NCBI GenBank assembly: GCA_037440405.1
Contig: JBBIUE010000005.1
Location: forward strand, 28,660-92,659
DNA length: 64,000 nt
Direction: 5' to 3'
DNA from: Pirellula sp.
GTDB taxonomy: Bacteria; Planctomycetota; Planctomycetia; Pirellulales; Pirellulaceae
The notes under the pieces are model-generated. The model did not search any database, had not been told where the DNA came from, and worked only from the letters and a program-made list of their open reading frames with translations. The translations under genes were made by a program, and so were the position numbers. Below are positions 1 through 64,000 of the stretch, one piece after another. Each line of letters begins with the position of its first letter. Within the stretch, counting starts at the first letter, position 1.

Positions 1-414
1 CTGTTCCAAAGCGCGGTTCAGCAACGCGCGGATTTGCGTCTGTTCGGAAACGTCGGATTCGTCCAGCATTTCTGGAATGGAATTCAGCTCGATCTGGTCG
101 GAACTACCTCCGAGAGCAGACGGGAAACGCTCGTTGCGTCGAAGGGCGTCGATCAATTTATGACGAGTCAAGGACCACAGCCAGGCACGGAAACTACCCG
201 ACTTGCCTGAAGGTTGATAGCGATCGATCGAGCGGGCTACTGCGAAGAAGATTTCTTGAACGACATCGCCAATATCTTGTTCAAGGACTCCATTTCTCCT
301 GCACCAATACTGAATCAGCGGGCGGTATAGACTGACGAACTCGGGCCACGCCGCGCTGTCTGACTGACGAATTCGCGAAACGAGACTATATCGCGTTACA
401 CTGGATGAATCCAT
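1..414 (-). CDS. ECF-type RNA polymerase sigma-70 family factor, N-terminal part only (gene runs off the window start)
   Basis: My own reverse-strand translation from the ATG (412-414 on +) gives MDSSSVTRYSLVSRIRQSDSAAWPEFVSLYRPLIQYWCRRNGVLEQDIGDVVQEIFFAVARSIDRYQPSGKSGSFRAWLWSLTRHKLIDALRRNERF... This fits the sigma-70 region 2 pattern of ECF factors (DVVQEIF ... FRAWL..lTRhklID). It is absent from the ORF track because its stop lies outside the window. Confidence 0.8.
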   Translation of the reverse strand, partial: MDSSSVTRYSLVSRIRQSDSAAWPEFVSLYRPLIQYWCRRNGVLEQDIGDVVQEIFFAVARSIDRYQPSGKSGSFRAWLWSLTRHKLIDALRRNERFPSALGGSSDQIELNSIPEMLDESDVSEQTQIRALLNRALEQ

Positions 415-588
415 GCAATCTCCCCGTCGGTCTTGCAATCACGCCTGGTTTGACACTCAGCGCCAGCTACTTTCCAAAAGGCTCCAATGCTCGGAAACTC
501 ACCTGCTGTCACACAGCGTTCGATTACTTAAAAAGGACCGATTGATCTGTATTAGAATAGGACATCACTCAAGGGAAGTCACTCGTTT

Positions 589-3500
589 ATGTTAAGTGCA
601 AACTGCCCCACGGAACAAGAGCTTCGCGATTACATTATAGGTCGACTCGGTGAGCGTGACTTGGAACCGATCAACCAGCATGTACTCGCATGTACTACCT
701 GCGAAAACACGATCACACGACTGGAGCAGGATTCGGATACCTTGGTTGAATTGCTGAGAAAGACGGACGTTCCTGAGGTGATGATTGATCCAAAAACAGA
801 TGGTCGCCAGCCTCGTGGAAACGAGGACCGGAAGGCAAACAAGGCTTTTCTACCAGAGCTTCCCAAAGCTTTAGGTCAATACGAGCTGTTATCGATTTTG
901 GGCCACGGCGGCATGGGAGCCGTTTATTTGGCTCGCCATCAGAGCTTGGATAAAAAGGTAGCGGTGAAGATTCTTCCTCCCCTACCGTCCACCAATGGTG
1001 AGTTTGTAGCTCGATTCCAACGCGAAATGCGAACCGCAGGCAAGCTCGATCATCCTGCCATCGTTCGGACGACGGATGCCGGTGAACAAGAGGGCTTCCA
1101 CTTTCTAGTCATGGAAGTCATTGATGGTTGGAATTTGAGTCAAATCGCTAGCCTGGAAGGATGCTTGAGAGTAGCGGATGCTTGCGAGCTGATCCGGCAG
1201 GCGGCGATCGGACTTGCCTACGCTCATGAGAAAGGCATTGTCCATCGAGATATCAAGCCTTCCAATTTAATGCTGGATCGGGAAAAGAAGGTCCGCATTC
1301 TCGATTTTGGGCTGGCGCAGGTAGGTTTTTGGGATTCGGAGTATGCCGAAATCACGACGGTTGGTCAGCTGATGGGAACGCTGGACTACATGGCACCGGA
1401 GCAAGCGGAACGTGGTGGAGCAGTCGATTATCGGGCTGATCTGTATTCACTTGGAGCGACTTTGTTTCGATTGCTGACTGGCAGGCCGCCATTGGCTCCT
1501 GCGCCCGACCTTTCACCCCTCGAAAAGCTTCGATTGCTCGCGACATCGAAGGCTCCCCGACTCCGATCGCTAATCCCCTCTGCGTCTCAACCCCTGTCTG
1601 AGGTCGTTGATGCCTTGCTATCGCGCAATCCCTCACAGCGTCCGGCAAGCGCCATTCATGTAGCAGAATCACTAGAGCCATTCTGCCGCGACGCTGATCT
1701 GGCAACGCTCCTCCAGCGAGCAGCCGCTCAGCCTCCTCGTGAAGATTCGGCAAGGAATATCCGACCTCGGCTACGCCGCAGTTTGAAACAAGGTGAACAC
1801 GAATGGAACACAGAGGAAGACGCAAAACCTTCCCATTTTCAAGACATGAACCATCCACTTGGTGGTCGAACTCGTTCCCCGTGGCGAACTGTTTTAGTCG
1901 CTTTGCTCACCGGTGCGTTCAGCATGATTTTCGCGGGCATTCTCTTCATCCTGGAGACAAGCAAAGGGAGCCTAGTCATTACCTCCGAAGTCGATGCACA
2001 CATCAAGCTATTACGGCACGACGAAACAGGAGAAGCAAAAGACCTGGGTGACATCGTTATCACGCCAGGTGCCCAAGTGACGCGACTTAAAAGCGGTCGC
2101 TATGAAATCATTCTCGACGGCCCCAGTGACGCATTCACGATCAACAACGGGGCGTTCTCCATCCGCAATGGGGAAACCGTCATCGCAACGATCACTCCCA
2201 AATTGGACTTCGCCTCGGGCTCCAATCCGCCAATCGCACAGCCGGCCTTATCACTAGCGACAAACGAGGTCGCGAACCCTCAACAAAACCCTTCGCGCCC
2301 ACCTGAAGCGACGTATCAAGGGAGAACACTGCAAGAGTGGTTGCAATCTCTTCAAGTGGAGCGCGACGAAATGGCAATAACCGAGGCGATTCAGGCTCTA
2401 TCGTCCTTAGAGGATGCGTCGAATCGCTCTCAAGTACGTGAGCACATCATTGCGTTCCTTCGACGTTCCCCTAGCTACTTCAAGCGTTTTCCCGTTGCCT
2501 TAATAGTTCTCCACAAATGTTCAGGAGAGGAGTTTCTCAATAGTGTGAATTTGCTGATCGAGGAGATGGCAGAAAATGAACGACCGCAAGGAGTACTCGC
2601 CTTGATGCCCTTTCTGGCGGATCCTCCCGAGTATGATTCTGCCAGCATGGAACGGCTTCTGAGTCACGTTGAATCGGCGCTTCACCACGCGGATTCTGAG
2701 GAGGCCCTAAAGTTGGCTTTGGCATTCCGCAGAATCGCATTTCTCACCCCAGCGAAGAAACTCACCTCACAACTGCAGTCACGGGTTCTCTTTATCTTTT
2801 CAAATACGCCGACACTGACTTTGGAAAACTTTTGGTTGAGTCCCAAGGATTTGCCCGTCGGCGGAGAGGCGCGTCTCAGTTCCTCCAAAATTCTCCTGCA
2901 GGAAATCGCTCGTAAAGCGCTGGCGGTACTGGATACGAAGGATGCCCATTCAGAACCACCACCTGCAACGCGGGCTCTCGCCTGGATCGTGTTGCGTTTG
3001 ATGATTCAAGACGGTTACACACTCTCCGACGACGAGAAGACCCAACTCCATGCCATACTGCGATCCACCCTAGAGCAACCCGATCTATCATTAGTCGAGG
3101 TCAACATCGAAAGGGTAACGGAAGCGATCGTTCTACCGAGATGGTTGAGTGCGAACATGTTCACCATGGTTCGGCAAGATGCAAAGAGCATTGCCTTTAC
3201 CAATCTGCAGATTCTGGCACTGAACACGATCGAGCAGGCGGGACTGCAAGAGCGATTTCAGGATGAGCTGCAAACGTTCTTGAAGAAACTCGATGACATG
3301 CCCTTGTGCTTTCTCGTTCTTTTGAACGTCGATTCAAGCAAACCTCTTTCTTGGGATGGCTGGATGCGCCAGAAGGATGAAAAGATCGAAACCGACATCT
3401 TGCTTGCGCAATTCCTCTACGGACAAACGGCCTCCATGCTGGGTGAGTCGCGAGATGCCATTTACGCTCGTTTTCGAGAACGCCGGTTAGTTGATGAAAA

Positions 3501-5130
3501 GTACTATGTCCGTGATTGGATCCGCAGATACGAAAAGGATCCGACTACATCAATTGGGTTGATCAAGTTCAACCTTCCCAGAGAGCCAGATGCATTCGTC
3601 GCCGAGTTTCTACGAAAGCATTTTGCGAATTGGATAGGAACCGGTTCTCGCACGATGATAGAAAGTGAAGAGAAGCTTGAGCTTTGGATTAGATCCGCTG
3701 GAGAAGGTTTCATGCCAGCTTTCGCAGAATTGATCCTCGAATCGACCAGCGATGTTCAAGAGATACTTCTTTCTGTGGATCTTTCGAAATATTCAACTCT
3801 CATCTGCAGTGATCCATCGTCCCTGGAGCGATTATTCCAATTGAGCGGCCATCGTTTCGAGGGACAAGCGAATATCTTGGACAATGTGCGGACGAGTCGC
3901 ATGCTCCGGTTTCTACGGAATTTGTTATCGGTTCGTTCGAAGGTCGGAATGAATGGTCAGCGCGCGATCATCGAGCATTTGGGGAAGTTTCCTCAGCTTA
4001 CCGATGAGACGTTTTGGCTCAACCATCAGACTTCAAATACGAATAACATAGAATCTGCTTTCAGCTTTGCAGCGCCAATGCGAGCGGAAAAACTTCGAAG
4101 GGCCATCGAGCTTCTGGAATCGAGACAGGTCAACGATGGACGCATTCGTTGCCAGGCTTGGATGATCGCCCGACGCTACTTCAGCGAACTCACAAGTTTA
4201 CCAGAGGCGTACTCCCAAAAGCTTCAACGGGCCATTGTCGAGACTTGTTCCGAAATGGATCTGATGAACAACCGCGAAGCAATGCTAAAACTGGAATTGG
4301 TACCAAGCATCTTCGAGCCTGATACTGTTCCCGCATTCGCTCCCCAAAAACTACGCGATGTCTCCGCACTAAGCTTTCCAATCATCGATCGCGTAAAAGC
4401 TCCTCGATATCGAGATCTGCAACCGATCGCTAACGAATTTATCCTGGCATTCAATCTCTTGCTCGACCAGCCAGAACCGATCAGGCTTCAACTGACCTCA
4501 CAATTCCAAAACAAGTTAGTCCAACTGTGCGATACAGTTGAGATGGAAAGTTTTCAGCTCCATCCATCAGGGTTTGATACGACGAGTGATGGAACCGTCG
4601 ATAGCATCCAGGAACGTACGAATCGATCATGGGTTCGTTTCGTCGGAAATCGGCTGACTCATGGCGGCCCCACTGAGCCGATGGTTTTGCATAGCTTACA
4701 CCTGCAAGCAGCCGCATTGCTCCAGAGAGATGTTAACGCGCTTGCCAATCGTCCATTCGACCGATATCGCGAATCAGAGCAAAAAAGGATTCGGGAGATT
4801 CAACCTAGAGACACCCTATCGATTTTTATTCCCGGAATTCTGCCGCAGAGTGGCGATCCGCCGGTTCTGCAGGCAGGAACGAAGCCGCCCGTCATCGGGT
4901 ATCCTGTCGTCGTAACCAAAGCGGGAACAATCGAGCTTCCGATTTTGGGGACGGTTGAAACAAAGGAATTGACCCCCGACCAATTGAGAGAGAGTATCGT
5001 CAAGAAGGCAGTTGAAACCTTGGGCACCGAACCCAAAGGGATTACGGTTCAGTTTCTGGTTCGCAGCGACGAGCTAGTGGAGTTGCGCAATATCGCTGGA
5101 CCGAACCCTCTACCACCCAAAATTCCGTGA
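589..5130 (+). CDS. Membrane Ser/Thr protein kinase with N-terminal ZAS (zf-HC2) anti-sigma-like motif and C-terminal Wza-type Poly_export domain
   Basis: 1513-aa ORF; ATG 589 is preceded by AAGGGAAG. The N-terminus has C6 ... H31-x3-C35-x2-C38 (NQHVLACTTCENT, nt 679-702). Hanks kinase motifs are GHGGMGAVY, VAVKIL, HRDIKPSNLML, DFGLA and MAPEQ. There is one TM helix (WRTVLVALLTGAFSMIFAGILFILE, aa ~432-456), then a beta-rich segment and ~900 aa of helical repeat. The C-terminal ~90 aa (nt 4798-5067), IQPRDTLSIFIPG...GYPVVVTKAGTIELPILGTVETKELTPDQLRESIVKK...ITVQFLV, fit the Poly_export (PF02563) pattern. Confidence 0.9.
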   Translation: MLSANCPTEQELRDYIIGRLGERDLEPINQHVLACTTCENTITRLEQDSDTLVELLRKTDVPEVMIDPKTDGRQPRGNEDRKANKAFLPELPKALGQYELLSILGHGGMGAVYLARHQSLDKKVAVKILPPLPSTNGEFVARFQREMRTAGKLDHPAIVRTTDAGEQEGFHFLVMEVIDGWNLSQIASLEGCLRVADACELIRQAAIGLAYAHEKGIVHRDIKPSNLMLDREKKVRILDFGLAQVGFWDSEYAEITTVGQLMGTLDYMAPEQAERGGAVDYRADLYSLGATLFRLLTGRPPLAPAPDLSPLEKLRLLATSKAPRLRSLIPSASQPLSEVVDALLSRNPSQRPASAIHVAESLEPFCRDADLATLLQRAAAQPPREDSARNIRPRLRRSLKQGEHEWNTEEDAKPSHFQDMNHPLGGRTRSPWRTVLVALLTGAFSMIFAGILFILETSKGSLVITSEVDAHIKLLRHDETGEAKDLGDIVITPGAQVTRLKSGRYEIILDGPSDAFTINNGAFSIRNGETVIATITPKLDFASGSNPPIAQPALSLATNEVANPQQNPSRPPEATYQGRTLQEWLQSLQVERDEMAITEAIQALSSLEDASNRSQVREHIIAFLRRSPSYFKRFPVALIVLHKCSGEEFLNSVNLLIEEMAENERPQGVLALMPFLADPPEYDSASMERLLSHVESALHHADSEEALKLALAFRRIAFLTPAKKLTSQLQSRVLFIFSNTPTLTLENFWLSPKDLPVGGEARLSSSKILLQEIARKALAVLDTKDAHSEPPPATRALAWIVLRLMIQDGYTLSDDEKTQLHAILRSTLEQPDLSLVEVNIERVTEAIVLPRWLSANMFTMVRQDAKSIAFTNLQILALNTIEQAGLQERFQDELQTFLKKLDDMPLCFLVLLNVDSSKPLSWDGWMRQKDEKIETDILLAQFLYGQTASMLGESRDAIYARFRERRLVDEKYYVRDWIRRYEKDPTTSIGLIKFNLPREPDAFVAEFLRKHFANWIGTGSRTMIESEEKLELWIRSAGEGFMPAFAELILESTSDVQEILLSVDLSKYSTLICSDPSSLERLFQLSGHRFEGQANILDNVRTSRMLRFLRNLLSVRSKVGMNGQRAIIEHLGKFPQLTDETFWLNHQTSNTNNIESAFSFAAPMRAEKLRRAIELLESRQVNDGRIRCQAWMIARRYFSELTSLPEAYSQKLQRAIVETCSEMDLMNNREAMLKLELVPSIFEPDTVPAFAPQKLRDVSALSFPIIDRVKAPRYRDLQPIANEFILAFNLLLDQPEPIRLQLTSQFQNKLVQLCDTVEMESFQLHPSGFDTTSDGTVDSIQERTNRSWVRFVGNRLTHGGPTEPMVLHSLHLQAAALLQRDVNALANRPFDRYRESEQKRIREIQPRDTLSIFIPGILPQSGDPPVLQAGTKPPVIGYPVVVTKAGTIELPILGTVETKELTPDQLRESIVKKAVETLGTEPKGITVQFLVRSDELVELRNIAGPNPLPPKIP

Positions 5131-5364
5131 GAATCGGCTTCTGAGCATTAGGTGGAGAAGGAATTGCTGACGTGATGAGGCGCGGAGCAACTACCTCTCA
5201 TCGAACAATCCTGATCCAAGTTGAGACAGTCGAGATAGCGAGCACGGACTATACGAACTGCGTGAGACACGCGAACGCACAAAACCGCAGCAGGTTGCAG
5301 CAGCACTTTTTCGCGCATCGTCAGGCCGTGATTGATCCCAAGCAGAGTCACTTGGGACTCCAAG

Positions 5365-6276
5365 TTATTCTCCTGAGTTGATGATTTCTCGTCTGAGAGT
5401 TCTTAGAAGGAACCACAGATTCTTTGCATATCTGGGGAAGAGTCGCTTGGGATCGGTACACGCGCGATATAGCCACTCGAGTCCGATGATCTGGAGGAAA
5501 CGAGGCGCGCGTTTGGCGGTGCCCGCGACGAAATCGAACGAGGCTCCCAGTTGGATGTTGATTGGTACGCCAAGTTGTTTGAAGTTTTCAGCGATCCAGA
5601 GTTCTCCTTTGGGCTGTCCAAAAGCTACGAGCAAAATATCGGGACGGGCTGAACGGATGCGTTGATTTATCTCCTCTAAATCGTCCTTCGTCCAGGTGCG
5701 GAAGGGAGGCGAGTGGACTCCGGCGACGTGGAGACCTGGGTAAAGTTGTTGCAGTTTCTCGGCAGCCGATTGAGCAACTCCTTCCGCGCCCCCGAGAAAG
5801 TAAACCGAATGTCCTTTTCGAGCGGCCTGTTCACAGATTCGAAAGATCAAATCCGAACCAGCAACTCGCTCGGGAAGTGGGTGGGACTCTAGCTTGGATC
5901 GCCACAGGATCGGCATTCCGTCACAGAGTACCAAGTCTGCCAAGCACGTGGCTTGTTGAAGTTGGCGATCTCGTTCGCGGAGCATCACAAAGTTAAGGTT
6001 TGCAGTTATGACAAACGAAGGTTGGGCGATGGAGATCTGATGATCCATCCACCGCAAAGTCTCATCCATATTGACCACAGCAAAATCGATGTCCCAAATT
6101 CTACAACGTTGAATTTCGATGGAGCTTGGCTCGGCAGACGAGGACTCGTTGCGAACTGGTCCCACGTACAGAGGTCCGAGGGGAACTGCGGTGTTGACAT
6201 TCGTGTCGAGCATGATTTCTCTTGGTGTTTCGCTATTAAAAATTTCCCCAGAAGACGTGCGAGAGCGACGGGGCAT
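5365..6276 (-). CDS. WecB/TagA/CpsF family glycosyltransferase
   Basis: 303-aa ORF with an ATG start. Blocks FVITANLNFVMLRERD, LVLCDGMPILW, RVAGSDL, VYFLGGAEGVAQSAAEKL..YPGL.VAG, RPDILLVAFGQPKGELW, QLGASFDFVAGTAKRAP and GLEWLYR..DPKRL.PRY match the family signature as I recall it. Confidence 0.85.
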   Translation of the reverse strand: MPRRSRTSSGEIFNSETPREIMLDTNVNTAVPLGPLYVGPVRNESSSAEPSSIEIQRCRIWDIDFAVVNMDETLRWMDHQISIAQPSFVITANLNFVMLRERDRQLQQATCLADLVLCDGMPILWRSKLESHPLPERVAGSDLIFRICEQAARKGHSVYFLGGAEGVAQSAAEKLQQLYPGLHVAGVHSPPFRTWTKDDLEEINQRIRSARPDILLVAFGQPKGELWIAENFKQLGVPINIQLGASFDFVAGTAKRAPRFLQIIGLEWLYRACTDPKRLFPRYAKNLWFLLRTLRREIINSGE

Positions 6277-6355
6277 ACTGGTTGTCTTTAGAAATCTACG
6301 TTAGGATTCGCAGCGAAACGACGGTCTTGGCGAGAGCGGTCGGACTGGGCTGTCA

Positions 6356-7660
6356 GTGATGACAGTTATTCTTTCTTTAGGAATTGCAATGGCACGTCGA
6401 GTTGTGGTGGTTTTGGTCGAAGGTGTCGGCATCAACATGCTCGGAGCGTATGGTGGCCCGTGGTTACCGACACCGACGCTGAATGCCACGTCGATTCGGA
6501 GTGATGTCTTCGACCGTTTTTGGCTGGATTCTTTGTCCTTGGAAAGACTGTATCGCTCGATGTGGTGTGGGTTGCACGCTGGCGAGCCGGATGGTGCGTT
6601 GGCAACGCCACTTCCAACATGGTTGCAGGATTCCGGCTTGGGAACATTTTTAGCCACGGACTCCGACGAGGTGTTGGCTCTTCCAAGCTCGAACGAATTC
6701 GAATCCGTAGCTCGCATCGACGTGGCGGATGGTGACGAAGTTTCTCGTTGGGAAGATGCCGGAATCGCCAGGTTCTTTGAGGAGTCGATCACTGCTTGGT
6801 TAGCGGTCGAGCCAGCTCCGTCCCTGGTCTGGTTGCACAGTCGAGGATTGCGTGGGCCATGGGATGCTCCTTATGAATTGCGGAAATTGCAGCAAGGGGA
6901 GGACGATCCCCCGCCACCTCGAGGTACGACACCGCCGAACGCAAACTTTCAGGATCGCCATGAACATGCGGACGAACTGCTTGGTTGGAATCAAGCGGCT
7001 TCCGCGCAAGTGCATCTTTTGGATGAAGCTTGGGACTGGTTCGTCTCGGCAGTTGAAGAGCAATCCAAGCAGGATGAGTACCTGGTGATGTTCCTTGGAC
7101 TTCAAGGGTATCCGCTCGGCGAGCACGGGGTCGTTGGTCTAGAACAAGAAACCGTTTTCGCCGAGAGGACTCGATGCCCTTTTTGGATCTGGAAGCCTGA
7201 ATCACCACTGGGACGGCGTCTCGACTTTTTCGTACAGCCTTCGCATCTATTTCAGACGATTCTCGATTGGCTGCAGATTCGATCTCCTGAAGCCGCGGTG
7301 CGACCGTGCTCTTCAAATATTTTGTGCATCAATGCCAGTCGGCCTTGGAACGAGATTCCGGTTTCGCATCAATCCGCGTTGACCTTCGCGGATCGAGCAT
7401 GGAGTTGCCAGACTCCTTGGTGGTCAGGGATCAGCAGCTCAGATTCAGAGCAACCACGCGAATTGGCCGACGAACGAGAAACGAAATTATTTGTGCTGCC
7501 GGACGATCGATTTCAACAGAACAATGTTTTTCGTCGAGCCAGGCAGATCGCTGAGTCGTTGGAGGCCTACCGATCGCTGCTCATCGATTGGATGTGTCAG
7601 GTTGGTGATCGCGGTCCGATGCCATGCATGCCCGATAGACTGCTCGAGCGACCTCGCTAA
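6356..7660 (+). CDS. Sulfatase/alkaline-phosphatase-superfamily-like protein with degenerate active site
   Basis: 434-aa ORF. VVVVLVEGVGINMLGAYGGPWLPTPTLN parallels the sulfatase N-terminus (..lIlvDDlg..lg.yG...TPnLd), and LVMFLGLQGYPLGEHG parallels ..SDHG..lGeHG. The catalytic positions are replaced: DD->EG, no C/S-x-P-x-R, DHG->LQG. The start is ambiguous (GTG 6356, ATG 6359 or ATG 6389). Confidence 0.6.
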   Translation: MMTVILSLGIAMARRVVVVLVEGVGINMLGAYGGPWLPTPTLNATSIRSDVFDRFWLDSLSLERLYRSMWCGLHAGEPDGALATPLPTWLQDSGLGTFLATDSDEVLALPSSNEFESVARIDVADGDEVSRWEDAGIARFFEESITAWLAVEPAPSLVWLHSRGLRGPWDAPYELRKLQQGEDDPPPPRGTTPPNANFQDRHEHADELLGWNQAASAQVHLLDEAWDWFVSAVEEQSKQDEYLVMFLGLQGYPLGEHGVVGLEQETVFAERTRCPFWIWKPESPLGRRLDFFVQPSHLFQTILDWLQIRSPEAAVRPCSSNILCINASRPWNEIPVSHQSALTFADRAWSCQTPWWSGISSSDSEQPRELADERETKLFVLPDDRFQQNNVFRRARQIAESLEAYRSLLIDWMCQVGDRGPMPCMPDRLLERPR

Positions 7661-7672
7661 GGGAGGAACGCA

Positions 7673-8632
7673 ATGCCCACAAAAACGACCATGCCGTTCC
7701 CCAGTTTGAAACCTCGTCGTACCATCACCGGAATTTCCGCTGTTTTGCTGCCGATGAACGACGATCAGGAGATCGATCTGGAGTCCTGGCAATCGCTGCT
7801 CGAACGCACGTGGAAGGCCGGCCTGACTCCCGCCATTAACATGGACACGGGCTACGCCGCATCGATTGATGATACAACGCGCCATCACCTATTGCAGATG
7901 GCATCCGACCAAGCTCAGGGACGTTCCTTCGTCTCCGGAGTATTTGTGCAAGATCGACCGGGTGCCTTGTTCCATGAAGTCGAGTACTTGACCCGGACCG
8001 GTGAGATTCGATCATTTGGCGGATTGCCCATTATCTTTCAGTCGTATGGACTGTGTGATCTTCGAGGCGACCGACTCGTGGCTGCTTATGACAAAATCGC
8101 GACGGCAACCGATCGTTTCTTGTTATTCGAATTAGGAGCCATGTTTGCTCCGTTCGGGCGTATTTACTCCTTGGATGAATACAAGGAGATCATGAGTATT
8201 CCGCAGTGTGTTGGAGGCAAGCATTCATCACTGGACCGCTGTCAAGAGTGGGAACGATTGCAACTTCGCGATCAATCGCGGCCGGGATTCATGGTGTTGA
8301 CCGGTAACGATTTGGCAATTGATATGGTTTGGTATGGGAGCGACTATCTTCTGGGGCTATCCGCCTTTGCACCTGATTATTTTGCATTGCGAGACCGCTG
8401 GTGGAGCGCAGGAGATGTGCGCGCATTTCAATTAAATGACTTACTTCAGTATCTAGGACAATTCGCATTTCGATCCCCGGTCCCTTCGTACAAGCATTCA
8501 GCAGCGCAGTTTCTCAAGTTGCGCGGCTGGATAGGTTCTGATCGACCGCTTCGGGGTCAGCCCGAGCGCCCCGCCTCTGACGTTTCGATCTTGCGAGACA
8601 TTCTCGAACGTTTGGAAGCCATAGTCCTATAG
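7673..8632 (+). CDS. DapA/NanA-like class I aldolase family protein (family-level call)
   Basis: 319-aa ORF; ATG 7673 follows GGGAGGA, 12 nt after the previous stop. ITGISAVLLPMNDDQEIDLESWQSLLERTWKAGLTPAINMDTG and PQCVGGKHSSLD follow the DHDPS-family layout. The Schiff-base Lys position is kept, but GTTGE is replaced by MDTGY. Confidence 0.55.
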   Translation: MPTKTTMPFPSLKPRRTITGISAVLLPMNDDQEIDLESWQSLLERTWKAGLTPAINMDTGYAASIDDTTRHHLLQMASDQAQGRSFVSGVFVQDRPGALFHEVEYLTRTGEIRSFGGLPIIFQSYGLCDLRGDRLVAAYDKIATATDRFLLFELGAMFAPFGRIYSLDEYKEIMSIPQCVGGKHSSLDRCQEWERLQLRDQSRPGFMVLTGNDLAIDMVWYGSDYLLGLSAFAPDYFALRDRWWSAGDVRAFQLNDLLQYLGQFAFRSPVPSYKHSAAQFLKLRGWIGSDRPLRGQPERPASDVSILRDILERLEAIVL

Positions 8633-8857
8633 GCGAACTGCGGATTGGGATCGAGCGTCCCAAACCTTTGGCGTACACGAGAGATCAACCTTTCGTCCCA
8701 GACAAAGAATCGGGCTGATCTATGTTCACCTGCCGCTCGCCTTAGTTGCATCGCTTGGGACGTTATGGCATACTGAACTGGCTCTGCGGAAGTCTGGCCG
8801 CTTGGCGGTTGGCTGACCGCGTGTACAACTTCAGAACGCCGGAAAGGTGAATCGCCT

Positions 8858-9585
8858 ATGCAGGTTTGGCCCGCGATCGATTTGTTGGATGGCAAATGCG
8901 TTCGTTTAGAGCAAGGCGACTACGAGCGCGATACTGAATTCTCTGCAAATCCGGTTGCGAGCAAGGGGCACGTTGCTTGCACTGTGTCGATCTCAACGGT
9001 GCGCGAAGCGGCAGTTTTATTCACGAGCCGATTCTCCGAGAAATTGCGGCCCGAAGCGAAGGACGTTCGGTACAGCTCGGCGGTGGTGTTCGCAATGAGG
9101 AGTCGATCAAACGGCTCTTGGATTTGGGCCTGAATCGGCTCGTGGTGGGTACCGCAGCACTCCAAGACCCCGAGTGGTTTGCCGCGATGTGCGAAAAGTA
9201 CCGAGGGCATTTGGTTCTTGGCTTGGATGCTCGCGATGGTTTCGTAGCAACTCAAGGCTGGCTTCAAACGTCCAAAACGTCTGCGGTAACGCTTTTACAG
9301 CAGATTCAGCTCTTGACGGATGACGTTGTTGCGGTCGTCTACACCGACATTCATCGAGACGGCATGATGAGTGGGCCGAATCTGGAGGCACTTTCGGCTC
9401 TGGCACGTATTAGTTCTTTCCCCGTGGTTGCCTCCGGGGGAGTTACAACGATGGAGGATATTGTTCACCTACTCGAATTGCGAATCCCCGCCTGCATCAT
9501 TGGTCGATCGTTGTATGAAGGCAGACTCAACCTGAAAGAGGTGCTGAAGACGATTGATGACCGCGATGCTCAACTTGTTTCATGA
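8858..9585 (+). pseudogene. hisA: hisA (ProFAR isomerase) split across two reading frames near nt 8950-8976
   Basis: Frame 2 from ATG 8858 gives [33 protein letters not shown] (the HisA N-terminus with the catalytic Asp in AIDL) and then degenerates. Frame 1 (ORF 8977-9585, open from 8938) gives ..[19 protein letters not shown]...[10 protein letters not shown]...LVVGTAALQDPEW...VYTDIHRDGMMSGPN...VVASGGV...GRSLYEG, which is the rest of HisA. A G4 run at 8965-8968 sits at the junction. Confidence 0.7.
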
Positions 9586-9631
9586 CTCCTGTTCCGCTTG
9601 AAATTCAAGCCTTTTCTACGAGGAAACTACG

Positions 9632-11734
9632 ATGGGCAAAGTTCAGATTGGAAACCTTCGCAACATTGCGTTTTGTGGCCATAGCTACTCTGGCAAGACC
9701 ACGCTGCTCGATCATCTGCTGCTGGTAAGCGGAGCTGCTACGGGCCACCATAGCGTCGATGACGGGACGAGCATTTGCGATTTCGATGCTGAAGAAAAGT
9801 TGCATCACCACACCATCGAAACAAAAGTTGTTCACTGCAAATTTGGGGAAACGCAGTTGACACTGCTTGATACTCCGGGCTACCCCGATTTCGTTGGTCA
9901 CACGATTGAAGCTTTGGCCGCCGCCGATTGCGCGGCGATTTGTGTCAACGCCCATTCTGGAATTGAAGTTAACACGCGGCGAGTCGTTCGAGAGGCTCAG
10001 GAAGCTGGTCTGGCTTGCATGATCGTTTTAACACGACTCGATGGCGATAACATCGACATGGAGAAGTTAATGGAATCGCTCCGCGAAATGTTTGGTCCGG
10101 GCTGCGCGTTGATCAATGTTCCCCGTGGTCTTGGTCCCGACATCCATGGCGTCGATTGCGTATTCGAGGGCGAAGCGCATGGGGACGTTGTCATGGATCG
10201 CAGCCAGTTGTATCAGGAGATCGTCGAACGGATCGTGGAAGCGGACGAAGCGATGATGAACCGCTTCTTCGAGGGAAATTATCCAACTCCAGAAGAAATG
10301 AAGGCCCTTGTTCCCAAGGCAATGGCTGCCGGAACTTTGGTTCCCGTGTTCTGTACGGCGGCCAAAAATGACATCGGCCTCCCGGAATTGCTAGAGGGGC
10401 TCGTTTGGGCGACTCCGTCTCCCGATCACGTTCGGCGCGTCGCCACAGATGAAAACGGGGAAGAGGTTGATATCATTCAGTCCGCTGAAGGACCACTGAT
10501 TGCACGAGTCTTCAAGAATCGCATCGATCCGTTCGTTCAGAAGTTGTCCTTCATTCGCATTTATTCCGGCTACCTTGAAAAGGACATGATGGTTCATATT
10601 CAAGGCGTGAAGAAGGACCTGAAAATACCTCAGATCTTGGAGGTGCAAGCGGGTCAGACGCACCCCATCGAGCGCGCGGAAGCTGGGCAGATCGTTGCTG
10701 TCGCCAAGGTTGAGGACTTGCACATCGGAACGACGCTCGGCAGGTTCTCGCTTCCGAAGATCAAGTTTCCAACACCGATGGTCGGTCAAGCCGTCGCTCC
10801 GAAAGGTCACAGCGATGAGAACAAACTCTTCACCGCTTTGCACAAGCTTGTCGAAGAGGACCCGACCTTAAAGATTGAACGTGACGCTCAAACCAGCCAA
10901 CTGGTGATGACCGGTATGAGCGAAATGCATTTGACGTTCATCCGAGAGCGATTGCAGCATCGCGATCGACTGGAAATCGAAACCTCCGATCCAAAAATTC
11001 CCTTAAGGGAGACCATTCTGCAAACTGCGGAAGGCAGCTATCGCCACAAGAAGCAGTCTGGAGGCCGGGGCCAGTTCGGCGAAGTCCACATGCGGCTCTA
11101 TCCGCTTCCCAAAGGAACGGACATACAGGCCTTTCTGAGCAAAGAGCGATTTCCACATCTGAAGAATCATCACTACGATCCCGACACCAATTTCTTGTGG
11201 GTCGACACGGTCGTCGGTGGAACGATCCCAGGCAACTTCATGCCAGCCGTCGAAAAAGGGGTTCGCGAGCGGATGGTAAAGGGTGTTATCGCAGGCTATC
11301 CAGTGAACGATATTTGCGTCGAAGTCCATTTCGGCAAACATCATCCTGTCGATAGCAGCGAAGCGGCATTTAAGACGGCGGGCGCGATGGCCTTCCGCAA
11401 TATCTTTCGTGAAGCTCATCCCACGCTGCTCGAACCGATTGTCAAGATGGTCGTCACCGTACCGGAATCAAACGTCGGTGACATCTACTCGGATTTGAGT
11501 ACCCGTGGCGGCCGCGTGCATGGCAGCGATTCGGCAGGAGGCGGATTCTTCAGCATCCAGTGCGAAGCTCCATTGCGAGCGGCACTCCACTACGGTCGCG
11601 TCCTCAGCAATATCACCGGTGGCCAAGGCAGCTTCTCGATGGACTTTGACCGCTATGAAATCATGCCGGCCAATGCCCAGCAAGAATTCAAGTCGAAGGC
11701 CGATCTCAAGGACGAGGAAGGAGCCTTGGTGTAG
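9632..11734 (+). CDS. Elongation factor G paralogue with divergent GTPase motifs
   Basis: 700-aa ORF; ATG follows GAGGA. It has a P-loop (GHSYSGKTT), G3 DTPGYPDF (Tyr where translational GTPases have the catalytic His; nt 9881-9883), G4 TRLD instead of NKxD, and domain IV KKQSGGRGQFGEVHMRLYP. Length is full EF-G. Confidence 0.9.
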   Translation: MGKVQIGNLRNIAFCGHSYSGKTTLLDHLLLVSGAATGHHSVDDGTSICDFDAEEKLHHHTIETKVVHCKFGETQLTLLDTPGYPDFVGHTIEALAAADCAAICVNAHSGIEVNTRRVVREAQEAGLACMIVLTRLDGDNIDMEKLMESLREMFGPGCALINVPRGLGPDIHGVDCVFEGEAHGDVVMDRSQLYQEIVERIVEADEAMMNRFFEGNYPTPEEMKALVPKAMAAGTLVPVFCTAAKNDIGLPELLEGLVWATPSPDHVRRVATDENGEEVDIIQSAEGPLIARVFKNRIDPFVQKLSFIRIYSGYLEKDMMVHIQGVKKDLKIPQILEVQAGQTHPIERAEAGQIVAVAKVEDLHIGTTLGRFSLPKIKFPTPMVGQAVAPKGHSDENKLFTALHKLVEEDPTLKIERDAQTSQLVMTGMSEMHLTFIRERLQHRDRLEIETSDPKIPLRETILQTAEGSYRHKKQSGGRGQFGEVHMRLYPLPKGTDIQAFLSKERFPHLKNHHYDPDTNFLWVDTVVGGTIPGNFMPAVEKGVRERMVKGVIAGYPVNDICVEVHFGKHHPVDSSEAAFKTAGAMAFRNIFREAHPTLLEPIVKMVVTVPESNVGDIYSDLSTRGGRVHGSDSAGGGFFSIQCEAPLRAALHYGRVLSNITGGQGSFSMDFDRYEIMPANAQQEFKSKADLKDEEGALV

Positions 11735-11962
11735 AGTTGCTACGAAGCTGACGAGATTTTCTTGTCAAGTTCTCCAAAGAGACGAAGGTGTCGGGAACAC
11801 GGATTGTTTCTCGTTGTTTCCCGGCACCTCATTCGCTGGAGAAAGCACATTCCGTCCGCCGATGTCCTTGCGTGTACCAGTATCGTAGAGCCGATCGACA
11901 AGACCATGCGATGGAACGCCATCATCGAAGCAGTTCAGAACTCAATATGACTCAAGTCATCT

Positions 11963-12583
11963 GTGATTCGGGTCTCGGCCAAAATACCAATCGTCAAACT
12001 TTCGAGGAATCTTCCTGAAGTGACTCCCAAATTCTTCAAGAAGGCATCCGACTTCCGAGCTTGGCTTGACTTAAACCACGCGACCAAAAACGAGTTGCTG
12101 GTTGGTTTTTGTAAGGTTGGTTCAGGCAAGCCGAGTATGACGTGGTCGGAGTCCGTCGACGAGGCACTGTGCTTTGGATGGATCGATGGTGTCCGAAAGC
12201 GAATCGATGATGAATCGTATTCCATCCGTTTTACGCCGCGACGAGTAGGTTCAATCTGGAGTCGCGTCAATATTGCGAAGGTCGAGCAATTGATCGCTCA
12301 GAATCGAATGCGACCAGCGGGACTCGCCGCCTTCGAGGCTCGGAGCAGCAAGAAGACCGGCGTTTACTCCTTCGAGCAGGAACATAAGATCGAGCTTAGC
12401 GATTCGGAGCTAATTGAGTTCCAGAGAAATAAGGCTGCGTGGCGATTTTTCGATACGACTCCACCAAGCTACAAAAAGACGATCATCTACTGGATCGTCA
12501 GTGCAAAGCGACCAGCCACGCGAACTCGCCGCCTTGAGGAGCTCATACAGGCCTGCTCCGAGCACAGACGCCTTTTGAAGTAG
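11963..12583 (+). CDS. YdeI/OmpD-associated (DUF1801-like) family protein
   Basis: 206-aa ORF. FRAWLDLNHATKNELLVGFCKVGSGKPSMTWSESVDEALCFGWIDGVRKRIDDESYSIRFTPRR..S.WS..N and the C-terminal SYKKTIIYWIVSAKRPATRTRRLEELI match the family pattern. The exact start is uncertain. Confidence 0.75.
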   Translation: MIRVSAKIPIVKLSRNLPEVTPKFFKKASDFRAWLDLNHATKNELLVGFCKVGSGKPSMTWSESVDEALCFGWIDGVRKRIDDESYSIRFTPRRVGSIWSRVNIAKVEQLIAQNRMRPAGLAAFEARSSKKTGVYSFEQEHKIELSDSELIEFQRNKAAWRFFDTTPPSYKKTIIYWIVSAKRPATRTRRLEELIQACSEHRRLLK

Positions 12584-12814
12584 TGTTAACCTTTCGCAAA
12601 CTTGGAGGATCGACTACGAATCAAATCGCATTCGTACGTTCCGCAATGCGAATGTTGATGCTGGCATGTCGAAGCTGGATCGCCATGCACGCTCAAAATT
12701 TCATCAGCAAAGATCATGGAATTGCGGAACGGATACCTTCCACGGCATATCGAGTGATCAACGGTTGCGCAGCATTGAAACAGGCAGCAAACGTTCCGCA
12801 GAAGCCAGAGCGAA

Positions 12815-14245
12815 CTACTTCGGTTGCGCTTTCGTCGCCTTCTTGGGTTCGGTTTTTGGCATCACGGTTTTGCTACGCTTGGGAAATGGTGCCGACTCGA
12901 CCCAATCAGGGATACCACCGGCAGCCTCGATTTCGGTCATCGACAGAACAGTGAGTCCTGGAAGAAGAGAGTTGCATTTCTTGACGATAGCGCGATGGCG
13001 ACTGGGATCGACTATCAGAGCACATGGGAAGTGGCGCTCGGCGGCCCGGTGGGTATACCGAATCTCTTCGATATTCTGAACCAAGTTCGACGACGCGCGA
13101 TCGCGAGCCATTCGAGCTTCAACTTCCGGTGCCAAAATCAAACCTCGAACGAAATCCGTGTCTCGACGAAACCGAGCACACAACCAGTTGGCAAGTACCA
13201 ATCGGCAGTTGGCAATCGTTTCGTCAAGTTGGTCGGCTGCGTCCCAGTTATACTTCAAAGTGGATAGGATTTGCTGAACTGGGCGAACGGTGCAGCGATC
13301 CTCGACCAACTGATGGAAAACAGTGTGGACATTCGCCACGGTCGAGCTGCGATCAATGACGTCTTCGATCAGTGAAGGGCAAATCAACCGTGTTTGTTGA
13401 ACAAGTTTGACCGTTTGATCGAACGTGTAGAATCGAGCTAAGTGTCGGACGAGGAGTGACCGGAAAAACGAGAAGAAATACTCGGACGAAGACATCGTTG
13501 GTACGTTGCGACCTTCCGAAGTAACTTCAACCGACTCGTCGATGAAAAAGCCCGGAGCCATCCAAATCGCATCGCGAGTTTCATGAATGCAAGCAGAAGA
13601 ATCCTCGCTGAGATCGCACTCTTCCAGCAAAGCAAAAGCGAATTTCTGTCTGGGAGGAAAATAACCAGCACCCAATTCAAGCGCATGCCAACGAAAATGC
13701 GCTGCGTGGGGAGAAATCTCCTCACACTCATGGATGCGGATGGCAGGGAGAGAAAATCCGTATTCGTCGGAGAGTTGGTGTCGAATCTTTGCTAAACGTG
13801 TGGGAAGCGATACTGCGCCATCTCGAAGGCGTGCGAACAACTCTGTTCCAAGCATTAACTCCATCTGACGATTGTCGCGGACAGCGGCCGGTTCAGGTTC
13901 TGCTTCCGTGGAATCCGCAACGTTTTCGGTCGAAGTCGGTTCGACATCGGAAAACAAAGGCTCTAGACTCTCGTCAGAACAGGAAATGGAAACGACCTGG
14001 GGAAAGAGAACGATTGTTTCTTTTCCCCCTCCAGGCTTCCTGCGATTGCGTTCTTCTTCTCTCATGGAAGAGTACCAATTGCTCTCGTCGTAGTCGTCGA
14101 GTCGCTCAGCATCCGTCATGCAGATGCCGCCATCGACCAAACCAACCAGACGACCGATAAATCGATGGCCGCCAAAGGTGAATACGGTAACGCACCGACC
14201 TACATAGCGTTTGAGGGTCTTGTCTAAGTCTTCTGACAGATACAC
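12815..14245 (-). CDS. Soluble FlhA/SctV C-terminal (FHIPEP cytoplasmic) domain homologue with LSm-like N-terminal domain
   Basis: 476-aa ORF with a GTG start. aa ~10-50 (LKRYVGRCVTVFTFGGHRFIGRLVGLVDGGICMTDAERL) are Sm-like, followed by an acidic linker. aa ~128-450 are colinear with FlhA-C blocks: RLAKIRHQLSDEYGFSLPAIRIHECEEISPHAAHFRWHALELGAGY; VHTVFHQLVEDRCTVRPVQQILSTL; ALIVDPSRHRAIVKKCNSLLPGLTVLSMTEI. No hydrophobic TM segment is present. The tail is Lys-rich. Confidence 0.75.
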   Translation of the reverse strand: MYLSEDLDKTLKRYVGRCVTVFTFGGHRFIGRLVGLVDGGICMTDAERLDDYDESNWYSSMREEERNRRKPGGGKETIVLFPQVVSISCSDESLEPLFSDVEPTSTENVADSTEAEPEPAAVRDNRQMELMLGTELFARLRDGAVSLPTRLAKIRHQLSDEYGFSLPAIRIHECEEISPHAAHFRWHALELGAGYFPPRQKFAFALLEECDLSEDSSACIHETRDAIWMAPGFFIDESVEVTSEGRNVPTMSSSEYFFSFFRSLLVRHLARFYTFDQTVKLVQQTRLICPSLIEDVIDRSSTVANVHTVFHQLVEDRCTVRPVQQILSTLKYNWDAADQLDETIANCRLVLANWLCARFRRDTDFVRGLILAPEVEARMARDRASSNLVQNIEEIRYTHRAAERHFPCALIVDPSRHRAIVKKCNSLLPGLTVLSMTEIEAAGGIPDWVESAPFPKRSKTVMPKTEPKKATKAQPK

Positions 14246-14526
14246 GTTACGTCCTTTCGGCCAGCCTAACCACTTTCGTGTCTACATACTTCCTCATATC
14301 ATGATACACAAAAGGGGAGATTCGGTTCGGCCACGCTTGCGAAGAATTCTGCAAAACGCGCATGCATCGCTAGGCAGGGCAGCGAGCATTTTAGGCAATT
14401 TGCTTATCGGAGGTTCCCAGCAGGCTTCCAAGTTGGTAGCCTGAGAGAGAAGTATGTTGTCGTTCTCTCTGCCAGCCTGTTGGCTGTTTCCATCACAAGA
14501 GCCTGCTTGTCACGACTGGATGCTCA

Positions 14527-15384
14527 ATGTCATTGCAAATCTACATCTCTGGTCAATTCTACAGCAAGGAAGATGCGAAGATCAGCGTTTACGATCACGG
14601 CTTGCTGTATGGCGACGGAGTATTTGAGGGAATGCGTTCGTACTCCGGTAAGGTCTTTCGACTCCGAGAGCACTTGATCCGTCTTTACGAATCGGCAAGG
14701 GCGATCTATCTCCAAATTCCGATCGAACTTGAGGCGCTAGGTGAAGCTGTCAATGAAACGCTGCGGCGGAATTCACTTTCGGATGCTTACATTCGACTGG
14801 TGGTGACTCGTGGTGCTGGAAGTTTAGGGCTGGATCCCAATCGAACCAGCGATCCGCAAGTGATTATTATCGCCGATCATATCGCGTTGTATCCTCAAGA
14901 GTACTATGACCGGGGGTTGGAAATCGTTACGGCCAGTACGATACGCAGCCATCCCAACGCGATGAATCCTCGCGTCAAGTCGCTGAACTATTTGAATAAT
15001 ATCATGGCCAAAGTCGAGGGATTGCAGGCTGGATGCATCGAGGCCCTGATGTTGAATCACAAAGGCGAGGTTGCCGAATGCACGGGAGACAATATCTTCA
15101 TTGTTCGCAGAGGCGAACTGTTGACGCCTCCGGCTGATGCCGGGATTTTGGAAGGTATCACTCGTGGAGCGATCTTGGAGCTGGCGTCCGAGCTCGGAAT
15201 CTCTGCGATTGAAAGGACACTCACCCGACATGATGTCTATGTCGCCGAAGAGTGTTTCCTGACGGGCAGCGCCGCCGAGGTCATTCCAGTAGTCAAAGTC
15301 GATGGACGAGCGATCGGTAATGGCGCTGTTGGTCCAACGACGAAGCAATTGATGGCGGCATTCAAGAGGTTCGTGCATTCTTGA
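14527..15384 (+). CDS. ilvE: Branched-chain amino acid aminotransferase (class IV)
   Basis: 285-aa ORF. ISVYDHGLLYGDGVFEGMRSYSGKVFRLREHLIRLYESA plus NYLNNIMAK and LTPP...ILEGITR are typical of IlvE. D-amino-acid aminotransferase cannot be fully excluded. Confidence 0.85.
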   Translation: MSLQIYISGQFYSKEDAKISVYDHGLLYGDGVFEGMRSYSGKVFRLREHLIRLYESARAIYLQIPIELEALGEAVNETLRRNSLSDAYIRLVVTRGAGSLGLDPNRTSDPQVIIIADHIALYPQEYYDRGLEIVTASTIRSHPNAMNPRVKSLNYLNNIMAKVEGLQAGCIEALMLNHKGEVAECTGDNIFIVRRGELLTPPADAGILEGITRGAILELASELGISAIERTLTRHDVYVAEECFLTGSAAEVIPVVKVDGRAIGNGAVGPTTKQLMAAFKRFVHS

Positions 15385-16178
15385 AAGATTGGTTTGCGAT
15401 GGCTTCCTGCCGATTTGACAAGTTGGTCATTGCTTTTCTCGCGATTGTTGCAACAGTCGTGCCTCCTCTCTCCGCTCAGCAAGCGTCGGCAACTGCCATC
15501 GTCGGAAACGAAACGGATGCACCGATCCCAAAACCGAAGACTCGTTACCTGGGACGCACCATCGCGCCCACCATGAGTTTTGAAGGTGCTTGGTGGCTAA
15601 TCCGAGGTACGCGAGATCAGGAAGAGAATCCGGAGGCCATGGTTGAGCAACTGAAACTGAAACCAGGCATGACGGTTTGTGACCTCGGATGTGGAAACGG
15701 CTTCCACACAATTCCCATGTCAAAAATCGTGGGGAAAGATGGAAAAGTGTATGCTGTCGATGTCCAGCCGGAGATGCTGGAAATGTTATCTCGGCGAATC
15801 GACGAGGAAAGAATCGAAAATATTGAGCTTCTACTTGGTAGCGTTATCGATCCCAAACTTCCCGAAGGAGAGCTGGACCTAGTGCTGATGGTCGATGTTT
15901 ACCATGAGTTTTCCCATCCCGATTTGATGCTTTCGAGAATCCGCAAGTCCTTAAAGCCGGATGGAGTGGTTGCACTCGTCGAGTTCCGAGGAGAAGATCC
16001 CACCGTTCCCATTCTACCTCTTCACAAGATGACCAAAAAACAAATCCATCGTGAGTACAATGCGAATGGGTTCAAGTTGCGATCTGAGTTCGATGGACTA
16101 CCGATCCAACACCTCATGTTTTTTGAAATCGATGACACCTGGACTTCTGAGGAAGATGGGGCCAGCGTGAAAAAATAG
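15381..16178 (+). CDS. Class I SAM-dependent methyltransferase with N-terminal signal-like segment
   Basis: VCDLGCGNGFHTIPMSKIVGKDGKVYAVDVQPEML (motif I/post-I) and LVLMVDVYHEF. The N-terminal hydrophobic stretch is LVIAFLAIVATVVPPLSAQQASA. The likely real start is ATG 15399 (MASCRF...); 15381 is a TTG overlapping the ilvE stop. Confidence 0.8.
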   Translation: MKDWFAMASCRFDKLVIAFLAIVATVVPPLSAQQASATAIVGNETDAPIPKPKTRYLGRTIAPTMSFEGAWWLIRGTRDQEENPEAMVEQLKLKPGMTVCDLGCGNGFHTIPMSKIVGKDGKVYAVDVQPEMLEMLSRRIDEERIENIELLLGSVIDPKLPEGELDLVLMVDVYHEFSHPDLMLSRIRKSLKPDGVVALVEFRGEDPTVPILPLHKMTKKQIHREYNANGFKLRSEFDGLPIQHLMFFEIDDTWTSEEDGASVKK

Positions 16179-16219
16179 TCTCTCGGTGTTTCTGCTTTCC
16201 GTTCACTTGGAATTAAGTT

Positions 16220-17050
16220 ATGAACCGCGTCGCATTCGTCAGTCTATTGTTATCCATTGCTTTTTTTTCTGCGAAGTCCGATGTGCATGGCCAGGAATGG
16301 GCAAAGAAACGCCTTGAGGAGTCACCGCGACACCAGGAATGGGTTGAGCTTTCGCATGGCAATCGCAAGGTGCAGTCGTTTGTGATGTACCCCGAGGTGA
16401 AGGACAAAGCTCCCGCTGTGATCGTGATTCACGAAATTTTTGGCTTGTCCGAGTGGGTCAAGAGCATGTGCGATCAGTTCGCCGAGATCGGATGTATTGC
16501 GATTGCACCGGACTTGATCTCGGGCATGGGAAAGGATGGTGGTGGCACCGAGTCGTTTGAAGGTCGCGAAATGACTCGCGCCGTATCGACTCTGCCACCC
16601 GATCAAGTTACGGCGGATTTGAATGCTGCTTATGAATACCTATCCGACTTGCCGGCGTGCAATGGAAAGGTAATCGTTGCGGGATTCTGCTGGGGAGGAA
16701 CGCAGTCCTTTCGCTATGCCGCGAACAACTCCAAGCTAAAAGCAGCGATGGTCTTTTACGGTTCGGGACCGGACGACAAGGAGGCGATCGAGCGAATTGC
16801 GTGCCCAATCCTTGGCTTCTATGGCGAGAACGACAATCGAGTCAATGCAACTATCGAACGCTCGAAAGATCTGATGCAAGCTGCTGGTAAGCAATATGAT
16901 CCAGTGATTTATCCGGGTGCCGGTCACGGATTCATGAGAGCCGGAGAAGAACCCGAGGCCAATGTCGCTGACAAGACCATGTATGCTGCAAATCGAGACG
17001 GCAGGAAAGCTGCATGGGACAGGATTCGAACGTATCTTGGTTCCCTTTGA
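16220..17050 (+). CDS. Dienelactone hydrolase family protein (secreted)
   Basis: 276-aa ORF with signal peptide MNRVAFVSLLLSIAFFSAKSDVHG. Motifs are PAVIVIHEIFGL, IAPDL, GFCWGG (nucleophile Cys) and YPGAGHGF. Confidence 0.85.
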   Translation: MNRVAFVSLLLSIAFFSAKSDVHGQEWAKKRLEESPRHQEWVELSHGNRKVQSFVMYPEVKDKAPAVIVIHEIFGLSEWVKSMCDQFAEIGCIAIAPDLISGMGKDGGGTESFEGREMTRAVSTLPPDQVTADLNAAYEYLSDLPACNGKVIVAGFCWGGTQSFRYAANNSKLKAAMVFYGSGPDDKEAIERIACPILGFYGENDNRVNATIERSKDLMQAAGKQYDPVIYPGAGHGFMRAGEEPEANVADKTMYAANRDGRKAAWDRIRTYLGSL

Positions 17051-17117
17051 GAACGTCCCCGTACACATCGCTTATCGCTTTTTCCCACCCAACTTGCCTT
17101 CCAATTTGAATGTCGCC

Positions 17118-20100
17118 ATGCAATCTCACCCATCCTATTTAGAATTTGTTCGTGCGAATTCGTTTTCACCTTCCAAGCCATGGAACTCCATTACAGTTGC
17201 GACGACATTCTCATTCGGTGGTCGACTGATTGGATGCATCGCTTGCTCGATTTGGGCCGCATTCTCTCTGAATGCCGCATTGGCGATCGAAGACCAGAAA
17301 TCGCTGCACTCGTTCGAAGTCATCAAGTTGACCGATGTTTACTTCGCCGAAGGAGCGAACGCGGGAGACCTGGACGGCGATGGGATCCCCGACGTCGTCT
17401 ACGGTCCCTATTGGTGGAAAGGTCCCGACTACCAGGAACGCCATGAAATCTATCCGCCCGTGCCACAGAATATGGAAGGCTATGCCGACCACTTTTTCAA
17501 TTGGATTCACGATTTTGATGGCGATGGGTGGAGTGACATTTTCGTGGTCGGTTTTCCAGGAACGCCGGGATACGTCTATCAGAATCCTGGCCCCAACGGT
17601 TGGACGAGTCATTGGAAGAAGCATCGGGTGTTCGACGCTGTATCCAATGAAGCGCCCGTTTTGAAGAACATCGTGGGGGACGACCGTCCCGAGTTGATCT
17701 GCGCATTCGACGGCTATTTTGGGTTCGCGACGATCGACTGGGACAACCCTTTTGCCAAGTGGCAGTTCCATCCGATTTCGGAAAAAATTGCTCCGGTTCC
17801 TTTTGGGCACGGTCTTGGTGTTGGCGATGTCAACGGAGACGGTCTTCACGACTTGCTTTGGTCAGATGGATGGTTCGAGCAGCCGAAGGACAATGCTCTT
17901 TCATCACGATGGCAGCTTCACAGTCACCGCTTCACGACAGCCTACGGTGGAGCCGAAATGTACGCTTACGATGTCAATGGTGACGGACGGAATGACATCA
18001 TCACGAGCCAAGCCGCGCACGATTTTGGATTGGCTTGGTATGAACAAGTCCGTGACGGGGACGATATTCAGTTTCGCGAACAATTAATCATGGGAGACCG
18101 CCCAGAGAAGAGCAAATATGGTCTCGTTTTTAGTGAATTGCATTCCGTTGCGTTAGCCGACGTGAACGGCGATGGATTGCTGGACATCCTGACCGGCAAA
18201 ACGTATTACTCGCACCATCGCTCCAGTCCGATGTGGGACGCAGGGGCTGTCGTTTATTGGTTCCAACTCGATCGCAGTGGCGGCGAAATTGACTGGATTC
18301 CTTTCCAAGCTGCGGCAGACACAGGGATTGGTCGCCAGATATCCATGGTGGATGTAAACAATGACGGTCTATTGGACATCGTTGTTGGAGGCATGAAGGG
18401 CGCCCATGTTCTGGTTCATCGCGTCACAGAGGTTGATGAGGCCGTGTGGCAAGCAGCCCAACCCAAGAAGTTTGAGGCATCAACCAAAAGCGCTTTGCAA
18501 ACCGAAAGTCTTCGTCTTACGAATCGCGGGAGAGTAGCCGGGGCAGTCGAAGGAGAGAGCTTTCGAATTCATTCGCTTACCGGAGGAGACGCCGGTCCAC
18601 AGGATATGAGCGGCTTTTCTCGCGGGCGATGGAGCAATCAATCGCAATTATGGTGGACGGGTGGAAAGCCGGGAGATCGACTCGATCTCCAGTTTCAAGT
18701 GCCTGACGAAGGGAAGTACACGATCGCTGCCGGCTTCACGAAAGCTCGCGACTATGGCATGGCTCAGGTACTGATCGACGGTGAGCCTCTCACAGAACCC
18801 ATCGATTTCTTCAATTACCCTGACGTCATCCACACCGGTTTGATTCGCCTTGGCGAACGATCGCTCCGAGAAGGCAACCACACCTTTTCTTTGAAGATCA
18901 CCGGAGCCAACCCTGCCGCTCTCCCTGCTTATATGGTGGGGCTCGATTTTATCCTCGTTAGGGATGAGCAAGGTAACGCCGTTCGGATGACGCGATCCCG
19001 TGATGAACAGTTATCGATTCAAGCAGAGACAGGCGTCGAACCAACTCTTAGTTTCGAGACGGGCGATTTGAGAGGATGGTCCGTCGAGGGAAATGCTTTT
19101 GCAAAACAGCCTGTTCGCGGAGATACCGTCTTTGCTCGCCGCAAAGACATGAAGAGCAATCACGCTGGCGACTTCTGGATTGGTAGTTACGAAATCGATG
19201 GCGATGCCGTTACAGGGGTTATGACATCGAATCCCTTTAAGGTAACGTCTCCTTGGGGGACGTTTCTGGTGGGCGGTGGAAGTTCGCCAGAGACTCGCGT
19301 TGAAATCGTCGAGGCCGAAACGAACAAGGTTCTACTGAAAGCGAATGGCAGAAACGTCGAGAACATGGAACGAGCAGTCGTCGATCTGCGTTCTCACGTC
19401 GGAAAGTCGATTTACATTCGGATTGTCGATCAGAGCACTGGGGGGTGGGGCCACATCAACTTTGATGATTTCCGATTTCATGATGATCAACCGGGCGAAC
19501 CCACCAAGTCATTTGTCGAACTTGTTCCTGATGAGTATCCGTTCGCGGGACTGGCGGCCGAGGATGCTGCAAAGGCGATGGTGCTCCCTGATGGTTTTCA
19601 AGCGATTGTCGGAGCGAGTGAGCCACACGTTTTGCAGCCGATCGCCATGGCGATCGATGATCGAGGTCGCGTTTGGATCGCAGAGGCCTACGAGTATCCC
19701 GTTCGTGCGGCCGACGGCAAGGGTCGCGATCGTATCCTGATTTTTGAAGACACCAATGGCGACGGTCGCCTCGATAAGAGAACTGTGTTCACGGAAAACT
19801 TGAACTTGGTCAGTGGCTTGGAGCTCGGTTTCGGGGGTGTGTGGATTGGAGCGGCTCCATATCTCCTTTTTATTCCGGATCGAAATCGTGATGATGTGCC
19901 TGATGGACCACCGGAAGTCTTGCTGGATGGCTGGGGATATCAGGACACCCATGAGACACTGAATGCATTCATCTGGGGGCCGGATGGCTGGTTATACGGG
20001 TGCCACGGCGTATTCACGCACTCAAGGGTCGGCAAGCCTGGAACACCGAACGAGAAGCGGCAACCCATCAACGCCGGCATCTGGAGATATCATCCCACCC

Positions 20101-22967
20101 GCCATGAATTCGAAGTCTTTGCTCATGGAACGAGCAATCCCTGGGGTGTTGACTTCAATGACCATGGGCAGGCATTTTGCACTGCCTGCGTCATCCCTCA
20201 CCTGTTCCACATCATTCAGGGTGGGCGCTACAACCGGCAGGCAGGTAATCATTTCAACCCGTACACCTATGATGACATTAAGACCATCGCCGACCATTTG
20301 CATTACTTGGGAGCGAATCCCCATGGTGGCAATAACAAATCCGATCAAGCAGGTGGAGGGCACGCTCACGCCGGCGCCATGATTTACCTGGGAGGAACCT
20401 GGCCCGAGCAATACCGCAATCAGATATTCATGAACAACATCCACGGCCAGCGTCTCAATGTTGACCTGCTCGAGGCAAATGGTTCCGGTTATGTCGGGAA
20501 GCACGGTCCTGATTTCCTTTTGACTCGAGATGCAGCCTCACAGATTTTGAACTTGCGCTATGGCCCCGACGGTCAAGCCTGGATGATCGACTGGTATGAC
20601 ATGCAAGCCTGCCACTTGAATGATCCGGCAAAGCACGACCGCAGCAATGGCCGTATCTATAAGATCGTTTTTGGCCAACCCAAAAAGGTCGAAGTAGATC
20701 TGGCTACTTGGGATGACCTTCGCCTGGCGCGATGTGTTGAAGAGACGAATGATTGGTACGTTCGGCACGCGCGAAAACTCCTTCAGGAGCGGGCCGCCAG
20801 TCGACCGATTGCGTCTGCGGCGATTGAGTACCTTCGAAAGGTCGCCACAACCCACGCCGATGACACTAGGCGTTTGCGTGCGATCTGGGCGCTTCACGTC
20901 GCAAATGCGCTTCCTTCCGATTTCTTGGCGGAGCTCTTCAAGGATACAAGTCCGTATGTACGCGGTTGGGCGATCCAACTGGGTTGCGAGCAGGAGCAAT
21001 CGCTCACGCCAAGGCTATTGTCCATGTTAGAGGCGCAAGCGATTGGCGATGATTCGCCGATCGTCCGACTTTACCTGGCATCGGCTGCTCAACGTCTTCC
21101 GTCTGCCAAACGATGGACGATTCTCGAAGGTTTGATTCAACATTCGCAGGATAAACAGGACCACAATCTACCGCTTATGTACTGGTATGCGGCGGAACCA
21201 CTCGTCGACGTGGACCTTGGCAGGGCTCTTAAGTTCGCTTTGCAGTGTTCTGAGCATCAGCCAATGGTGCGCGACTTCCTGATGCGACGCATCGCCAACT
21301 CAGAAGGGGAAGGAGCCATTGAGTCGTTGGTAGCCGCCTTGGGATCAACTACGGAGCCCCAGACGTTGATCGCGTTCCTCGAAGCGATTCGCTCCGCACT
21401 GCGTGGCCAGCGTCAGGTGGCCCAGCCGAAGAGTTGGCCTGCTGCCTTTGCGGCATTGCAGCGAAGCGATACTCATGTCCGATTGCAAGCAGCGTCGCTG
21501 GGGGCCGTATTTGGTGACCCAAAAGCGAAATCACAATTGGAGGACTTTGCTCGGGACACGAGTTTGCCGCCGTCGGCTCGCCAGGAGGCAGCGACTACGC
21601 TGCTTACAATCCGCGACGCCGAATTGGCGTCAAAGCTGGAAACCTGGTTGGATGATTCGGTTCTGCGAGTCGTTGCGCTTCGCGGCATGGCAGACATCGA
21701 GCTGCCAAATCTCGCCGTCGCTGCGGTCGAGCGGTATGCGCAGTTGGAATCTGCCGAGCGCCGCCAATTGATTGCTACATTGAGTTCTCGTAAGAACTAC
21801 GCTCGGACGTTATTGGAAGCGATCGAGAGTAAGCATGTCGCCGCGACGGACCTTCCAGCTGATTTGGTTCGTCAAATGCTCGCCTTCGGAGACGCAGAGA
21901 TTGAAAAGATGCTTTCTTCTGCCTGGGGTATGGTGCGGGAAACGGAAGCGGATAAACGTCAATTGATCGACGAGTATTCCCAACTCGTTCAGAACGACGA
22001 CCTTCCCGCTCCTGACTTGACTCTGGGTCGGGCTATCTTCGTTAAGACTTGCCAGCAGTGCCACGTGCTCTACGGCGTTGGAGGCCAAATCGGACCCGAC
22101 CTGACCGGCTCGAATCGATCCAATCTCGAATACTTGCTCAGCAATATCGTCGATCCCAGTGCTGTCATGGCGAAGGAGTATCAACCTACGATCTTTCTTA
22201 CGGACGGCGGGCGGACCATCGTTGGACTCATCCGCGAGGAGAATGCAAAGTCGATTACGATCCAAACCTCCACGGAATTGATCGATCTTCCGGTGGATGA
22301 GGTAGTGGATCGAAAACTGAGCGAGAAATCGATGATGCCCGATGATCAATTGCGTCCGTTTTCGAAACATGAACTGCGATCTCTCTTCGCTTACCTGGCG
22401 GATAAACAACAGCACCCGCTTTTGTTGACGCGCGATACCGCGCCGCTCATGTTCAACAGAACGGACCTGACAGGTTGGCAGGGGAACTCGGAACTATGGT
22501 CGGTCGAAGATGGTCAGATTGTTGGTCGAACCAAAGGTCTGTCGGTCAATGAATTTCTCGTCAGCGATGTTTACGCCACTGATTTCCGGCTGGTCTTAGA
22601 AGTCAAGCTGACGCCAAACTCAGAGAATTCTGGAATCCAGTTTCGAAGCGAGCTGCTCGACCACGGTGACGTGAAGGGGTACCAAGCCGACATCGGCCAA
22701 GGTTGGTGGGGCAAGCTGTATGAAGAGCACGGTCGCGGTCTGCTTTGGGAGAAATCCGGTGAGGAGTTCGTCAAGCATAACGACTGGAACCGATACGAGA
22801 TTGTCGCGAAAGGACATCATATTGAAACGTTTATCAACGGTCAGAAGTGTGTCGATATCGTCGATGATCATGGAGCGACCGGAGGCCGATTCGCGATCCA
22901 GTTGCATGCCGGCGGACCCATGGAGATTCGCGTGAAGAATATCTCGATCGAACCCTATTCCGAATGA
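17118..22967 (+). CDS. Giant multidomain protein: FG-GAP propeller + CBM-like + LamG-like + PQQ-type 'membrane-bound dehydrogenase' propeller + HEAT repeats + cytochrome c (CxxCH) + DUF1080
   Basis: The start is set at ATG 17118 (MQSHP...) because the ORF-track start at 16962 overlaps the previous gene. Six FG-GAP-like DxDGDG repeats: GDLDGDGIPDVV, FDGDGWSDIF, GDVNGDGLHDLL, YDVNGDGRNDII, ADVNGDGLLDIL, VDVNNDGLLDIV. The dehydrogenase block is MVLPDGFQAIVGASEPHVLQPIAMAIDDRGRVWIAEAYEYP...ILIFEDTNGDGRLDKRTVF...GTSNPWGVDFNDHGQAF. Heme site is CQQCH at nt 22050-22064. The C-terminal LTGWQG..WSVEDGQIVG...NSGIQFRS...FAIQLH fits DUF1080. Confidence 0.9.
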   Translation: MQSHPSYLEFVRANSFSPSKPWNSITVATTFSFGGRLIGCIACSIWAAFSLNAALAIEDQKSLHSFEVIKLTDVYFAEGANAGDLDGDGIPDVVYGPYWWKGPDYQERHEIYPPVPQNMEGYADHFFNWIHDFDGDGWSDIFVVGFPGTPGYVYQNPGPNGWTSHWKKHRVFDAVSNEAPVLKNIVGDDRPELICAFDGYFGFATIDWDNPFAKWQFHPISEKIAPVPFGHGLGVGDVNGDGLHDLLWSDGWFEQPKDNALSSRWQLHSHRFTTAYGGAEMYAYDVNGDGRNDIITSQAAHDFGLAWYEQVRDGDDIQFREQLIMGDRPEKSKYGLVFSELHSVALADVNGDGLLDILTGKTYYSHHRSSPMWDAGAVVYWFQLDRSGGEIDWIPFQAAADTGIGRQISMVDVNNDGLLDIVVGGMKGAHVLVHRVTEVDEAVWQAAQPKKFEASTKSALQTESLRLTNRGRVAGAVEGESFRIHSLTGGDAGPQDMSGFSRGRWSNQSQLWWTGGKPGDRLDLQFQVPDEGKYTIAAGFTKARDYGMAQVLIDGEPLTEPIDFFNYPDVIHTGLIRLGERSLREGNHTFSLKITGANPAALPAYMVGLDFILVRDEQGNAVRMTRSRDEQLSIQAETGVEPTLSFETGDLRGWSVEGNAFAKQPVRGDTVFARRKDMKSNHAGDFWIGSYEIDGDAVTGVMTSNPFKVTSPWGTFLVGGGSSPETRVEIVEAETNKVLLKANGRNVENMERAVVDLRSHVGKSIYIRIVDQSTGGWGHINFDDFRFHDDQPGEPTKSFVELVPDEYPFAGLAAEDAAKAMVLPDGFQAIVGASEPHVLQPIAMAIDDRGRVWIAEAYEYPVRAADGKGRDRILIFEDTNGDGRLDKRTVFTENLNLVSGLELGFGGVWIGAAPYLLFIPDRNRDDVPDGPPEVLLDGWGYQDTHETLNAFIWGPDGWLYGCHGVFTHSRVGKPGTPNEKRQPINAGIWRYHPTRHEFEVFAHGTSNPWGVDFNDHGQAFCTACVIPHLFHIIQGGRYNRQAGNHFNPYTYDDIKTIADHLHYLGANPHGGNNKSDQAGGGHAHAGAMIYLGGTWPEQYRNQIFMNNIHGQRLNVDLLEANGSGYVGKHGPDFLLTRDAASQILNLRYGPDGQAWMIDWYDMQACHLNDPAKHDRSNGRIYKIVFGQPKKVEVDLATWDDLRLARCVEETNDWYVRHARKLLQERAASRPIASAAIEYLRKVATTHADDTRRLRAIWALHVANALPSDFLAELFKDTSPYVRGWAIQLGCEQEQSLTPRLLSMLEAQAIGDDSPIVRLYLASAAQRLPSAKRWTILEGLIQHSQDKQDHNLPLMYWYAAEPLVDVDLGRALKFALQCSEHQPMVRDFLMRRIANSEGEGAIESLVAALGSTTEPQTLIAFLEAIRSALRGQRQVAQPKSWPAAFAALQRSDTHVRLQAASLGAVFGDPKAKSQLEDFARDTSLPPSARQEAATTLLTIRDAELASKLETWLDDSVLRVVALRGMADIELPNLAVAAVERYAQLESAERRQLIATLSSRKNYARTLLEAIESKHVAATDLPADLVRQMLAFGDAEIEKMLSSAWGMVRETEADKRQLIDEYSQLVQNDDLPAPDLTLGRAIFVKTCQQCHVLYGVGGQIGPDLTGSNRSNLEYLLSNIVDPSAVMAKEYQPTIFLTDGGRTIVGLIREENAKSITIQTSTELIDLPVDEVVDRKLSEKSMMPDDQLRPFSKHELRSLFAYLADKQQHPLLLTRDTAPLMFNRTDLTGWQGNSELWSVEDGQIVGRTKGLSVNEFLVSDVYATDFRLVLEVKLTPNSENSGIQFRSELLDHGDVKGYQADIGQGWWGKLYEEHGRGLLWEKSGEEFVKHNDWNRYEIVAKGHHIETFINGQKCVDIVDDHGATGGRFAIQLHAGGPMEIRVKNISIEPYSE

Positions 22968-23008
22968 CCGCGATCACTTCGTTGGTTCAGCGAATGAAAT
23001 AGAATTGC

Positions 23009-23983
23009 TCAATCCTCGAAGCGAGTTGCATATCCCTGTGGGCTGAGTTCACGGCCCAGCATCGACTCAAGATCGCGATTGTCATTCGCGAAACGTCGAA
23101 TGACTTCGCACGCGACGGAATCGCTCATGCGAAGGCGATGGGGTGGCGTCATGAAACTGCCAGCGTGATCAACTACTCGAATCAGATCGCAAAGCCAAAT
23201 GTAGCATTGCCTCGGCATAACCATCTTGGGCCAATAGCGTCCGTCGCGTTCCCTAGCGATGCAGCGGTTCACGATTTGAAGGACGCGGCCACCTCTTGAA
23301 GTAAGACCCGTGCGACGAACAATAAAATTCCCATGAAACGAGCGATGTTTCACTTCGAGAAAGTCGCAAATTTGATCCAATCATTTTTGACTGTCTTGTT
23401 GGAAATCGCACAACAGCAACGTCAGAACGCGATTCGCAAATCGTTGTCGAAATTTGTCGATAATCTCCGCGAAGTAAGCTGCGAAATACTCTTGACCATC
23501 GTCTTGCTCTTCGAGCAATCGACGAACGAAATCATCAATGCTCAATGTTCCGCCTCCGAGCAGATACTGTGAGTAGGTTGACGTCAACATGTCCATATGG
23601 TTGCGCACGATCAAGAGGATTTTCGTTTCGGGCACGATCGAGCTAAGCATATCGATAACTTGATCCGTGCTCGATCGAGTCAATGCACGAAGTCCGAGCG
23701 TTGGATGGAACAGAGGCATGATGATGTGTTCATCGCTTTCGACGGCAACCGAATTCCTCAGATCATGATTGAAGTATTTGGCGTATTCCTTGGCTGAAAC
23801 GGAGGGACGTGGGAAAGGAGTAAAGTAGTTGCTCTTGAACACCAAGAAGACTTCGGGGTGTTGTCGAAGAAAACTTTGAAGATAGGTGGAAGCGGCTTTT
23901 GCAAAGCCTACATGGATCATCGCCGGCAGGCGATTTTCAGCAATGGAGATCGACGAATTCGAAGAGTCGAAGACTTGGAGCAT
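23009..23983 (-). pseudogene. Sulfotransferase family gene interrupted by one in-frame TGA (nt 23381-23383 on +)
   Basis: ORFs 23381-23983 and 23009-23380 are in the same frame and directly abut at a TGA. The upstream part has the PAPS 5'-PSB-like GFAKAASTYLQSFLRQHPEV and the 3'-PB-like LLIVRNHMDMLTSTYSQY. The downstream part continues the family C-terminus (..LLCDFQQDSQK*LDQICDFLEV...ANDNRDLESMLGRELSPQGY). Confidence 0.65.
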
Positions 23984-24118
23984 TATCGAGAAGTGGATTC
24001 AAGTTGCACTGCAGTTGTGGCTTGCTCGATGACGGGTCGCATCTCGCGTCAACCCGTCAAACGTCGCCAACACAAATATTATAGGTCATGGATTTCCAAC
24101 CCAATCATCCACGAAGCT

Positions 24119-26092
24119 CTACTTTTGATGAATTCCCAGCCTTTTCGCGATTTCCGCAACGTCATAAACGCAACCTCCCCATGTTCCGCCTCCAACGGCT
24201 TGCAGCAATGCCCAAAGTCTCGTGTCGTCTGGGAGTTGCGAATCGGGTTGCAAATCGGGATGCATGGAACGCTCTGCAAGCACGGATGAACCAACGGCAG
24301 AATCGAAAATTTGATCTCCGGTACCAATGAAGTCGACACTTCCTTCGAGGTTCCTTGGATCAATCACGATGGAGATTCGATCTCCATCCCGCAGTTTCCC
24401 GATCGGACCGCCCGCGAGTCCTTCCGGCCCGACATGGCCGACGCAAGCGCCCGTGCTGACACCAGAAAAACGAGCATCGGTCACCACAGCGACATGCTTG
24501 CCCCATTCAAGGTAGCGAAGCGCACTGGTAACTTGATAGGTTTCCTCCATTCCTGAGCCCATAGGTCCGCGCCCGGCCAAGATCAAAATATCTCCGGGAT
24601 GAACTTTGGATTTTCCCTTTCCTTTGATGGCGGCAATCGCATCTGACTCGCGCACGAAGACCTTCGCTGGCCCAGACTTTCGGTAAACACCGTCGGCATC
24701 CAATACGCTTGGATCGATCGAGGTCGATTTGATGACCGATCCTTCGGGACAAATGTTTCCCCGAGGAAAGCAAATGGTGCTGGTAATTCCCATCGACCGC
24801 GCTTTGTCGGGGCCAAGGATCACTGCATCGGGGTCAATCCCATCAAGCTCGGTAAGCAGCTTGCGCAGTTCCAATCGACGCTTTGAATGCTCCCATGAAT
24901 CTAAAATCTCATTCCAAGTGAGGCCAGTAATAGTCCTGGCCTCGCAACGAGCTATTCCCATCTTCCGCAAGTGGAGCATCACCTCGGGCACTCCGCCGGC
25001 CATGAACAGCCGAATCGTTGGGTGTCCAACCGGCCCATTGGGCAGGACGTCGACGAACCTACCGACCTGCTGGTTGATTGCGATCCAATCGTCGATGATA
25101 GGACGCTTCAAGCCCGCCGAAAAAGCAATCGCAGGAACATGCAAAAGCAGGTTCGTTGAACCACCACATGCTGCATGAACTGCCATCGCATTGTAGATCG
25201 AATCCTCCGTAAGGATATCTCCCAGCACAAGCTTCTCTTGATCCATGTCCCACGAAGCCCGCGCGCTGGCTTTGGCCATTTCCAACCAGATGGGTTGACC
25301 GCTGGGAGCGAGGGCAGCGTGCGGAACCGTCATGCCCATAGCTTCGGCAATGACTTGACTGGTCGCGGCTGTTCCAAGAAACTGGCAACCTCCACCTGCT
25401 GAGCCGCAGGCACGGCATCCCTGGGCAGCCGCTTCTTCGAGCGAGAGTTGTCCCTGTGCAAATCTTGCTCCGATGGTTTGAACCTTTCCTAAGTCCTCGG
25501 CATCTCGAGCTGGTAACGTCACGCCTCCGGGTACGATAACGCAAGGTAGTTCTTTACTTCCCGCCAATGCCATCATCATCGCCGGCAAGCCTTTGTCGCA
25601 GGTGGCAATGCCAAGCACGCCTCGCCGAGTCGGCAGGGAACGAATCAATCGACGAAGGACGATAGCGGCATCATTGCGGTAGGGGAGTGAGTCGAACATG
25701 CCCGACGTTCCCTGCGTACGGCCATCGCAAGGGTCGCTGACCGTCGCTGCGAATGGCAGTCCGCCCAGTTGATCGATCACCGTCGCCGCTTCGCGAACGA
25801 GCAACCCAACCTCCCAGTGCCCAGTATGAAAACCCAAAGCAATGGGTCGACCACTTTCGGCTCGAACGCCACCTTGAGTACTGAGCAGCAAGAACTGCGG
25901 ATCGAGCATCCGCTCTGGTGACCAACCCATTCCAGCGTTTTGTGTCAAACCGAATAGATCGCCGCTGGACCACTGTTCGAGCATCTCATTGGACAGGGGC
26001 AAACTGCCTTTTGGGCCTTCGCCAACCGTCCGGATTTCGAGATTAGGACTGTCGAATGTCAGCCAATCATCTAACTGAAATGCTCTCGTCAC
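24119..26092 (-). CDS. IlvD/Edd-family dehydratase, YjhG/YagF (D-xylonate dehydratase)-like
   Basis: 657-aa ORF; its GTG start overlaps the upstream stop (GTGA). It is colinear with E. coli YjhG as I recall it: [120 protein letters not shown]. Confidence 0.9.
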
Positions 26093-27036
26093 GGATTTCC
26101 TCGTTGTCCAATACCCCAGCCAAAATCGTCGTCTTCGGCGATCAGAATTTCCGTTTCAGCCATAACAAATGCCCTTCCCGTGATCTCAGGCAGAATCTTC
26201 GTCATCGCGGAGTCTGCCCATCGAAAGCTGGCTGAAAATCGACTTCCGATAACGCTTTCTTGAATCCATTTCTCTCCTTCCTTCAGTTTTCTATCGGCGG
26301 CCAAACAGGCCAATTTCGCTGAAGTCCCAGTTCCACAAGGCGAGCGGTCGTAGGCCAATCCCGGACACAGTACGAAATTTCGCGAATGAGCACCTTCTGA
26401 GGCGCCCTCGTCGAATAACTCCACATGGTCGACTTCATGAAAACCTATCTCATTCACTCTGTGTCGAATGCGCGTGCTGAAATCGATCAGCGTCCGGCAT
26501 GAAGTGCTGCTGATCGCGAACGTGGGATGCTTCACCAAGAAGAACCAATTGCCACCCCACGCAATATCGCCCAACACTTTTCCAATTCCCTCGACTTCCA
26601 GTTCGAGATCACAAGTTGATCGATAACTTTCGACATTGTAAACGGTTACCTCACCATTCGGATGTAGCTCCGTTTTGACGATGCCTACAGGAGTGTCGAT
26701 CCAAATGGTCCCCGGCTCAATCCGTTTCAAATGTCTTAGCGTCTCGATTACTCCGATCGTCCCGTGTCCGCACATCCCAAGATAGCCGACATTATTGAAA
26801 AAGATCACTCCATGATCGCATGATTCGTGAAATGGCTCAGTAAGCAACGCACCGACGATGACATCCGAACCGCGAGGTTCGCAACAACTGGCAGTTCGAA
26901 ACGCATCAAATTGAACTCGAAATCGATCACGCTGTTCGGCGAGTGTACCTCCACCGAGTTCAGGCCCTCCGAGAAGGATGACTCGTGTCGGTTCGCCTCC
27001 CGTATGCGAATCGATGACTGTGATACGACGATACAT
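26089..27036 (-). CDS. Proline racemase superfamily enzyme (4-hydroxyproline epimerase / proline racemase type, Cys-Cys)
   Basis: 315-aa ORF. Motifs are [33 protein letters not shown] (first catalytic Cys) and [14 protein letters not shown] (second catalytic Cys). Confidence 0.85.
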
Positions 27037-27048
27037 GACTAAGCCGAA

Positions 27049-30000
27049 CTATTTACGATTGCGAACCAAGATCGGAGGTTGGGATGATGGACGTTCATTG
27101 CTTACGAAAACGGGACGAAAGATGCCACCCGCGCCTTGCCAATCTTCGACTGCCACGACAATTTCTATTGATTCCTTGCCGACACACTGGTCCGGTAAAG
27201 CCAACGTAATCTTTTTCTCAAAAGCTGAATCTCGGGCCTGCCGGTCCCCGCCGGCTCCGCATGGTATACCATCGACAAATAAATCGAAATAGTCGTCGAC
27301 TCCCGTAAACGTCAAGTATCGAGCGTCTTTGGGCAAGCGCAAGCGTTTCGCATACCACGCCCAGCCATCAACATGACCGAAACCCTGACCATCCCAGTGC
27401 GAGCCGATGCGGATCGAGCTCCATGATGAACGGTCAAAACTTGGGCTTTGCCACCCTTCCTGAAGGCCCATCGATTTGGGATCCGGCTGAAATTGCCAGT
27501 CCTCTTCTGGAAGCGGAATAAGAGTCGTACTCAAATCGGATCGAACTCGTTCCAGCCATTCGGCAGATAAGGATTGCAGATGCGCACCATTCTCTAACGA
27601 GTGTGCCAACCACGATGCGACGTATTTCCCAGCAGCGCCGGAGCGATGATCATAACGCAATGTGGAAACACCTAGCCGTCCTCGGCCACATGCCGCTAAC
27701 CAGCTCAAAGCATGAAACCGAAAATCCTTGATGTCGTGATTATCCCACAAGAGAACGAATGGCGTAACCTCATCCAAATAATCCGGTTGCAACATCGTCG
27801 GTCCAGCAAGATCAAAAGTTTGGAGTGACGACAGCATCCTGGCAAACCGATCATCATCGATGAAATCTCGGTTTACGATGACGCCTCCTCGCAAGAACCA
27901 GTGATTGCTGACTGGAAAAGAACCAGAGCTGCCATCTGTAAATACGATCGCCAGCCCTCCGCGCTCGATCCAATTCAATAGTTCCGGATCCAAAAGCCGC
28001 GCAATGACTCCTGACTCGAAAGGATTCAACTTCGGTTCCCATTCCCCGGATGCCATCTTCGGGATCATCCGCTGAACATCGTGCAATTCCATTGAAGGAT
28101 GACGATACCAAGTTCTTCGGAATTCTCGCTCAATTGCAGGCACAATCCAGATCGGCCACTCATTACAGTCGGTTCGATTTGCATAGGTCGCTTCCACTTT
28201 CAATACAGCTGGGGTGGGAACGGCGACCGTTGGAGTATTCCATTCGAACGTTTGGGACGATGCATTCGACGACTTCTTTCCGATGGATATCGCTTCGATC
28301 GAAGAACCATCCTCTAACATCACGACTGCCCGGACTCGCTCTTGTGGAGAGCTGCTAGTCGAATGGACCAAGAACTGCTGAGTCGATCCTCCCTCGAAAC
28401 TGCGCACGTCGTCCTGAGTGTCTAAGACAAGCATGTTTTCCTCGTGCCAGCTCCATTCCTGGGCGGGCCACTTCGGTAAATTCTGAAAGTCAATGAGCCC
28501 CATTGCGGCAAACGGAAAATCACGCATCACGCTGACTACGTAGCCCTGCCGAGGCATTCGAAGTCGATATTGCTCGATCTGGAATTTTCTCATTTGTAAG
28601 GCGTTAGAACGAGAATCGGCAGAAATGGCATCTACGCTTCGATCGCCGGTTAAAGCACGCACTCGCTCTTTTGCCTCCTGAATCCGATGAGCGGAAATGA
28701 GACGGTTCGGATTCTCATGGTCGTATCCAATCTCCTCGAACACAGAAGCATCCGTCCAAGTGTCGGCAGCGATCGCTTCGCCAAGCATCAGTGGTTTCGG
28801 CGTTCTTTCTCGAATGTGTCGATCCAACCTCTCGAGCGTTTCCCGCCAAGTGTGATTGTTGCCGTAAGGATGATCGTCGTAGAAGTCGTGAATACGATGC
28901 CATTCGATCCAACTGCTATCATCCTCGACGATCGCTCCGGGGATCAGTTCATGTGCCCGATCATACAATCGCTGGATCACCGATAGCTCGGCGGAATGCC
29001 CGGTCTCGCAAGTAAGGCTTCGTAGAGCGATCGAGGCAAAATTGCGATCCGAGTAGTAGAACTCATCGTACTCGGCGATCAGATCACTGAGGAACTCGTC
29101 AGTTAATTTCGGGTGCCACGTCGGATACTCCACCCAGGCCAATATGCCCAATTCATCGCACAGCTCGAGGTACTCCCTCGGTGGAAACCAAAGACAGAAC
29201 TTCATCAAGTTAAAACCGTAATCTTTGATGAACTGAAGTTCCCTCCGCATGTACTCGCGATCGATCGAAGGCGCAATGCGCGGTGGAGCATATCCCCAAT
29301 TGAGTACACCTCGAATGGTGATCGGTTCTCCATTGAGCCAAAGCTCGCGACCACGAGTCTCGAACGAACGAATGCTAGCGTGAGTACGAATCGATTCCAA
29401 AACCTGATCGTCTCGATCACAAAGTTGAATTTCAATCAGATAGCGAAAGGGATTGGAGGGGGCCCACCTGATGACCGTTGAAGGAACCAAGCTTGTTGAA
29501 ATCGTACCGTCGGACTGAATCGGATAAGTTTGAGACGGTGATTTTGGATCATCCGGAAAAAGGACACGAGTCCTCACGTGATAATTCGAAAGGTCGTCTC
29601 GATCGATGGCTGAATGAATCTGCAATTTCAACTCGATCTGATCGGTATTCCAGCCTGCAGCGTACATCTGCAGATCGTCGATCCAAACGGGTTCATCAGT
29701 AATGATCAGCTCCACCTTCTGCCAGATGCCACCAAAATGAGGCAGAAAGATCGGAAGGAAGCCTTGGGTGTTATGACCGACTCGCTCGTCGACTTCCACT
29801 CGAAGCTTAGCACCAACTCGGAAGTGCTGGGTCAAGTCCACTCGCCAGGTCGTCCACCCACCAAGGTGTTCCCCCACGAAAACATTATCGACGTAAACCC
29901 GCGCAAACGTTGCGACACCTCGGAACTGAGCCCACACTTTCCCTTTCAGCGAAGGGGCGATTTCTGGAAGGACCGTTTCATAGATTGCCGTGCCATCGAA

Positions 30001-30195
30001 GTCGTAACCCAACACAGGTTCCCAGCTATCCCCAACATTGATCGCCTTCGGTTGGGGATCGCTCTGAGTCCGAATTGTCCATTCCCGAAGCTCAATAGAC
30101 TTTCGGCCCGTGATGAACGTCGTCTCAGCATAACCCAGCGAAGCGATCCCGCCGAATACTGTGAGAATGAGGAAGTTCAGGATCCGCTTTGCCAT
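27049..30195 (-). CDS. Glycoside hydrolase family 2-like protein (two sugar-binding jelly-roll domains + TIM barrel), secreted
   Basis: 1048-aa ORF with signal peptide MAKRILNFLILTVFGGIASLGYA. The N-terminal GH2-type sugar-binding block is FDGTAIYETVL...KVWAQFRGVATFARVYVDNVFVGEHLGGWTTWRVDLT. The TIM-barrel segment is IRGVLNWGY...DYGFNLMKFCLW.PPREYLELCDELGILAWVEYP. A second similar sugar-binding block lies at the C-terminus (WSSIRIGSHWD..GFGHVDGWAWYAKRLRLP...LTFTGVDDYFDLFVDG). Substrate is unknown. Confidence 0.7.
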   Translation of the reverse strand: MAKRILNFLILTVFGGIASLGYAETTFITGRKSIELREWTIRTQSDPQPKAINVGDSWEPVLGYDFDGTAIYETVLPEIAPSLKGKVWAQFRGVATFARVYVDNVFVGEHLGGWTTWRVDLTQHFRVGAKLRVEVDERVGHNTQGFLPIFLPHFGGIWQKVELIITDEPVWIDDLQMYAAGWNTDQIELKLQIHSAIDRDDLSNYHVRTRVLFPDDPKSPSQTYPIQSDGTISTSLVPSTVIRWAPSNPFRYLIEIQLCDRDDQVLESIRTHASIRSFETRGRELWLNGEPITIRGVLNWGYAPPRIAPSIDREYMRRELQFIKDYGFNLMKFCLWFPPREYLELCDELGILAWVEYPTWHPKLTDEFLSDLIAEYDEFYYSDRNFASIALRSLTCETGHSAELSVIQRLYDRAHELIPGAIVEDDSSWIEWHRIHDFYDDHPYGNNHTWRETLERLDRHIRERTPKPLMLGEAIAADTWTDASVFEEIGYDHENPNRLISAHRIQEAKERVRALTGDRSVDAISADSRSNALQMRKFQIEQYRLRMPRQGYVVSVMRDFPFAAMGLIDFQNLPKWPAQEWSWHEENMLVLDTQDDVRSFEGGSTQQFLVHSTSSSPQERVRAVVMLEDGSSIEAISIGKKSSNASSQTFEWNTPTVAVPTPAVLKVEATYANRTDCNEWPIWIVPAIEREFRRTWYRHPSMELHDVQRMIPKMASGEWEPKLNPFESGVIARLLDPELLNWIERGGLAIVFTDGSSGSFPVSNHWFLRGGVIVNRDFIDDDRFARMLSSLQTFDLAGPTMLQPDYLDEVTPFVLLWDNHDIKDFRFHALSWLAACGRGRLGVSTLRYDHRSGAAGKYVASWLAHSLENGAHLQSLSAEWLERVRSDLSTTLIPLPEEDWQFQPDPKSMGLQEGWQSPSFDRSSWSSIRIGSHWDGQGFGHVDGWAWYAKRLRLPKDARYLTFTGVDDYFDLFVDGIPCGAGGDRQARDSAFEKKITLALPDQCVGKESIEIVVAVEDWQGAGGIFRPVFVSNERPSSQPPILVRNRK

Positions 30196-30363
30196 TCAAC
30201 GAAAGCCCCGTCATTCAAGGAAAGGTAACATGGAAAAATGTGAGGCGACAAGGTGAGTCTTATCGGGAACACTGCAGGGATCCATGCTCACCTACGAATC
30301 AACGGCGAGTTCGGCTCGATATCCGATTGTTGCATCACAACCACCATTGCCGATCTGTCGAGG

Positions 30364-32325
30364 TCAAGATTCTTCGTCGGATCGCAATCGAGCCAGTACG
30401 GAATAATCTTCGAGCGTTGTCGTGTCACCGACTTGCTCCCTGCCACTGGCAATGTCACGAAGCAATCGTCGCATAATTTTTCCGCTGCGAGTTTTGGGTA
30501 GGGCTGTGGTGAACCGTATCTCGTCCGGCTGCGCGAGAGCACCGATTTCTTTGCGGACATGCAGCTTCAGCTCACTTCGAAGCTGCTCGTCAGGAGCATG
30601 GTGTTTAAGGGTGACGAACGCTGCGATGCCCTGACCTTTGATCTCGTCCGGCTTCCCAACGACGGCGGCTTCGGCAACGTTTGGGTGACTTACAAGCGCG
30701 CTTTCGATTTCGATGGTACTCAATCGATGTCCTGCGACATTGATGACATCATCGATCCGCCCCATGATCCAATAGTATCCATCCTCGTCTCGACGTGCAT
30801 TGTCGCCAGTTAGATACTGGTGTGGAACCTTCGACCAATAACCGTCAACATAACGTTGGTCGTCCCCCCAAATTCCTCTCAGCATCCCGGGCCACGGTTT
30901 GGCAATACACAACATGCCCCCATGATTGGTTTCAACTTCGTGAAAACTGCTGTCGACGATGCTTGGAACGATACCTGGAAGTGGTCGCGTGCAACTTCCT
31001 GGTTTCGTCGCAATGGCTCCCGGAAGTGGTGACATCATGATCCCTCCGGTTTCGGTCTGCCACCAAGTGTCAACGATCGGGCAGCGACCACCACCAATCT
31101 TGTTGTAATACCACATCCACGCTTCCGGATTGATTCCTTCTCCTACCGAACCCAACAGCCGCAGACTCGACAGATCATGCTTGTCGACGTGAGCGTCTCC
31201 CCACTTGATAAAGGCGCGAATCGCAGTCGGAGCCGTGTAAAGAATGGTTGCACGATAGCGTTCAATGATTTCCCAGAATCGGTCCTCCGCAGGCCAGTTC
31301 GGGGCTCCCTCGTACATAATTTGAGTCGCTCCCGCCGACATCGGTCCGTAGACGATGTAACTGTGACCGGTAATCCATCCACAATCGGCCGTACACCAAA
31401 AGATGTCCGAATCACGGAAATCGAAGACCAGTTCGAACGTGTACTTGGCGTAGAGATTGTAACCAGCGGTGGTGTGCCGAATCCCCTTAGGTTTTCCGGT
31501 CGAGCCGCTCGTGTAGAGAATGAATAAAGTGTTTTCGCTCTCGACCGGCTCAGCGGGACAAAGGTCGGACGCTTGTTCTAGGACTTCGTGCCACCAGAGA
31601 TCGCGACCGGAGGTCATCGGACATTCCCCACCGATGCGCTGATAAACAATACACCTTTCGACTGACGGACTTTTGGCTAGTGCTTCGTCGACGGTCGCCT
31701 TAAGTGGAAGCACCTTTCCCCGCCGCCAGCCGCCGTCTGCGGTGATTTGAAGCTTGGCTTTCGCGTCGTTGTTCCGGTCAGCCACTGCTTCAGCACTAAA
31801 ACCACCGAAAATGACGGAATGCACTGCACCAATCCGAGCGCAAGCCAGCATAGCAACCACAAGCTCAGGAACCATGGGCATATAGATGCTAACCACGTCC
31901 CCTTTCTTGATTCCGAGCGACTTCAGAACATTCGCAAATCGGCAAACATCGCGATGTAAATCAGCGTAGCGGACAATCCGTCGATCGCCAGGTTCACCCT
32001 CCCAGTAAAAGGCAACGCGATCACCTCGCCCGGCTGTCACGTGAGCATCCAAGCACTGATAGGAAGCGTTCGTCTTCCCATCCGAGAACCACTTTGCGAA
32101 AGGTTCGTCCCATTCCAATGTCGTACTGAAAGGTTCGAACCAATGAAGATGTTGTTTCGCCAGATTTGCCCAGAACGCTTCGTTGTCTCGAATCGACTCG
32201 GCATACAGCTCTTCGTAAGCCTGAAGCGATGAAATTCGAGCCCGTCGAACGAAGTCAACACTTGGAAGAAACTTGCGAGTTTCCTGCATTACATTGACAA
32301 CTTTGTCAGAGATTACTTGGTTCAT
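30364..32325 (-). CDS. acs: Acetyl-CoA synthetase (AMP-forming)
   Basis: 653-aa ORF with [39 protein letters not shown] and [18 protein letters not shown]. Confidence 0.95.
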
Positions 32326-32350
32326 GGTACCTTCCTGGATCGATGAGCCA

Positions 32351-34429
32351 TTAGTCGTCGGAGTCCTTTGGTTTCTTCTTCTCTTTCTCTTTCTCTTTCT
32401 CTTTCGCTTTCTCTTTCGTCTCCGCCTTGGCGTATTCTTCTTTTTCCTTTACCGCTGCTTTGAACCGTCTCAGATAATCGTTGTTCATCTCGCGAATTTC
32501 GTCCGGAGTCAAAGCTTTTTGAGAATGGCGTTCATCGACTTCGATCTCTTTGGAGCCTTTGGCACGTGACTGCTGGAAAAATTCGTTGAGCCGATTTTGC
32601 TGCTCAGCCAAACGTTTCACCTCCAAACTTAACTGTTTGAAGGCCATTTCCATATCTTTTTCTTTCTCACGCGATTGTTTCTCGACATTTTCCCGGTCCA
32701 ATCGCATGCGGGCTTCTTCCATCCTTTGTTGTGCTTGCATCGCTTGCTGGCGGGCAAGCTGCTGCCTTTCTTCCCATTCCACTCTTACTTTCGAGAGTTG
32801 ATTGCGTGCTTCTTCATTGGCTTGATTGAGTTGACGATTCTCGCGCTCCAATTGTTCGATTCGCTGCCGCATCTGCTCCATTCGTTCGCGTGTTTCGGCC
32901 AGCTCTCGTCGGTGCTGTTCTTGGTTGGCTTCTGGTGCGAACTGTCCCATCCTGTGCGGTGCTTCCGAGGGCATTTGCATCGGTGGATGGTGTGGTTGTG
33001 GGGCACTTGGCATCGGCTGAAAATTTGGAGGTGGTACTGGAATGAAGTTCTGGCTTGGATGTCCTGAGGGGCCTGGCATCCTCTGTTGCATTTCGTGCAT
33101 ACCCGGGTGATATTGGTGTCTTGCGTCAGCTTGAATTTGCCGAGATTGAGGAGCTGCCGGAACAGCAATTCTTGCCTGATCAACAGCAGCATGCGGTGAC
33201 TTGCTCTGCGTTTCGATCGCAACGACCAAGCGGTTGATGGCGGCGATCAATTCGCCTAGCTCGGCATGTTCATGCTTCCCTCCATTTCCGCATTTCGCGC
33301 AGTCGCCTTTACAAGACTCGCTACATTCTTTTGCTTTCTCGCACGTGGAATCTTTTGCTTCGTCGCAAGAGGTGATAGACGCATTCGCACATTTCTCGCA
33401 TTTCTGGCTGCACTCTGCAGATGGCTTCTCGGCGCCATCGCTGCAGGTGTCCGACTTCTTTCCGCATTCGCCGCCACAGTCCGTCTTGCCCGCCGTACAT
33501 ACTTCGCCGCAGGACTTGCTCTCCGTGCGCTCCGTTTTATCGCAATTTTCCGAGCAAGTTTGCTTGTCACATTCCGACGCGATTTCCGACGAATTCACCG
33601 ATTTACATGACTCGCATGCAGAGGTGCAAGCTTGCGATTTCCCCTCGCAGTGTTCGCACTTTTGTGCCTGGCAAGTGGACTCTGCATTCGCTGAATCGCA
33701 TTCTGGGGTCTGATCGCACTGCTCCGTCTGATCACAGGCTTTCGTCTCAGCCTCGCAACAAGGTACGTCATCCGAGCACCCTGTCGCATCGTCGTTGGAG
33801 TTAGTCACGAGGCTGACGAATTCGATGCCATGGTTCGAGGGAAACGTTGATGCGTTCGTATTCTCTGATGGGACGTTCGACTCGCTGGACGGGTTCGATA
33901 AAACGGCGCTGCGATTCTCGTCTTCATCGATTGCCGTTTGGGTCGCTTCGAAATGCTCGTTTTGCGGTTCGTAAGCTGAACGCGGTGCCGGAATTAAGTC
34001 ACCCGATGGACTCGGCGTTTTCTCTGGAACCTCGAACACGCGAACGTTAAGTAAGGTCGCACCTTGGGGAAGGTCTAATTCACTGATGACTCTCTGACGA
34101 ACCGTTAGGGGTAGGCTCGTTAGTCCGATCTGCGGAGCGGGTGCTTCACCCACAATCGGAGCTTGAATGGCTGCTGCCGCAGACGCTACGGGACGGGGAA
34201 GGACCGCAGAACCAGTTCCGATCGAAAGAGTCTGAATCCGATTCAGCGGAGGCAAGCCCAAGCGTTCGCGACATACATCGCATTGCATGACATCCGCTGG
34301 ATAAATGGCGGCAAGTTGTGCCTCCCTCGCCGAATGTTGGTCTTGAGCTAGTGCCTGTGGACTGATCGTCAAGATCGCGGCAGCAGTCAGATACAAGAAG
34401 CCGACAATCATTTGGCGAAGGCGAGGCAT
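32351..34429 (-). CDS. Secreted Cys-rich / His-Met-Pro-rich / coiled-coil protein with KE-repeat tail (function unknown)
   Basis: 692-aa ORF with signal peptide [28 protein letters not shown]. aa 218-380 contain 29 Cys and no Phe/Trp/Tyr/Leu/Met. aa ~436-500 are His/Met/Pro-rich ([21 protein letters not shown]...[18 protein letters not shown]). aa ~500-640 are E/R/Q-rich heptad-like. The tail is [21 protein letters not shown]. Confidence 0.8.
32381..32416. repeat. Hexanucleotide microsatellite (CTCTTT)n, 5 perfect + 1 imperfect unit, inside the 3' end of the Cys-rich gene
   Basis: Read directly: ctctttctctttctctttctctttcgctttctcttt. On the coding (minus) strand this is (AAAGAG)n, encoding the (K-E)n tail. 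Confidence 0.85.
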
Positions 34430-35044
34430 AGTAGGACTCCTTAAACTTGATCAGTTGCCAAATAGAATGTGAGTAAGCAATACTGAATTGGGATGGATCG
34501 CAGATTAGAGACATTCATCAAGCTATTGTCTATGATTCAGCCGAACTTTGCAAATAGCAAACGTTCTTTGATCGCAGGATTCTATCGAACTGCCCATTCG
34601 CTAGTCTCACCGACCGGTCCCCGACAACAGTCTGTTTTCTGAAACCGAAACATGCGCGAGGAAACGACCGATCGAAGCCTCTCTCGCTTTTGAAAGTTGT
34701 GCTCTTCGTGATTTGCCTTGAAAATCCGCAACCGGTAGCGCTATTTAGGCAAAAAGAAGAGATCAATATCTTCCTTGCTCGAGCTACGAGTTATGTAGTG
34801 CGAACAACGACTGAACTCACAATTCGGTTTGATAGAAATGCAGGCCAGTCGTCGTTTCGTTGGAAAGGAGACGATTACAGCGACAAATAGAACTTTGCGG
34901 GCTCGGTGGAACTCTCGGTCGATTGATTGCTAGACCAGAAATCACGCACACGGGATGGAAGATCACTGCAGTCATTCGCAGCATTCTGGTGATGCCAACC
35001 CACTCAGCTCAAAGCAACTCCGGAAAACAAAGCCAACTCACGTT

Positions 35045-35452
35045 TTAGGGGCTTGGTTGCCGGAGAAAATCGTTGACGTCGCTGTACTTCTTCTTCTCTT
35101 CTTTAGAGAACCAACTCAACCAGCCGGAACTGTTCGACGAGCGGGACGAACGTGTGTATTCGCTTTCCTTGGGATAGGGGCGCAAAAAGTCGACGGTGTT
35201 ATTCCACCAGCGTTTGGTTGTTCTCGACATGCGCGACCACATGCTCGGTTGATTCTTGGGCACGCTGGACTTGGCAGCAAACGGATTCGACCACGAAGGC
35301 ATCCAAGAACTGGATGATTTCGACTCAACACTACTTTTGGACTTCGATCCGAAAGGATTCCATAGCCAGCCATCCATGGCCGACACACTGGCGGTCCAAC
35401 CAATATTTGCCAGGATCGTAAACAAAACGATCGTGAAACGTCGGTCTCGCAT
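35045..35452 (-). CDS. Small secreted Ser/Trp/Lys-rich protein (hypothetical)
   Basis: 135-aa ORF with signal peptide MRDRRFTIVLFTILANIGWTASVSA. It has internal repeats (W.NPF..KS twice; DFLRPYP / DFLRQPSP). I recognise no family. Confidence 0.5.
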   Translation of the reverse strand: MRDRRFTIVLFTILANIGWTASVSAMDGWLWNPFGSKSKSSVESKSSSSWMPSWSNPFAAKSSVPKNQPSMWSRMSRTTKRWWNNTVDFLRPYPKESEYTRSSRSSNSSGWLSWFSKEEKKKYSDVNDFLRQPSP

Positions 35453-35886
35453 GTGATTGCCCGTGTCCCATCCTAGAACTTTGTTGATCGTACATCACGC
35501 TCCTGTGGGCCTATACTCGAAATTGAATACTCGAGTCCAGGCGAAAACTAGAAGTTCGAACCTCAATACCCATCGACAATGTCGCTGAACGAACAACTGT
35601 CAGTGAGTTCTGTCCGTTCTGAGTAAGTTGACTGCGCAAAATACGCAATCGAGGTAATTCATGGTCAGTGTTTCCCTCTGTCCTCAGTCGCATTTGGCAG
35701 TTCCAAAAGGGGCGCATTCCGCATTCGAATTGTTTGCCAAATCTGCCTGCGATATTCAACAAACAACCTTGGCCGAAATCTTGCCCTTCAAGGAGCTTAT
35801 GCATGGCCACAACAAAGCGGCATTGGCATCCGCTGACCTCCAGCAACGTCATCAACTCGTCTGCGATCTGACCTCGGCGTCCCTTG

Positions 35887-36972
35887 TCAGGAAGTCTTGC
35901 GGGCAATGATCGTCATTCGAGACGCAAGGCGAAAATGGGCCAAAAAGTTGGTGAAGGGAGTCAGCGCAACACGCCATCCAAAGGGGATTTCGTCCATGTA
36001 GAGATTGCGGATTCTTTGGACTATTCCAGAATTCGGCGATCGATGATGACACCAACTACCTAGGGCGCCAAGCCAAGGCTGTACCGTGTTTTGAAACTGA
36101 ATTTGTTGAACCTGTAGACCGCCCACCTTTAACATGCGTCGAACGGACGAAGGTGAAAAGAACTGAAGATGCCGTCCTCCGTCATAGCCGCTCCAATACT
36201 TACCGCAGATCGTCACCTCGAGGCAGGCAAAGTTGGGAACGCTGAACGCAAAATAACCGCCAGATTCTAACCACTCAGCCACTCTTGATATTGTCGCCAG
36301 CGGATTGGAAAGATGTTCCATAACCATCCATGCTGCCACATAGCCGATGGAGTTTGGCTCGATTTGAAGATCAAACGCGGAGCCAGTAACAACCTGGATT
36401 CCTTTCCTCCGGGCTCGGTCCGCAGCCTCCGCGACCGGTTCAACTCCCATAATATTCCAACCGTCATTCATCAGCTCAGCGCAGAACCAGCCGTCTGCAC
36501 ATCCGAGCTCAATGGCGCGTTGATTTCGTAATTCTCGTCTGATGCGATCGGTTGGTTTCCAGGTGGATCGATTGTCCAGCCAGGCTCTCCACGACCTTCG
36601 GAACAGACTTGCTCGCGCAGAGCATGGAGATTGGGCTTGGCCTTCCTGTCGGTTGATTGGACTGCTCTCGGTCGTTTTCCGAGGATTGGATGTCGCCGCC
36701 TCGCATGCTCTATCGAAATCCGGTTGCGGCGAATGATGATGCGGACCGTAATGAAGCGGGTAACATTTTAGCAAGTCCTGTTCGACAGGACGGGGATTCA
36801 AGTAGCGATGGCCGCATCGACAACAGCGCACAGCATGAAAGGGACCTCCGATTCCGTAGATCCAATCATCGAACGTAGCAGTGTGCTTGCAATGATCATG
36901 ATCGCACAACGGACACGGAACAGTTTCAAAATCGATATCTGGGTGAGTCGAGGTCACAATCAGCTCGCTCAC
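35887..36972 (-). CDS. Class I SAM-dependent methyltransferase with N-terminal zinc-ribbon-like Cys motifs
   Basis: 361-aa ORF; its GTG start forms a GTGA overlap with the DUF1501 stop. Cys motifs are CPLCDHDHC...RCCRCGHRYLNP. SAM motif I is AIELGCADGWFCAELMNDGWNIMGVEPVAEAADRARRKGIQV. Confidence 0.8.
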   Translation of the reverse strand: MSELIVTSTHPDIDFETVPCPLCDHDHCKHTATFDDWIYGIGGPFHAVRCCRCGHRYLNPRPVEQDLLKCYPLHYGPHHHSPQPDFDRACEAATSNPRKTTESSPINRQEGQAQSPCSARASLFRRSWRAWLDNRSTWKPTDRIRRELRNQRAIELGCADGWFCAELMNDGWNIMGVEPVAEAADRARRKGIQVVTGSAFDLQIEPNSIGYVAAWMVMEHLSNPLATISRVAEWLESGGYFAFSVPNFACLEVTICGKYWSGYDGGRHLQFFSPSSVRRMLKVGGLQVQQIQFQNTVQPWLGALGSWCHHRSPNSGIVQRIRNLYMDEIPFGWRVALTPFTNFLAHFRLASRMTIIARKTS

Positions 36973-38393
36973 GCCAGCATCTTTTGGACGATTTCACCGT
37001 GAACGTCGGTCAATCGGAAGTCGCGTCCTTGGAAACGATAGGTCAGCTTCAGATGATTGAGGCCGAGCAAATGTAGGATGGTAGCATTCAGGTCATGCAC
37101 GTGAACTCGGTCTTCGACAGCATGAAAGCCGAGTTCGTCCGAGGCTCCGAGCGTCAAACCCGGTTTCACTCCGCCTCCCGCGAACCACATCGTGAAGGCA
37201 TTGGGGTGATGGTCGCGACCATCGTTGCCGCCCTGCACCATGGGAGTCCGACCGAACTCGCCTCCCCAAACCACCAAGGTGTCTTGAAGCATTCCGCGTC
37301 GTTTGAGGTCCATGATCAACGCTGCACAGGCTTGATCCGTGTTCTGGCAATTCTTCTTGAGATCCGCTACTAAATTTCCGTGTTGATCCCAAGCTTCGTG
37401 GAACAACTGGACGAATCGAACACCGCGCTCAAGCAAGCGCCGAGCATATAAACAATTATTAGCGAACGACGGTTTTCCAGGTTCAGCACCGTACATGCTC
37501 AGAGTCTCTTGGGTCTCATCCGACAAGTCCATCAATTGCGGCGCACTCGCTTGCATTCTGTAGGCAAGTTCGTAGGATCGAATCCGAGTTGGTATCTCCG
37601 GATCGTTGAGTTGTTCGTAATGTCGTCGATTTAGTTGCGCGATTGCATCCAAGGACAGTTTCTGCATCTGCGAATCAATGCCCGTTGGATTTGACAAATA
37701 AAGTACAGGATCACCAGCACCACGAAACTGCACACCTTGATAGACGGTGGGAAGAAAGCCGCTTCCCCAATTGCTGTTCCCACCGCTTGGCCCCTTCGAT
37801 CCCGAGCTGAACACGACAAAGCCAGGCAAGTCTTCGGACTCCGAACCAAGACCATACAGAGTCCAGGCCCCAAGGCTGGGTCGTCCAAACTGTTGCGTTC
37901 CGGTATTCATCAATATCTGTGCGGGAGCATGATTGAAAGCGTCGGTGACCATACTGCGAACGATACACAAATCATCAGCTACTTTGGCTAGATTCGGCAG
38001 CAATTCTGAAATCTCAGCTTGACACTCGCCATGCTTCGAGAATTTGAATCTCGGTCCTAGCAGCTTCGAGTTCGGGTTGATAAACGCAGCACGATAACCC
38101 TGCAGCAGATCAGGAGGGGGCAACGTCCCGTCGAAGCGAGCCAGCTCGGGTTTGTAATCAAATAATTCGAGATGGCTGGGGGCTCCTGCCATGAACAGAT
38201 AGATGACTCGTTTGGCCTTCGGTACATGATGCGTTCCGAATGGTGTTGCTTTCGAATCCGCAAGCGACTCAGAAGGGGTAAGCCACTGAGCGAGTGCGAA
38301 ACTCCCTAAGCCCACGGCACAGTCTCTCAGGAACCAGCGACGTGCGATCGATTCAGGCGAAAAGCCGCGATATTGATGTTGTTGACAATTCAT
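36969..38393 (-). CDS. DUF1501 domain protein (sulfatase-fold, Tat signal)
   Basis: The start is set at ATG 38393 because the ORF-track start at 38525 would overlap the upstream gene. It has a twin-arginine ARRWFLRDCAVGLGSFALAQ. Blocks are VIYLFMAGAPSHLELFDYKP, GRPSLGAWTLYGLG, GNSNWGSGFLP, RGMLQDTLVVWGGEFGRTP, GRDHHP and GGGVKPG. Confidence 0.9.
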   Translation of the reverse strand: MNCQQHQYRGFSPESIARRWFLRDCAVGLGSFALAQWLTPSESLADSKATPFGTHHVPKAKRVIYLFMAGAPSHLELFDYKPELARFDGTLPPPDLLQGYRAAFINPNSKLLGPRFKFSKHGECQAEISELLPNLAKVADDLCIVRSMVTDAFNHAPAQILMNTGTQQFGRPSLGAWTLYGLGSESEDLPGFVVFSSGSKGPSGGNSNWGSGFLPTVYQGVQFRGAGDPVLYLSNPTGIDSQMQKLSLDAIAQLNRRHYEQLNDPEIPTRIRSYELAYRMQASAPQLMDLSDETQETLSMYGAEPGKPSFANNCLYARRLLERGVRFVQLFHEAWDQHGNLVADLKKNCQNTDQACAALIMDLKRRGMLQDTLVVWGGEFGRTPMVQGGNDGRDHHPNAFTMWFAGGGVKPGLTLGASDELGFHAVEDRVHVHDLNATILHLLGLNHLKLTYRFQGRDFRLTDVHGEIVQKMLA

Positions 38394-38404
38394 GGCTCTT
38401 GCCT

Positions 38405-41560
<3,156 letters not shown>

Positions 41561-41903
41561 GTAACTTCCAAAACGAAGGCTCGATTGCAGTGTGGCAGGA
41601 GGAAGTCCAATCAGGCATCATCAGCCGAATCCGGATATTTTAGTTGGAAAGCACCATGGTAAAGATAACTTTCATGGGTTTCCGAATCGCGCCCCGACAA
41701 TTGCTCGATCGGCCATCTCGACGAATATCTCGGAATTCACCGCGATGAATCTCGTTCGGCTGATTTAGATCGTCTCGCCTGCTTGATTCTATCACGACCT
41801 TGAAGAAAGCTGAACCTAGCGGTAGTCTCGAAATACAAGCTGAGAAGCGCCAATCGCGCTCGCGTAGCGATTCTCGCTTTACTACCCCACCCTTTTCTTG
41901 AGT

Positions 41904-43427
41904 TTATCGAAGCGTCAGGGTGGCCGTCAAAGTCGAACGGCCACGTCGAATGACTAACTTGATGCTCCTGTCATTTTGTCCAACTGCTTTCGTGAAATCG
42001 GTGGCATTACGTACCGGTTGGTCATTCACCGAAAGAATGATATCGCGAACGACAAGGAGTTCGCCGAGCGCTCCGCCAGGATTGACTCCAGTAACGAGCA
42101 CACCTCCGTCTCTAGAAGAAAGCCCAGCTTGGCGTGCCAAGTTGGAAGGAACGGGAGCTATTTCAATCCCTAACTGTTCGATGAGACGGCCACCAGCAAT
42201 CGCGGCCAACTTCTCGTCCGTTTGCTCTTCGATGATGACATTGAGAGTCAATGATTTGCCATTCCGAATGATGCCTAGAGAAGTCCTCTGACCGGGTGAT
42301 ATAAGTGCGATCTCTCTTCGCAGTTGGCTGCTATTCTGAATCGGTTTGCCATCGAGAGATACCACGACATCACCCACCTGCAAACCACCCTTGGATGCAG
42401 GTCCATCCTCCGCGATATTTGCAATGTAAACGCCTGAAGTTCCGGGGGGCAATCCATAGTGTTCAACACCAGCCGGCGTTAAATCCTCCAGCGATGTTCC
42501 GAGGTAGCCGCGAACCATCCGACCATGTTTAATGATACTGTCAAAAGCGGCACGAACCATGTTGCTCGGAATCGCGAAGCCGATGCCGTCAAAACTGCCC
42601 GAGCGAGAAGCGATCGCCATGTTAATTCCGATGATTTCGCCTCGCAAATTGAGCAGCGGGCCGCCACTATTGCCCGGATTGATGGCCGCGTCCGTTTGAA
42701 TCAAATCATCATATTGAGTAATGTTCTCTTCGCGATTCATGGCACTGATGATGCCAGCCGTCACGGTCTGTGCCAAACCAAAGGGACTGCCAATGGCAAT
42801 GACCCAATCACCGACTTCCATGTCCGATGAGTCACCAATCGGAGCTGCCACCAACCCAGAAGCGTCGACTTTGAGTACCGCCAAGTCCCCTTTCTCGTCG
42901 GTTCCGACCAAACGAGCGTCAAAGGATCGGTTGTCGCTGAGTTGCACGGAAATCTTTGAAGCGTTTCGGACGACATGATTATTGGTGATGATATAGCCAT
43001 CGGGGCTGACAATGACACCGGAACCCATGTCTTCCTGCGGTCGTTGCGGCATCTGAAAGTCAAATTCATCAAATAGGCGACCACCAAAAAATTGCTCAAA
43101 TTCGGGGGGGAATGGCATTCTCTGCCTGCGACCGGCAACCCGCTCATTAGGATTTCCAATGGTGACCGAAATGCTAACGACGCTGGGCTTCACGGCCTTT
43201 GCGACGTTTCGAAAGGCCATGGACAACTGGTCCGCACTGGCGATCAGGTCCTCACGAGCTCTTTCTGCAACGACTTTTTGCTGAGCATAGACAACCGAAG
43301 GCGAAGAACTCCCTGAAGGCCGAACAATCCAAATCGCAACGAAAATGATTCCAGCAAGTACGAGCCATCGGATGGTTAGCGATGGAGACATGGTGGCAGA
43401 CTCCTCAAACTGAGAACACCGATACAC
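41904..43427 (-). CDS. HtrA/DegP/DegQ family serine protease with two PDZ domains
   Basis: The catalytic triad context is GSGVIVSPDGYIITNNHVV (His), GDLAVLKV (Asp) and INPGNSGGPLLN (Ser). The N-terminal anchor is IRWLVLAGIIFVAIWIV. The start may be ATG 43391 (MSPSL...). Confidence 0.9.
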   Translation of the reverse strand: MYRCSQFEESATMSPSLTIRWLVLAGIIFVAIWIVRPSGSSSPSVVYAQQKVVAERAREDLIASADQLSMAFRNVAKAVKPSVVSISVTIGNPNERVAGRRQRMPFPPEFEQFFGGRLFDEFDFQMPQRPQEDMGSGVIVSPDGYIITNNHVVRNASKISVQLSDNRSFDARLVGTDEKGDLAVLKVDASGLVAAPIGDSSDMEVGDWVIAIGSPFGLAQTVTAGIISAMNREENITQYDDLIQTDAAINPGNSGGPLLNLRGEIIGINMAIASRSGSFDGIGFAIPSNMVRAAFDSIIKHGRMVRGYLGTSLEDLTPAGVEHYGLPPGTSGVYIANIAEDGPASKGGLQVGDVVVSLDGKPIQNSSQLRREIALISPGQRTSLGIIRNGKSLTLNVIIEEQTDEKLAAIAGGRLIEQLGIEIAPVPSNLARQAGLSSRDGGVLVTGVNPGGALGELLVVRDIILSVNDQPVRNATDFTKAVGQNDRSIKLVIRRGRSTLTATLTLR

Positions 43428-43875
43428 GAGATAGTCACCGATGAAAACACTTTCCCGACCAATTTAGCAAATTTCCAAAACGATGAATACTAGAGTGCGA
43501 GTTCCGTGCCAGACTTGGTAGCTTGTCAAATGATGTTCTTCGGAAACAACGGTGGGGGAAGAAAGTACCGAAGATGAACAATGCAGCGAAGATTTCATTC
43601 AAAAGCGATCCAAGGTCGTAGCGGATATCCGTCGGATTTGTGGAATTTGCGGGTGGTTCCAACATTAGCCGCAGGCGTGCGGGCAACGCGCTGTCCATCG
43701 TTGGCAATAGCGCACTCCTTCGACCGGCGGCTCAAACTCCAACTCCCTGTAACAAGGTACGTTCATTCATTGAGTGCAGGCGGGAAGCTTTCAATCAAAC
43801 CAACAATCGTTGCCTTGACAATGCAATCAAATTGAATTTTGTTTGAAGCGAAATTTTCCGTGATCTCCATTCGCT

Positions 43876-43910
43876 AAAAAAAGAAAGCGGTCATCGCAAA
43901 CGATGACCGC
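43876..43910 (-). terminator. Rho-independent terminator of the YTV-repeat gene
   Basis: A perfect 10-bp stem, GCGGTCATCG / CGATGACCGC (43887-43896 / 43901-43910), with a 4-nt loop. On the minus strand it is followed by TTTCTTTTTTT (A-tract 43876-43886 on +). It lies 48 nt past the stop at 43958. Confidence 0.75.
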
Positions 43911-43957
43911 CTTCAAAATTGAGTGTGACTGAGAGTAAACCCAGCCAAAATAAACAA

Positions 43958-45607
43958 CTAGCAGCCGCAGCCACCGCAACCGCTGTTGCAGCCACCGCAA
44001 CCACCGCGTCGCATGATTCCCATGCGACCACCGCAATTGCCGCTCATGCTGCCGCAGCCATTATTGACCGGAACAGTGATGGTCTGAGGGACCATGCGGC
44101 AAACAGTAACATCGACCTCTTCTTGAACCGTTTGAGGGACGCATACCTTGTAGGTCTCGGTCTTCTCTTCCTGAACGCAATCGTACACGGTTACGTTGTA
44201 GGTTCGACTTCGTTGTTCAGGAACCATGACGGTGCAAGCAACTTCCTTCATCTGTACCTGTTGCTCACAGGTCGTAACGTCAACCATCCGCGACCTTTCA
44301 ACGGGAGTGCAAACAACTCGGGTCACAGGACGAGTACGATTTTCCATTTCGCAAACCGTCTTCGAAACTTGATAGGTCCGAGTCTGCGGCTGCATGGTAC
44401 ATTGCTTGACAGTACGGGTCTTTTCAACCGTCTGATACGATACTTTGTTGACCGTGCGAGTCTTGGTCTCAGGAGTGTAAACGCACTTCTTGACCGTGCG
44501 CTGTCGCGGTTCAGGCTTGCAAACGGTGACGTTGTACGTGTAAGGCTCGTCAACCATTTGAGTTTGGTAGGTCGTGTTGGGAACTTCTTCCGTCACAACG
44601 TTTGGAACCCAAACTCTGCGAGTAACGGTTTGCATGGTCGGACCACATCCGCAACCGGAGTCAACGGATCCGCCACAATCGCCGCAACCGGAAGAACATC
44701 CGGAAGAGCATCCACCGCAATCCGATGCACAAGGTGCTGGAGCGCATCCGCCGCAGCTTCCGCAACCTCTGCGACCGCGAAGCAATCCACAGCCTGCCAG
44801 AAGTCCGCGACGTCCGCCGTAAGAAGAGTAACCGACGGAAGCTCCGCAGGCATTCGAGACCGGAACTTCTTCCGTAACGCATTGGTACGAGCCCATGTCT
44901 CTTGTGACCGTTCTCGTTCCATTAACAGCAATCGTCTTGCAAACCTTTCGGACGCCTTCACGTGTTTCCACATGTGGGACCATCACGGTGTAGTCAACAA
45001 CTTCCTCAACATAGGAAGGAGTATTGACTACATAGGTTTCCTCAACCGGAGTCACAACGGCTTCGCAAACTTTGTAGGTCTGTACAACGTCCGAGTAAAC
45101 GGGAACCATTACGGTGCAAGTGCGATCTTCTACAACCACGCGCGATACTGGAACGGTGTAGCTCACGTCTTCTGTAACTGTCGAACGCTGCATTTCAACG
45201 TACTTCTGCTCGACCTGCTTCGTCACAGGCACGTTAACGGTTACGGAGACCTGCTTCATTTCCGTCTTTGGAACCATGACCGTATAGTTTTCGGTCTTGG
45301 TTTCTGTGCGAGGTACTCGCTTCGTCACGGTGTAGGTGCGAGTTCGGTCTTCCATCGTATTAACCACTTTGGTAACCATTCTCTTCTCTACAACCTGTTG
45401 AGGCACCATCACGGTACGCTCGACATAAGTCACGCCGCAATCGGCCGCGACAGCACCGCCGCCGCAACCGCCACAATCAGCAGACGTAGCTGGTGTTCCG
45501 CCGGAACAGCCACCACATCCCCCGCAACCGCCGCAATCAGCGGATGCTCGCACCGCCCCGAATAGCATCATGGCAAGTGCGAAGGTGTAAACCAATTTCA
45601 ATCTCAT
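43958..45607 (-). CDS. Secreted YTV-repeat protein with three Cys/Gly (CGGC)n clusters (planctomycete wall-type protein)
   Basis: The start is set at ATG 45607 (GGAG 6 nt upstream; MRLKLVYTFALAMMLFGAVRASA signal). The N-terminal cluster is CGGCGGCGGCSGG..CGGCGGG. Then come T/V/E/K/R-rich repeats with four exact YTV tripeptides (TYTVT, NYTVM, SYTVP, DYTVM) plus CTV/YNV/YQV/YKV variants. The central cluster is CGSCGGCAPAPCASDCGGCSSGCSSGCGDCGG..GCGCG and the C-terminal one is GGCGGCNSGCGGCGC. A terminator follows downstream. Confidence 0.85.
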   Translation of the reverse strand: MRLKLVYTFALAMMLFGAVRASADCGGCGGCGGCSGGTPATSADCGGCGGGAVAADCGVTYVERTVMVPQQVVEKRMVTKVVNTMEDRTRTYTVTKRVPRTETKTENYTVMVPKTEMKQVSVTVNVPVTKQVEQKYVEMQRSTVTEDVSYTVPVSRVVVEDRTCTVMVPVYSDVVQTYKVCEAVVTPVEETYVVNTPSYVEEVVDYTVMVPHVETREGVRKVCKTIAVNGTRTVTRDMGSYQCVTEEVPVSNACGASVGYSSYGGRRGLLAGCGLLRGRRGCGSCGGCAPAPCASDCGGCSSGCSSGCGDCGGSVDSGCGCGPTMQTVTRRVWVPNVVTEEVPNTTYQTQMVDEPYTYNVTVCKPEPRQRTVKKCVYTPETKTRTVNKVSYQTVEKTRTVKQCTMQPQTRTYQVSKTVCEMENRTRPVTRVVCTPVERSRMVDVTTCEQQVQMKEVACTVMVPEQRSRTYNVTVYDCVQEEKTETYKVCVPQTVQEEVDVTVCRMVPQTITVPVNNGCGSMSGNCGGRMGIMRRGGCGGCNSGCGGCGC

Positions 45608-46514
45608 CGGAAACTCCAAAAACAAAGAAAAGTGACCCGAAGGTTCACAAAACCCAAAAATGGGACTTGACTCAATGAACTGCTAAACCACCCAATAGTG
45701 GGATTGGACTCAGAACGATAGCTTATACTTTGTGCAATGAATAGAAGATTCTAGCTGAAGGTTCTGTGTACGGAAGGTATTGCCGGAAAAATTCCCGCAT
45801 TTTTTCTGTTTTAACAATTCTGGCTGATTCAAAGCCAATCGTCTTCAAATTGGGTGTATTGCGATGAGTTTGACGACGTCTGCCGTCTCTCCATTGTGGT
45901 GACTGTAAACGAATGTAATTCCTGCGGAATGCGATTCGTAAAACAAGAGAAGAAATGAGGGCAACAGGCTATGTCGAGATCTGCGAATGGATTTGCTCGA
46001 CTGACACAGCCTTCATCGAGTGAGATTCCTGTTGAGTGGTCAAGATGTTGGAGACGCATGAGCTAGGACTCTCAAGGCGATCGCCAATCGAATCAAACGA
46101 TTCCCAGGACTCGCAGCATCTTCATGATGTGAGCCTTGCCAATTCGTCGAGCGTATGGTTCGTTCAACTCGGTACCGCTCGCACTTGCGAATCGAACGCA
46201 AGAAAATGAACGACAAAATGACGCATATTTGCGACTCGCGTTGCGACGCGATCCAACAGTTCAAAGTTCAAAGTCGGCAAACAATTTCGAGAAAACGTTC
46301 GCAGCTAGCCGATAATGCGTTGGATAAAACTTCGGTTCCTCGGTGTGCTGAATACTCCTGAAGTCGAATAACCAGCGCGATGCGACGGAACCTGTAAGGT
46401 TGAACGCATTATCTCGCGAATCTATACTTAACGCAGAGAATAAACTGTTAGTAGGGATCAAAGCACTGGGTTCGATATGGAAGGCCCTTTTGAGAAGTTG
46501 ACGGTGACAGTCCC

Positions 46515-48062
46515 TTGACGACGAGTAATCTGTTGCTGCCAAGTGAGGAAGTGTTGGATGGGATGCCAGACGGAGTCTGTCTTCTCGACGCTGATCTCGT
46601 TGTCCAATGGGCCAACCGACGATTCCGCGAGATGTGGCGCAATGACAGTCCGGTAGGCTCGGATTTCTTTAGTGTATTGCAGCATCCCCAGTTCTTCAAT
46701 TCCGTCTCTCCTTTCGAATGCCTTCGTGATGACGCTGACGAGGGTTCCTCGGCCGCAACCGCAACTCTCCAATGTGCAGATGACCGCTTTTTTGATTTGC
46801 ACACCGCGCGGCTCCAAAGCAATTCTCTGGGAAGTTTTTACGTCGTCACGTTAAGCGAATCGACTGGCGAAGTTCGGCAGCAGCAGAAAATGGCTGCCAT
46901 CCATCAAGCTGGAAGCAAGCTGACGGATTTGAAACCGGAAGAAATCTTGGCTATGGACGTCGAGCAGCGTATCGACTACTTGAAAGACAACATTCGACAT
47001 TACACGCGGAACTTGCTGAATTTTGAAGTGATCGAAATCCGACTTTTGGAACGATCGTCGGGACAGTTGATACCGCTGCTTTCGGTGGGGATCGATCAAT
47101 CGGCTGCGGATCGAAGGTTGCTGGCTCGACCGCAGGCGAATGGCGTGACTGGATGGGTAGCCGCCTGCGGCGAAAGTTATCTTTGTCCGGATACGGTCTC
47201 TGACCCGATTTACATTGAGGGCTTCAAAGGAGCGCGAAGTTCGTTGACGGTGCCACTCATCCTGCACGATCAAGTGATCGGGACAATCAATGTGGAAAGT
47301 CCAAAGGTACGCGCATTCAATCTGAGCGATCAACAGTTCCTAGAGATATTCGCCCGCGATGTCTCGGTTGCTTTGAATACTCTTGAGTTGCTCGTCGCGC
47401 AAAAGACCAACGCGGCTCATCAAAGTTGTGAAGCGATCCATGCTGCAGTATCGACTCCAATTGACGAGATCTTGGTGGATGCGACGAGCGTCATCGAGAA
47501 TACAGCGGGCTCGGACGTTGACCAAGTTGCACGAGCGAGACGAATCCTTCGAAATACACGTACCATCAAACAAGCGATACATCGGGTCCGACAGTCGGTG
47601 GCTCCCATGGAAGCCATCGTTGGTCAAGTCGACTACAAGCGACTTGAGCGGCTCCGAGGCAAACGCATTCTAGTCGTCGATGCGGACCCCACGATTCGAG
47701 CGGACGCGCATGCTTTGCTGGAGCCCTATGGTTGCCTGATCGAGGCTGCAGGATGTGGCGATGAAGCCGTGGCCATGGTTCGCAATTGCGAACAGGGCGA
47801 AGGATATGATTTGTATCTCGCGGATATTCGGCTGCCTGATTACTCTGGCTACCAACTAATGGTGCGCCTTCAGCAGTTCATGAAGCACGTTCCTCTCATT
47901 TTGATGTCTGGTTATGGCTATGATCCAGGCCACTCGATTGTGAAGGCTCGGCAAGCTGGACTGCACCCTAAAGGTCTGGTCTCCAAACCTTTTCGTGTCG
48001 ATCAACTTCTGCTCGCGGTCGAAACCATCGTTGAATCTCGTCCGTCAGCTTCCGCCGGTTAG
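46515..48062 (+). CDS. PAS-GAF-receiver (REC) signalling protein without recognisable output domain
   Basis: 515-aa ORF with a TTG start. PAS-like: VLDGMPDGVCLLDADLVVQWANRRFREMW. GAF: GVTGWVAACGESYLCPDTVSDPIYIEGFKGARSSLTVPLILHDQVIGTINVES. REC: KRILVVDADPTIR...YDLYLADIRLPDYSG...PLILMSGYG...VSKPF. Confidence 0.8.
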   Translation: MTTSNLLLPSEEVLDGMPDGVCLLDADLVVQWANRRFREMWRNDSPVGSDFFSVLQHPQFFNSVSPFECLRDDADEGSSAATATLQCADDRFFDLHTARLQSNSLGSFYVVTLSESTGEVRQQQKMAAIHQAGSKLTDLKPEEILAMDVEQRIDYLKDNIRHYTRNLLNFEVIEIRLLERSSGQLIPLLSVGIDQSAADRRLLARPQANGVTGWVAACGESYLCPDTVSDPIYIEGFKGARSSLTVPLILHDQVIGTINVESPKVRAFNLSDQQFLEIFARDVSVALNTLELLVAQKTNAAHQSCEAIHAAVSTPIDEILVDATSVIENTAGSDVDQVARARRILRNTRTIKQAIHRVRQSVAPMEAIVGQVDYKRLERLRGKRILVVDADPTIRADAHALLEPYGCLIEAAGCGDEAVAMVRNCEQGEGYDLYLADIRLPDYSGYQLMVRLQQFMKHVPLILMSGYGYDPGHSIVKARQAGLHPKGLVSKPFRVDQLLLAVETIVESRPSASAG

Positions 48063-48098
48063 AGCTGTCGTTCGCCAACCAAGAATGCGGGCGATGCC

Positions 48099-49316
48099 AT
48101 GGATTTTTGGGAAGTTGCCAAAGTCGTCTTGCTGGGAGTCGTTCTACTTGGGCACACTGGATTCTGGTTGGCTTGTTTCAATCGCATCAACGCGACCGGT
48201 CTAGCGCGAACCACGATCAAGTTCCTCGAGAAGACGTTCATTTTGGCATGGGGCATGATACTGATCATCGCTCTGTTGAGAATGTGGTCCAAGGTGCTGA
48301 ACTGGGTCGGTCATGGGTCAGTCACTGACCTTTGGGAATCCTCACCGTCTTTCGGGTTTTATGCGGTGTTCTGCCTCCTCGCAGCAGTAACTCTTGGAGT
48401 TCCTTGGGTCGTCAACCGCCTTCCGCTTCATTTCCAGTCGTCTCGATTGTCAAGCTGTTTGACTCAGCGATGGGACCTCAACCAAGAGATCGCTCGAGTG
48501 ACCACGGCCGGAACCCTCACGAGCGCGTTCGCAAGGATTCCATGGAATGATATCGATCGGTTGGAATTGACCGTGAAGCACATCAACTTTACGCAACTGG
48601 GCATGGCATTCACCGGAATGCGGATCGGCCATGTCTCAGACTTCCATTTGACTGGCGGCATGGAGTTGGATTTCTATCGTTTCGCTGCAGAAAAACTGCG
48701 ATCGGAACATCCTGACGTGATCGTTGTGAGCGGTGATCTTGTTGATTACGACGAATTCGTTCCCGCAATGGTCGACCTTGCCAAAGAATGGCAAGCTCCT
48801 CTCGGTACATACTTCGTGCTCGGAAATCATGACCGACGATTGTCAAACGTTCCGGAGTTTCGAAGGAAGCTGCGGGACACGAGTTGGGTAGATGTCAGCG
48901 CTCATCCAGTATCGATACGAGTGGGCAATGGGAGGATTCTCCTGGCTGGAAATGAGTGGCCCTGGTTTCCACGGCGATGTGGGTGGTCGCAATCGACCGA
49001 GAACGAATTCGAGTCGGACTGGACTCTGCGATTAGCGGTGGCTCATACCCCCGATCAGTTTCGTTGGGCGGAAGGGCTTCATGCGAACCTGATGCTTGCT
49101 GGTCACTTGCATGGCGGGCAGGCTCGGTTTCCGATTGTTGGTCCGATCGTCGCTCCGAGTTGGCATGGAAGCCGTTTTGCGTGCGGCGTTTTCGAGTTTC
49201 CTAGTCGGATGGTGATGCATGTCAGCCGCGGATTGGGCGGAATCCACCCTCTGCGCTTCCGTTGTTTGCCGGAAGTGACCGTCTTAGTACTTTCGAATCA
49301 GAATGTATCCGGATAG
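48099..49316 (+). CDS. Membrane-anchored calcineurin-like metallophosphoesterase
   Basis: 405-aa ORF with N-terminal hydrophobic helices. Motifs are GHVSDFHL, VVSGDLVDY, LGNHD, VAHTP and GHLHGG. Confidence 0.85.
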   Translation: MDFWEVAKVVLLGVVLLGHTGFWLACFNRINATGLARTTIKFLEKTFILAWGMILIIALLRMWSKVLNWVGHGSVTDLWESSPSFGFYAVFCLLAAVTLGVPWVVNRLPLHFQSSRLSSCLTQRWDLNQEIARVTTAGTLTSAFARIPWNDIDRLELTVKHINFTQLGMAFTGMRIGHVSDFHLTGGMELDFYRFAAEKLRSEHPDVIVVSGDLVDYDEFVPAMVDLAKEWQAPLGTYFVLGNHDRRLSNVPEFRRKLRDTSWVDVSAHPVSIRVGNGRILLAGNEWPWFPRRCGWSQSTENEFESDWTLRLAVAHTPDQFRWAEGLHANLMLAGHLHGGQARFPIVGPIVAPSWHGSRFACGVFEFPSRMVMHVSRGLGGIHPLRFRCLPEVTVLVLSNQNVSG

Positions 49317-50203
49317 ACCACAACGTCGATTCGCCGGTTAAGGGCTCGACCGACGGGCGATTGATTGTCGGACCGAGGGTGATTCGATCCATGTGCAAGT
49401 GAAAACAATTGATTTGACGGCAGGCCGTTCCTTCGGACCAACTGATCCAGCACTGCCATGCTCTGCGCGGACGTTAGCTGATGCGCCGTGGTATAGGTTC
49501 CGCCATAGAATGGCCGATCATCCGAATGCCCTTCGATCGCAATTCGCTGCCGAGGGAAGTTCTGCTGAATCGCCGCTGCCAACCGATCCAAAACCGCAGC
49601 AGCGTTTCCCGACAACTGCGACGACTCCGGCTGAAACAACGCATCGGCGGGAATCGAAACGCGGATGACATCGGCCTCAACTGCGACATCCAAACCCAAT
49701 TCGCGGAACACGTCAGCCCGCCTTCCCAAGGAGTGATTGGCGACCAATCGGGCACTCCCTTTACTTGCCACGTTCGCAGAGACGCTGTTGCTTTGCGCCG
49801 GTGCTGCGTTTTTTTGAGCTAGCTTCGCTTTGTCAAGCTGGCCAGCAACATCCTGTAGTTGCCGCTGCAACAGTTCAGAGCGATCCCGATAGAGTTGCGC
49901 CTGTTGCTGCGATTGTGCGAGTTGGGTTGTCAAGTTCCGATTGTTCTCGTCCAGCACTTGTAAGCGACGCTCCAAGTCCAAAGAGGGAGTTGCATTGCCT
50001 GGTCCAACAGCACCAGTTCCGACTCCGAAAGGCGATGTGGCCGTATTTGGAACCGATGCAAAATAAGGATTGCGATTGCAGCCCCCGGATAACACGACAA
50101 CGATGACGATAGTTGCTGTGATCGCTAGTCGAAGGCGACGATGGAGATCAAGGCTTCGTAGCTGTTCCATCGGTTGGTTCCATCCATTCCCTCGAAATCC
50201 CAA
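49298..50203 (-). CDS. OmpA/MotB-domain lipoprotein with coiled-coil spacer
   Basis: The hydrophobic leader ends in VLSGGC. A Q/L-rich coiled segment follows. The C-terminal OmpA_C block is RIAIEGHSDDRP...TAHQLTSAQSMAVLDQLV..G.....LFSLAHGSNHPRSDN.SPVGRALNRRIDVVV. The likely start is ATG 50170. Its 3' end overlaps the convergent gene by 19 nt. Confidence 0.8.
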   Translation of the reverse strand: MGFRGNGWNQPMEQLRSLDLHRRLRLAITATIVIVVVLSGGCNRNPYFASVPNTATSPFGVGTGAVGPGNATPSLDLERRLQVLDENNRNLTTQLAQSQQQAQLYRDRSELLQRQLQDVAGQLDKAKLAQKNAAPAQSNSVSANVASKGSARLVANHSLGRRADVFRELGLDVAVEADVIRVSIPADALFQPESSQLSGNAAAVLDRLAAAIQQNFPRQRIAIEGHSDDRPFYGGTYTTAHQLTSAQSMAVLDQLVRRNGLPSNQLFSLAHGSNHPRSDNQSPVGRALNRRIDVVVYPDTF

Positions 50204-50564
50204 TCAATACTGATATGCAATTCGCCCCGATACCTTCGACCTTTTCCGGAACCGCCTCCCACGGGGATACGTCGTTTAACAGTCAGTCGGATGCGTACGG
50301 CAACATGCCTGTCCAGCGATTGCAATCGCGTACGCCTTCGGCTTACGGTTAAACCACCGAAAACTCAACGAATCAATTCGCAATCGATCGCGACACGTGA
50401 ACGGTTACGATTCCTGTCACACCGGAAGTTCGCGCGGTACCGCTTAATTCGTCTCTCACGGGACGGCGCTCTCCATGCCACTTGCATCGGAAGGCTCGCT
50501 CCAAGTTGCTTGCATCGGAAGTTATTTCGAGAACCCTTCTGACACTGGGACAGTATCGAAGAGC

Positions 50565-51758
50565 TCACCCCGACTCAAGGTCATTTTGTTCGCCGAGCTT
50601 ATGCTGCATTTGAACGGACTCCACCGAACGAAAATGCTGTAGCAAGCTTGCGAAAGTACCCTCAAAGATGCTGTCCCGTACTCGGGTCATCAACCGCTGG
50701 TAGTAAGTGATATTGTGAATCGACATCAAAATTGGCCCAAGCATTTCGCTAGCTAGAAACAGATGCCGCAAGTAGGCCTTGGAATGCTTGCAAGCCAGAC
50801 AAGGGCATGATTCATCCAATGGGGTCGGATCGTCGGCAAAGCGTTGATTTCGAATCCGAACGGGTCCAGCGTCAGTGAAGGCCATGCCGTTGCGGCCATT
50901 GCGAGTCGGCATGACACAATCGAACATATCGACACCGCATGCGATATTTTCGAGAAGATCGATCGGTCTTCCGACGCCCATCAAGTATCGAGGCTTGTTC
51001 GTTGGCAGTAATGGACATACAGCATCGACGATTCGATACATCTCCACGGGGGGCTCGCCGACGCTTAGTCCGCCGATCGCAAAGCCGTCGAAGGGGTACT
51101 TCGTCAGTGCTTCGGCACATTGAGCGCGCAAATCGACATCGAGTCCGCCTTGTACAATTGCGAACTTGGCTTGTTCGGATCGCTCTGAAGCCATAAGCGA
51201 ACGCTCTGCCCACCGAATGCTTCGTTCGCTTGCTTCCTTAATGAGTTCAAGCGGTGCTGGCAATCCAACCACGTGATCGAGCACCATGGCAATATCGCTC
51301 CCCAAATTCTCCTGAATTCGAATGGACTCTTCTGGAGACAATTCGACCATGCGACCATCAAGGTGGGAACGAAAGGTAGCACATCGTTCACTGACCACTA
51401 AGCGATCCGCCAGCGAAAAAATTTGGAAGCCACCGCTATCGGTCAGAATGGGCCGATCCCAGCCGATGAATCGATGTAAGCCGCCGAGTTCTCGAATGCG
51501 ATCGCTGCCGGGGCGAAGCGAGAGATGATAGGTATTGCCGAGAATGATTTCCGAACCGGTATCAACGAGCTGAGGATTCGTCAGCCCCTTGACCGATCCC
51601 TGTGTACCAACTGGCATGAAGGTCGGAGTCTGAACGACTCCGTGAGGGAGATGCAACCTTCCAACACGAGCACGGCTGCCTGAAACGACTTGCAACAACT
51701 CAAATCTACAGGCACACGAAGTCGCTTGAAAGGAGGTGGAATCGAAATCAGTCTCCAC
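50565..51758 (-). CDS. tgt: Queuine tRNA-ribosyltransferase (tRNA-guanine transglycosylase)
   Basis: 397-aa ORF with [41 protein letters not shown] and the zinc site CPCLACK...H. Confidence 0.95.
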
Positions 51759-53064
51759 GCAGCTTCAAGCCCAGATTCGTCAATTTCTCGCGGACTTCGT
51801 TGAGGCTAGTGACGCCGAAGTTCTTGCATTCAAGAAGATCATCGCCTGTCTTTCGGACCAGTTCGCCGATCGAGGTCAACTGCAACCTCACCATACACTT
51901 TCTAGCACGCACCGAAAGGTTCAGGTCGGAAATAGGACGCTCCAATAACGCTTGTTGATCGGGCGAAAGGCTCGCAACATCCAACGGCGGCTCAACCTCT
52001 CGCTTTTCGTGTGCGAACTGACCGATCGATAGGCCACGAGAAGACAGGATTTCCTTGATCTCGACAAGTGAAGTTTCACCAAAATTCTTGCTGGTGAGCA
52101 GTTGCTGTTCTGAAATGCGAGTCAAATCGCCAAGCGACTTGATGCCCATCTTCTGCAAGCAGTTCCTCGCTCGAACGGATAGCTCGAAATCCGTGACTGG
52201 AACATTGAGCAACTGTGCAAGCCGCTCATTACGGCGCTGAGCATCTTCATCGAATGCCATGCTTCCTGCAGCGGCATCTTTCAAGAATAACTTCGCTCGC
52301 GGATGATCGGGAAAAGAATCGAGAATTCGGCGGAAGCAAGCCTGTGATCGAGTATAGTCATTTCGATCTTCGTAGATCACGCCTAAGTTGATCAATGTTC
52401 CAACATGGGAAGGAAAGTTCGATGCCGCTCGCTTGTAGAGCTCGAAGCTTTCATCGTCGTTACCAGCCCGATCGTATTCGAGGGCCAAGCCGAACAAAGC
52501 ACCGGAGTGCTTCGGATCGAGAGTAATCGCCCGCTGAAAGTAAGCTACGGTTTCGACTCGGCTTCCACCGACTGCTGCAACGGTAGCACCTCGCTGGTAG
52601 AGATACTCAGCAGTTTGCTCGACAGGACCAAACATGTTGTCGAGAATCCGCATCGCCTCGTCTTTGCGGCCACTGTAACGCAATGCCTCCGCAATCGCCA
52701 AATCGCAAAGTTCGGACGGATATCCTGCGCTCTTCGCAGCTTCAAAATATTGTATCGATTGGTCGTAGTTCTCTAACTGAAGAAAAATCTTACCGAGGTA
52801 GTACTGTGCAATGGCTCCGCCGTCACCCTGCTTCAATGTGGCCTCAGCATCGTCGAAGCGGCCCAGCAAGCAATAGCAGACTCCCAAGCGTGTCGTCATG
52901 GCTGGGGTCTTCTCCTCGGCGGAAGCAAGTTCATTCACGGCATCGCGGAACAGAGCCAATTGCGTGAAATCTTCGGAGACCGTGTGGCAGATTTCTTCGA
53001 TCTCACGAAGACCAAAACCTTGATTGCCAAGCACTACTTCCCGCAAGTCGATCGAACTAACCAT
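51748..53064 (-). CDS. TPR-repeat protein with two tandem RNA polymerase alpha-subunit C-terminal domain (alpha-CTD) copies
   Basis: The start is set at ATG 53064, because the first 36 codons of the ORF-track entry are just the translated tRNA gene. TPR-like repeats occupy aa ~60-260. Copy 1 is [57 protein letters not shown]. Copy 2 is [56 protein letters not shown]. Compare E. coli RpoA, [57 protein letters not shown] (from memory). Confidence 0.85.
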
Positions 53065-53114
53065 CCACACCACCTCGACTAAGAGACTCGATTCAATCCG
53101 CCGTGACGCCTCAG

Positions 53115-53188
53115 AGCCAGCGATGGGAGTCGAACCCATAACCCCCGCATTACGAATGCGGTGCTCTGCCAATTGAAGCTACGCTGGC
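53115..53188 (-). tRNA. tRNA-Thr (anticodon CGU)
   Basis: Folded by hand from the reverse complement: GCCAGCG TA GCTT CAATTGGCA GAGC A CCGCA TTCGTAA TGCGG GGGTT ATGGG TTCGACT CCCAT CGCTGGC T. This gives a 7-bp acceptor stem, a 4-bp D stem, a 5-bp anticodon stem with a 7-nt loop (anticodon CGT), a 5-nt variable loop and a T arm with TTCGA. Length is 74 nt and no CCA is encoded. Confidence 0.9.
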
Positions 53189-53253
53189 TGACTTTGGCCG
53201 TCGAAAGCCCGAAATTGTATCGGTTTCGCAAAAAATCGTCCAGGGCATCCACG

Positions 53254-54978
53254 CTACTCGTATTGCCATTTCAACACCCATGGGTCCCCTGTTTCCCTTT
53301 GAAAGTCCTGCAATTTCTTCTTCAGACGACCAAGCGTTGCGAAATGTTCGGGACGATTCGCGAGATTAACGATTTCGTCTGGGTCGGCCTCCAGGTCGTA
53401 GAGTTCGAAAACGGGACGGTGCACATAATCCCGAATCGTCCGCTTGCCATAAAGAAACGTATCGCCTTGCTGCCAAGCGTCCTGCCAAGTCGCGGAACTC
53501 CATAGGTCGGACGCGAACGGAAACGGTAGCGGGTGAGCAATGTTCCAGATCAGCTTGAACTTCCGCTCGCGTACTGTCCTCATCGGATAGTACATCGTCA
53601 CCTCGTGGAAACTGTGCGAGCCGAAAATCGTGCTCCACTCCGCATCCATATCATGGTTCTGATCTGTGATCCTGGAAACAAAGCTCTTTCCATGGAAGTT
53701 GTCCGCCGTCGTTACCTCGGCCAACTCCAAGATGGTTGGTGTCAGATCAACAAAGCTGATCATCGCTTGTGAATCCAAATTGCGAGGGACCTCACCCGGC
53801 AGTCGCACGATCAGCGGTACGCGGAGTCCTGGGTCGTAAGCAGTCGTCTTGGCACCGGGGAAAGCCATTCCATGATCGGAAGTGAAGATGATGACGGTTT
53901 GTTCCCATACTCCTCGATCCTTGAGCGACTGGACCAGTCGTCCAATGCCTTGATCGATGCGAGAAATACTCTGATAGTACATTGCGAGTTCGGCCCGGCA
54001 TGACGGACGATCTGGCAGAAACGAGGGAACCGTTAGCTCGCTCGCATCATAGTGCTGCACGACTTCTTTGGAGTAACCGTTGGGCAAATTGCCGAACGAA
54101 TCTGGGTTTTCTGGCAGATCCGTCCGAACGTTTGCAGCTCGGTGCGGATCAGTGGGACAAAAGTACAAGAAGAATGGCCGTCCGGCCTCACGTTCGCTGA
54201 GAAACCGATCAACCGCTTCGGCCATCTGGATCGTGTTGCGATGGTTTGCCGCGAGTGTCGTGTCGAATCGATAGGACGCTGGCGGCCCCACATGGTGCTT
54301 ACCGACGATCACCGATTCGTAACCAGACTCAGACAAGCGGACAGGCAATCCTTTCACCGAACTGAAGGACTCAAAATGGTGATAAGAGTGCTGCAGTCCG
54401 TACTGTCCATTCGCGTGACTGTGCAAGCCGGTCAGGAGCACGGCTCGCGAAGCTGAGCAACTCGCCGTCGTGGCGAAAGCCATCCGGAACCGCGTCCCCT
54501 CCTTCGCCAGTTGATCTAAGTGCGGTGTTCGGACGTCTTGATTACCATAACAACCCAAATCCAGCCCCTGGTCATCGGTCACAATGAGCACGATGTTCGG
54601 ACGATCCTTGCCGCTCGCCGGCGAACAGATAATTCCGCTGGCTGCCAACAACAAGCAGCAGCATGAAAATGCAACGCGGCGGTATCCAGCCGCAAGGGTG
54701 CGGGGCAAGTCGCCTGATCTGCATTCTGAATCTGGGCTAACCAATCGAGCTTTGAGCGCAATTGCGAATGCCGTCCCCTCAGCCCGAAGCACGAGCGAGC
54801 GATTGCTTCGCGACGATACGTATCGAGATTGATCCGCCGATTCGTCAGTCCACTCTGAACCATGTCTGTAGCATGGTGAGCCGCACCCTCGGAAAATGAA
54901 CAAGGCAACCTCGCGGACCAGCCTTTTCAAGACGCATTGGATCGGAGCCAACGAACTTCGCTTTGCCATAACCGGCAC
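53254..54978 (-). CDS. Sulfatase (formylglycine-dependent; heparan-N-sulfatase/arylsulfatase A-like)
   Basis: PNIVLIVTDDQGLDLGCYGN..VRTPHLDQLAKEGTRF..AF.TTASCSASRAVLLTG (C-x-A-x-R FGly motif), FTSDHGMAFPGAK and a C-terminal sulfatase block. The first ~90 codons look non-native. A TTG at 54708 would give a clean signal peptide (PRTLAAGYRRVAFSCCCLLLAASGIICSPASG). Confidence 0.9.
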   Translation of the reverse strand: MPVMAKRSSLAPIQCVLKRLVREVALFIFRGCGSPCYRHGSEWTDESADQSRYVSSRSNRSLVLRAEGTAFAIALKARLVSPDSECRSGDLPRTLAAGYRRVAFSCCCLLLAASGIICSPASGKDRPNIVLIVTDDQGLDLGCYGNQDVRTPHLDQLAKEGTRFRMAFATTASCSASRAVLLTGLHSHANGQYGLQHSYHHFESFSSVKGLPVRLSESGYESVIVGKHHVGPPASYRFDTTLAANHRNTIQMAEAVDRFLSEREAGRPFFLYFCPTDPHRAANVRTDLPENPDSFGNLPNGYSKEVVQHYDASELTVPSFLPDRPSCRAELAMYYQSISRIDQGIGRLVQSLKDRGVWEQTVIIFTSDHGMAFPGAKTTAYDPGLRVPLIVRLPGEVPRNLDSQAMISFVDLTPTILELAEVTTADNFHGKSFVSRITDQNHDMDAEWSTIFGSHSFHEVTMYYPMRTVRERKFKLIWNIAHPLPFPFASDLWSSATWQDAWQQGDTFLYGKRTIRDYVHRPVFELYDLEADPDEIVNLANRPEHFATLGRLKKKLQDFQRETGDPWVLKWQYE

Positions 54979-55035
54979 CTCAACAGATCGAAATCAGTTC
55001 ATGCGTGCCCACCAAATGGAACACGAAGGAACGGA

Positions 55036-56901
55036 TTATCGCTGAATCGGCAGCTTCTCGGTAGCCAGCTCGGTACGAAAGCGCCAAGCGTCCTGGTAAT
55101 TGCCCAGAGACATAGCGGCCGGGGCAGACGCTGGAGAGGTAAAGTTCGTCAACCAGCTTCGCATGGTAGGCGGCGCTCCAAGTTCGACCAAAGCCAGCAA
55201 ATCCTTGATCAATAGCGGGTGGCTCCCGTAATAGGAATGCCCCAGAAGGCTCGTGTCCACCGGTGAGACATCAACCGTTACGATCCCAGAAAAAGTCGGC
55301 AGCGGTGATGTCGATAATCCTAGCCGCTGATAGCCGTGGATGTTTTTCGATGCGATCAATGCTCGGTCCGTGCCGGACGTGTAGAGTGTTGCTTGGCGGC
55401 ACACTTTCGGCAGCACGTCGGAGAACCGATCGTGGAACTCAGAGGTATCGACATCCGGGGCGGCCATCACGATTTGTCCGAACATCGGCTTGCCTGAACC
55501 GCTCTTCAGAGCGATTCGCTCGATGGCACCAAGCATCGCTCGGTTCCCCATCGAGTGAGCGATAATGTGCAGTTGCTTGGTCCCAGTCTTCTCAGAGACA
55601 TCGGTCAAGAAACGCTCAAGGTGAGCTATCGTCCAACTTGCGTTCGCTTCGTCTTGACGGTAACCGGTCAGGGACCCGTGAGACGGCCAACTGTAGAGAA
55701 TCGGAGCCCCCAGGAAATCCAGATCGTGAGATAGCTGTGCCGTTCTCCGAAGCGCTTCATCAAACTGAACATTGTAGCCGTGAATGAAGACCAATGCGGA
55801 TTTGTCGATCGATGTTTCCACCGTTTCTTTCAATTGAGTAAAGTATTCATCGGCGCTGACAGGCTGGATCGAGCGAACGGTCACATGGCGATCCGTTCGT
55901 TCAGTGAACTCGACTTTGAAGATGCTCGGGCGTTCGACTTTGCCGATCGAGTGTTTTCGCGGAATGGTTACGTCGCTGAAACCGACGTGCAGAGGATAGT
56001 CGAGCAAAGTTTCGATCCGCCTCGTGCCGAAGAGGACGCCACCGTTTCGAGCAAGCCGGATTGTCTGTTGCCCGTAAATCGTCGCATGGTAGAGAAAGAA
56101 CATCGTCATTAAGACGCCGACCGTGAACCCCCCGGCCCAGACCGGGCGTGTCTTCCCCCATTTCAGTCCGATGAGCGTCACGCCGCAAACGAATAGACCC
56201 AGCATCGCAGGGAGTAAGATGCGCACCCACAACATCAAACTATAGGGATCGACGAGCTGGCGGTCCGTGGCGTAGAACACACGGACCGTGCGGAATAGCG
56301 CTGTATCCTCGAATGGATTCTGTCTCGCTGCTAGCTTCGCTTCTTCCGTTTCAGCATCCGCAAACGAATGCGTTCCGTCGCCGATCTCCTCGGCCTCCGA
56401 TTCGCTCGCCGCGCTTTCAGTCAGCGGCGAAGCATGACGATCCTCGTTCAGCTTCCCCGTCCAACCGTTCGGCACATCATTTGCGACGATCGGCTCGCGG
56501 CCTGAAGAAGGTGACCTGCTGGAAGCGCCATGCGGCAAATCGCTCGAACCGACGGGCGAGCTGTTCGTGCCGAGTGACGGACTGCTCCAACTGGATGGCG
56601 TTGACGAACGGAGTACGCTACCCGAACCCGATGGTTCTTGAGGTCGAACAAGTGCGTTCCCGCCATGGATCGAGCCGATGCTATCATCGATCCCACGATT
56701 CTCCTGGACCAAAGCGGTCTGAGGAGGAATCGCCTGCTCTTGAATCAAGTGTGGTCCGACAGCGGTGGCACCCGCAATCCCTGCCGCGCCTACAGCGATA
56801 AGCTTCCAGGCGATCTTTCCTGACCGCGACGGCTGCCGACGGACCATAAGAGCGTTTCCCTGTCGTCCACCATGTGCAAAATACCATGCAGCTACCGACA
56901 A
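55036..56901 (-). CDS. Membrane-anchored alpha/beta hydrolase of the DUF900 type
   Basis: ALVFIHGYNVQFDEALRRTAQLSHDLDFLGAPILYSWPSHGSLTGYRQDEANASW...LHIIAHSMGNRAMLGAI is the DUF900 core with a GHSMG-type nucleophile elbow. There is an N-terminal TM (WKLIAVGAAGIAGATAV), a Ser/Pro-rich linker, and two further hydrophobic helices between VRVFYATDR and the core. The likely start is ATG 56847. Confidence 0.8.
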   Translation of the reverse strand: MSVAAWYFAHGGRQGNALMVRRQPSRSGKIAWKLIAVGAAGIAGATAVGPHLIQEQAIPPQTALVQENRGIDDSIGSIHGGNALVRPQEPSGSGSVLRSSTPSSWSSPSLGTNSSPVGSSDLPHGASSRSPSSGREPIVANDVPNGWTGKLNEDRHASPLTESAASESEAEEIGDGTHSFADAETEEAKLAARQNPFEDTALFRTVRVFYATDRQLVDPYSLMLWVRILLPAMLGLFVCGVTLIGLKWGKTRPVWAGGFTVGVLMTMFFLYHATIYGQQTIRLARNGGVLFGTRRIETLLDYPLHVGFSDVTIPRKHSIGKVERPSIFKVEFTERTDRHVTVRSIQPVSADEYFTQLKETVETSIDKSALVFIHGYNVQFDEALRRTAQLSHDLDFLGAPILYSWPSHGSLTGYRQDEANASWTIAHLERFLTDVSEKTGTKQLHIIAHSMGNRAMLGAIERIALKSGSGKPMFGQIVMAAPDVDTSEFHDRFSDVLPKVCRQATLYTSGTDRALIASKNIHGYQRLGLSTSPLPTFSGIVTVDVSPVDTSLLGHSYYGSHPLLIKDLLALVELGAPPTMRSWLTNFTSPASAPAAMSLGNYQDAWRFRTELATEKLPIQR

Positions 56902-57593
56902 ACAGGCATCTTCCCAGCGACATCGTCAAGCGGCAGCCACCCGTCTTCTAACGCGTCCCTCAGGAGTATCGGCAGTCGTACTGCAGAATATTCGTAAAAA
57001 TCGGTAAAACCATCAAAGCAAACGCATCTGCCGCACCTTCCCAAAATCCGAACGATATCATCCCCAGTAAAGCCCCAAAAAAGACGACGATCGTTCGGGT
57101 CTCAATGCTGCGGTCTACGAGAGTCGCGAAGAAAGGACGCTTGTCCGTAATAAACCGACAACAGGGATCCACTTGGGACGCCAATCCCAGGCCTACTCTC
57201 TCATCGGGAGTAGGCCGTTCGATAGAAGTATGCCGTCCCACATTCGTTGGCGATCAGGGACGTCCCAAGGATTCGCGGATCAGGTTATAGTTTTTGTCCT
57301 TAGGCGTGCGGCAGATGAGCAGCTGCCAATCATCAGCCGCAGCTTGAGTATTGAATTTGCGCAGCTTGAACGCTTTCACAAACATTAACATTGACGTTGG
57401 AAAAGGGAACACTGATGGTTTTGGAGTACGAGCACGGTTCCCAATCGAGTGGTGAAGTGTCACTGGAAAAGCGTACACGTTGGCGCATCGAGCTTGCATT
57501 CTCGCAACTCCGACAATACGTGAGCGAGGGAGCAACGTCTCCTCTCTCGCTGCGATTCGGTACGTTTCATTCGGCTGCCGCGCACCTCGGTAA

Positions 57594-58505
57594 TTGAACC
57601 TTTCGATCCATCATTCAAGCGTAGAAGGTCCTTCCTTGTCTTCATCTTGGGAAAAAATCTGTATCATCGGTGTGGGGTTGCTGGGTGGTTCCATCGGGTT
57701 GGCTGTGCGCGCGAGAAATCTCGCTCGGCAGGTTGTTGGTGTCTGTCGCAACGCGGCAACCGGACGCGATGCGATGAATGTTGGGGCAGTCCATGCTACC
57801 GTCGCCAGTGTCGCTGAAGGTTGTGAGGGAGCTGACCTGGTAATTGTTTGTACTCCGGTCCAGACCGTGCCGCCAATCCTAGAAGAGGTGCATCAATTCT
57901 CAGGACCGGAAACGCTCATTGTCGATGTTGGAAGCACGAAGTCTGCCATCGCGAAGCGGGCCGTGGAATTGGGGTTGAGCCGCTTCGTCCCCTCTCATCC
58001 ACTGGCTGGGAGCGAACGGTCTGGTGTTTCATTCGCGCGTGCGGATCTGTTTGAGGATCGGCCCTGCATCGTGACTCCGACTTCGTTAAATGCTCCCGAT
58101 CTTGTCGAACAAGTGTTGGGATTTTGGCGATCGCTTGGTGCCAGCGTGAGCTTCCTGTCTCCTGAGGAACACGATCAGATCGTCGCTCGGACTAGCCATC
58201 TGCCGCACTTGGTCGCGTCTGCTTTAGCTGCCGGAACTCCGTCCGAAGTTGTCCCATTCTTGGCGTCGGGCTGGGCTGACACGACGCGAGTCGCTGCCGG
58301 GAACCCAGAAATGTGGTGCCAGATCGTCGAGGAAAATCGGGAGCCTATCCTATCCGTCATGAAAAACTTTGCCACAATTTGGCAAGACTGGATTGCAGCC
58401 ATCGAAGGTGGCGATCGACAGCGACTCTACAACTTGTTGGAAACGGGAAAAGCAGCTCGTGACGCTCTGGGAAATCGATATTCATCCGAAGGAAGGTCAA
58501 CCTGA
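57594..58505 (+). CDS. tyrA: Prephenate/arogenate dehydrogenase
   Basis: [19 protein letters not shown] (Rossmann GxGxxG), [17 protein letters not shown] and the C-terminal helical domain. The start codon is uncertain (TTG 57594 or a downstream TTG). Confidence 0.85.
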
Positions 58506-61392
58506 TCACTTAAGCCGTTCGGTTGCAAACGAATTAGAGTTCTTAAGATTCGCGAAGGGAATCCAAATTGTCGCTGCCCAGGGCTACCTGATCGAAGGCA
58601 GCATCGATCTTGGTTCGGTCCGTCGAGCTGCCAAAGAGCTTTTAGCGGACCCCATCGTCGAGAGTTGGATTGCTGCCGAGATCGGCGATCCTGCTCTGGA
58701 GCCGTTGCCAAGCGGCCGCGGTCCGATCGATAAGCCGATCTTGGTCCACGTTCTCCCAAAGCCAGGGGTGATGGACCCGGCCGGTCTCAGCACACAGCAG
58801 GCCCTTGCGCGGATGGGGCTGGACGCGACCGCCGTTAGAACTTTTCGGAAATATTGGCTCGGGGCTTCTGCCGAGGATGTTCGTCGGATCAGCCAGAAGG
58901 TCTTGGCAAACGACTCCATCGAACAAGTCATTATCGGACAATTGGAGTTGGATAGGCTCCAGGTCGGTACGAGTTACGAATTCCAGCTGCTGCCAGTTCC
59001 GATTTCGCAGCTTGACGACTCGGAATTGATGAAGCTCAGTCGCGAAGGTCAGCTCCATTTGTCGATCGCAGAGATGCTAACCGTACAAAAGCACTATCGG
59101 GAGTTGGGACGCGAACCGACCGACATCGAACTCGAGACGATTGCTCAAACGTGGAGCGAGCATTGCAGCCACAAAACGTTGGCCGGTCGCATTGCCTATC
59201 GCGATGAGAACGGCGAGATGCATTTCGAGAACATGCTCAAGGAAACGATCTTCGCAGCGACGAATCGCATCCGAGAGCGCCTCGGCCGCGATGATTGGTG
59301 CGTGAAAGTGTTTAAGGACAACGCAGGTATTGTGACGTTCGATGATGACTACCACGTGGTATTCAAAGTTGAGACGCACAATCACCCATCGGCGATTGAA
59401 CCGTACGGCGGTGCCAACACGGGAATCGGCGGCGTCATTCGCGATCCACTTGGAACAGGATTGGGTGCCAAGCCGATCTGCAATACTGATGTGTTTTGCT
59501 TTGCCCCTCCGGACATGGAAGACGGTGAGCTACCGTCAGGAGTGCTGCACCCGAGAAAAATCATGACGGGAGTCGTGGCTGGTGTGCGTGACTACGGAAA
59601 TCGGATGGGAATTCCGACGGTGAACGGAGCCGTCTTCTTCGATCCGCGTTACGTTGGTAACCCTTTGGTGTATTGCGGCAATGTTGGGTTGTTACCCAAG
59701 GGTAAAGAAGACAAGCAAGCTCTTCCGGGCGATTGGATCGTCGCGATCGGCGGGAGAACCGGCCGTGACGGTATCCACGGAGCAACGTTTAGCAGTGTTG
59801 AACTCACTCACGAGAGCGAATCGATCTCCGGTGGATCGGTTCAGATTGGTAATGCAGTCATGGAGAAGATGGTCCGGGATGCATTGCTGAAGGCGCGGGA
59901 CGAAGGTCTCTTTCACGCCGTGACGGATTGTGGTGCCGGTGGGTTCAGCAGTGCCATTGGTGAAATGGGGGAGTCGATCGGTGCAGAGGTTTGGCTCGAA
60001 AAAGCTCCGCTGAAGTATGAAGGACTTAGCTACACGGAGATTTGGATCAGCGAGGCTCAAGAGCGAATGATCCTTGCCGTTCCGCAAGACAAATGGGACC
60101 GACTGGACGAGATTTGTCGCGGTGAAGGTGTTGAAGCAACGATTCTGGGTCAGTTCCTTCCCACCGGTCTCCTGCGCCTGATGTACCAAGGGACGGAAGT
60201 CGGTTGTCTATCAATGGAGTTTCTGCATCAAGGCCGCCCGCCGGTCATTCGCCAAGCATTCTATGCGCCGGTGGTGCCTTCGCCCGAACCAAACATCAAC
60301 GATGATCGCGCGACGATCGAATCCATCTTGCTGAAGATTCTTGGTTCTCCCAATGTAGCGAGCAAGCATTGGATCATTCGGCAATATGATCACGAAGTGC
60401 AAGCGGGGAGTGTTGTGAAACCGCTGGTCGGCCCAAACTGCGATGGTCCTAGCGACGCCGCAGTCGTCCGACCTCGGCTCAACAGCCATCGTGGATTGGT
60501 CATTAGTTGCGGGATGAATCCGTGTTATGGTGATCTCGATACCTATGCCATGGCGGCAAGTGCCATTGATGAAGCTGTTCGCAACGCGATAGCCGTGGGT
60601 GCTGATCCATCGCGTATCGCGTTGCTCGACAACTTTTGTTGGGGTAATACGGACCGCGCGGAGACCTTGGGCAGCCTTGTTCGAGCAGCCTTGGCTTGTC
60701 GTGATCTGGCTTTGGCCTGGAATATGCCCTTTATCAGCGGCAAGGATTCGCTGAACAATGAGTTCAGTTGGGTCGATCGGCGAGGCGAACGCAAAACGTT
60801 GTCCATTCCGCCGACCCTACTTATCAGCGCGATAGGGCAAATTCCAGATGTTCGACAAAGCGTCACGATGGATCTCAAGAAGCCCGGAAATCGCATCTAC
60901 CTGTTGGGAGCGACCCGCCACGAGATGGGAGGGTCGCATGCTTTGCTGGTCAGCGGCTTGTCTGGGGGCGTGGTTCCGTCGGTTGATCCAAGTTCGGCAC
61001 TTCGCATTTTCAACAAGCTTCATGAGGCGATACGTCGTGGATTCGTGAGGGCTTGCCATGATTTGAGTGAGGGCGGACTCGCAGTTGCCGCGGCGGAAAT
61101 GGCATTTGCGGGAAATCTTGGGATGCACCTTCAGATCGAGGCACTTTGCAAAGAGAACTTTGTCGATCTTCCTGTAGCATTGTTCTCGGAATCGAACTCA
61201 AGGTTTCTGGTGGAGGTCCCGGAGAGCTGCGAAGCCGATTGGCAATCGCATGTTGCGGAACTGGCTTGTTATCGATTGGGCGAAGTCACCGAGGCGACCG
61301 AGCTTATGATCGCTGCAGGAGATCGCGCCCTGGTTCAGTTGAGCCTTGAGCAACTCAAGAAGGTATGGCTCGCTCCGCTCGATTGGACTTGA
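58459..61392 (+). CDS. purL: Phosphoribosylformylglycinamidine synthase subunit PurL with two N-terminal PurS-like modules
   Basis: The PurL core has [38 protein letters not shown] and [16 protein letters not shown], plus a duplicated AIR-synthase-like fold. The N-terminal ~230 aa contain [17 protein letters not shown]...[10 protein letters not shown] and [26 protein letters not shown]...[10 protein letters not shown] (PurS pattern K.GvlDP.G......L..lG.....LaN.viE). The start is proposed at GTG 58459; the ORF-track start at 58369 lies inside tyrA. Confidence 0.9.
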
Positions 61393-61398
61393 GGACAT

Positions 61399-63708
61399 TT
61401 AGTCCCGAATCGTTCGAGCTGCGGGAACTGGGTAGTGGAACCAGTTCCCATGGTTGTCTTTTGGGAAGTCACTTGACGGAGGTGCCATCTGAAAGTTGTT
61501 GGGCGCAAAATGTCCGCTGGGAAAAACGATCGGAGCGCGAGTGATATCTGGCAACGACATTGGTCGAACTCCGGGGATGACCGGCTCCGTCGTGTGCCTT
61601 GAATTCAGCCATGAGAGGTTGTACTGTCGATTCGAAGGTTCGACAAAAGGAAGAATGGGATCCGAGATGGCCTGATTGAAGCCTACTTGATCTATTTGTG
61701 ATGCGTAATCGCCAGCGATGCGGAACTGGGATCGCACGTCTTCAAGATGTTCAAGCAGGATACGCCGAACTTCCAAGGTTGCTCGCGGAGTGCGATGAAT
61801 TTCTTGATGCTTCGACTGGACCATGATCTCACTTTCTACGTCGTCCGTATGCGCGCTAGCGAAATCCACAACTCCATCGCTTGCGGCAGGAGAACGTTTG
61901 AACAGAATGCCGCTTTCAGGAGCGACACCGATAATGTTGTGGTAACGAACCCAGGGCGCTCGAGGAGCTCGCAACATGACGGGAAATATCGGTGAATTCG
62001 GGCTAAGGGAGTCAATGCTGGTATTCGTTGTTAGCAAGGAGGAATCGTGGAAGAGTTCAGGGTTTTGGCGTACGATGCTATAGCCGGTGTCAGTGATCGT
62101 CGTGGGAAGCTTAATGATTTTCCTGCCCAGCCATCGCGTATAATCGTTGGCGTAGTCGCTGCCGCGGTGCGGAGTCCCTATCGTGATGACTCGACGTATC
62201 GATGGGTTCGGCGCGAAGAAGAGGGCAGACGCGAGTTTCTCGATTTGCTCCTTCTCGCCTTGGACTTTCTCGAACGGCTCGTCGCTGAGAACGCGCCAAA
62301 AGTCCTCGCGACTTTCGATGGTCTGCATCCGTGAGACCAAGCCCCCCATACTGTGACCAACAAGGACCATTTGATCGAGTTTCGGGAAGAGTCGCTTCGC
62401 ATCCAACGTGTCACGAAGCTGTTTGAGATCGCTTCGCATTTGAGTCGCACTGATCCAGAACGGCTGCCCGGTCGGGTATTGGTAGAACCAGAATTGATAG
62501 TTGTTCCTCAGCTCAGAAAAACTGCGCAAGTCATTGAACATGGGCATCCAAGTCAATGGACTGGACCAAAGACCGTGCACCATGACGACGGGTATGCGGT
62601 TCGGGTCGAAGGGCTCCAGCATGAAGAACCCACGGTACTTGGAAGTCTTATTCGGATTCAACAATCCAAGAGTGCTGTCCGTCTTTTCTCGAAAGCGAGG
62701 GTTGTCGAGGAAGTAGGCAAGTGGCGTGCTCAGATCGCTTTGCAATGGCACTAGTCTTCCCGCCATGCGAATGTCGCTGCTGCTGATAGGATCATGCAGT
62801 TCGAGAACGCAAGGATGACGGCGTTCTCCTCGACTACCGACTCGATCCATTGGAGCGGTTACTCGCAAAAGTGCCGTGACGGGAAAGGATAGACCTTCGG
62901 GATAGTATTGCTCCAGTTCCTCCTCGCCTTGATGAGGTCTTCGCACCGCGATGAGCGGAACTCCAATACCATACGTTACGTTGGTCGAATCCAATCCAGA
63001 GATATCGAAATCGGAGCAAAATTCGATTCGATCGAAATCCTCGTTGTGCCAACTTCCTTTGTTGACAACGGCAACGCGGTGAATGCGGTCCCCCACAGGT
63101 ATGTCATAGTATTTTCCAGGTCGAATCGAGTCCTGCTTGTTGACATTGCGCAAGGTCGCTTCGAGTGCCGAGTTGTACAGATCGCAAGCTCCACGGAACT
63201 GCGGATCGTAAGGGTTTCGAAATCGGTCTGCATCGGGTGAGAAGAGGTAGAGATAAGAGCTGCTGACGGCGATACTATACATGTCTAGTGCTTCAGCGTA
63301 TTTGCCATTCACATCGGCTCGCTTTCCGATCGTGTATGCAACCTCGGCAATCGCATAGATTCGTTCGCCGCCAGGCTCCTCTTCGGCTAGTTGCTCAAGT
63401 CGTTCTAAGCAGCCTTTCGGATCGCGCTCATAGAGTTCTTTGAGGTCGTAACGGCGTAAAAGCATGGCCGTGCGATTCGAAAGTTTCGGTCCGCCAGTCC
63501 AGACATGGAATCTTTCTTGATAAGTTGCGATTCTCCCGCCGCGCAATTTCGAGAAGCGGGGAGTCGCGCACCCAATTAGCGATGGAGCGATTACGATCAA
63601 CAGGCAAATGAATGCGCAATTCTTTCGTTCGGAAGCTTTCGTTAAGGCTGTTCCGATATGCATGCGCTGACGACTACCTTGCCTTTTGTTTTCGCACCGT
63701 GGAACCAT
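61399..63708 (-). CDS. Lipoprotein alpha/beta hydrolase (lipase/PGAP1-like, GHSMGG)
   Basis: Lipobox LIVIAPSLIGC. Motifs are VVMVHGLWSSPLTWMPMFNDL and VLVGHSMGGLVSR, with a large N-terminal non-catalytic region. The start may be ATG 63663. It is convergent with purL across a 6-nt gap. Confidence 0.75.
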   Translation of the reverse strand: MVPRCENKRQGSRQRMHIGTALTKASERKNCAFICLLIVIAPSLIGCATPRFSKLRGGRIATYQERFHVWTGGPKLSNRTAMLLRRYDLKELYERDPKGCLERLEQLAEEEPGGERIYAIAEVAYTIGKRADVNGKYAEALDMYSIAVSSSYLYLFSPDADRFRNPYDPQFRGACDLYNSALEATLRNVNKQDSIRPGKYYDIPVGDRIHRVAVVNKGSWHNEDFDRIEFCSDFDISGLDSTNVTYGIGVPLIAVRRPHQGEEELEQYYPEGLSFPVTALLRVTAPMDRVGSRGERRHPCVLELHDPISSSDIRMAGRLVPLQSDLSTPLAYFLDNPRFREKTDSTLGLLNPNKTSKYRGFFMLEPFDPNRIPVVMVHGLWSSPLTWMPMFNDLRSFSELRNNYQFWFYQYPTGQPFWISATQMRSDLKQLRDTLDAKRLFPKLDQMVLVGHSMGGLVSRMQTIESREDFWRVLSDEPFEKVQGEKEQIEKLASALFFAPNPSIRRVITIGTPHRGSDYANDYTRWLGRKIIKLPTTITDTGYSIVRQNPELFHDSSLLTTNTSIDSLSPNSPIFPVMLRAPRAPWVRYHNIIGVAPESGILFKRSPAASDGVVDFASAHTDDVESEIMVQSKHQEIHRTPRATLEVRRILLEHLEDVRSQFRIAGDYASQIDQVGFNQAISDPILPFVEPSNRQYNLSWLNSRHTTEPVIPGVRPMSLPDITRAPIVFPSGHFAPNNFQMAPPSSDFPKDNHGNWFHYPVPAARTIRD

Positions 63709-64000
63709 GGATCGGGGATACTAGCGGCTTGTCATTACCAAGCCAACGCCAACTCCATCACCCTGGCCCGACGAATCGGCGGTGAATTTCCGATACGAGC
63801 GGCCACAAAACGAACGCTCGCTGACGCCTTTTTGTAGTTGCGCTTTTCATGTCATCCTCCGCGTTGGCAGAGGAATTTTGATCTTGACCTCACCCAAGCT
63901 CGCGCTGCGGGCTGCTATTTATCACGGTAAATGACGAAAGGCGCAGCCTCAAAACTCACGCTTCGGGCTGAGAGGACGGCATTAGCCGATGTTCTCAAAA

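Follow-up and report, generated by a model that had tools for sequence, protein, structure and literature searches.

An ECF sigma factor of Pirellula paired with a Hanks-type kinase that carries a predicted anti-sigma-like head and a Wza-D1-type tip

In a 64,000-nucleotide stretch of DNA from Pirellula sp. (GCA_037440405.1 JBBIUE010000005.1:28660-92659; called the window here), the gene of an ECF sigma factor lies beside a gene that we read, with a probability of roughly 0.55, as encoding its cognate regulator. The regulator is a single-pass membrane protein in which a predicted class-I ZAS head is fused to an active Hanks-type kinase, and a mechanism of sequestration and phosphorylation is proposed for the pair.

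Among the main signalling systems of bacteria are the ECF sigma factors, whose regulators are commonly placed under one of two labels, “anti-sigma factor” or “Ser/Thr kinase”; the locus family described here has both in one polypeptide. Linkage between sigma factors and kinases is already known. What appears to be new, judging from sequence, is the anti-sigma-type head on the kinase itself. This suggests that planctomycetal sigma factors regarded as “kinase-regulated” contain a hidden anti-sigma as well. Should the head bind the sigma factor, a revised model would be needed for the kinase-linked groups of this phylum, one with the kinase controlling the escape of the sigma factor from the kinase's own anti-sigma domain. 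The arrangement would then also offer synthetic circuits a compact sigma switch that is controlled by phosphorylation and possibly orthogonal. Finally, the Wza D1 tip on the solenoid of an inner-membrane kinase may sense the envelope or the machinery of polysaccharide export.

The Locus and Its Family

The features of the locus are listed in Table 1. An earlier note on this DNA, made from the sequence alone, had described a 1513-residue gene and a partial ECF sigma gene diverging from a short spacer. The coordinates and length of the large gene are as claimed, and the sigma gene is confirmed by its domain matches, which include TIGR02937 (E=1.6e-14) besides the one in the table.

Table 1. Coordinates of the gene pair, the protein domains, and the neighbouring features in the window.
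Feature	Position	Strand	Remarks
ECF sigma gene, 5' part (aa 1-138 of 194)	1..414	-	Sigma70_r2 E=1e-13; remainder past window edge
Divergent intergenic region, 174 bp	415..588	.	Between sigma and kinase genes
Conserved DNA motif TGTCACACAGCGTTCGAT	507..524	+	82 nt upstream of kinase start codon
Gene of the 1513-aa protein (anti-sigma-like head, Hanks kinase, solenoid, Poly_export), with stop codon	589..5130	+	ORF
Predicted ZAS-type (class I) anti-sigma-like head, aa 1-59	589..765	+	C6, H31, C35, C38, then conserved PDTLVELL
Hanks-type Ser/Thr kinase domain, RD type, aa 96-362	874..1674	+	Pkinase, PknB-type NCBIfam model
Single transmembrane helix, aa 433-455	1885..1953	+	Lone hydropathy peak of the protein
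Membrane-proximal all-beta domain (Ig-like sandwich), aa 456-538	1954..2202	+	AlphaFold2
Extracytoplasmic alpha-helical solenoid (HEAT/ARM-like), ~830 aa, aa 574-1404	2308..4800	+	AlphaFold2, Foldseek
Wza-D1-type Poly_export (PES) domain, C-terminal, aa 1403-1503	4795..5097	+	Pfam, AlphaFold2, Foldseek
WecG glycosyltransferase gene	5365-6276	-	E=8e-61; converges on kinase gene 3' end

Full-length orthologues of the 1513-residue protein, about 60 in number and with 32-40% identity, are found in Pirellulaceae. Their hosts include strain SH449, Roseiconus lacunae, and Aureliella helgolandensis, which are cultured hosts of family members.

The pairing of the kinase protein with an ECF sigma factor, proposed earlier for this one locus, is borne out across relatives. 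Among 66 related loci with enough upstream DNA, a homologous ECF sigma gene lies within 1.5 kb of the kinase gene at 63, and it is divergently upstream at 62. All three cultured species' loci have the pair. No separate conserved anti-sigma gene is seen in these three loci, and the genes downstream of the kinase are different at each. Species-representative genomes contain 350 more related stretches. In our reading, the locus is one member of a large paralogous planctomycetal family (Pirellulales, Planctomycetales) of ECF sigma regulators.

The Anti-Sigma-Like Head

The large protein had been said to open with the zf-HC2/ZAS pattern of zinc-binding anti-sigma factors. This holds at the level of the family profile, but the window's own head has no zf-HC2 match. 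The Pfam model zf-HC2 (PF13490) gives no match to it at E<=1 when the whole protein is searched, or at E<=0.1 for the head alone, and the NCBIfam “antisigma” model reaches just E=0.065. When 40 related heads are searched, zf-HC2 matches 38 of them, with a best value of 4e-8.

A profile was built from the 40 related heads and searched against 177,635 PDB sequences. At E<1e-3 it matches ECF anti-sigma factors exclusively, namely DdvA (6.4e-5), RslA (1.2e-4), ChrR (2.2e-4), and RsiW (9.4e-4), though the E values, at about 1e-4, and the scores, at 22-26 bits, are modest. The alignment with ChrR keeps a 1:1 register with its zinc site (8-54 = 8-54), so that C6 of the head falls on ChrR residue 6. 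This residue is presumably the zinc ligand His6.

The earlier note had raised the conservation of the N-terminal Cys and His residues. None of C6, H31, C35, and C38 varies among 20 orthologues (31-38% identity) or among the 40 diverse related heads. About 114 of 120 relatives have the HxxxCxxC motif, which is H31-x3-C35-x2-C38 in the window, and the invariant C6, about 25 residues upstream of it, is the candidate for the fourth ligand. One property counts against the main reading: the conserved head is short, at about 57 residues, where a class-I ZAS domain has a four-helix fold and binds zinc and sigma domains 2 and 4.

A kinase that bears an anti-sigma-like head is therefore supported as a family-wide feature, given the share of relatives with the motif and of loci with a divergent sigma gene. 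For the window itself, a ZAS-type (class I) anti-sigma-like domain is predicted, with its support at the level of the family profile and not of the single protein.

The Kinase and the Extracytoplasmic Arm

The head is followed by a complete Hanks Ser/Thr kinase, as had been proposed. Pkinase covers residues 98-353 with E=6.7e-47, and a PknB-type NCBIfam model gives 1.3e-77. The motifs of the domain are G105-G110, K127, E146, HRD at 219-221, N226, DFG at 239-241, and APE at 269-271, and the activation loop contains the threonines T256, T257, and T264. All of the catalytic residues and these threonines are invariant in 20 orthologues. Judged by its residues, the catalytic site is intact.

The protein has one hydrophobic segment, at about residues 433-455, which confirms that it crosses the membrane once. 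Because Arg residues precede this helix, the N-terminus would lie inside and the C-terminus outside. The best explanation is that the head and the kinase are both cytoplasmic.

The outside part had been described as about 900 helical residues. This is corrected here to a beta domain of 84 residues, then a disordered linker, and then about 830 helical residues. AlphaFold2 predicts eight strands in the beta domain, for which no significant match was found in Pfam or the PDB. The domain is common to the paralogous kinases, and it is conserved in relatives that share just residues 1-620. The solenoid is modelled by AlphaFold2 with about 45 helices and a mean pLDDT of 81.7. Foldseek relates it to karyopherins and CAND1 with a TM of about 0.2, which is a generic solenoid resemblance.

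The Partner Sigma Factor

The full sigma factor is P0164, a protein of 194 residues that is identical over the 138 residues encoded in the window. Its precomputed domains are Sigma70_r2, Sigma70_r4, and Sigma70_ECF, and the window sigma is 54-60% identical to the sigma factors adjoining orthologous kinases. None of the named reference ECF proteins is present in the list of its homologues. The earlier label “ECF43-like” is not supported, since ECF43 is proteobacterial, and kinase-linked sigma factors of planctomycetes fall into ECF59-62 and ECF217 (PMC7826278, PMC8999054).

The sigma factor could be inactive until it is phosphorylated, as in the EcfP/PknT type, with the zinc head recruiting it but not inhibiting it. 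Kinase-linked ECF sigma factors of Vibrio and Xanthomonas are activated by phosphorylation (PMC8999054, PMC13147305), and a degenerate DAED has been reported for kinase-activated ECFs (PMC8999054, PMC8103513). The DAED position in region 2.2 is degenerate across the present family too. In paralogues it is mostly [A/S/T][T/A/S]AD, that is, Ser/Thr-rich and acid-poor. The sigma factors also have (near-)invariant Thr7 and Ser10 close to the N-terminus and a (near-)invariant GGS[S/T] in the linker. These features of the sigma factors count for the main reading as well. However, the subfamily of the window retains [D/E]xxD in region 2.2: the sequence is DIGD in the window and [D/E][IVL]xD in its orthologues, with two acidic residues kept and no conserved Ser/Thr, and an EcfP-type activation site is not evident at these positions, a point against the main reading too. 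The proteobacterial kinases that act in this way do so without such a head, and every solved relative of the head is an inhibitor that occludes core-binding surfaces of its sigma (PMC6061681). Docking without inhibition is thus unlikely, but it deserves some weight.

Alternatively, the head could be a conventional anti-sigma factor that is inactivated by proteolysis or by RsrA-like thiol oxidation, while the kinase has other substrates. In its single-pass layout and its large outside domain the protein is like DdvA and RsiW, and we take the C-H-C-C ligand set of the head to be the same as that of RsrA. On the other hand, the fusion of head and kinase and the pairing with a sigma factor are kept in hundreds of paralogues whose outside domains differ, and an independent kinase and head are hard to explain for this reason. 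Conserved site-1 or site-2 protease genes are also absent from the three cultured-species loci. These points make an unrelated kinase a doubtful explanation.

Co-variation also counts for the main reading. The distances among sigma factors follow those among heads (r=0.56, Mantel p=0.001) better than those among kinase domains (r=0.39), and the partial correlation between sigma and head, with the kinase domain controlled, is 0.50; co-duplication alone can yield such co-variation between adjacent genes.

The Poly_export Domain

The assignment of the C-terminus to Poly_export is borne out by several methods. With a Pfam cut-off of 28 bits, the domain scores 29.2 bits in the whole protein and 34.4 bits when isolated, and it is found in 18 of 18 orthologues. 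A PDB profile search with the C-terminal domain matches solely Wza/OPX. The AlphaFold2 model of the domain has a pLDDT of 85.4. In a Foldseek search with this model, the top 10 PDB matches are all Wza/OPX with a probability of 1.0, and the probability falls to 0.05 after them. The best-fitting matches have an rmsd of 2.6-3 A over about 98 columns.

The earlier note had likened this end of the protein to part of an export channel, a likeness that is not supported. OPX proteins are defined by a Poly_export domain with at least one SLBB domain after it and by an N-terminal secretion or lipoprotein signal (PMC9603273). The 1513-residue protein has no SLBB match in Pfam at E<=1, and it ends about 10 residues past the D1 fold. 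Having Wza D1 alone, C-terminal on an inner-membrane protein and without SLBB, it falls outside the OPX proteins as so defined. A lipoprotein signal and the Wza_C domain are likewise absent in Pfam and NCBIfam searches of the protein, as are BY-kinase and Wzz domains, its sole kinase domain being Hanks-type.

These absences bear on another possibility, in which the protein mainly serves a Wzx/Wzy-type export machine in a structural or regulatory role, as a Hanks analogue of Wzc, and its pairing with the sigma factor is secondary. The C-terminal domain is genuinely a Wza D1 fold, and D1 forms the ring in OPX proteins and touches the apex of the PCP/Wzc octamer (PMC12819527). Moreover, a WecG glycosyltransferase gene adjoins in the window. 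Its convergence on the 3' end of the kinase gene, where the earlier note placed a WecB/TagA/CpsF glycosyltransferase, is correct, but the implied link is not: a WecG homologue is absent beside the kinase at 12 of 12 orthologous loci, and therefore WecG is outside the system. Annotation of the window to about 41.6 kb revealed no genes for polysaccharide export. Downstream genes vary by locus, and the conserved partner is the sigma factor. A role as an export component is accordingly improbable.

Least credible of all is a Cys/His head that serves as a generic zinc finger or caps the kinase structurally, without sigma control, its adjacency reflecting kinase-sigma phosphorylation; the window head is under Pfam thresholds and the PDB matches are modest, but the significant ones are all ECF anti-sigmas with the zinc-ligand register correct, zf-HC2 matches nearly all related heads, and head divergence follows sigma divergence.

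Related Systems

The head profile finds its best PDB match (E=6.4e-5) in DdvA/DdvS from Myxococcus xanthus (PDB 8rlz, 8rot). DdvA has a ZAS domain of about 70 residues that binds its sigma, one transmembrane helix, and about 900 residues outside (PMC6061681). The window protein is like it in having an N-terminal cytoplasmic ZAS-type head, one transmembrane helix, and a large outside part, and in being encoded beside its ECF sigma. In contrast, DdvA is without a kinase between head and membrane, and its outside domain is CHAT protease-like, where the window protein has a solenoid and Poly_export. The genes of DdvA and DdvS are co-directional and translationally coupled, whereas the window pair is divergent.

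An ECF sigma gene beside that of a transmembrane Hanks kinase is also found in ECF43 (EcfP/PknT in Vibrio, EcfK/PknS in Xanthomonas), ECF59-62, and ECF217. A degenerate DAED in sigma region 2.2, as described for kinase-activated ECFs (PMC8999054, PMC8103513), occurs in the present family, with Ser/Thr in the paralogous subfamilies and not in the window sigma. ECF59-62 and ECF217 belong to the same phylum as the locus, and in Rhodopirellula to the same family. Kinase-linked groups are typically without co-encoded anti-sigma factors (PMC7826278). The window kinase differs in that it bears an anti-sigma-type head itself, a separate anti-sigma gene being absent, and the window sigma differs in that it retains D..D in region 2.2.

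A further parallel is found in M. tuberculosis. PknB, a Hanks kinase, phosphorylates the ZAS anti-sigmas RshA and RseA and thereby frees the ECF sigmas SigH and SigE (PMC8999054). SigH is itself phosphorylated in the linker between sigma2 and sigma4 (PMC13147305), the region where the window family has its invariant GGS[S/T]. In mycobacteria, however, the kinase and the anti-sigma are separate and the kinase is global, while one polypeptide acting on one sigma is proposed for the window.

The last 100 residues of the window protein have the D1 fold (PF02563) of Wza/OPX. As in Wza-Wzc, an inner-membrane kinase with a long helical periplasmic part is found next to D1. Unlike Wza/OPX, the window protein is without SLBB, lipid anchor, and outer-membrane helix (PMC9603273). 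D1 is N-terminal on an outer-membrane lipoprotein in Wza, but C-terminal on an inner-membrane protein in the window. Lastly, Wzc is a BY-kinase, whereas the window kinase is Hanks-type and export genes are unlinked.

A Proposed Mechanism and a Conserved DNA Motif

In the mechanism that we propose, the head would bind zinc and tether the sigma factor to the membrane, in the manner of DdvA's ZAS domain. The signal would be a periplasmic event sensed through the solenoid and D1 arm, perhaps by altered oligomerisation. This event would switch the kinase on by autophosphorylation of its activation loop. The kinase would then phosphorylate its target, either the docked sigma or else the head together with its linker, and the sigma would be released, activated, or both. 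The freed sigma is a candidate driver of the kinase gene through a conserved upstream motif, which would form a feedback loop.

A bolder version can be imagined, although we regard it as quite unlikely. The D1 tip would dock onto or co-assemble with an export machine, at the OPX ring or the PCP apex, read the assembly or occupancy of the conduit, and convert this into ECF transcription. More broadly, planctomycetal kinase-regulated ECFs would need two keys, hidden anti-sigma sequestration and phosphorylation, and not phosphorylation by itself.

The upstream motif has the family consensus aAAAAtgc-TGTCACrC-N5-tCG[T/A]T, and in the window it may act as promoter or operator for the kinase gene. 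No sigma-70-type promoter or terminator was found in the 174-bp intergenic region. The TGTCAC and CGTT boxes are just 8 nt apart, and the canonical ECF geometry is not matched. The motif is nearly identical among paralogues, which argues against sigma-specific recognition. TGTCAC is present in 59 of 62 intergenic regions, compared with 3.5 expected, and a position matrix of the motif matches 66 of 83 loci exactly once each, always on the kinase strand and 50-320 bp upstream. The match in the window is the sole one within its 64 kb.

Architecture of the kinase protein

The protein encoded beside the ECF sigma gene joins a putative anti-sigma head to a Hanks kinase. Its head (residues 1-59) contains C6, H31, C35 and C38, which led the earlier note to assign it to zf-HC2. 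Taken singly, the window sequence misses that Pfam model (no match at E<=1 for the whole protein or at E<=0.1 for the isolated head), and the NCBIfam anti-sigma model gives E=0.065. The assignment holds for its relatives, however, since 38 of 40 diverse heads individually match zf-HC2 (best 4e-8).

The Cys/His pattern singled out in the earlier note is fully conserved: all four residues are invariant in 20 orthologues and in the 40 diverse heads. HxxxCxxC, 25 residues after a cysteine, occurs in about 114 of the best 120 relatives; the six others are mostly N-terminally truncated fragments, plus two much longer, differently laid-out kinases. A profile of the 40 heads was searched against all 177,635 distinct PDB sequences. 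At the significance threshold of E<1e-3 it found only ECF anti-sigma factors, namely DdvA (6.4e-5), RslA (1.2e-4), ChrR (2.2e-4) and RsiW (9.4e-4); the next match was full-length DdvA (1.6e-3). The alignment with ChrR is in exact register (residues 8-54 on 8-54) and places H31, C35 and C38 on the ChrR sequence HLSLCDEC. C6 thus falls on ChrR residue 6, the fourth zinc ligand of that protein. The Cys-His-Cys-Cys ligand set matches that of RsrA. At the level of family profiles, ligand invariance, the zf-HC2 matches of related heads, the PDB matches and the ChrR register together place the head, as a divergent form, among the class-I ZAS (zinc anti-sigma) domains.

The kinase that follows is complete, as the earlier note had proposed. 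Pkinase covers residues 98-353 (E=6.7e-47), and the Gly-rich loop, K127, E146, HRD (219-221), N226, DFG (239-241) and APE (269-271) are invariant in the 20 orthologues, which share only 31-38% identity overall. The activation-loop threonines T256 and T264 are likewise invariant. By these motifs the domain is predicted to be an active RD-type Hanks kinase. There is only one hydrophobic segment, at about residues 433-455, and arginines precede it; the predicted topology is therefore N-terminus inside and C-terminus outside.

Features of the window (nucleotides) and of the 1513-aa protein (residues)
Feature	Position	Strand	Remarks
Partial ECF sigma gene	nt 414 to 1	-	First 138 codons, sigma2 domain; Sigma70_r2 E=1e-13, TIGR02937 E=1.6e-14
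Sigma-kinase spacer	nt 415-588		174 bp
TGTCAC motif, window copy	nt 507-524	+	Sole match in 64 kb
Kinase-protein ORF	nt 589-5130	+	1513 aa
WecG/TagA/CpsF-family glycosyltransferase	nt 5365-6276	-	E=8e-61; converges on kinase gene, 234-bp gap
Beta domain	aa 455-538		Eight strands (AlphaFold2)
Linker	aa 540-571		Disordered (AlphaFold2)
Helical solenoid	aa 574-1404		~830 residues, stacked helices (AlphaFold2)

A family paired with ECF sigma factors

The fusion of head and kinase, paired with an ECF sigma, is real and widespread. A one-genome-per-species scan found 350 related stretches, all from Planctomycetota, and all named relatives belong to the Pirellulaceae. Among the best 120 relatives, about 60 are full-length orthologues that share both the solenoid and the Poly_export end. 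Many others are kinases that match only over residues 1-620 (head, kinase, transmembrane helix and beta domain) and then continue into different outside regions, for example EF-hands or TPR repeats.

Loci were compared in a set of 83, made up of 80 of the 350 stretches and three loci from cultured strains (SH449, Aureliella helgolandensis and Roseiconus lacunae). Upstream sequence of 900 bp or more was available for 66 loci; in 63 of them a homologous ECF sigma lies within 1.5 kb of the kinase, and in 62 it is divergent. Several genomes carry three or four sigma-kinase pairs. No separate conserved anti-sigma gene was found in the three annotated, cultured-strain loci. In SH449, the partner sigma gene is followed after 3 bp by a gene for a 170-aa DUF1648 protein (4812-5324, minus strand, of locus L001), and the two are probably co-transcribed; neither of the other two annotated loci showed such a gene.

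In 61 pairs, the divergence of the sigma tracks that of the head (r=0.56, Mantel p=0.001) more closely than that of the kinase domain (r=0.39). The partial correlation between sigma and head, with the kinase domain controlled, is 0.50. This co-variation fits cognate partners, and we take it as weak support because linked genes that duplicate together would correlate too.

That planctomycetes link sigma factors to kinases has been recognised since 2012, as groups ECF59-62 and later ECF217 (PMC7826278, PMC8999054). In the accessible literature, no paper was found that names both zf-HC2 and Pkinase or both Poly_export and Pkinase, nor one that describes an anti-sigma-kinase fusion; an earlier mention elsewhere is possible. 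Only about 5 of the best 120 relatives carry a zf-HC2 flag in precomputed Pfam annotation, which would explain how the head could have been overlooked. The fusion bears on both the sigma-factor and the bacterial-kinase fields.

Some relatives carry several heads. Three proteins without a kinase, P0246 (390 aa), P0251 (385 aa) and P0259 (401 aa), and one with a kinase, P0249 (1310 aa), have 3-5 tandem zinc anti-sigma-like heads; in P0249 five heads are followed by the kinase and TPR repeats. Such multi-headed anti-sigma proteins could bind several sigmas simultaneously.

Proposed mechanism

Two known systems suggest how the protein may work. Of the solved structures, DdvA is the one most closely related to the head. 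Its ZAS domain of about 70 residues binds its sigma and is followed by one transmembrane helix and about 900 residues outside; the overall layout is that of the 1513-aa protein, but without the kinase (PMC6061681). The mycobacterial Hanks kinase PknB phosphorylates ZAS anti-sigmas and so frees SigH and SigE (PMC8999054). The layout of DdvA and the action of PknB on ZAS anti-sigmas lead to the proposal that a single protein does both, joining DdvA-type sigma binding to PknB-type phosphorylation.

The domain architecture, the conserved ligands and the gene pairing are observed; sigma binding, phosphorylation and a signal, as we infer them, would be ordered as follows. First, the head would keep the sigma at the membrane. 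Next, the activity of the kinase would be governed by the periplasmic arm. Finally, the kinase would phosphorylate the docked sigma, its own head and linker, or both, and the sigma would be released or activated.

The sequences of the sigmas suggest possible targets. The partner of the window kinase was found in full length among the sigma homologues as P0164 (194 aa), which is identical to the window sigma over 138 residues and has the precomputed domains Sigma70_r2, Sigma70_r4 and Sigma70_ECF. None of the ECF-group reference proteins of the literature is among the best 120 sigma homologues. In an alignment of 67 partner sigmas with the window sigma, the threonine of an N-terminal TRxSL[LIV]xR (T7 in the window) is invariant and its serine (S10) is 99% conserved. 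A GGS[S/T] sequence in the sigma2-sigma4 linker (window 102-105) is nearly invariant; PknB phosphorylates M. tuberculosis SigH in this same linker (PMC13147305). T7, S10 and the GGS[S/T] linker residues are candidate phospho-acceptors.

The main rival is pure docking and activation of the EcfP type. EcfP is activated by phosphorylation and has STTA in place of the acidic DAED of region 2.2 (PMC8999054). In the partner sigmas the DAED position is degenerate, and most paralogues have [A/S/T][T/A/S]AD, which recalls STTA and suits an EcfP-type model. The model suits the window sigma less well, since its subfamily has [D/E][I/V/L]xD (DIGD in the window), with two acidic residues kept and no Ser or Thr.

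The extracytoplasmic arm

The region outside the membrane (residues 455-1513) was modelled with AlphaFold2 from 45 aligned orthologues, with a mean pLDDT of 81.7. No Pfam or PDB relatives of the membrane-proximal beta domain were found. In Foldseek, the helical part shows only a generic HEAT/ARM solenoid likeness (karyopherins, CAND1) at TM ~0.2.

The earlier note had placed a Poly_export domain at the C-terminus, and profiles and models agree. Against a Pfam cut-off of 28, Poly_export scores 29.2 bits in the whole protein and 34.4 bits in the isolated domain, and it is matched by 18 of 18 orthologous C-termini (best 7e-11). A C-terminal profile finds only Wza/polysaccharide export proteins in the PDB, weakly (E=0.03). 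The last 129 residues are modelled with a pLDDT of 85.4. The top ten Foldseek matches of this model are all Wza-type outer-membrane export proteins (OPX) with probability 1.0, among them the class-3 OPX WzaB and a Wza-Wzc complex, and the next matches fall abruptly to 0.05; the best-fitting superpose with an rmsd of 2.6-3 A over about 98 columns. Together, these results mark the domain as a genuine Wza domain 1 (D1, or PES) module. A search of a 5.8-billion-protein set with a profile of the domain was uninformative, as it returned five short fragments and missed even known orthologues.

The protein stops about ten residues past D1, and no SLBB domain follows. Since an OPX protein is defined by Poly_export and at least one SLBB domain (PMC9603273), the 1513-aa protein is not an OPX but has D1 alone. 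One relative, P0276 (660 aa), shows a minimal architecture in which zf-HC2 head and kinase are joined to Poly_export without a solenoid. This suggests that, outside the membrane, D1 is the module that is indispensable, with the solenoid as a spacer.

In OPX proteins, D1 forms a ring that touches the apex of the PCP/Wzc octamer (PMC12819527). Carried at the tip of a long solenoid, a D1 could form oligomers, attach to glycan or dock onto such export machines. No export genes linked to the kinase gene support this, and it is therefore kept as a speculative reading.

A conserved motif upstream of the kinase gene

By k-mer counting, TGTCAC occurs in 59 of 62 sigma-kinase spacers, where 3.5 are expected, and always on the kinase strand. 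The aligned motif is aAAAAtgc-TGTCACrC-N5-tCG[T/A]T(ct). TGTCACRC-N6-CGWT is present exactly once in 66 of the 83 loci, always on the plus strand and 50-320 bp before the kinase start; by our own arithmetic, chance alone would give about 0.3 matches in this amount of DNA. Four loci with no divergent sigma found or with a co-directional sigma (L021, L030, L067 and L050) have the motif as well, which thus belongs to the kinase gene. Its near-identity among paralogues argues against a private promoter for each sigma.

The TGTCAC and CGTT boxes lie 8 nt apart. CGTT is typical of ECF -10 boxes, but 8 nt is a distance that no holoenzyme of the sigma-70 family could bridge and that matches no promoter geometry known for that family. 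Read differently, the -35 element would be the A-rich box, which lies 16 nt upstream of CG[T/A]T; this puts the almost invariant TGTCAC within the spacer. TGTCACA is the -35 box of group ECF41, and the first box is thus common to both, but the ECF41 promoter is TGTCACA-N16-CGTC, so a canonical ECF41-like promoter is ruled out by a CGTT only 8 nt downstream (PMC3426412). A sigma-54 promoter is also ruled out, as the box is TGTCAC rather than TGGCAC and no TTGC box stands at the right spacing.

A regulon search with the motif in metagenome contigs gave 47 matches, which is chance level for a 16-base pattern there; only 2 adjoin a head/kinase or sigma gene. No sigma-70-type promoter or terminator was found in the window spacer, or between the kinase gene and the WecG-family gene.

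Genomic surroundings

The earlier note had linked the kinase to the WecB/TagA/CpsF glycosyltransferase that converges on it. None of the 12 orthologous loci, each covered for 4 kb or more downstream, has a homologue, which rules the gene out as a component of the system; it is a chance neighbour. In the three annotated loci from cultured strains, different genes lie downstream of each kinase.

The other neighbours in the window are scattered and typical of planctomycetes, and include a sulfatase. A 2001-aa FG-GAP/DUF7133 protein (16962-22967, plus strand) combines FG-GAP repeats, DUF7133, HEAT repeats and a C-terminal 3-keto-disaccharide hydrolase domain. At 36969-41560 (minus strand) lies a planctomycete-typical pair, a PSCyt1/PSCyt2/PSD1 protein (1051 aa) followed by a DUF1501 protein (518 aa). 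As listed, their ORFs overlap by about 120 nt, probably through an over-extended TTG start. Finally, a 476-aa ORF (12815-14245, minus strand) matches only the C-terminal half of the profile of FHIPEP, the FlhA-type export gate (positions 317-654 of 657). The space upstream is too small for the membrane domain, and the ORF may encode a free-standing FlhA-C-like protein or be what remains of a gene.

Follow-up and report, generated by a model that had tools for sequence, protein, structure and literature searches.

FlhA-C, the cytoplasmic domain of FlhA, is among the best-studied docking rings of bacterial secretion, and to our knowledge the only role assigned to it has been that of the face which a membrane gate turns to the cytoplasm. 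Partners of FlhA-C are FliH, FliI, FliJ, FlhB-C, FliS-FliC, and FliT-FliD (PMC3139655). In Salmonella, chaperones are bound by a dimple of FlhA-C (D456, F459, and T490), and a motif in the FlhA linker binds the neighbouring subunit and stabilises the FlhA-C ring (PMC8166844).

The window analysed here, a 64-kb stretch of Pirellulaceae DNA in which planctomycete hallmark genes are present, contains on the minus strand (12815..14245) a gene for a soluble protein of 476 aa, recognised from the ORF list, Pfam, an AlphaFold2 (AF2) model, and hydropathy. The gene is a genuine, selectively maintained, membrane-free FlhA paralogue, and an extra one, because Pirellulaceae also encode canonical full-length FlhA. 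Its product has four parts, from the N to the C terminus a Sm-like barrel, an acidic linker, a FlhA/SctV cytoplasmic domain, and a basic tail. The ORF is intact, with a GTG start, AGGA ~9 nt upstream of it (ribosome-binding site AAAGGA, 14252-14257, read from the sequence), and a stop codon at 12815-12817 (-). A divergent intergenic region of 281 bp (14246..14526, no strand assigned), presumed from its sequence to hold promoter and ribosome-binding site, separates it from plus-strand genes for an ilvE-like class-IV aminotransferase (14527-15384) and a methyltransferase (the two spanning 14527..16178; Pfam). On the other side lies a convergent OmdA/YdeI gene (11963-12583, +; ORF list, Pfam). 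The gene is thus monocistronic and divergent from ilvE, as proposed in an earlier, sequence-only reading of this DNA, which had also placed no flagellar or injectisome gene in the 64 kb. The latter claim holds for the ORFs scanned (real-gene ORFs of at least 200 aa and three shorter ORFs, with three shadow ORFs inside longer genes left out), among which no Pfam family of flagella or injectisomes was detected. In 14246..14526 no consensus sigma-70 promoter was seen, promoter and terminator scans performed no better than on shuffled sequence, no Rfam element was found in 11500-15000, and no PADLOC defence model matched.

The FlhA cytoplasmic domain is complete, with all four subdomains D1-D4, and occupies aa 128-449 (12899..13864, -; Pfam, Foldseek, and signature residues). 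Pfam PF00771 (FHIPEP) matches aa 112-441 with E 1.2e-28 and 100.5 bits (cut-off 29.1). Since the match is confined to profile positions 317-654 of 657, it covers the cytoplasmic half only of FHIPEP; positions 1-316, the N-terminal membrane domain with ~8 helices and a conserved cytoplasmic loop, are without a match. No hydrophobic segment occurs in the 476-aa ORF, in which the 19-residue Kyte-Doolittle mean reaches at most 1.16, compared with 2.8-3.5 in full-length FlhA, and the window protein therefore has no membrane segment. Its significant sequence matches in PDB are FlhA-C and SctV-C crystal structures only. The AF2 model has pLDDT 86.6 with an alignment of 52 family members (40.9 with a 3-sequence alignment), and its best 50 Foldseek matches listed are all FlhA-C/SctV-C, with E down to 5.6e-20 and target TM-scores of at most 0.74. 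The FlhA-C signature residues R155, G163, P167, L313, I326, R348, and E438 are kept. Both the assignment of aa ~128-450 to this domain and the solubility of the protein had been read correctly beforehand.

Counterparts of the chaperone-binding dimple are D225 (=D456), W228 (=F459), and S259 (=T490), located at 13469..13573 (-); the positions were mapped through alignments with the D456V and F459A crystal chains and through the family alignment, and the numbering is that of Salmonella. Across the family they are E/D in 88%, F/Y/W in 85%, and T in 64%, much as in membrane FlhA, and the residues D/E456, P457, F459, G460, W465, T490, and H491, conserved in membrane FlhA, are kept family-wide at near-equal frequency. 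Drift is seen in the window's own clade (F459->W, G460->M/H, T490->S/A, H491->F, and Y418->A/C). The whole Sm-headed family has another residue in place of R506, which is conserved in 89% of membrane FlhA.

The eight-helix membrane domain of FlhA is replaced in the window protein by a small Sm-like barrel at aa 1-90 (13976..14245, -; AF2 topology, family profile against PDB, and hhalign). In the AF2 model a helix (3-12) is followed by three strands (18-23, 27-37, and 40-50), an inserted helix (aa 56-68), and two more strands (76-80 and 84-89), with pLDDT 80-95; the predicted N-terminal helix and strongly bent five-stranded antiparallel sheet are those of the Sm fold. The barrel had previously been placed at aa ~10-50, from the peptide LKRYVGRCVTVFTFGGHRFIGRLVGLVDGGICMTDAERL (aa 11-49); model and profiles uphold the fold, and the extent is corrected to aa 3-90. 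An insertion peculiar to the family separates Sm strands 3 and 4 (aa 51-75, DDYDESNW...; 14021..14095, -; AF2 and family alignment) and amounts to 13 residues relative to the Sm profile in hhalign. Conserved N-domain positions of the family are R13, Y14, G31, L43, W57, and E76, of which W57 lies in the insertion and is shared by at least 90% of 52 family members. In the closest homologues the N-domain is the best-conserved part, with 71-73% identity vs. 33-37% for FlhA-C.

Searched against PDB, the N-domain family profile gave as its best match the archaeal 71-aa protein 1ycy (E 7.5e-5), followed by 21 Sm-fold chains (LSm/Sm/Hfq/Edc3; E 0.007-1.5). With hhalign, the comparison with canonical Sm proteins reached a probability of 78.7% and P 1.7e-5 over 74 columns. 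Pfam LSM remained below the gathering threshold in every family member (best E 4.3e-4), and sub-threshold matches to LSM, RimP_C, DUF6897, and SM-ATX recurred in 12-15 of 34 members. A match of a 4-sequence N-domain profile to designed TPR-like repeat proteins (4y6w and 4y6c) was rejected as an artefact of summed repeats; no single stretch was significant, and the match disappeared with a deeper profile. The description of the barrel as RNA-binding-type was right as to the fold and wrong as to the pocket, because the family columns aligned by hhalign to the RNA-pocket residues (Sm1 Asp/Asn and Sm2 Arg-Gly) are variable. RNA binding by the barrel is possible, but with these canonical residues not conserved it is unsupported.

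An acidic disordered linker, noticed earlier as a low-complexity segment after the barrel, extends over aa 91-127 (13865..13975, -; pLDDT and charge), with a net charge of -9 (aa 89-128) and pLDDT <50 for aa 101-117. In all family members (100%) its net charge is negative (median -9). The window linker (…EPAAVRDNRQMELMLG) lacks an equivalent of the hydrophobic-acidic motif of the FlhA linker (E351/W354/D356 in Salmonella); some other family members have R-[IVW]-E-D-x-L at the motif position. The basic C-terminal tail (aa 450-476; 12818..12898, -; family C-termini) carries a net charge of +6 and ends in -QPK. A P-[RK] end is found in 36/62 family members (58%) vs. 0/58 canonical FlhA, with ~2% expected from composition, and the C-terminal motif of the family, R-x-P-R/K, is family-specific.

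The gene had been taken for an orphan, and this view has to be abandoned: the architecture of N-domain followed by FlhA-C is common to 60 of the 152 closest 50%-identity cluster representatives and occurs in RefSeq proteins of Bremerella. The window protein is a divergent member of this diverse family (Planctomycetota, Pirellulaceae). The family was revealed by an exhaustive search of cluster representatives; word-index homologue search was almost blind to it, with four matches for the full protein, none for the N-domain alignment, and seven for the family alignment, and a metagenome scan with a 6-sequence N-domain alignment gave three loci. Each of the 52 members in the alignment scores above the Pfam FHIPEP threshold. 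Members seen so far come from Pirellulaceae MAGs and from cultured Bremerella (Bremerella sp. P1, with the complete genome CP118164.1, and JC770; e.g., protein WP_274334150.1), and the architecture is present also in complete genomes. In a neighbour-joining tree of FlhA-C domains, 53 of the 62 Sm-headed proteins fall into one split (F1 0.88), the tree being too noisy for strict monophyly of Sm-headed proteins. Other heads found on soluble FlhA-C are TIR_2, XRE-type HTH, DUF2283, and several without a Pfam match. The family is already in databases, labelled simply FlhA/FHIPEP; no account of such a membrane-free protein was found in the literature searched, in line with the earlier remark that the architecture was not known from there.

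Each family member is encoded by a single gene, and its neighbours are not fixed. Contexts annotated with Pfam families showed no flagellar gene within 8-10 kb of other members, no conserved neighbour was found in 12 distinct contexts, and neighbour clustering yielded no partner common beyond close relatives. The synteny with the ilvE-like and methyltransferase genes is restricted to the window's own clade, with these neighbours seen in five loci, and is absent beside distant family members. A DUF7133-type giant protein recurs between distant loci; it is regarded as a common planctomycete paralogue, and its recurrence is therefore taken as coincidence and not as partnership.

Our preferred reading, held tentatively, is of a docking platform or regulator that forms rings in the cytoplasm and acts on partners of flagellar export. 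It would be a free platform related to the flagellar export gate, with ring-type self-assembly driven by the Sm-like barrel and/or the FlhA-C domain, and the barrel would do the tethering for which FlhA has its membrane domain. On its FlhA-C surface the usual partners would dock, export chaperone-substrate complexes and FliJ/FliH/FliI-type proteins, and the platform may act as a buffer, a sequestering store, or a timer for flagellar protein export over the sessile/motile switch of planctomycetes, which is described for Pirellulales (PMC7716846). The acidic linker and the basic C-terminal motif are probably auto-regulatory or partner-binding peptides, by analogy with the FlhA linker, which competes with chaperones for the dimple. 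This role is suggested by a gene that is real and shares its architecture with 60 of 152 nearest cluster representatives, by partner-binding residues, including the dimple, kept family-wide at near membrane-FlhA frequency, and by the presence of canonical FlhA in Pirellulaceae, the order of which makes motile cells; the strong conservation of the N-domain, the universal acidic linker, and the family-specific C-terminus point the same way. Arguing against it are the lack of a flagellar gene near any member looked at and of a common neighbour in the 12 contexts, the drifted dimple of the window's own clade, the missing counterpart of the ring-stabilising linker motif in the window protein, and the family-wide replacement of R506. 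Sm rings, moreover, are usually 6-7-mers and FlhA-C rings 9-mers, and therefore a simple stacked-ring model may not hold. Quite unlikely, in our estimate, is an elaborated form of this platform, self-assembling and membrane-free, in which a Sm-type ring would serve as hub in place of the membrane ring and several FlhA-C domains would sit on acidic tethers, giving a particle in the cytoplasm that picks up chaperone-cargo, flagellar or other, and possibly RNA. The parallel TIR- and HTH-headed proteins hint at FlhA-C as a reusable sensor module.

The main rival to the flagellar docking platform is an exapted, non-flagellar role, possible though doubtful, in which the FlhA-C fold would be a general protein- or ligand-docking module (sensor or scaffold) and the barrel would serve oligomerisation or nucleic-acid binding. 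It gains from the fact that no context examined has a flagellar neighbour and from the fusion of soluble FlhA-C to unrelated heads, TIR_2, XRE-type HTH, DUF2283, and others, by which the domain has found use away from the export gate. The changes in several dimple residues and the loss of the linker motif in the window clade fit as well. However, the dimple and other signature residues are kept across the Sm-headed family at true-FlhA frequencies, which is not expected had the ligands changed, the family is so far seen in Pirellulaceae, which encode canonical FlhA and belong to an order with motile cells, and PADLOC defence models are without a match. That the gene is what remains at the 3' end of a broken full-length flhA, or else an artefact of assembly or annotation, has the bare absence of the membrane domain in its favour and nothing else. 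We give it practically no chance, and it is refuted by the 281-bp divergent intergenic region that leads upstream to an ilvE-like gene on the other strand, by the first 96 residues, which form a folded, highly conserved domain from the first codon in five homologues, and by the repetition of the architecture across 60 diverse clusters as well as complete genomes. Start and synteny are common to the window gene and to intact colinear homologues of 39-43% identity; the start codon, intergenic region, and divergent ilvE-like gene are thus kept at ~40% identity, which confirms the earlier view that the gene is no remnant.

Following the sequence-only reading of an RNA-binding-type barrel, the protein could be an RNA-linked regulator, in which the Sm barrel would bind an RNA, such as a small RNA or the leader of a flagellin mRNA, and couple it to the FlhA-C surface, analogous to the FliW-CsrA-FliS-FlhA circuit. 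We consider this unlikely. The Sm-like fold, the N-domain as the most conserved region, and the membership of FlhA-C in the post-transcriptional flagellin homeostasis circuit described for Bacillus (PMC6070490) would suit it, but the Sm1 Asp/Asn and Sm2 Arg-Gly columns vary in the family, Pfam LSM is sub-threshold in every member, the strongly acidic linker comes directly after the barrel, and the gene and its surroundings contain no Rfam element. Very unlikely is a poison subunit, a soluble FlhA-C that would insert into or cap the membrane FlhA nonamer and stop export, e.g., when a swarmer sheds its flagellum. In its favour, the FlhA-C core is conserved. A dominant-negative effect of over-produced FlhA-C alone is given no weight here, since the dominance shown in PMC3139655 is for full-length mutants only, defective full-length FlhA variants acting through incorporation into the apparatus, and the FlhA-linker motif that binds the neighbouring subunit (PMC8166844) is kept in some members. 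The motif is absent from the window clade, however, and R506 is changed family-wide.

If the elaborated, self-assembling form of the platform is true, it would add a new layer of type III export control or put the FlhA-C ring to an entirely new use, in either case one peculiar to Planctomycetota. With the ring domain freed from the membrane and tethered to a Sm-like barrel, a soluble gate mimic may control flagellar export in planctomycetes, or the FlhA-C domain may serve a second purpose unconnected with type III secretion. Both possibilities are directly testable with the proteins of cultured Bremerella. Present database names of family proteins, "flagellar biosynthesis protein FlhA" and "FHIPEP family type III secretion protein" (the latter given to Bremerella members in RefSeq), could inflate flagellar/T3SS gene counts in planctomycete genomes and MAGs.

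Compared with known systems, the protein resembles the other soluble FlhA-C fusions (TIR_2, HTH_3, and DUF2283 heads) in having a small N-terminal head and no membrane domain, whereas the heads differ and the ends of the others are never P-[RK] (0/13). With Sm/LSm/Hfq and their relatives (the RimP C-terminal domain, DUF6897, DUF2642, and archaeal 1ycy) it shares the helix and the five-stranded bent sheet, and the profile similarity of the N-domain spans the Sm1 and Sm2 segments; it differs in the helical insertion of ~25 residues that separates strands 3 and 4 and carries a conserved Trp, in RNA-pocket residues that are not conserved, and in the fusion of the barrel to a 320-residue domain. 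The fold of SctV (InvA/MxiA/YscV/CdsV) is shared with Foldseek E of 1e-15 to 1e-18, whereas sequence similarity is weaker than to FlhA, the membrane domain is missing, and injectisome genes are absent from the scanned window ORFs. The flagellar FlhA model TIGR01398 scores better (1.9e-25) than three SctV-type models (8.8e-12 or weaker), at ~89 bits vs. an equivalog cut-off of 772. From flagellar FlhA itself the protein differs by another N-terminal domain in place of the membrane domain, by an acidic linker that in the window clade is without an E351/W354/D356-type motif, by an extra tail with a C-terminal P-K/R motif, and by the absence of other export genes from the ORFs scanned in the 64 kb around its gene. 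It shares with flagellar FlhA the complete D1-D4 cytoplasmic domain, by profile and predicted structure, and most signature residues, and the D456/F459/T490 dimple is kept in the wider family.

The 476-aa protein encoded at 12815..14245 on the minus strand is a divergent branch of a family of Sm-headed soluble FlhA-C proteins. Its ORF lies exactly where the sequence-only reading had placed it, starts with GTG and has an AAAGGA box 7-12 nt 5' of the start codon. Upstream and divergent is a class-IV aminotransferase gene (ilvE-like, PF01063; 14527-15384, +), and downstream and convergent is an OmdA/YdeI-family gene (11963-12583, +). Both flanking genes are on the opposite strand, which makes the ORF a single-gene unit, divergent from ilvE as had been stated. 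The reading had also excluded flagellar and injectisome genes from the 64 kb, and no such Pfam family was found among the scanned ORFs (those of at least 200 aa judged to be real genes, a set without three shadow ORFs inside longer genes, and three shorter ones). Planctomycete hallmark families in the window include PSCyt1/PSCyt2/PSD1, DUF1501, DUF7133, and sulfatases (Pfam).

The FHIPEP profile (PF00771) matches the protein with 100.5 bits (E 1.2e-28; curated cut-off 29.1), and the match is limited to residues 112-441, equal to profile positions 317-654 of 657, the cytoplasmic half of FlhA/SctV. Among NCBIfam models, flagellar FlhA is the best (1.9e-25) and SctV models are poorer, all scores being far under the full-length equivalog cut-offs. 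Significant PDB matches by sequence are FlhA-C and SctV-C chains only (crystal or cryo-EM). An AlphaFold2 model, built on a full-length alignment of 52 family members (mean pLDDT 86.6, pTM 0.71), has the FlhA-C domain at residues 128-449, a disordered segment at residues 101-117 (pLDDT below 50), and a C-terminal tail of low confidence. The best 50 Foldseek matches of this model in the PDB are all FlhA-C or SctV-C (E to 5.6e-20, target TM-scores up to 0.74), originating from Salmonella, Helicobacter, Bacillus, Vibrio, Chlamydia CdsV, InvA, MxiA, YscV, SsaV, and EPEC SctV. The proposed colinearity with the FlhA/SctV cytoplasmic domain is thus borne out by both profile and model. So is the absence of the membrane domain: the maximal 19-residue Kyte-Doolittle mean is 1.16, with no membrane segment by this measure, against 2.8-3.5 and 5-8 segments in full-length FlhA proteins found by the same search.

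The N-terminal domain is modeled as a helix (3-12) and five strands (18-23, 27-37, 40-50, 76-80, and 84-89), with a helix (56-68) inserted between strands 3 and 4, and its predicted topology is that of Sm (one helix and five strands) with a loop insertion. When a profile of 34 N-domain sequences was compared with all PDB sequences, it matched the archaeal 71-residue 1ycy (E 7.5e-5), which we take to be an Sm-fold protein, and below it LSm, Sm, Hfq, and Edc3-LSm chains in succession; among the 24 matches listed we count 22 Sm-fold proteins, 1ycy included and the others judged by name. With hhalign, the profile aligned to canonical eukaryotic and archaeal Sm sequences over 74 columns across the Sm1 and Sm2 segments, the family insertion being looped out (probability 78.7%, P 1.7e-5); the test is supporting, not decisive. 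Taken one by one, 12-15 of the 34 members match the Pfam families LSM, RimP C-terminal domain, and DUF6897 below threshold. No member passes a Pfam gathering score on the N-domain, and Pfam, NCBIfam, and PADLOC returned neither a model of the head nor one particular to the whole architecture. We conclude that the head has an Sm-like fold at superfamily level. Its conserved positions are R13, Y14, G31, L43, W57 (in the insertion), and E76, and the canonical RNA-pocket positions (Sm1 Asp/Asn, Sm2 Arg-Gly) fall on variable family columns in the hhalign alignment. Of the RNA-binding-type barrel suggested earlier, the fold is therefore retained and the RNA-pocket residues are not.

Close homologues of 469 aa (39-43% identity), two of which are located in Pirellulaceae MAGs, are colinear with the protein from first to last residue and keep a divergent ilvE-like gene and a methyltransferase gene beside the gene, which refutes a remnant or pseudogene. 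Identity to them is 71-73% in the N-domain, 33-37% in FlhA-C, and about 20% in the linker, so that the small head is the most constrained part. When 1.84 billion cluster representatives were searched exhaustively, 297 matched at E up to 1e-3. The ORF, first described as an orphan, shares its order of N-terminal N-domain followed by FlhA-C with 60 of the 152 closest representatives examined, nearly all of 420-570 aa (four short fragments excepted). All 52 aligned full-length members pass the Pfam FHIPEP threshold (best E 6e-85), and the diverse planctomycete family is under purifying selection. One 90% cluster holds RefSeq proteins of cultured strains of Bremerella, a genus within Pirellulaceae: WP_274334150.1 of Bremerella sp. 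P1 (complete genome CP118164.1) and WP_366974492.1 of Bremerella sp. JC770, both named "FHIPEP family type III secretion protein". Other members are called "flagellar biosynthesis component FlhA" or "hypothetical protein" by JGI. Canonical full-length FlhA (687-690 aa) is present in Pirellulaceae MAGs, which makes the soluble protein an extra paralogue and not a split FlhA.

In the cluster of search protein P0024, one assembly has a member seemingly split into two proteins, P0156 (292 aa) and P0157 (122 aa), one an N-domain piece and the other an FlhA-C piece, listed on ENA contig sequence of the same length (8212 bp). The split probably stems from a frameshift or from faulty assembly, and the short 'stand-alone' N-domain matches P0099, P0116, and P0090 may be fragments as well. 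Among other membrane-free FlhA-C proteins are some with a TIR_2 (P0140), XRE-type helix-turn-helix (P0145) or DUF2283 (P0109) head, several have heads without a Pfam match, and further such proteins are P0033, P0058, P0113, P0134, and P0139/P0086. Given its TIR and HTH fusions, the FlhA-C fold may have uses as a sensor or of a defence-like kind; PADLOC models matched these other proteins only through the HTH.

Every member has a net-negative linker joining the head to FlhA-C (median charge -9, the value also of the window protein). A tail of about 35 residues follows FlhA-C, and P-[RK] stands at the very C-terminus in 36/62 members (consensus R-x-P-R), compared with 0/58 membrane FlhA, 0/13 other soluble FlhA-C proteins, and about 2% expected from tail composition. 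The window protein ends in ...KAQPK, and Q474-P475-K476 are invariant among it and its close homologues (the window clade). The family was aligned with membrane FlhA and a Salmonella reference segment, whose numbering was fixed via the D456V and F459A crystal chains. R391, G399, P403, D409, Y418, W465, L544, E547, and R579 are kept at near-membrane-FlhA frequency, as are, family-wide, residues D/E456, P457, F459, G460, T490, and H491 of the chaperone-binding dimple. R506, an Arg in 89% of membrane FlhA, is Y/L/F in the family, and the acidic position in the column of Salmonella A576 is lost family-wide. In the window clade the dimple has drifted (F459 to W228, G460 to M/H, T490 to S259/A, H491 to F260), as has Y418 (to A/C). 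The FlhA linker (E351/W354/D356) competes for the dimple and also stabilises the nonameric ring (PMC8166844). Some family members have R-[IVW]-E-D-x-L directly ahead of the first D1 strand, a counterpart of this ring-stabilising motif that is absent from the window clade.

The gene stands alone in each of 12 distinct contexts, the complete Bremerella genome among them, with one copy per locus and no flagellar genes within 8-10 kb. All-against-all comparison found neighbours in common among close relatives only, so guilt by association gives nothing. At the locus of the distant family member in Bremerella sp. P1 (CP118164.1 3408938-3430452; genes at 2395-3252, -, and 10001-11515, +), a class-IV aminotransferase gene is again on the upstream side, about 7 kb off and not adjacent, which may be a faint remnant of window-clade synteny or chance.

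Elsewhere in the window, a 474-aa protein (51748-53172, -) combines TPR repeats with two RNA polymerase alpha-subunit C-terminal domains (PF03118 in two stretches, E 1.4e-40), an unusual architecture for alpha-CTD. A 1513-aa Ser/Thr protein kinase (589-5130, +; Pkinase E 6.7e-47) has a Poly_export (polysaccharide-export) match at its extreme C-terminus. A 692-aa ORF without Pfam match (32351-34429, -) sits where the AT skew is strongest in the window (-0.285 at 32001-34000). Its product begins with a signal-peptide-like stretch, followed by a long middle that is acidic, of low complexity, and rich in Cys with C-x-x-C-type spacing, then by a Pro/Gln-rich region, and it ends in a Lys/Glu-rich, coiled-coil-like segment. 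A pair of ORFs of about 550 aa, 43919-45565 (+) and 43958-45625 (-), overlap nearly completely on opposite strands, neither with a Pfam match.

FliH, FliI, FliJ, FlhB-C, and chaperone-cargo complexes dock on FlhA-C (PMC3139655, PMC8166844), and Pirellulales members alternate between sessile and motile cells (PMC7716846). The most economical model is for these reasons a cytoplasmic docking platform for flagellar export partners, which we propose tentatively and at somewhat less than even chance. Away from the membrane, the soluble FlhA-C would bind partners of the same class, and this binding would buffer, sequester or time flagellar export. The Sm-like head would stand in for the lost membrane domain in multimerisation and tethering, and the acidic linker and basic C-terminal motif would act as regulatory peptides.

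Exaptation of the FlhA-C domain for a role unrelated to flagella is the main rival, possible though rather to be doubted than believed; it draws on the lack of flagellar linkage in any context, the drifted dimple of the window clade, and the soluble FlhA-C proteins with quite different heads (TIR_2, XRE-type HTH, DUF2283) in the same search. An RNA-coupled role is improbable: the head has the fold, but with its RNA-pocket columns variable this gives no specific support for RNA binding. Action as a poison subunit is the least probable of these roles.

Full-text search, in a literature incompletely covered, turned up no account of an Sm-FlhA-C protein or of soluble planctomycete FlhA-C paralogues. 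Sm-FlhA-C combines two known folds into a domain architecture that is widespread, though undescribed until now. To a flagellar-secretion specialist, a conserved family of FlhA-C proteins free of the membrane domain would come as a surprise, and the hypotheses on it are directly testable with cultured Bremerella. Compared with Sm proteins, the head is alike by fold but does not keep the Sm RNA pocket. The membrane domain that defines the export-gate family is lacking here, and so is the family's gene context among the neighbours scanned; the protein is therefore not a member in the functional sense. The likeness to FlhA lies in domain content, and the protein is a homologue of FlhA.
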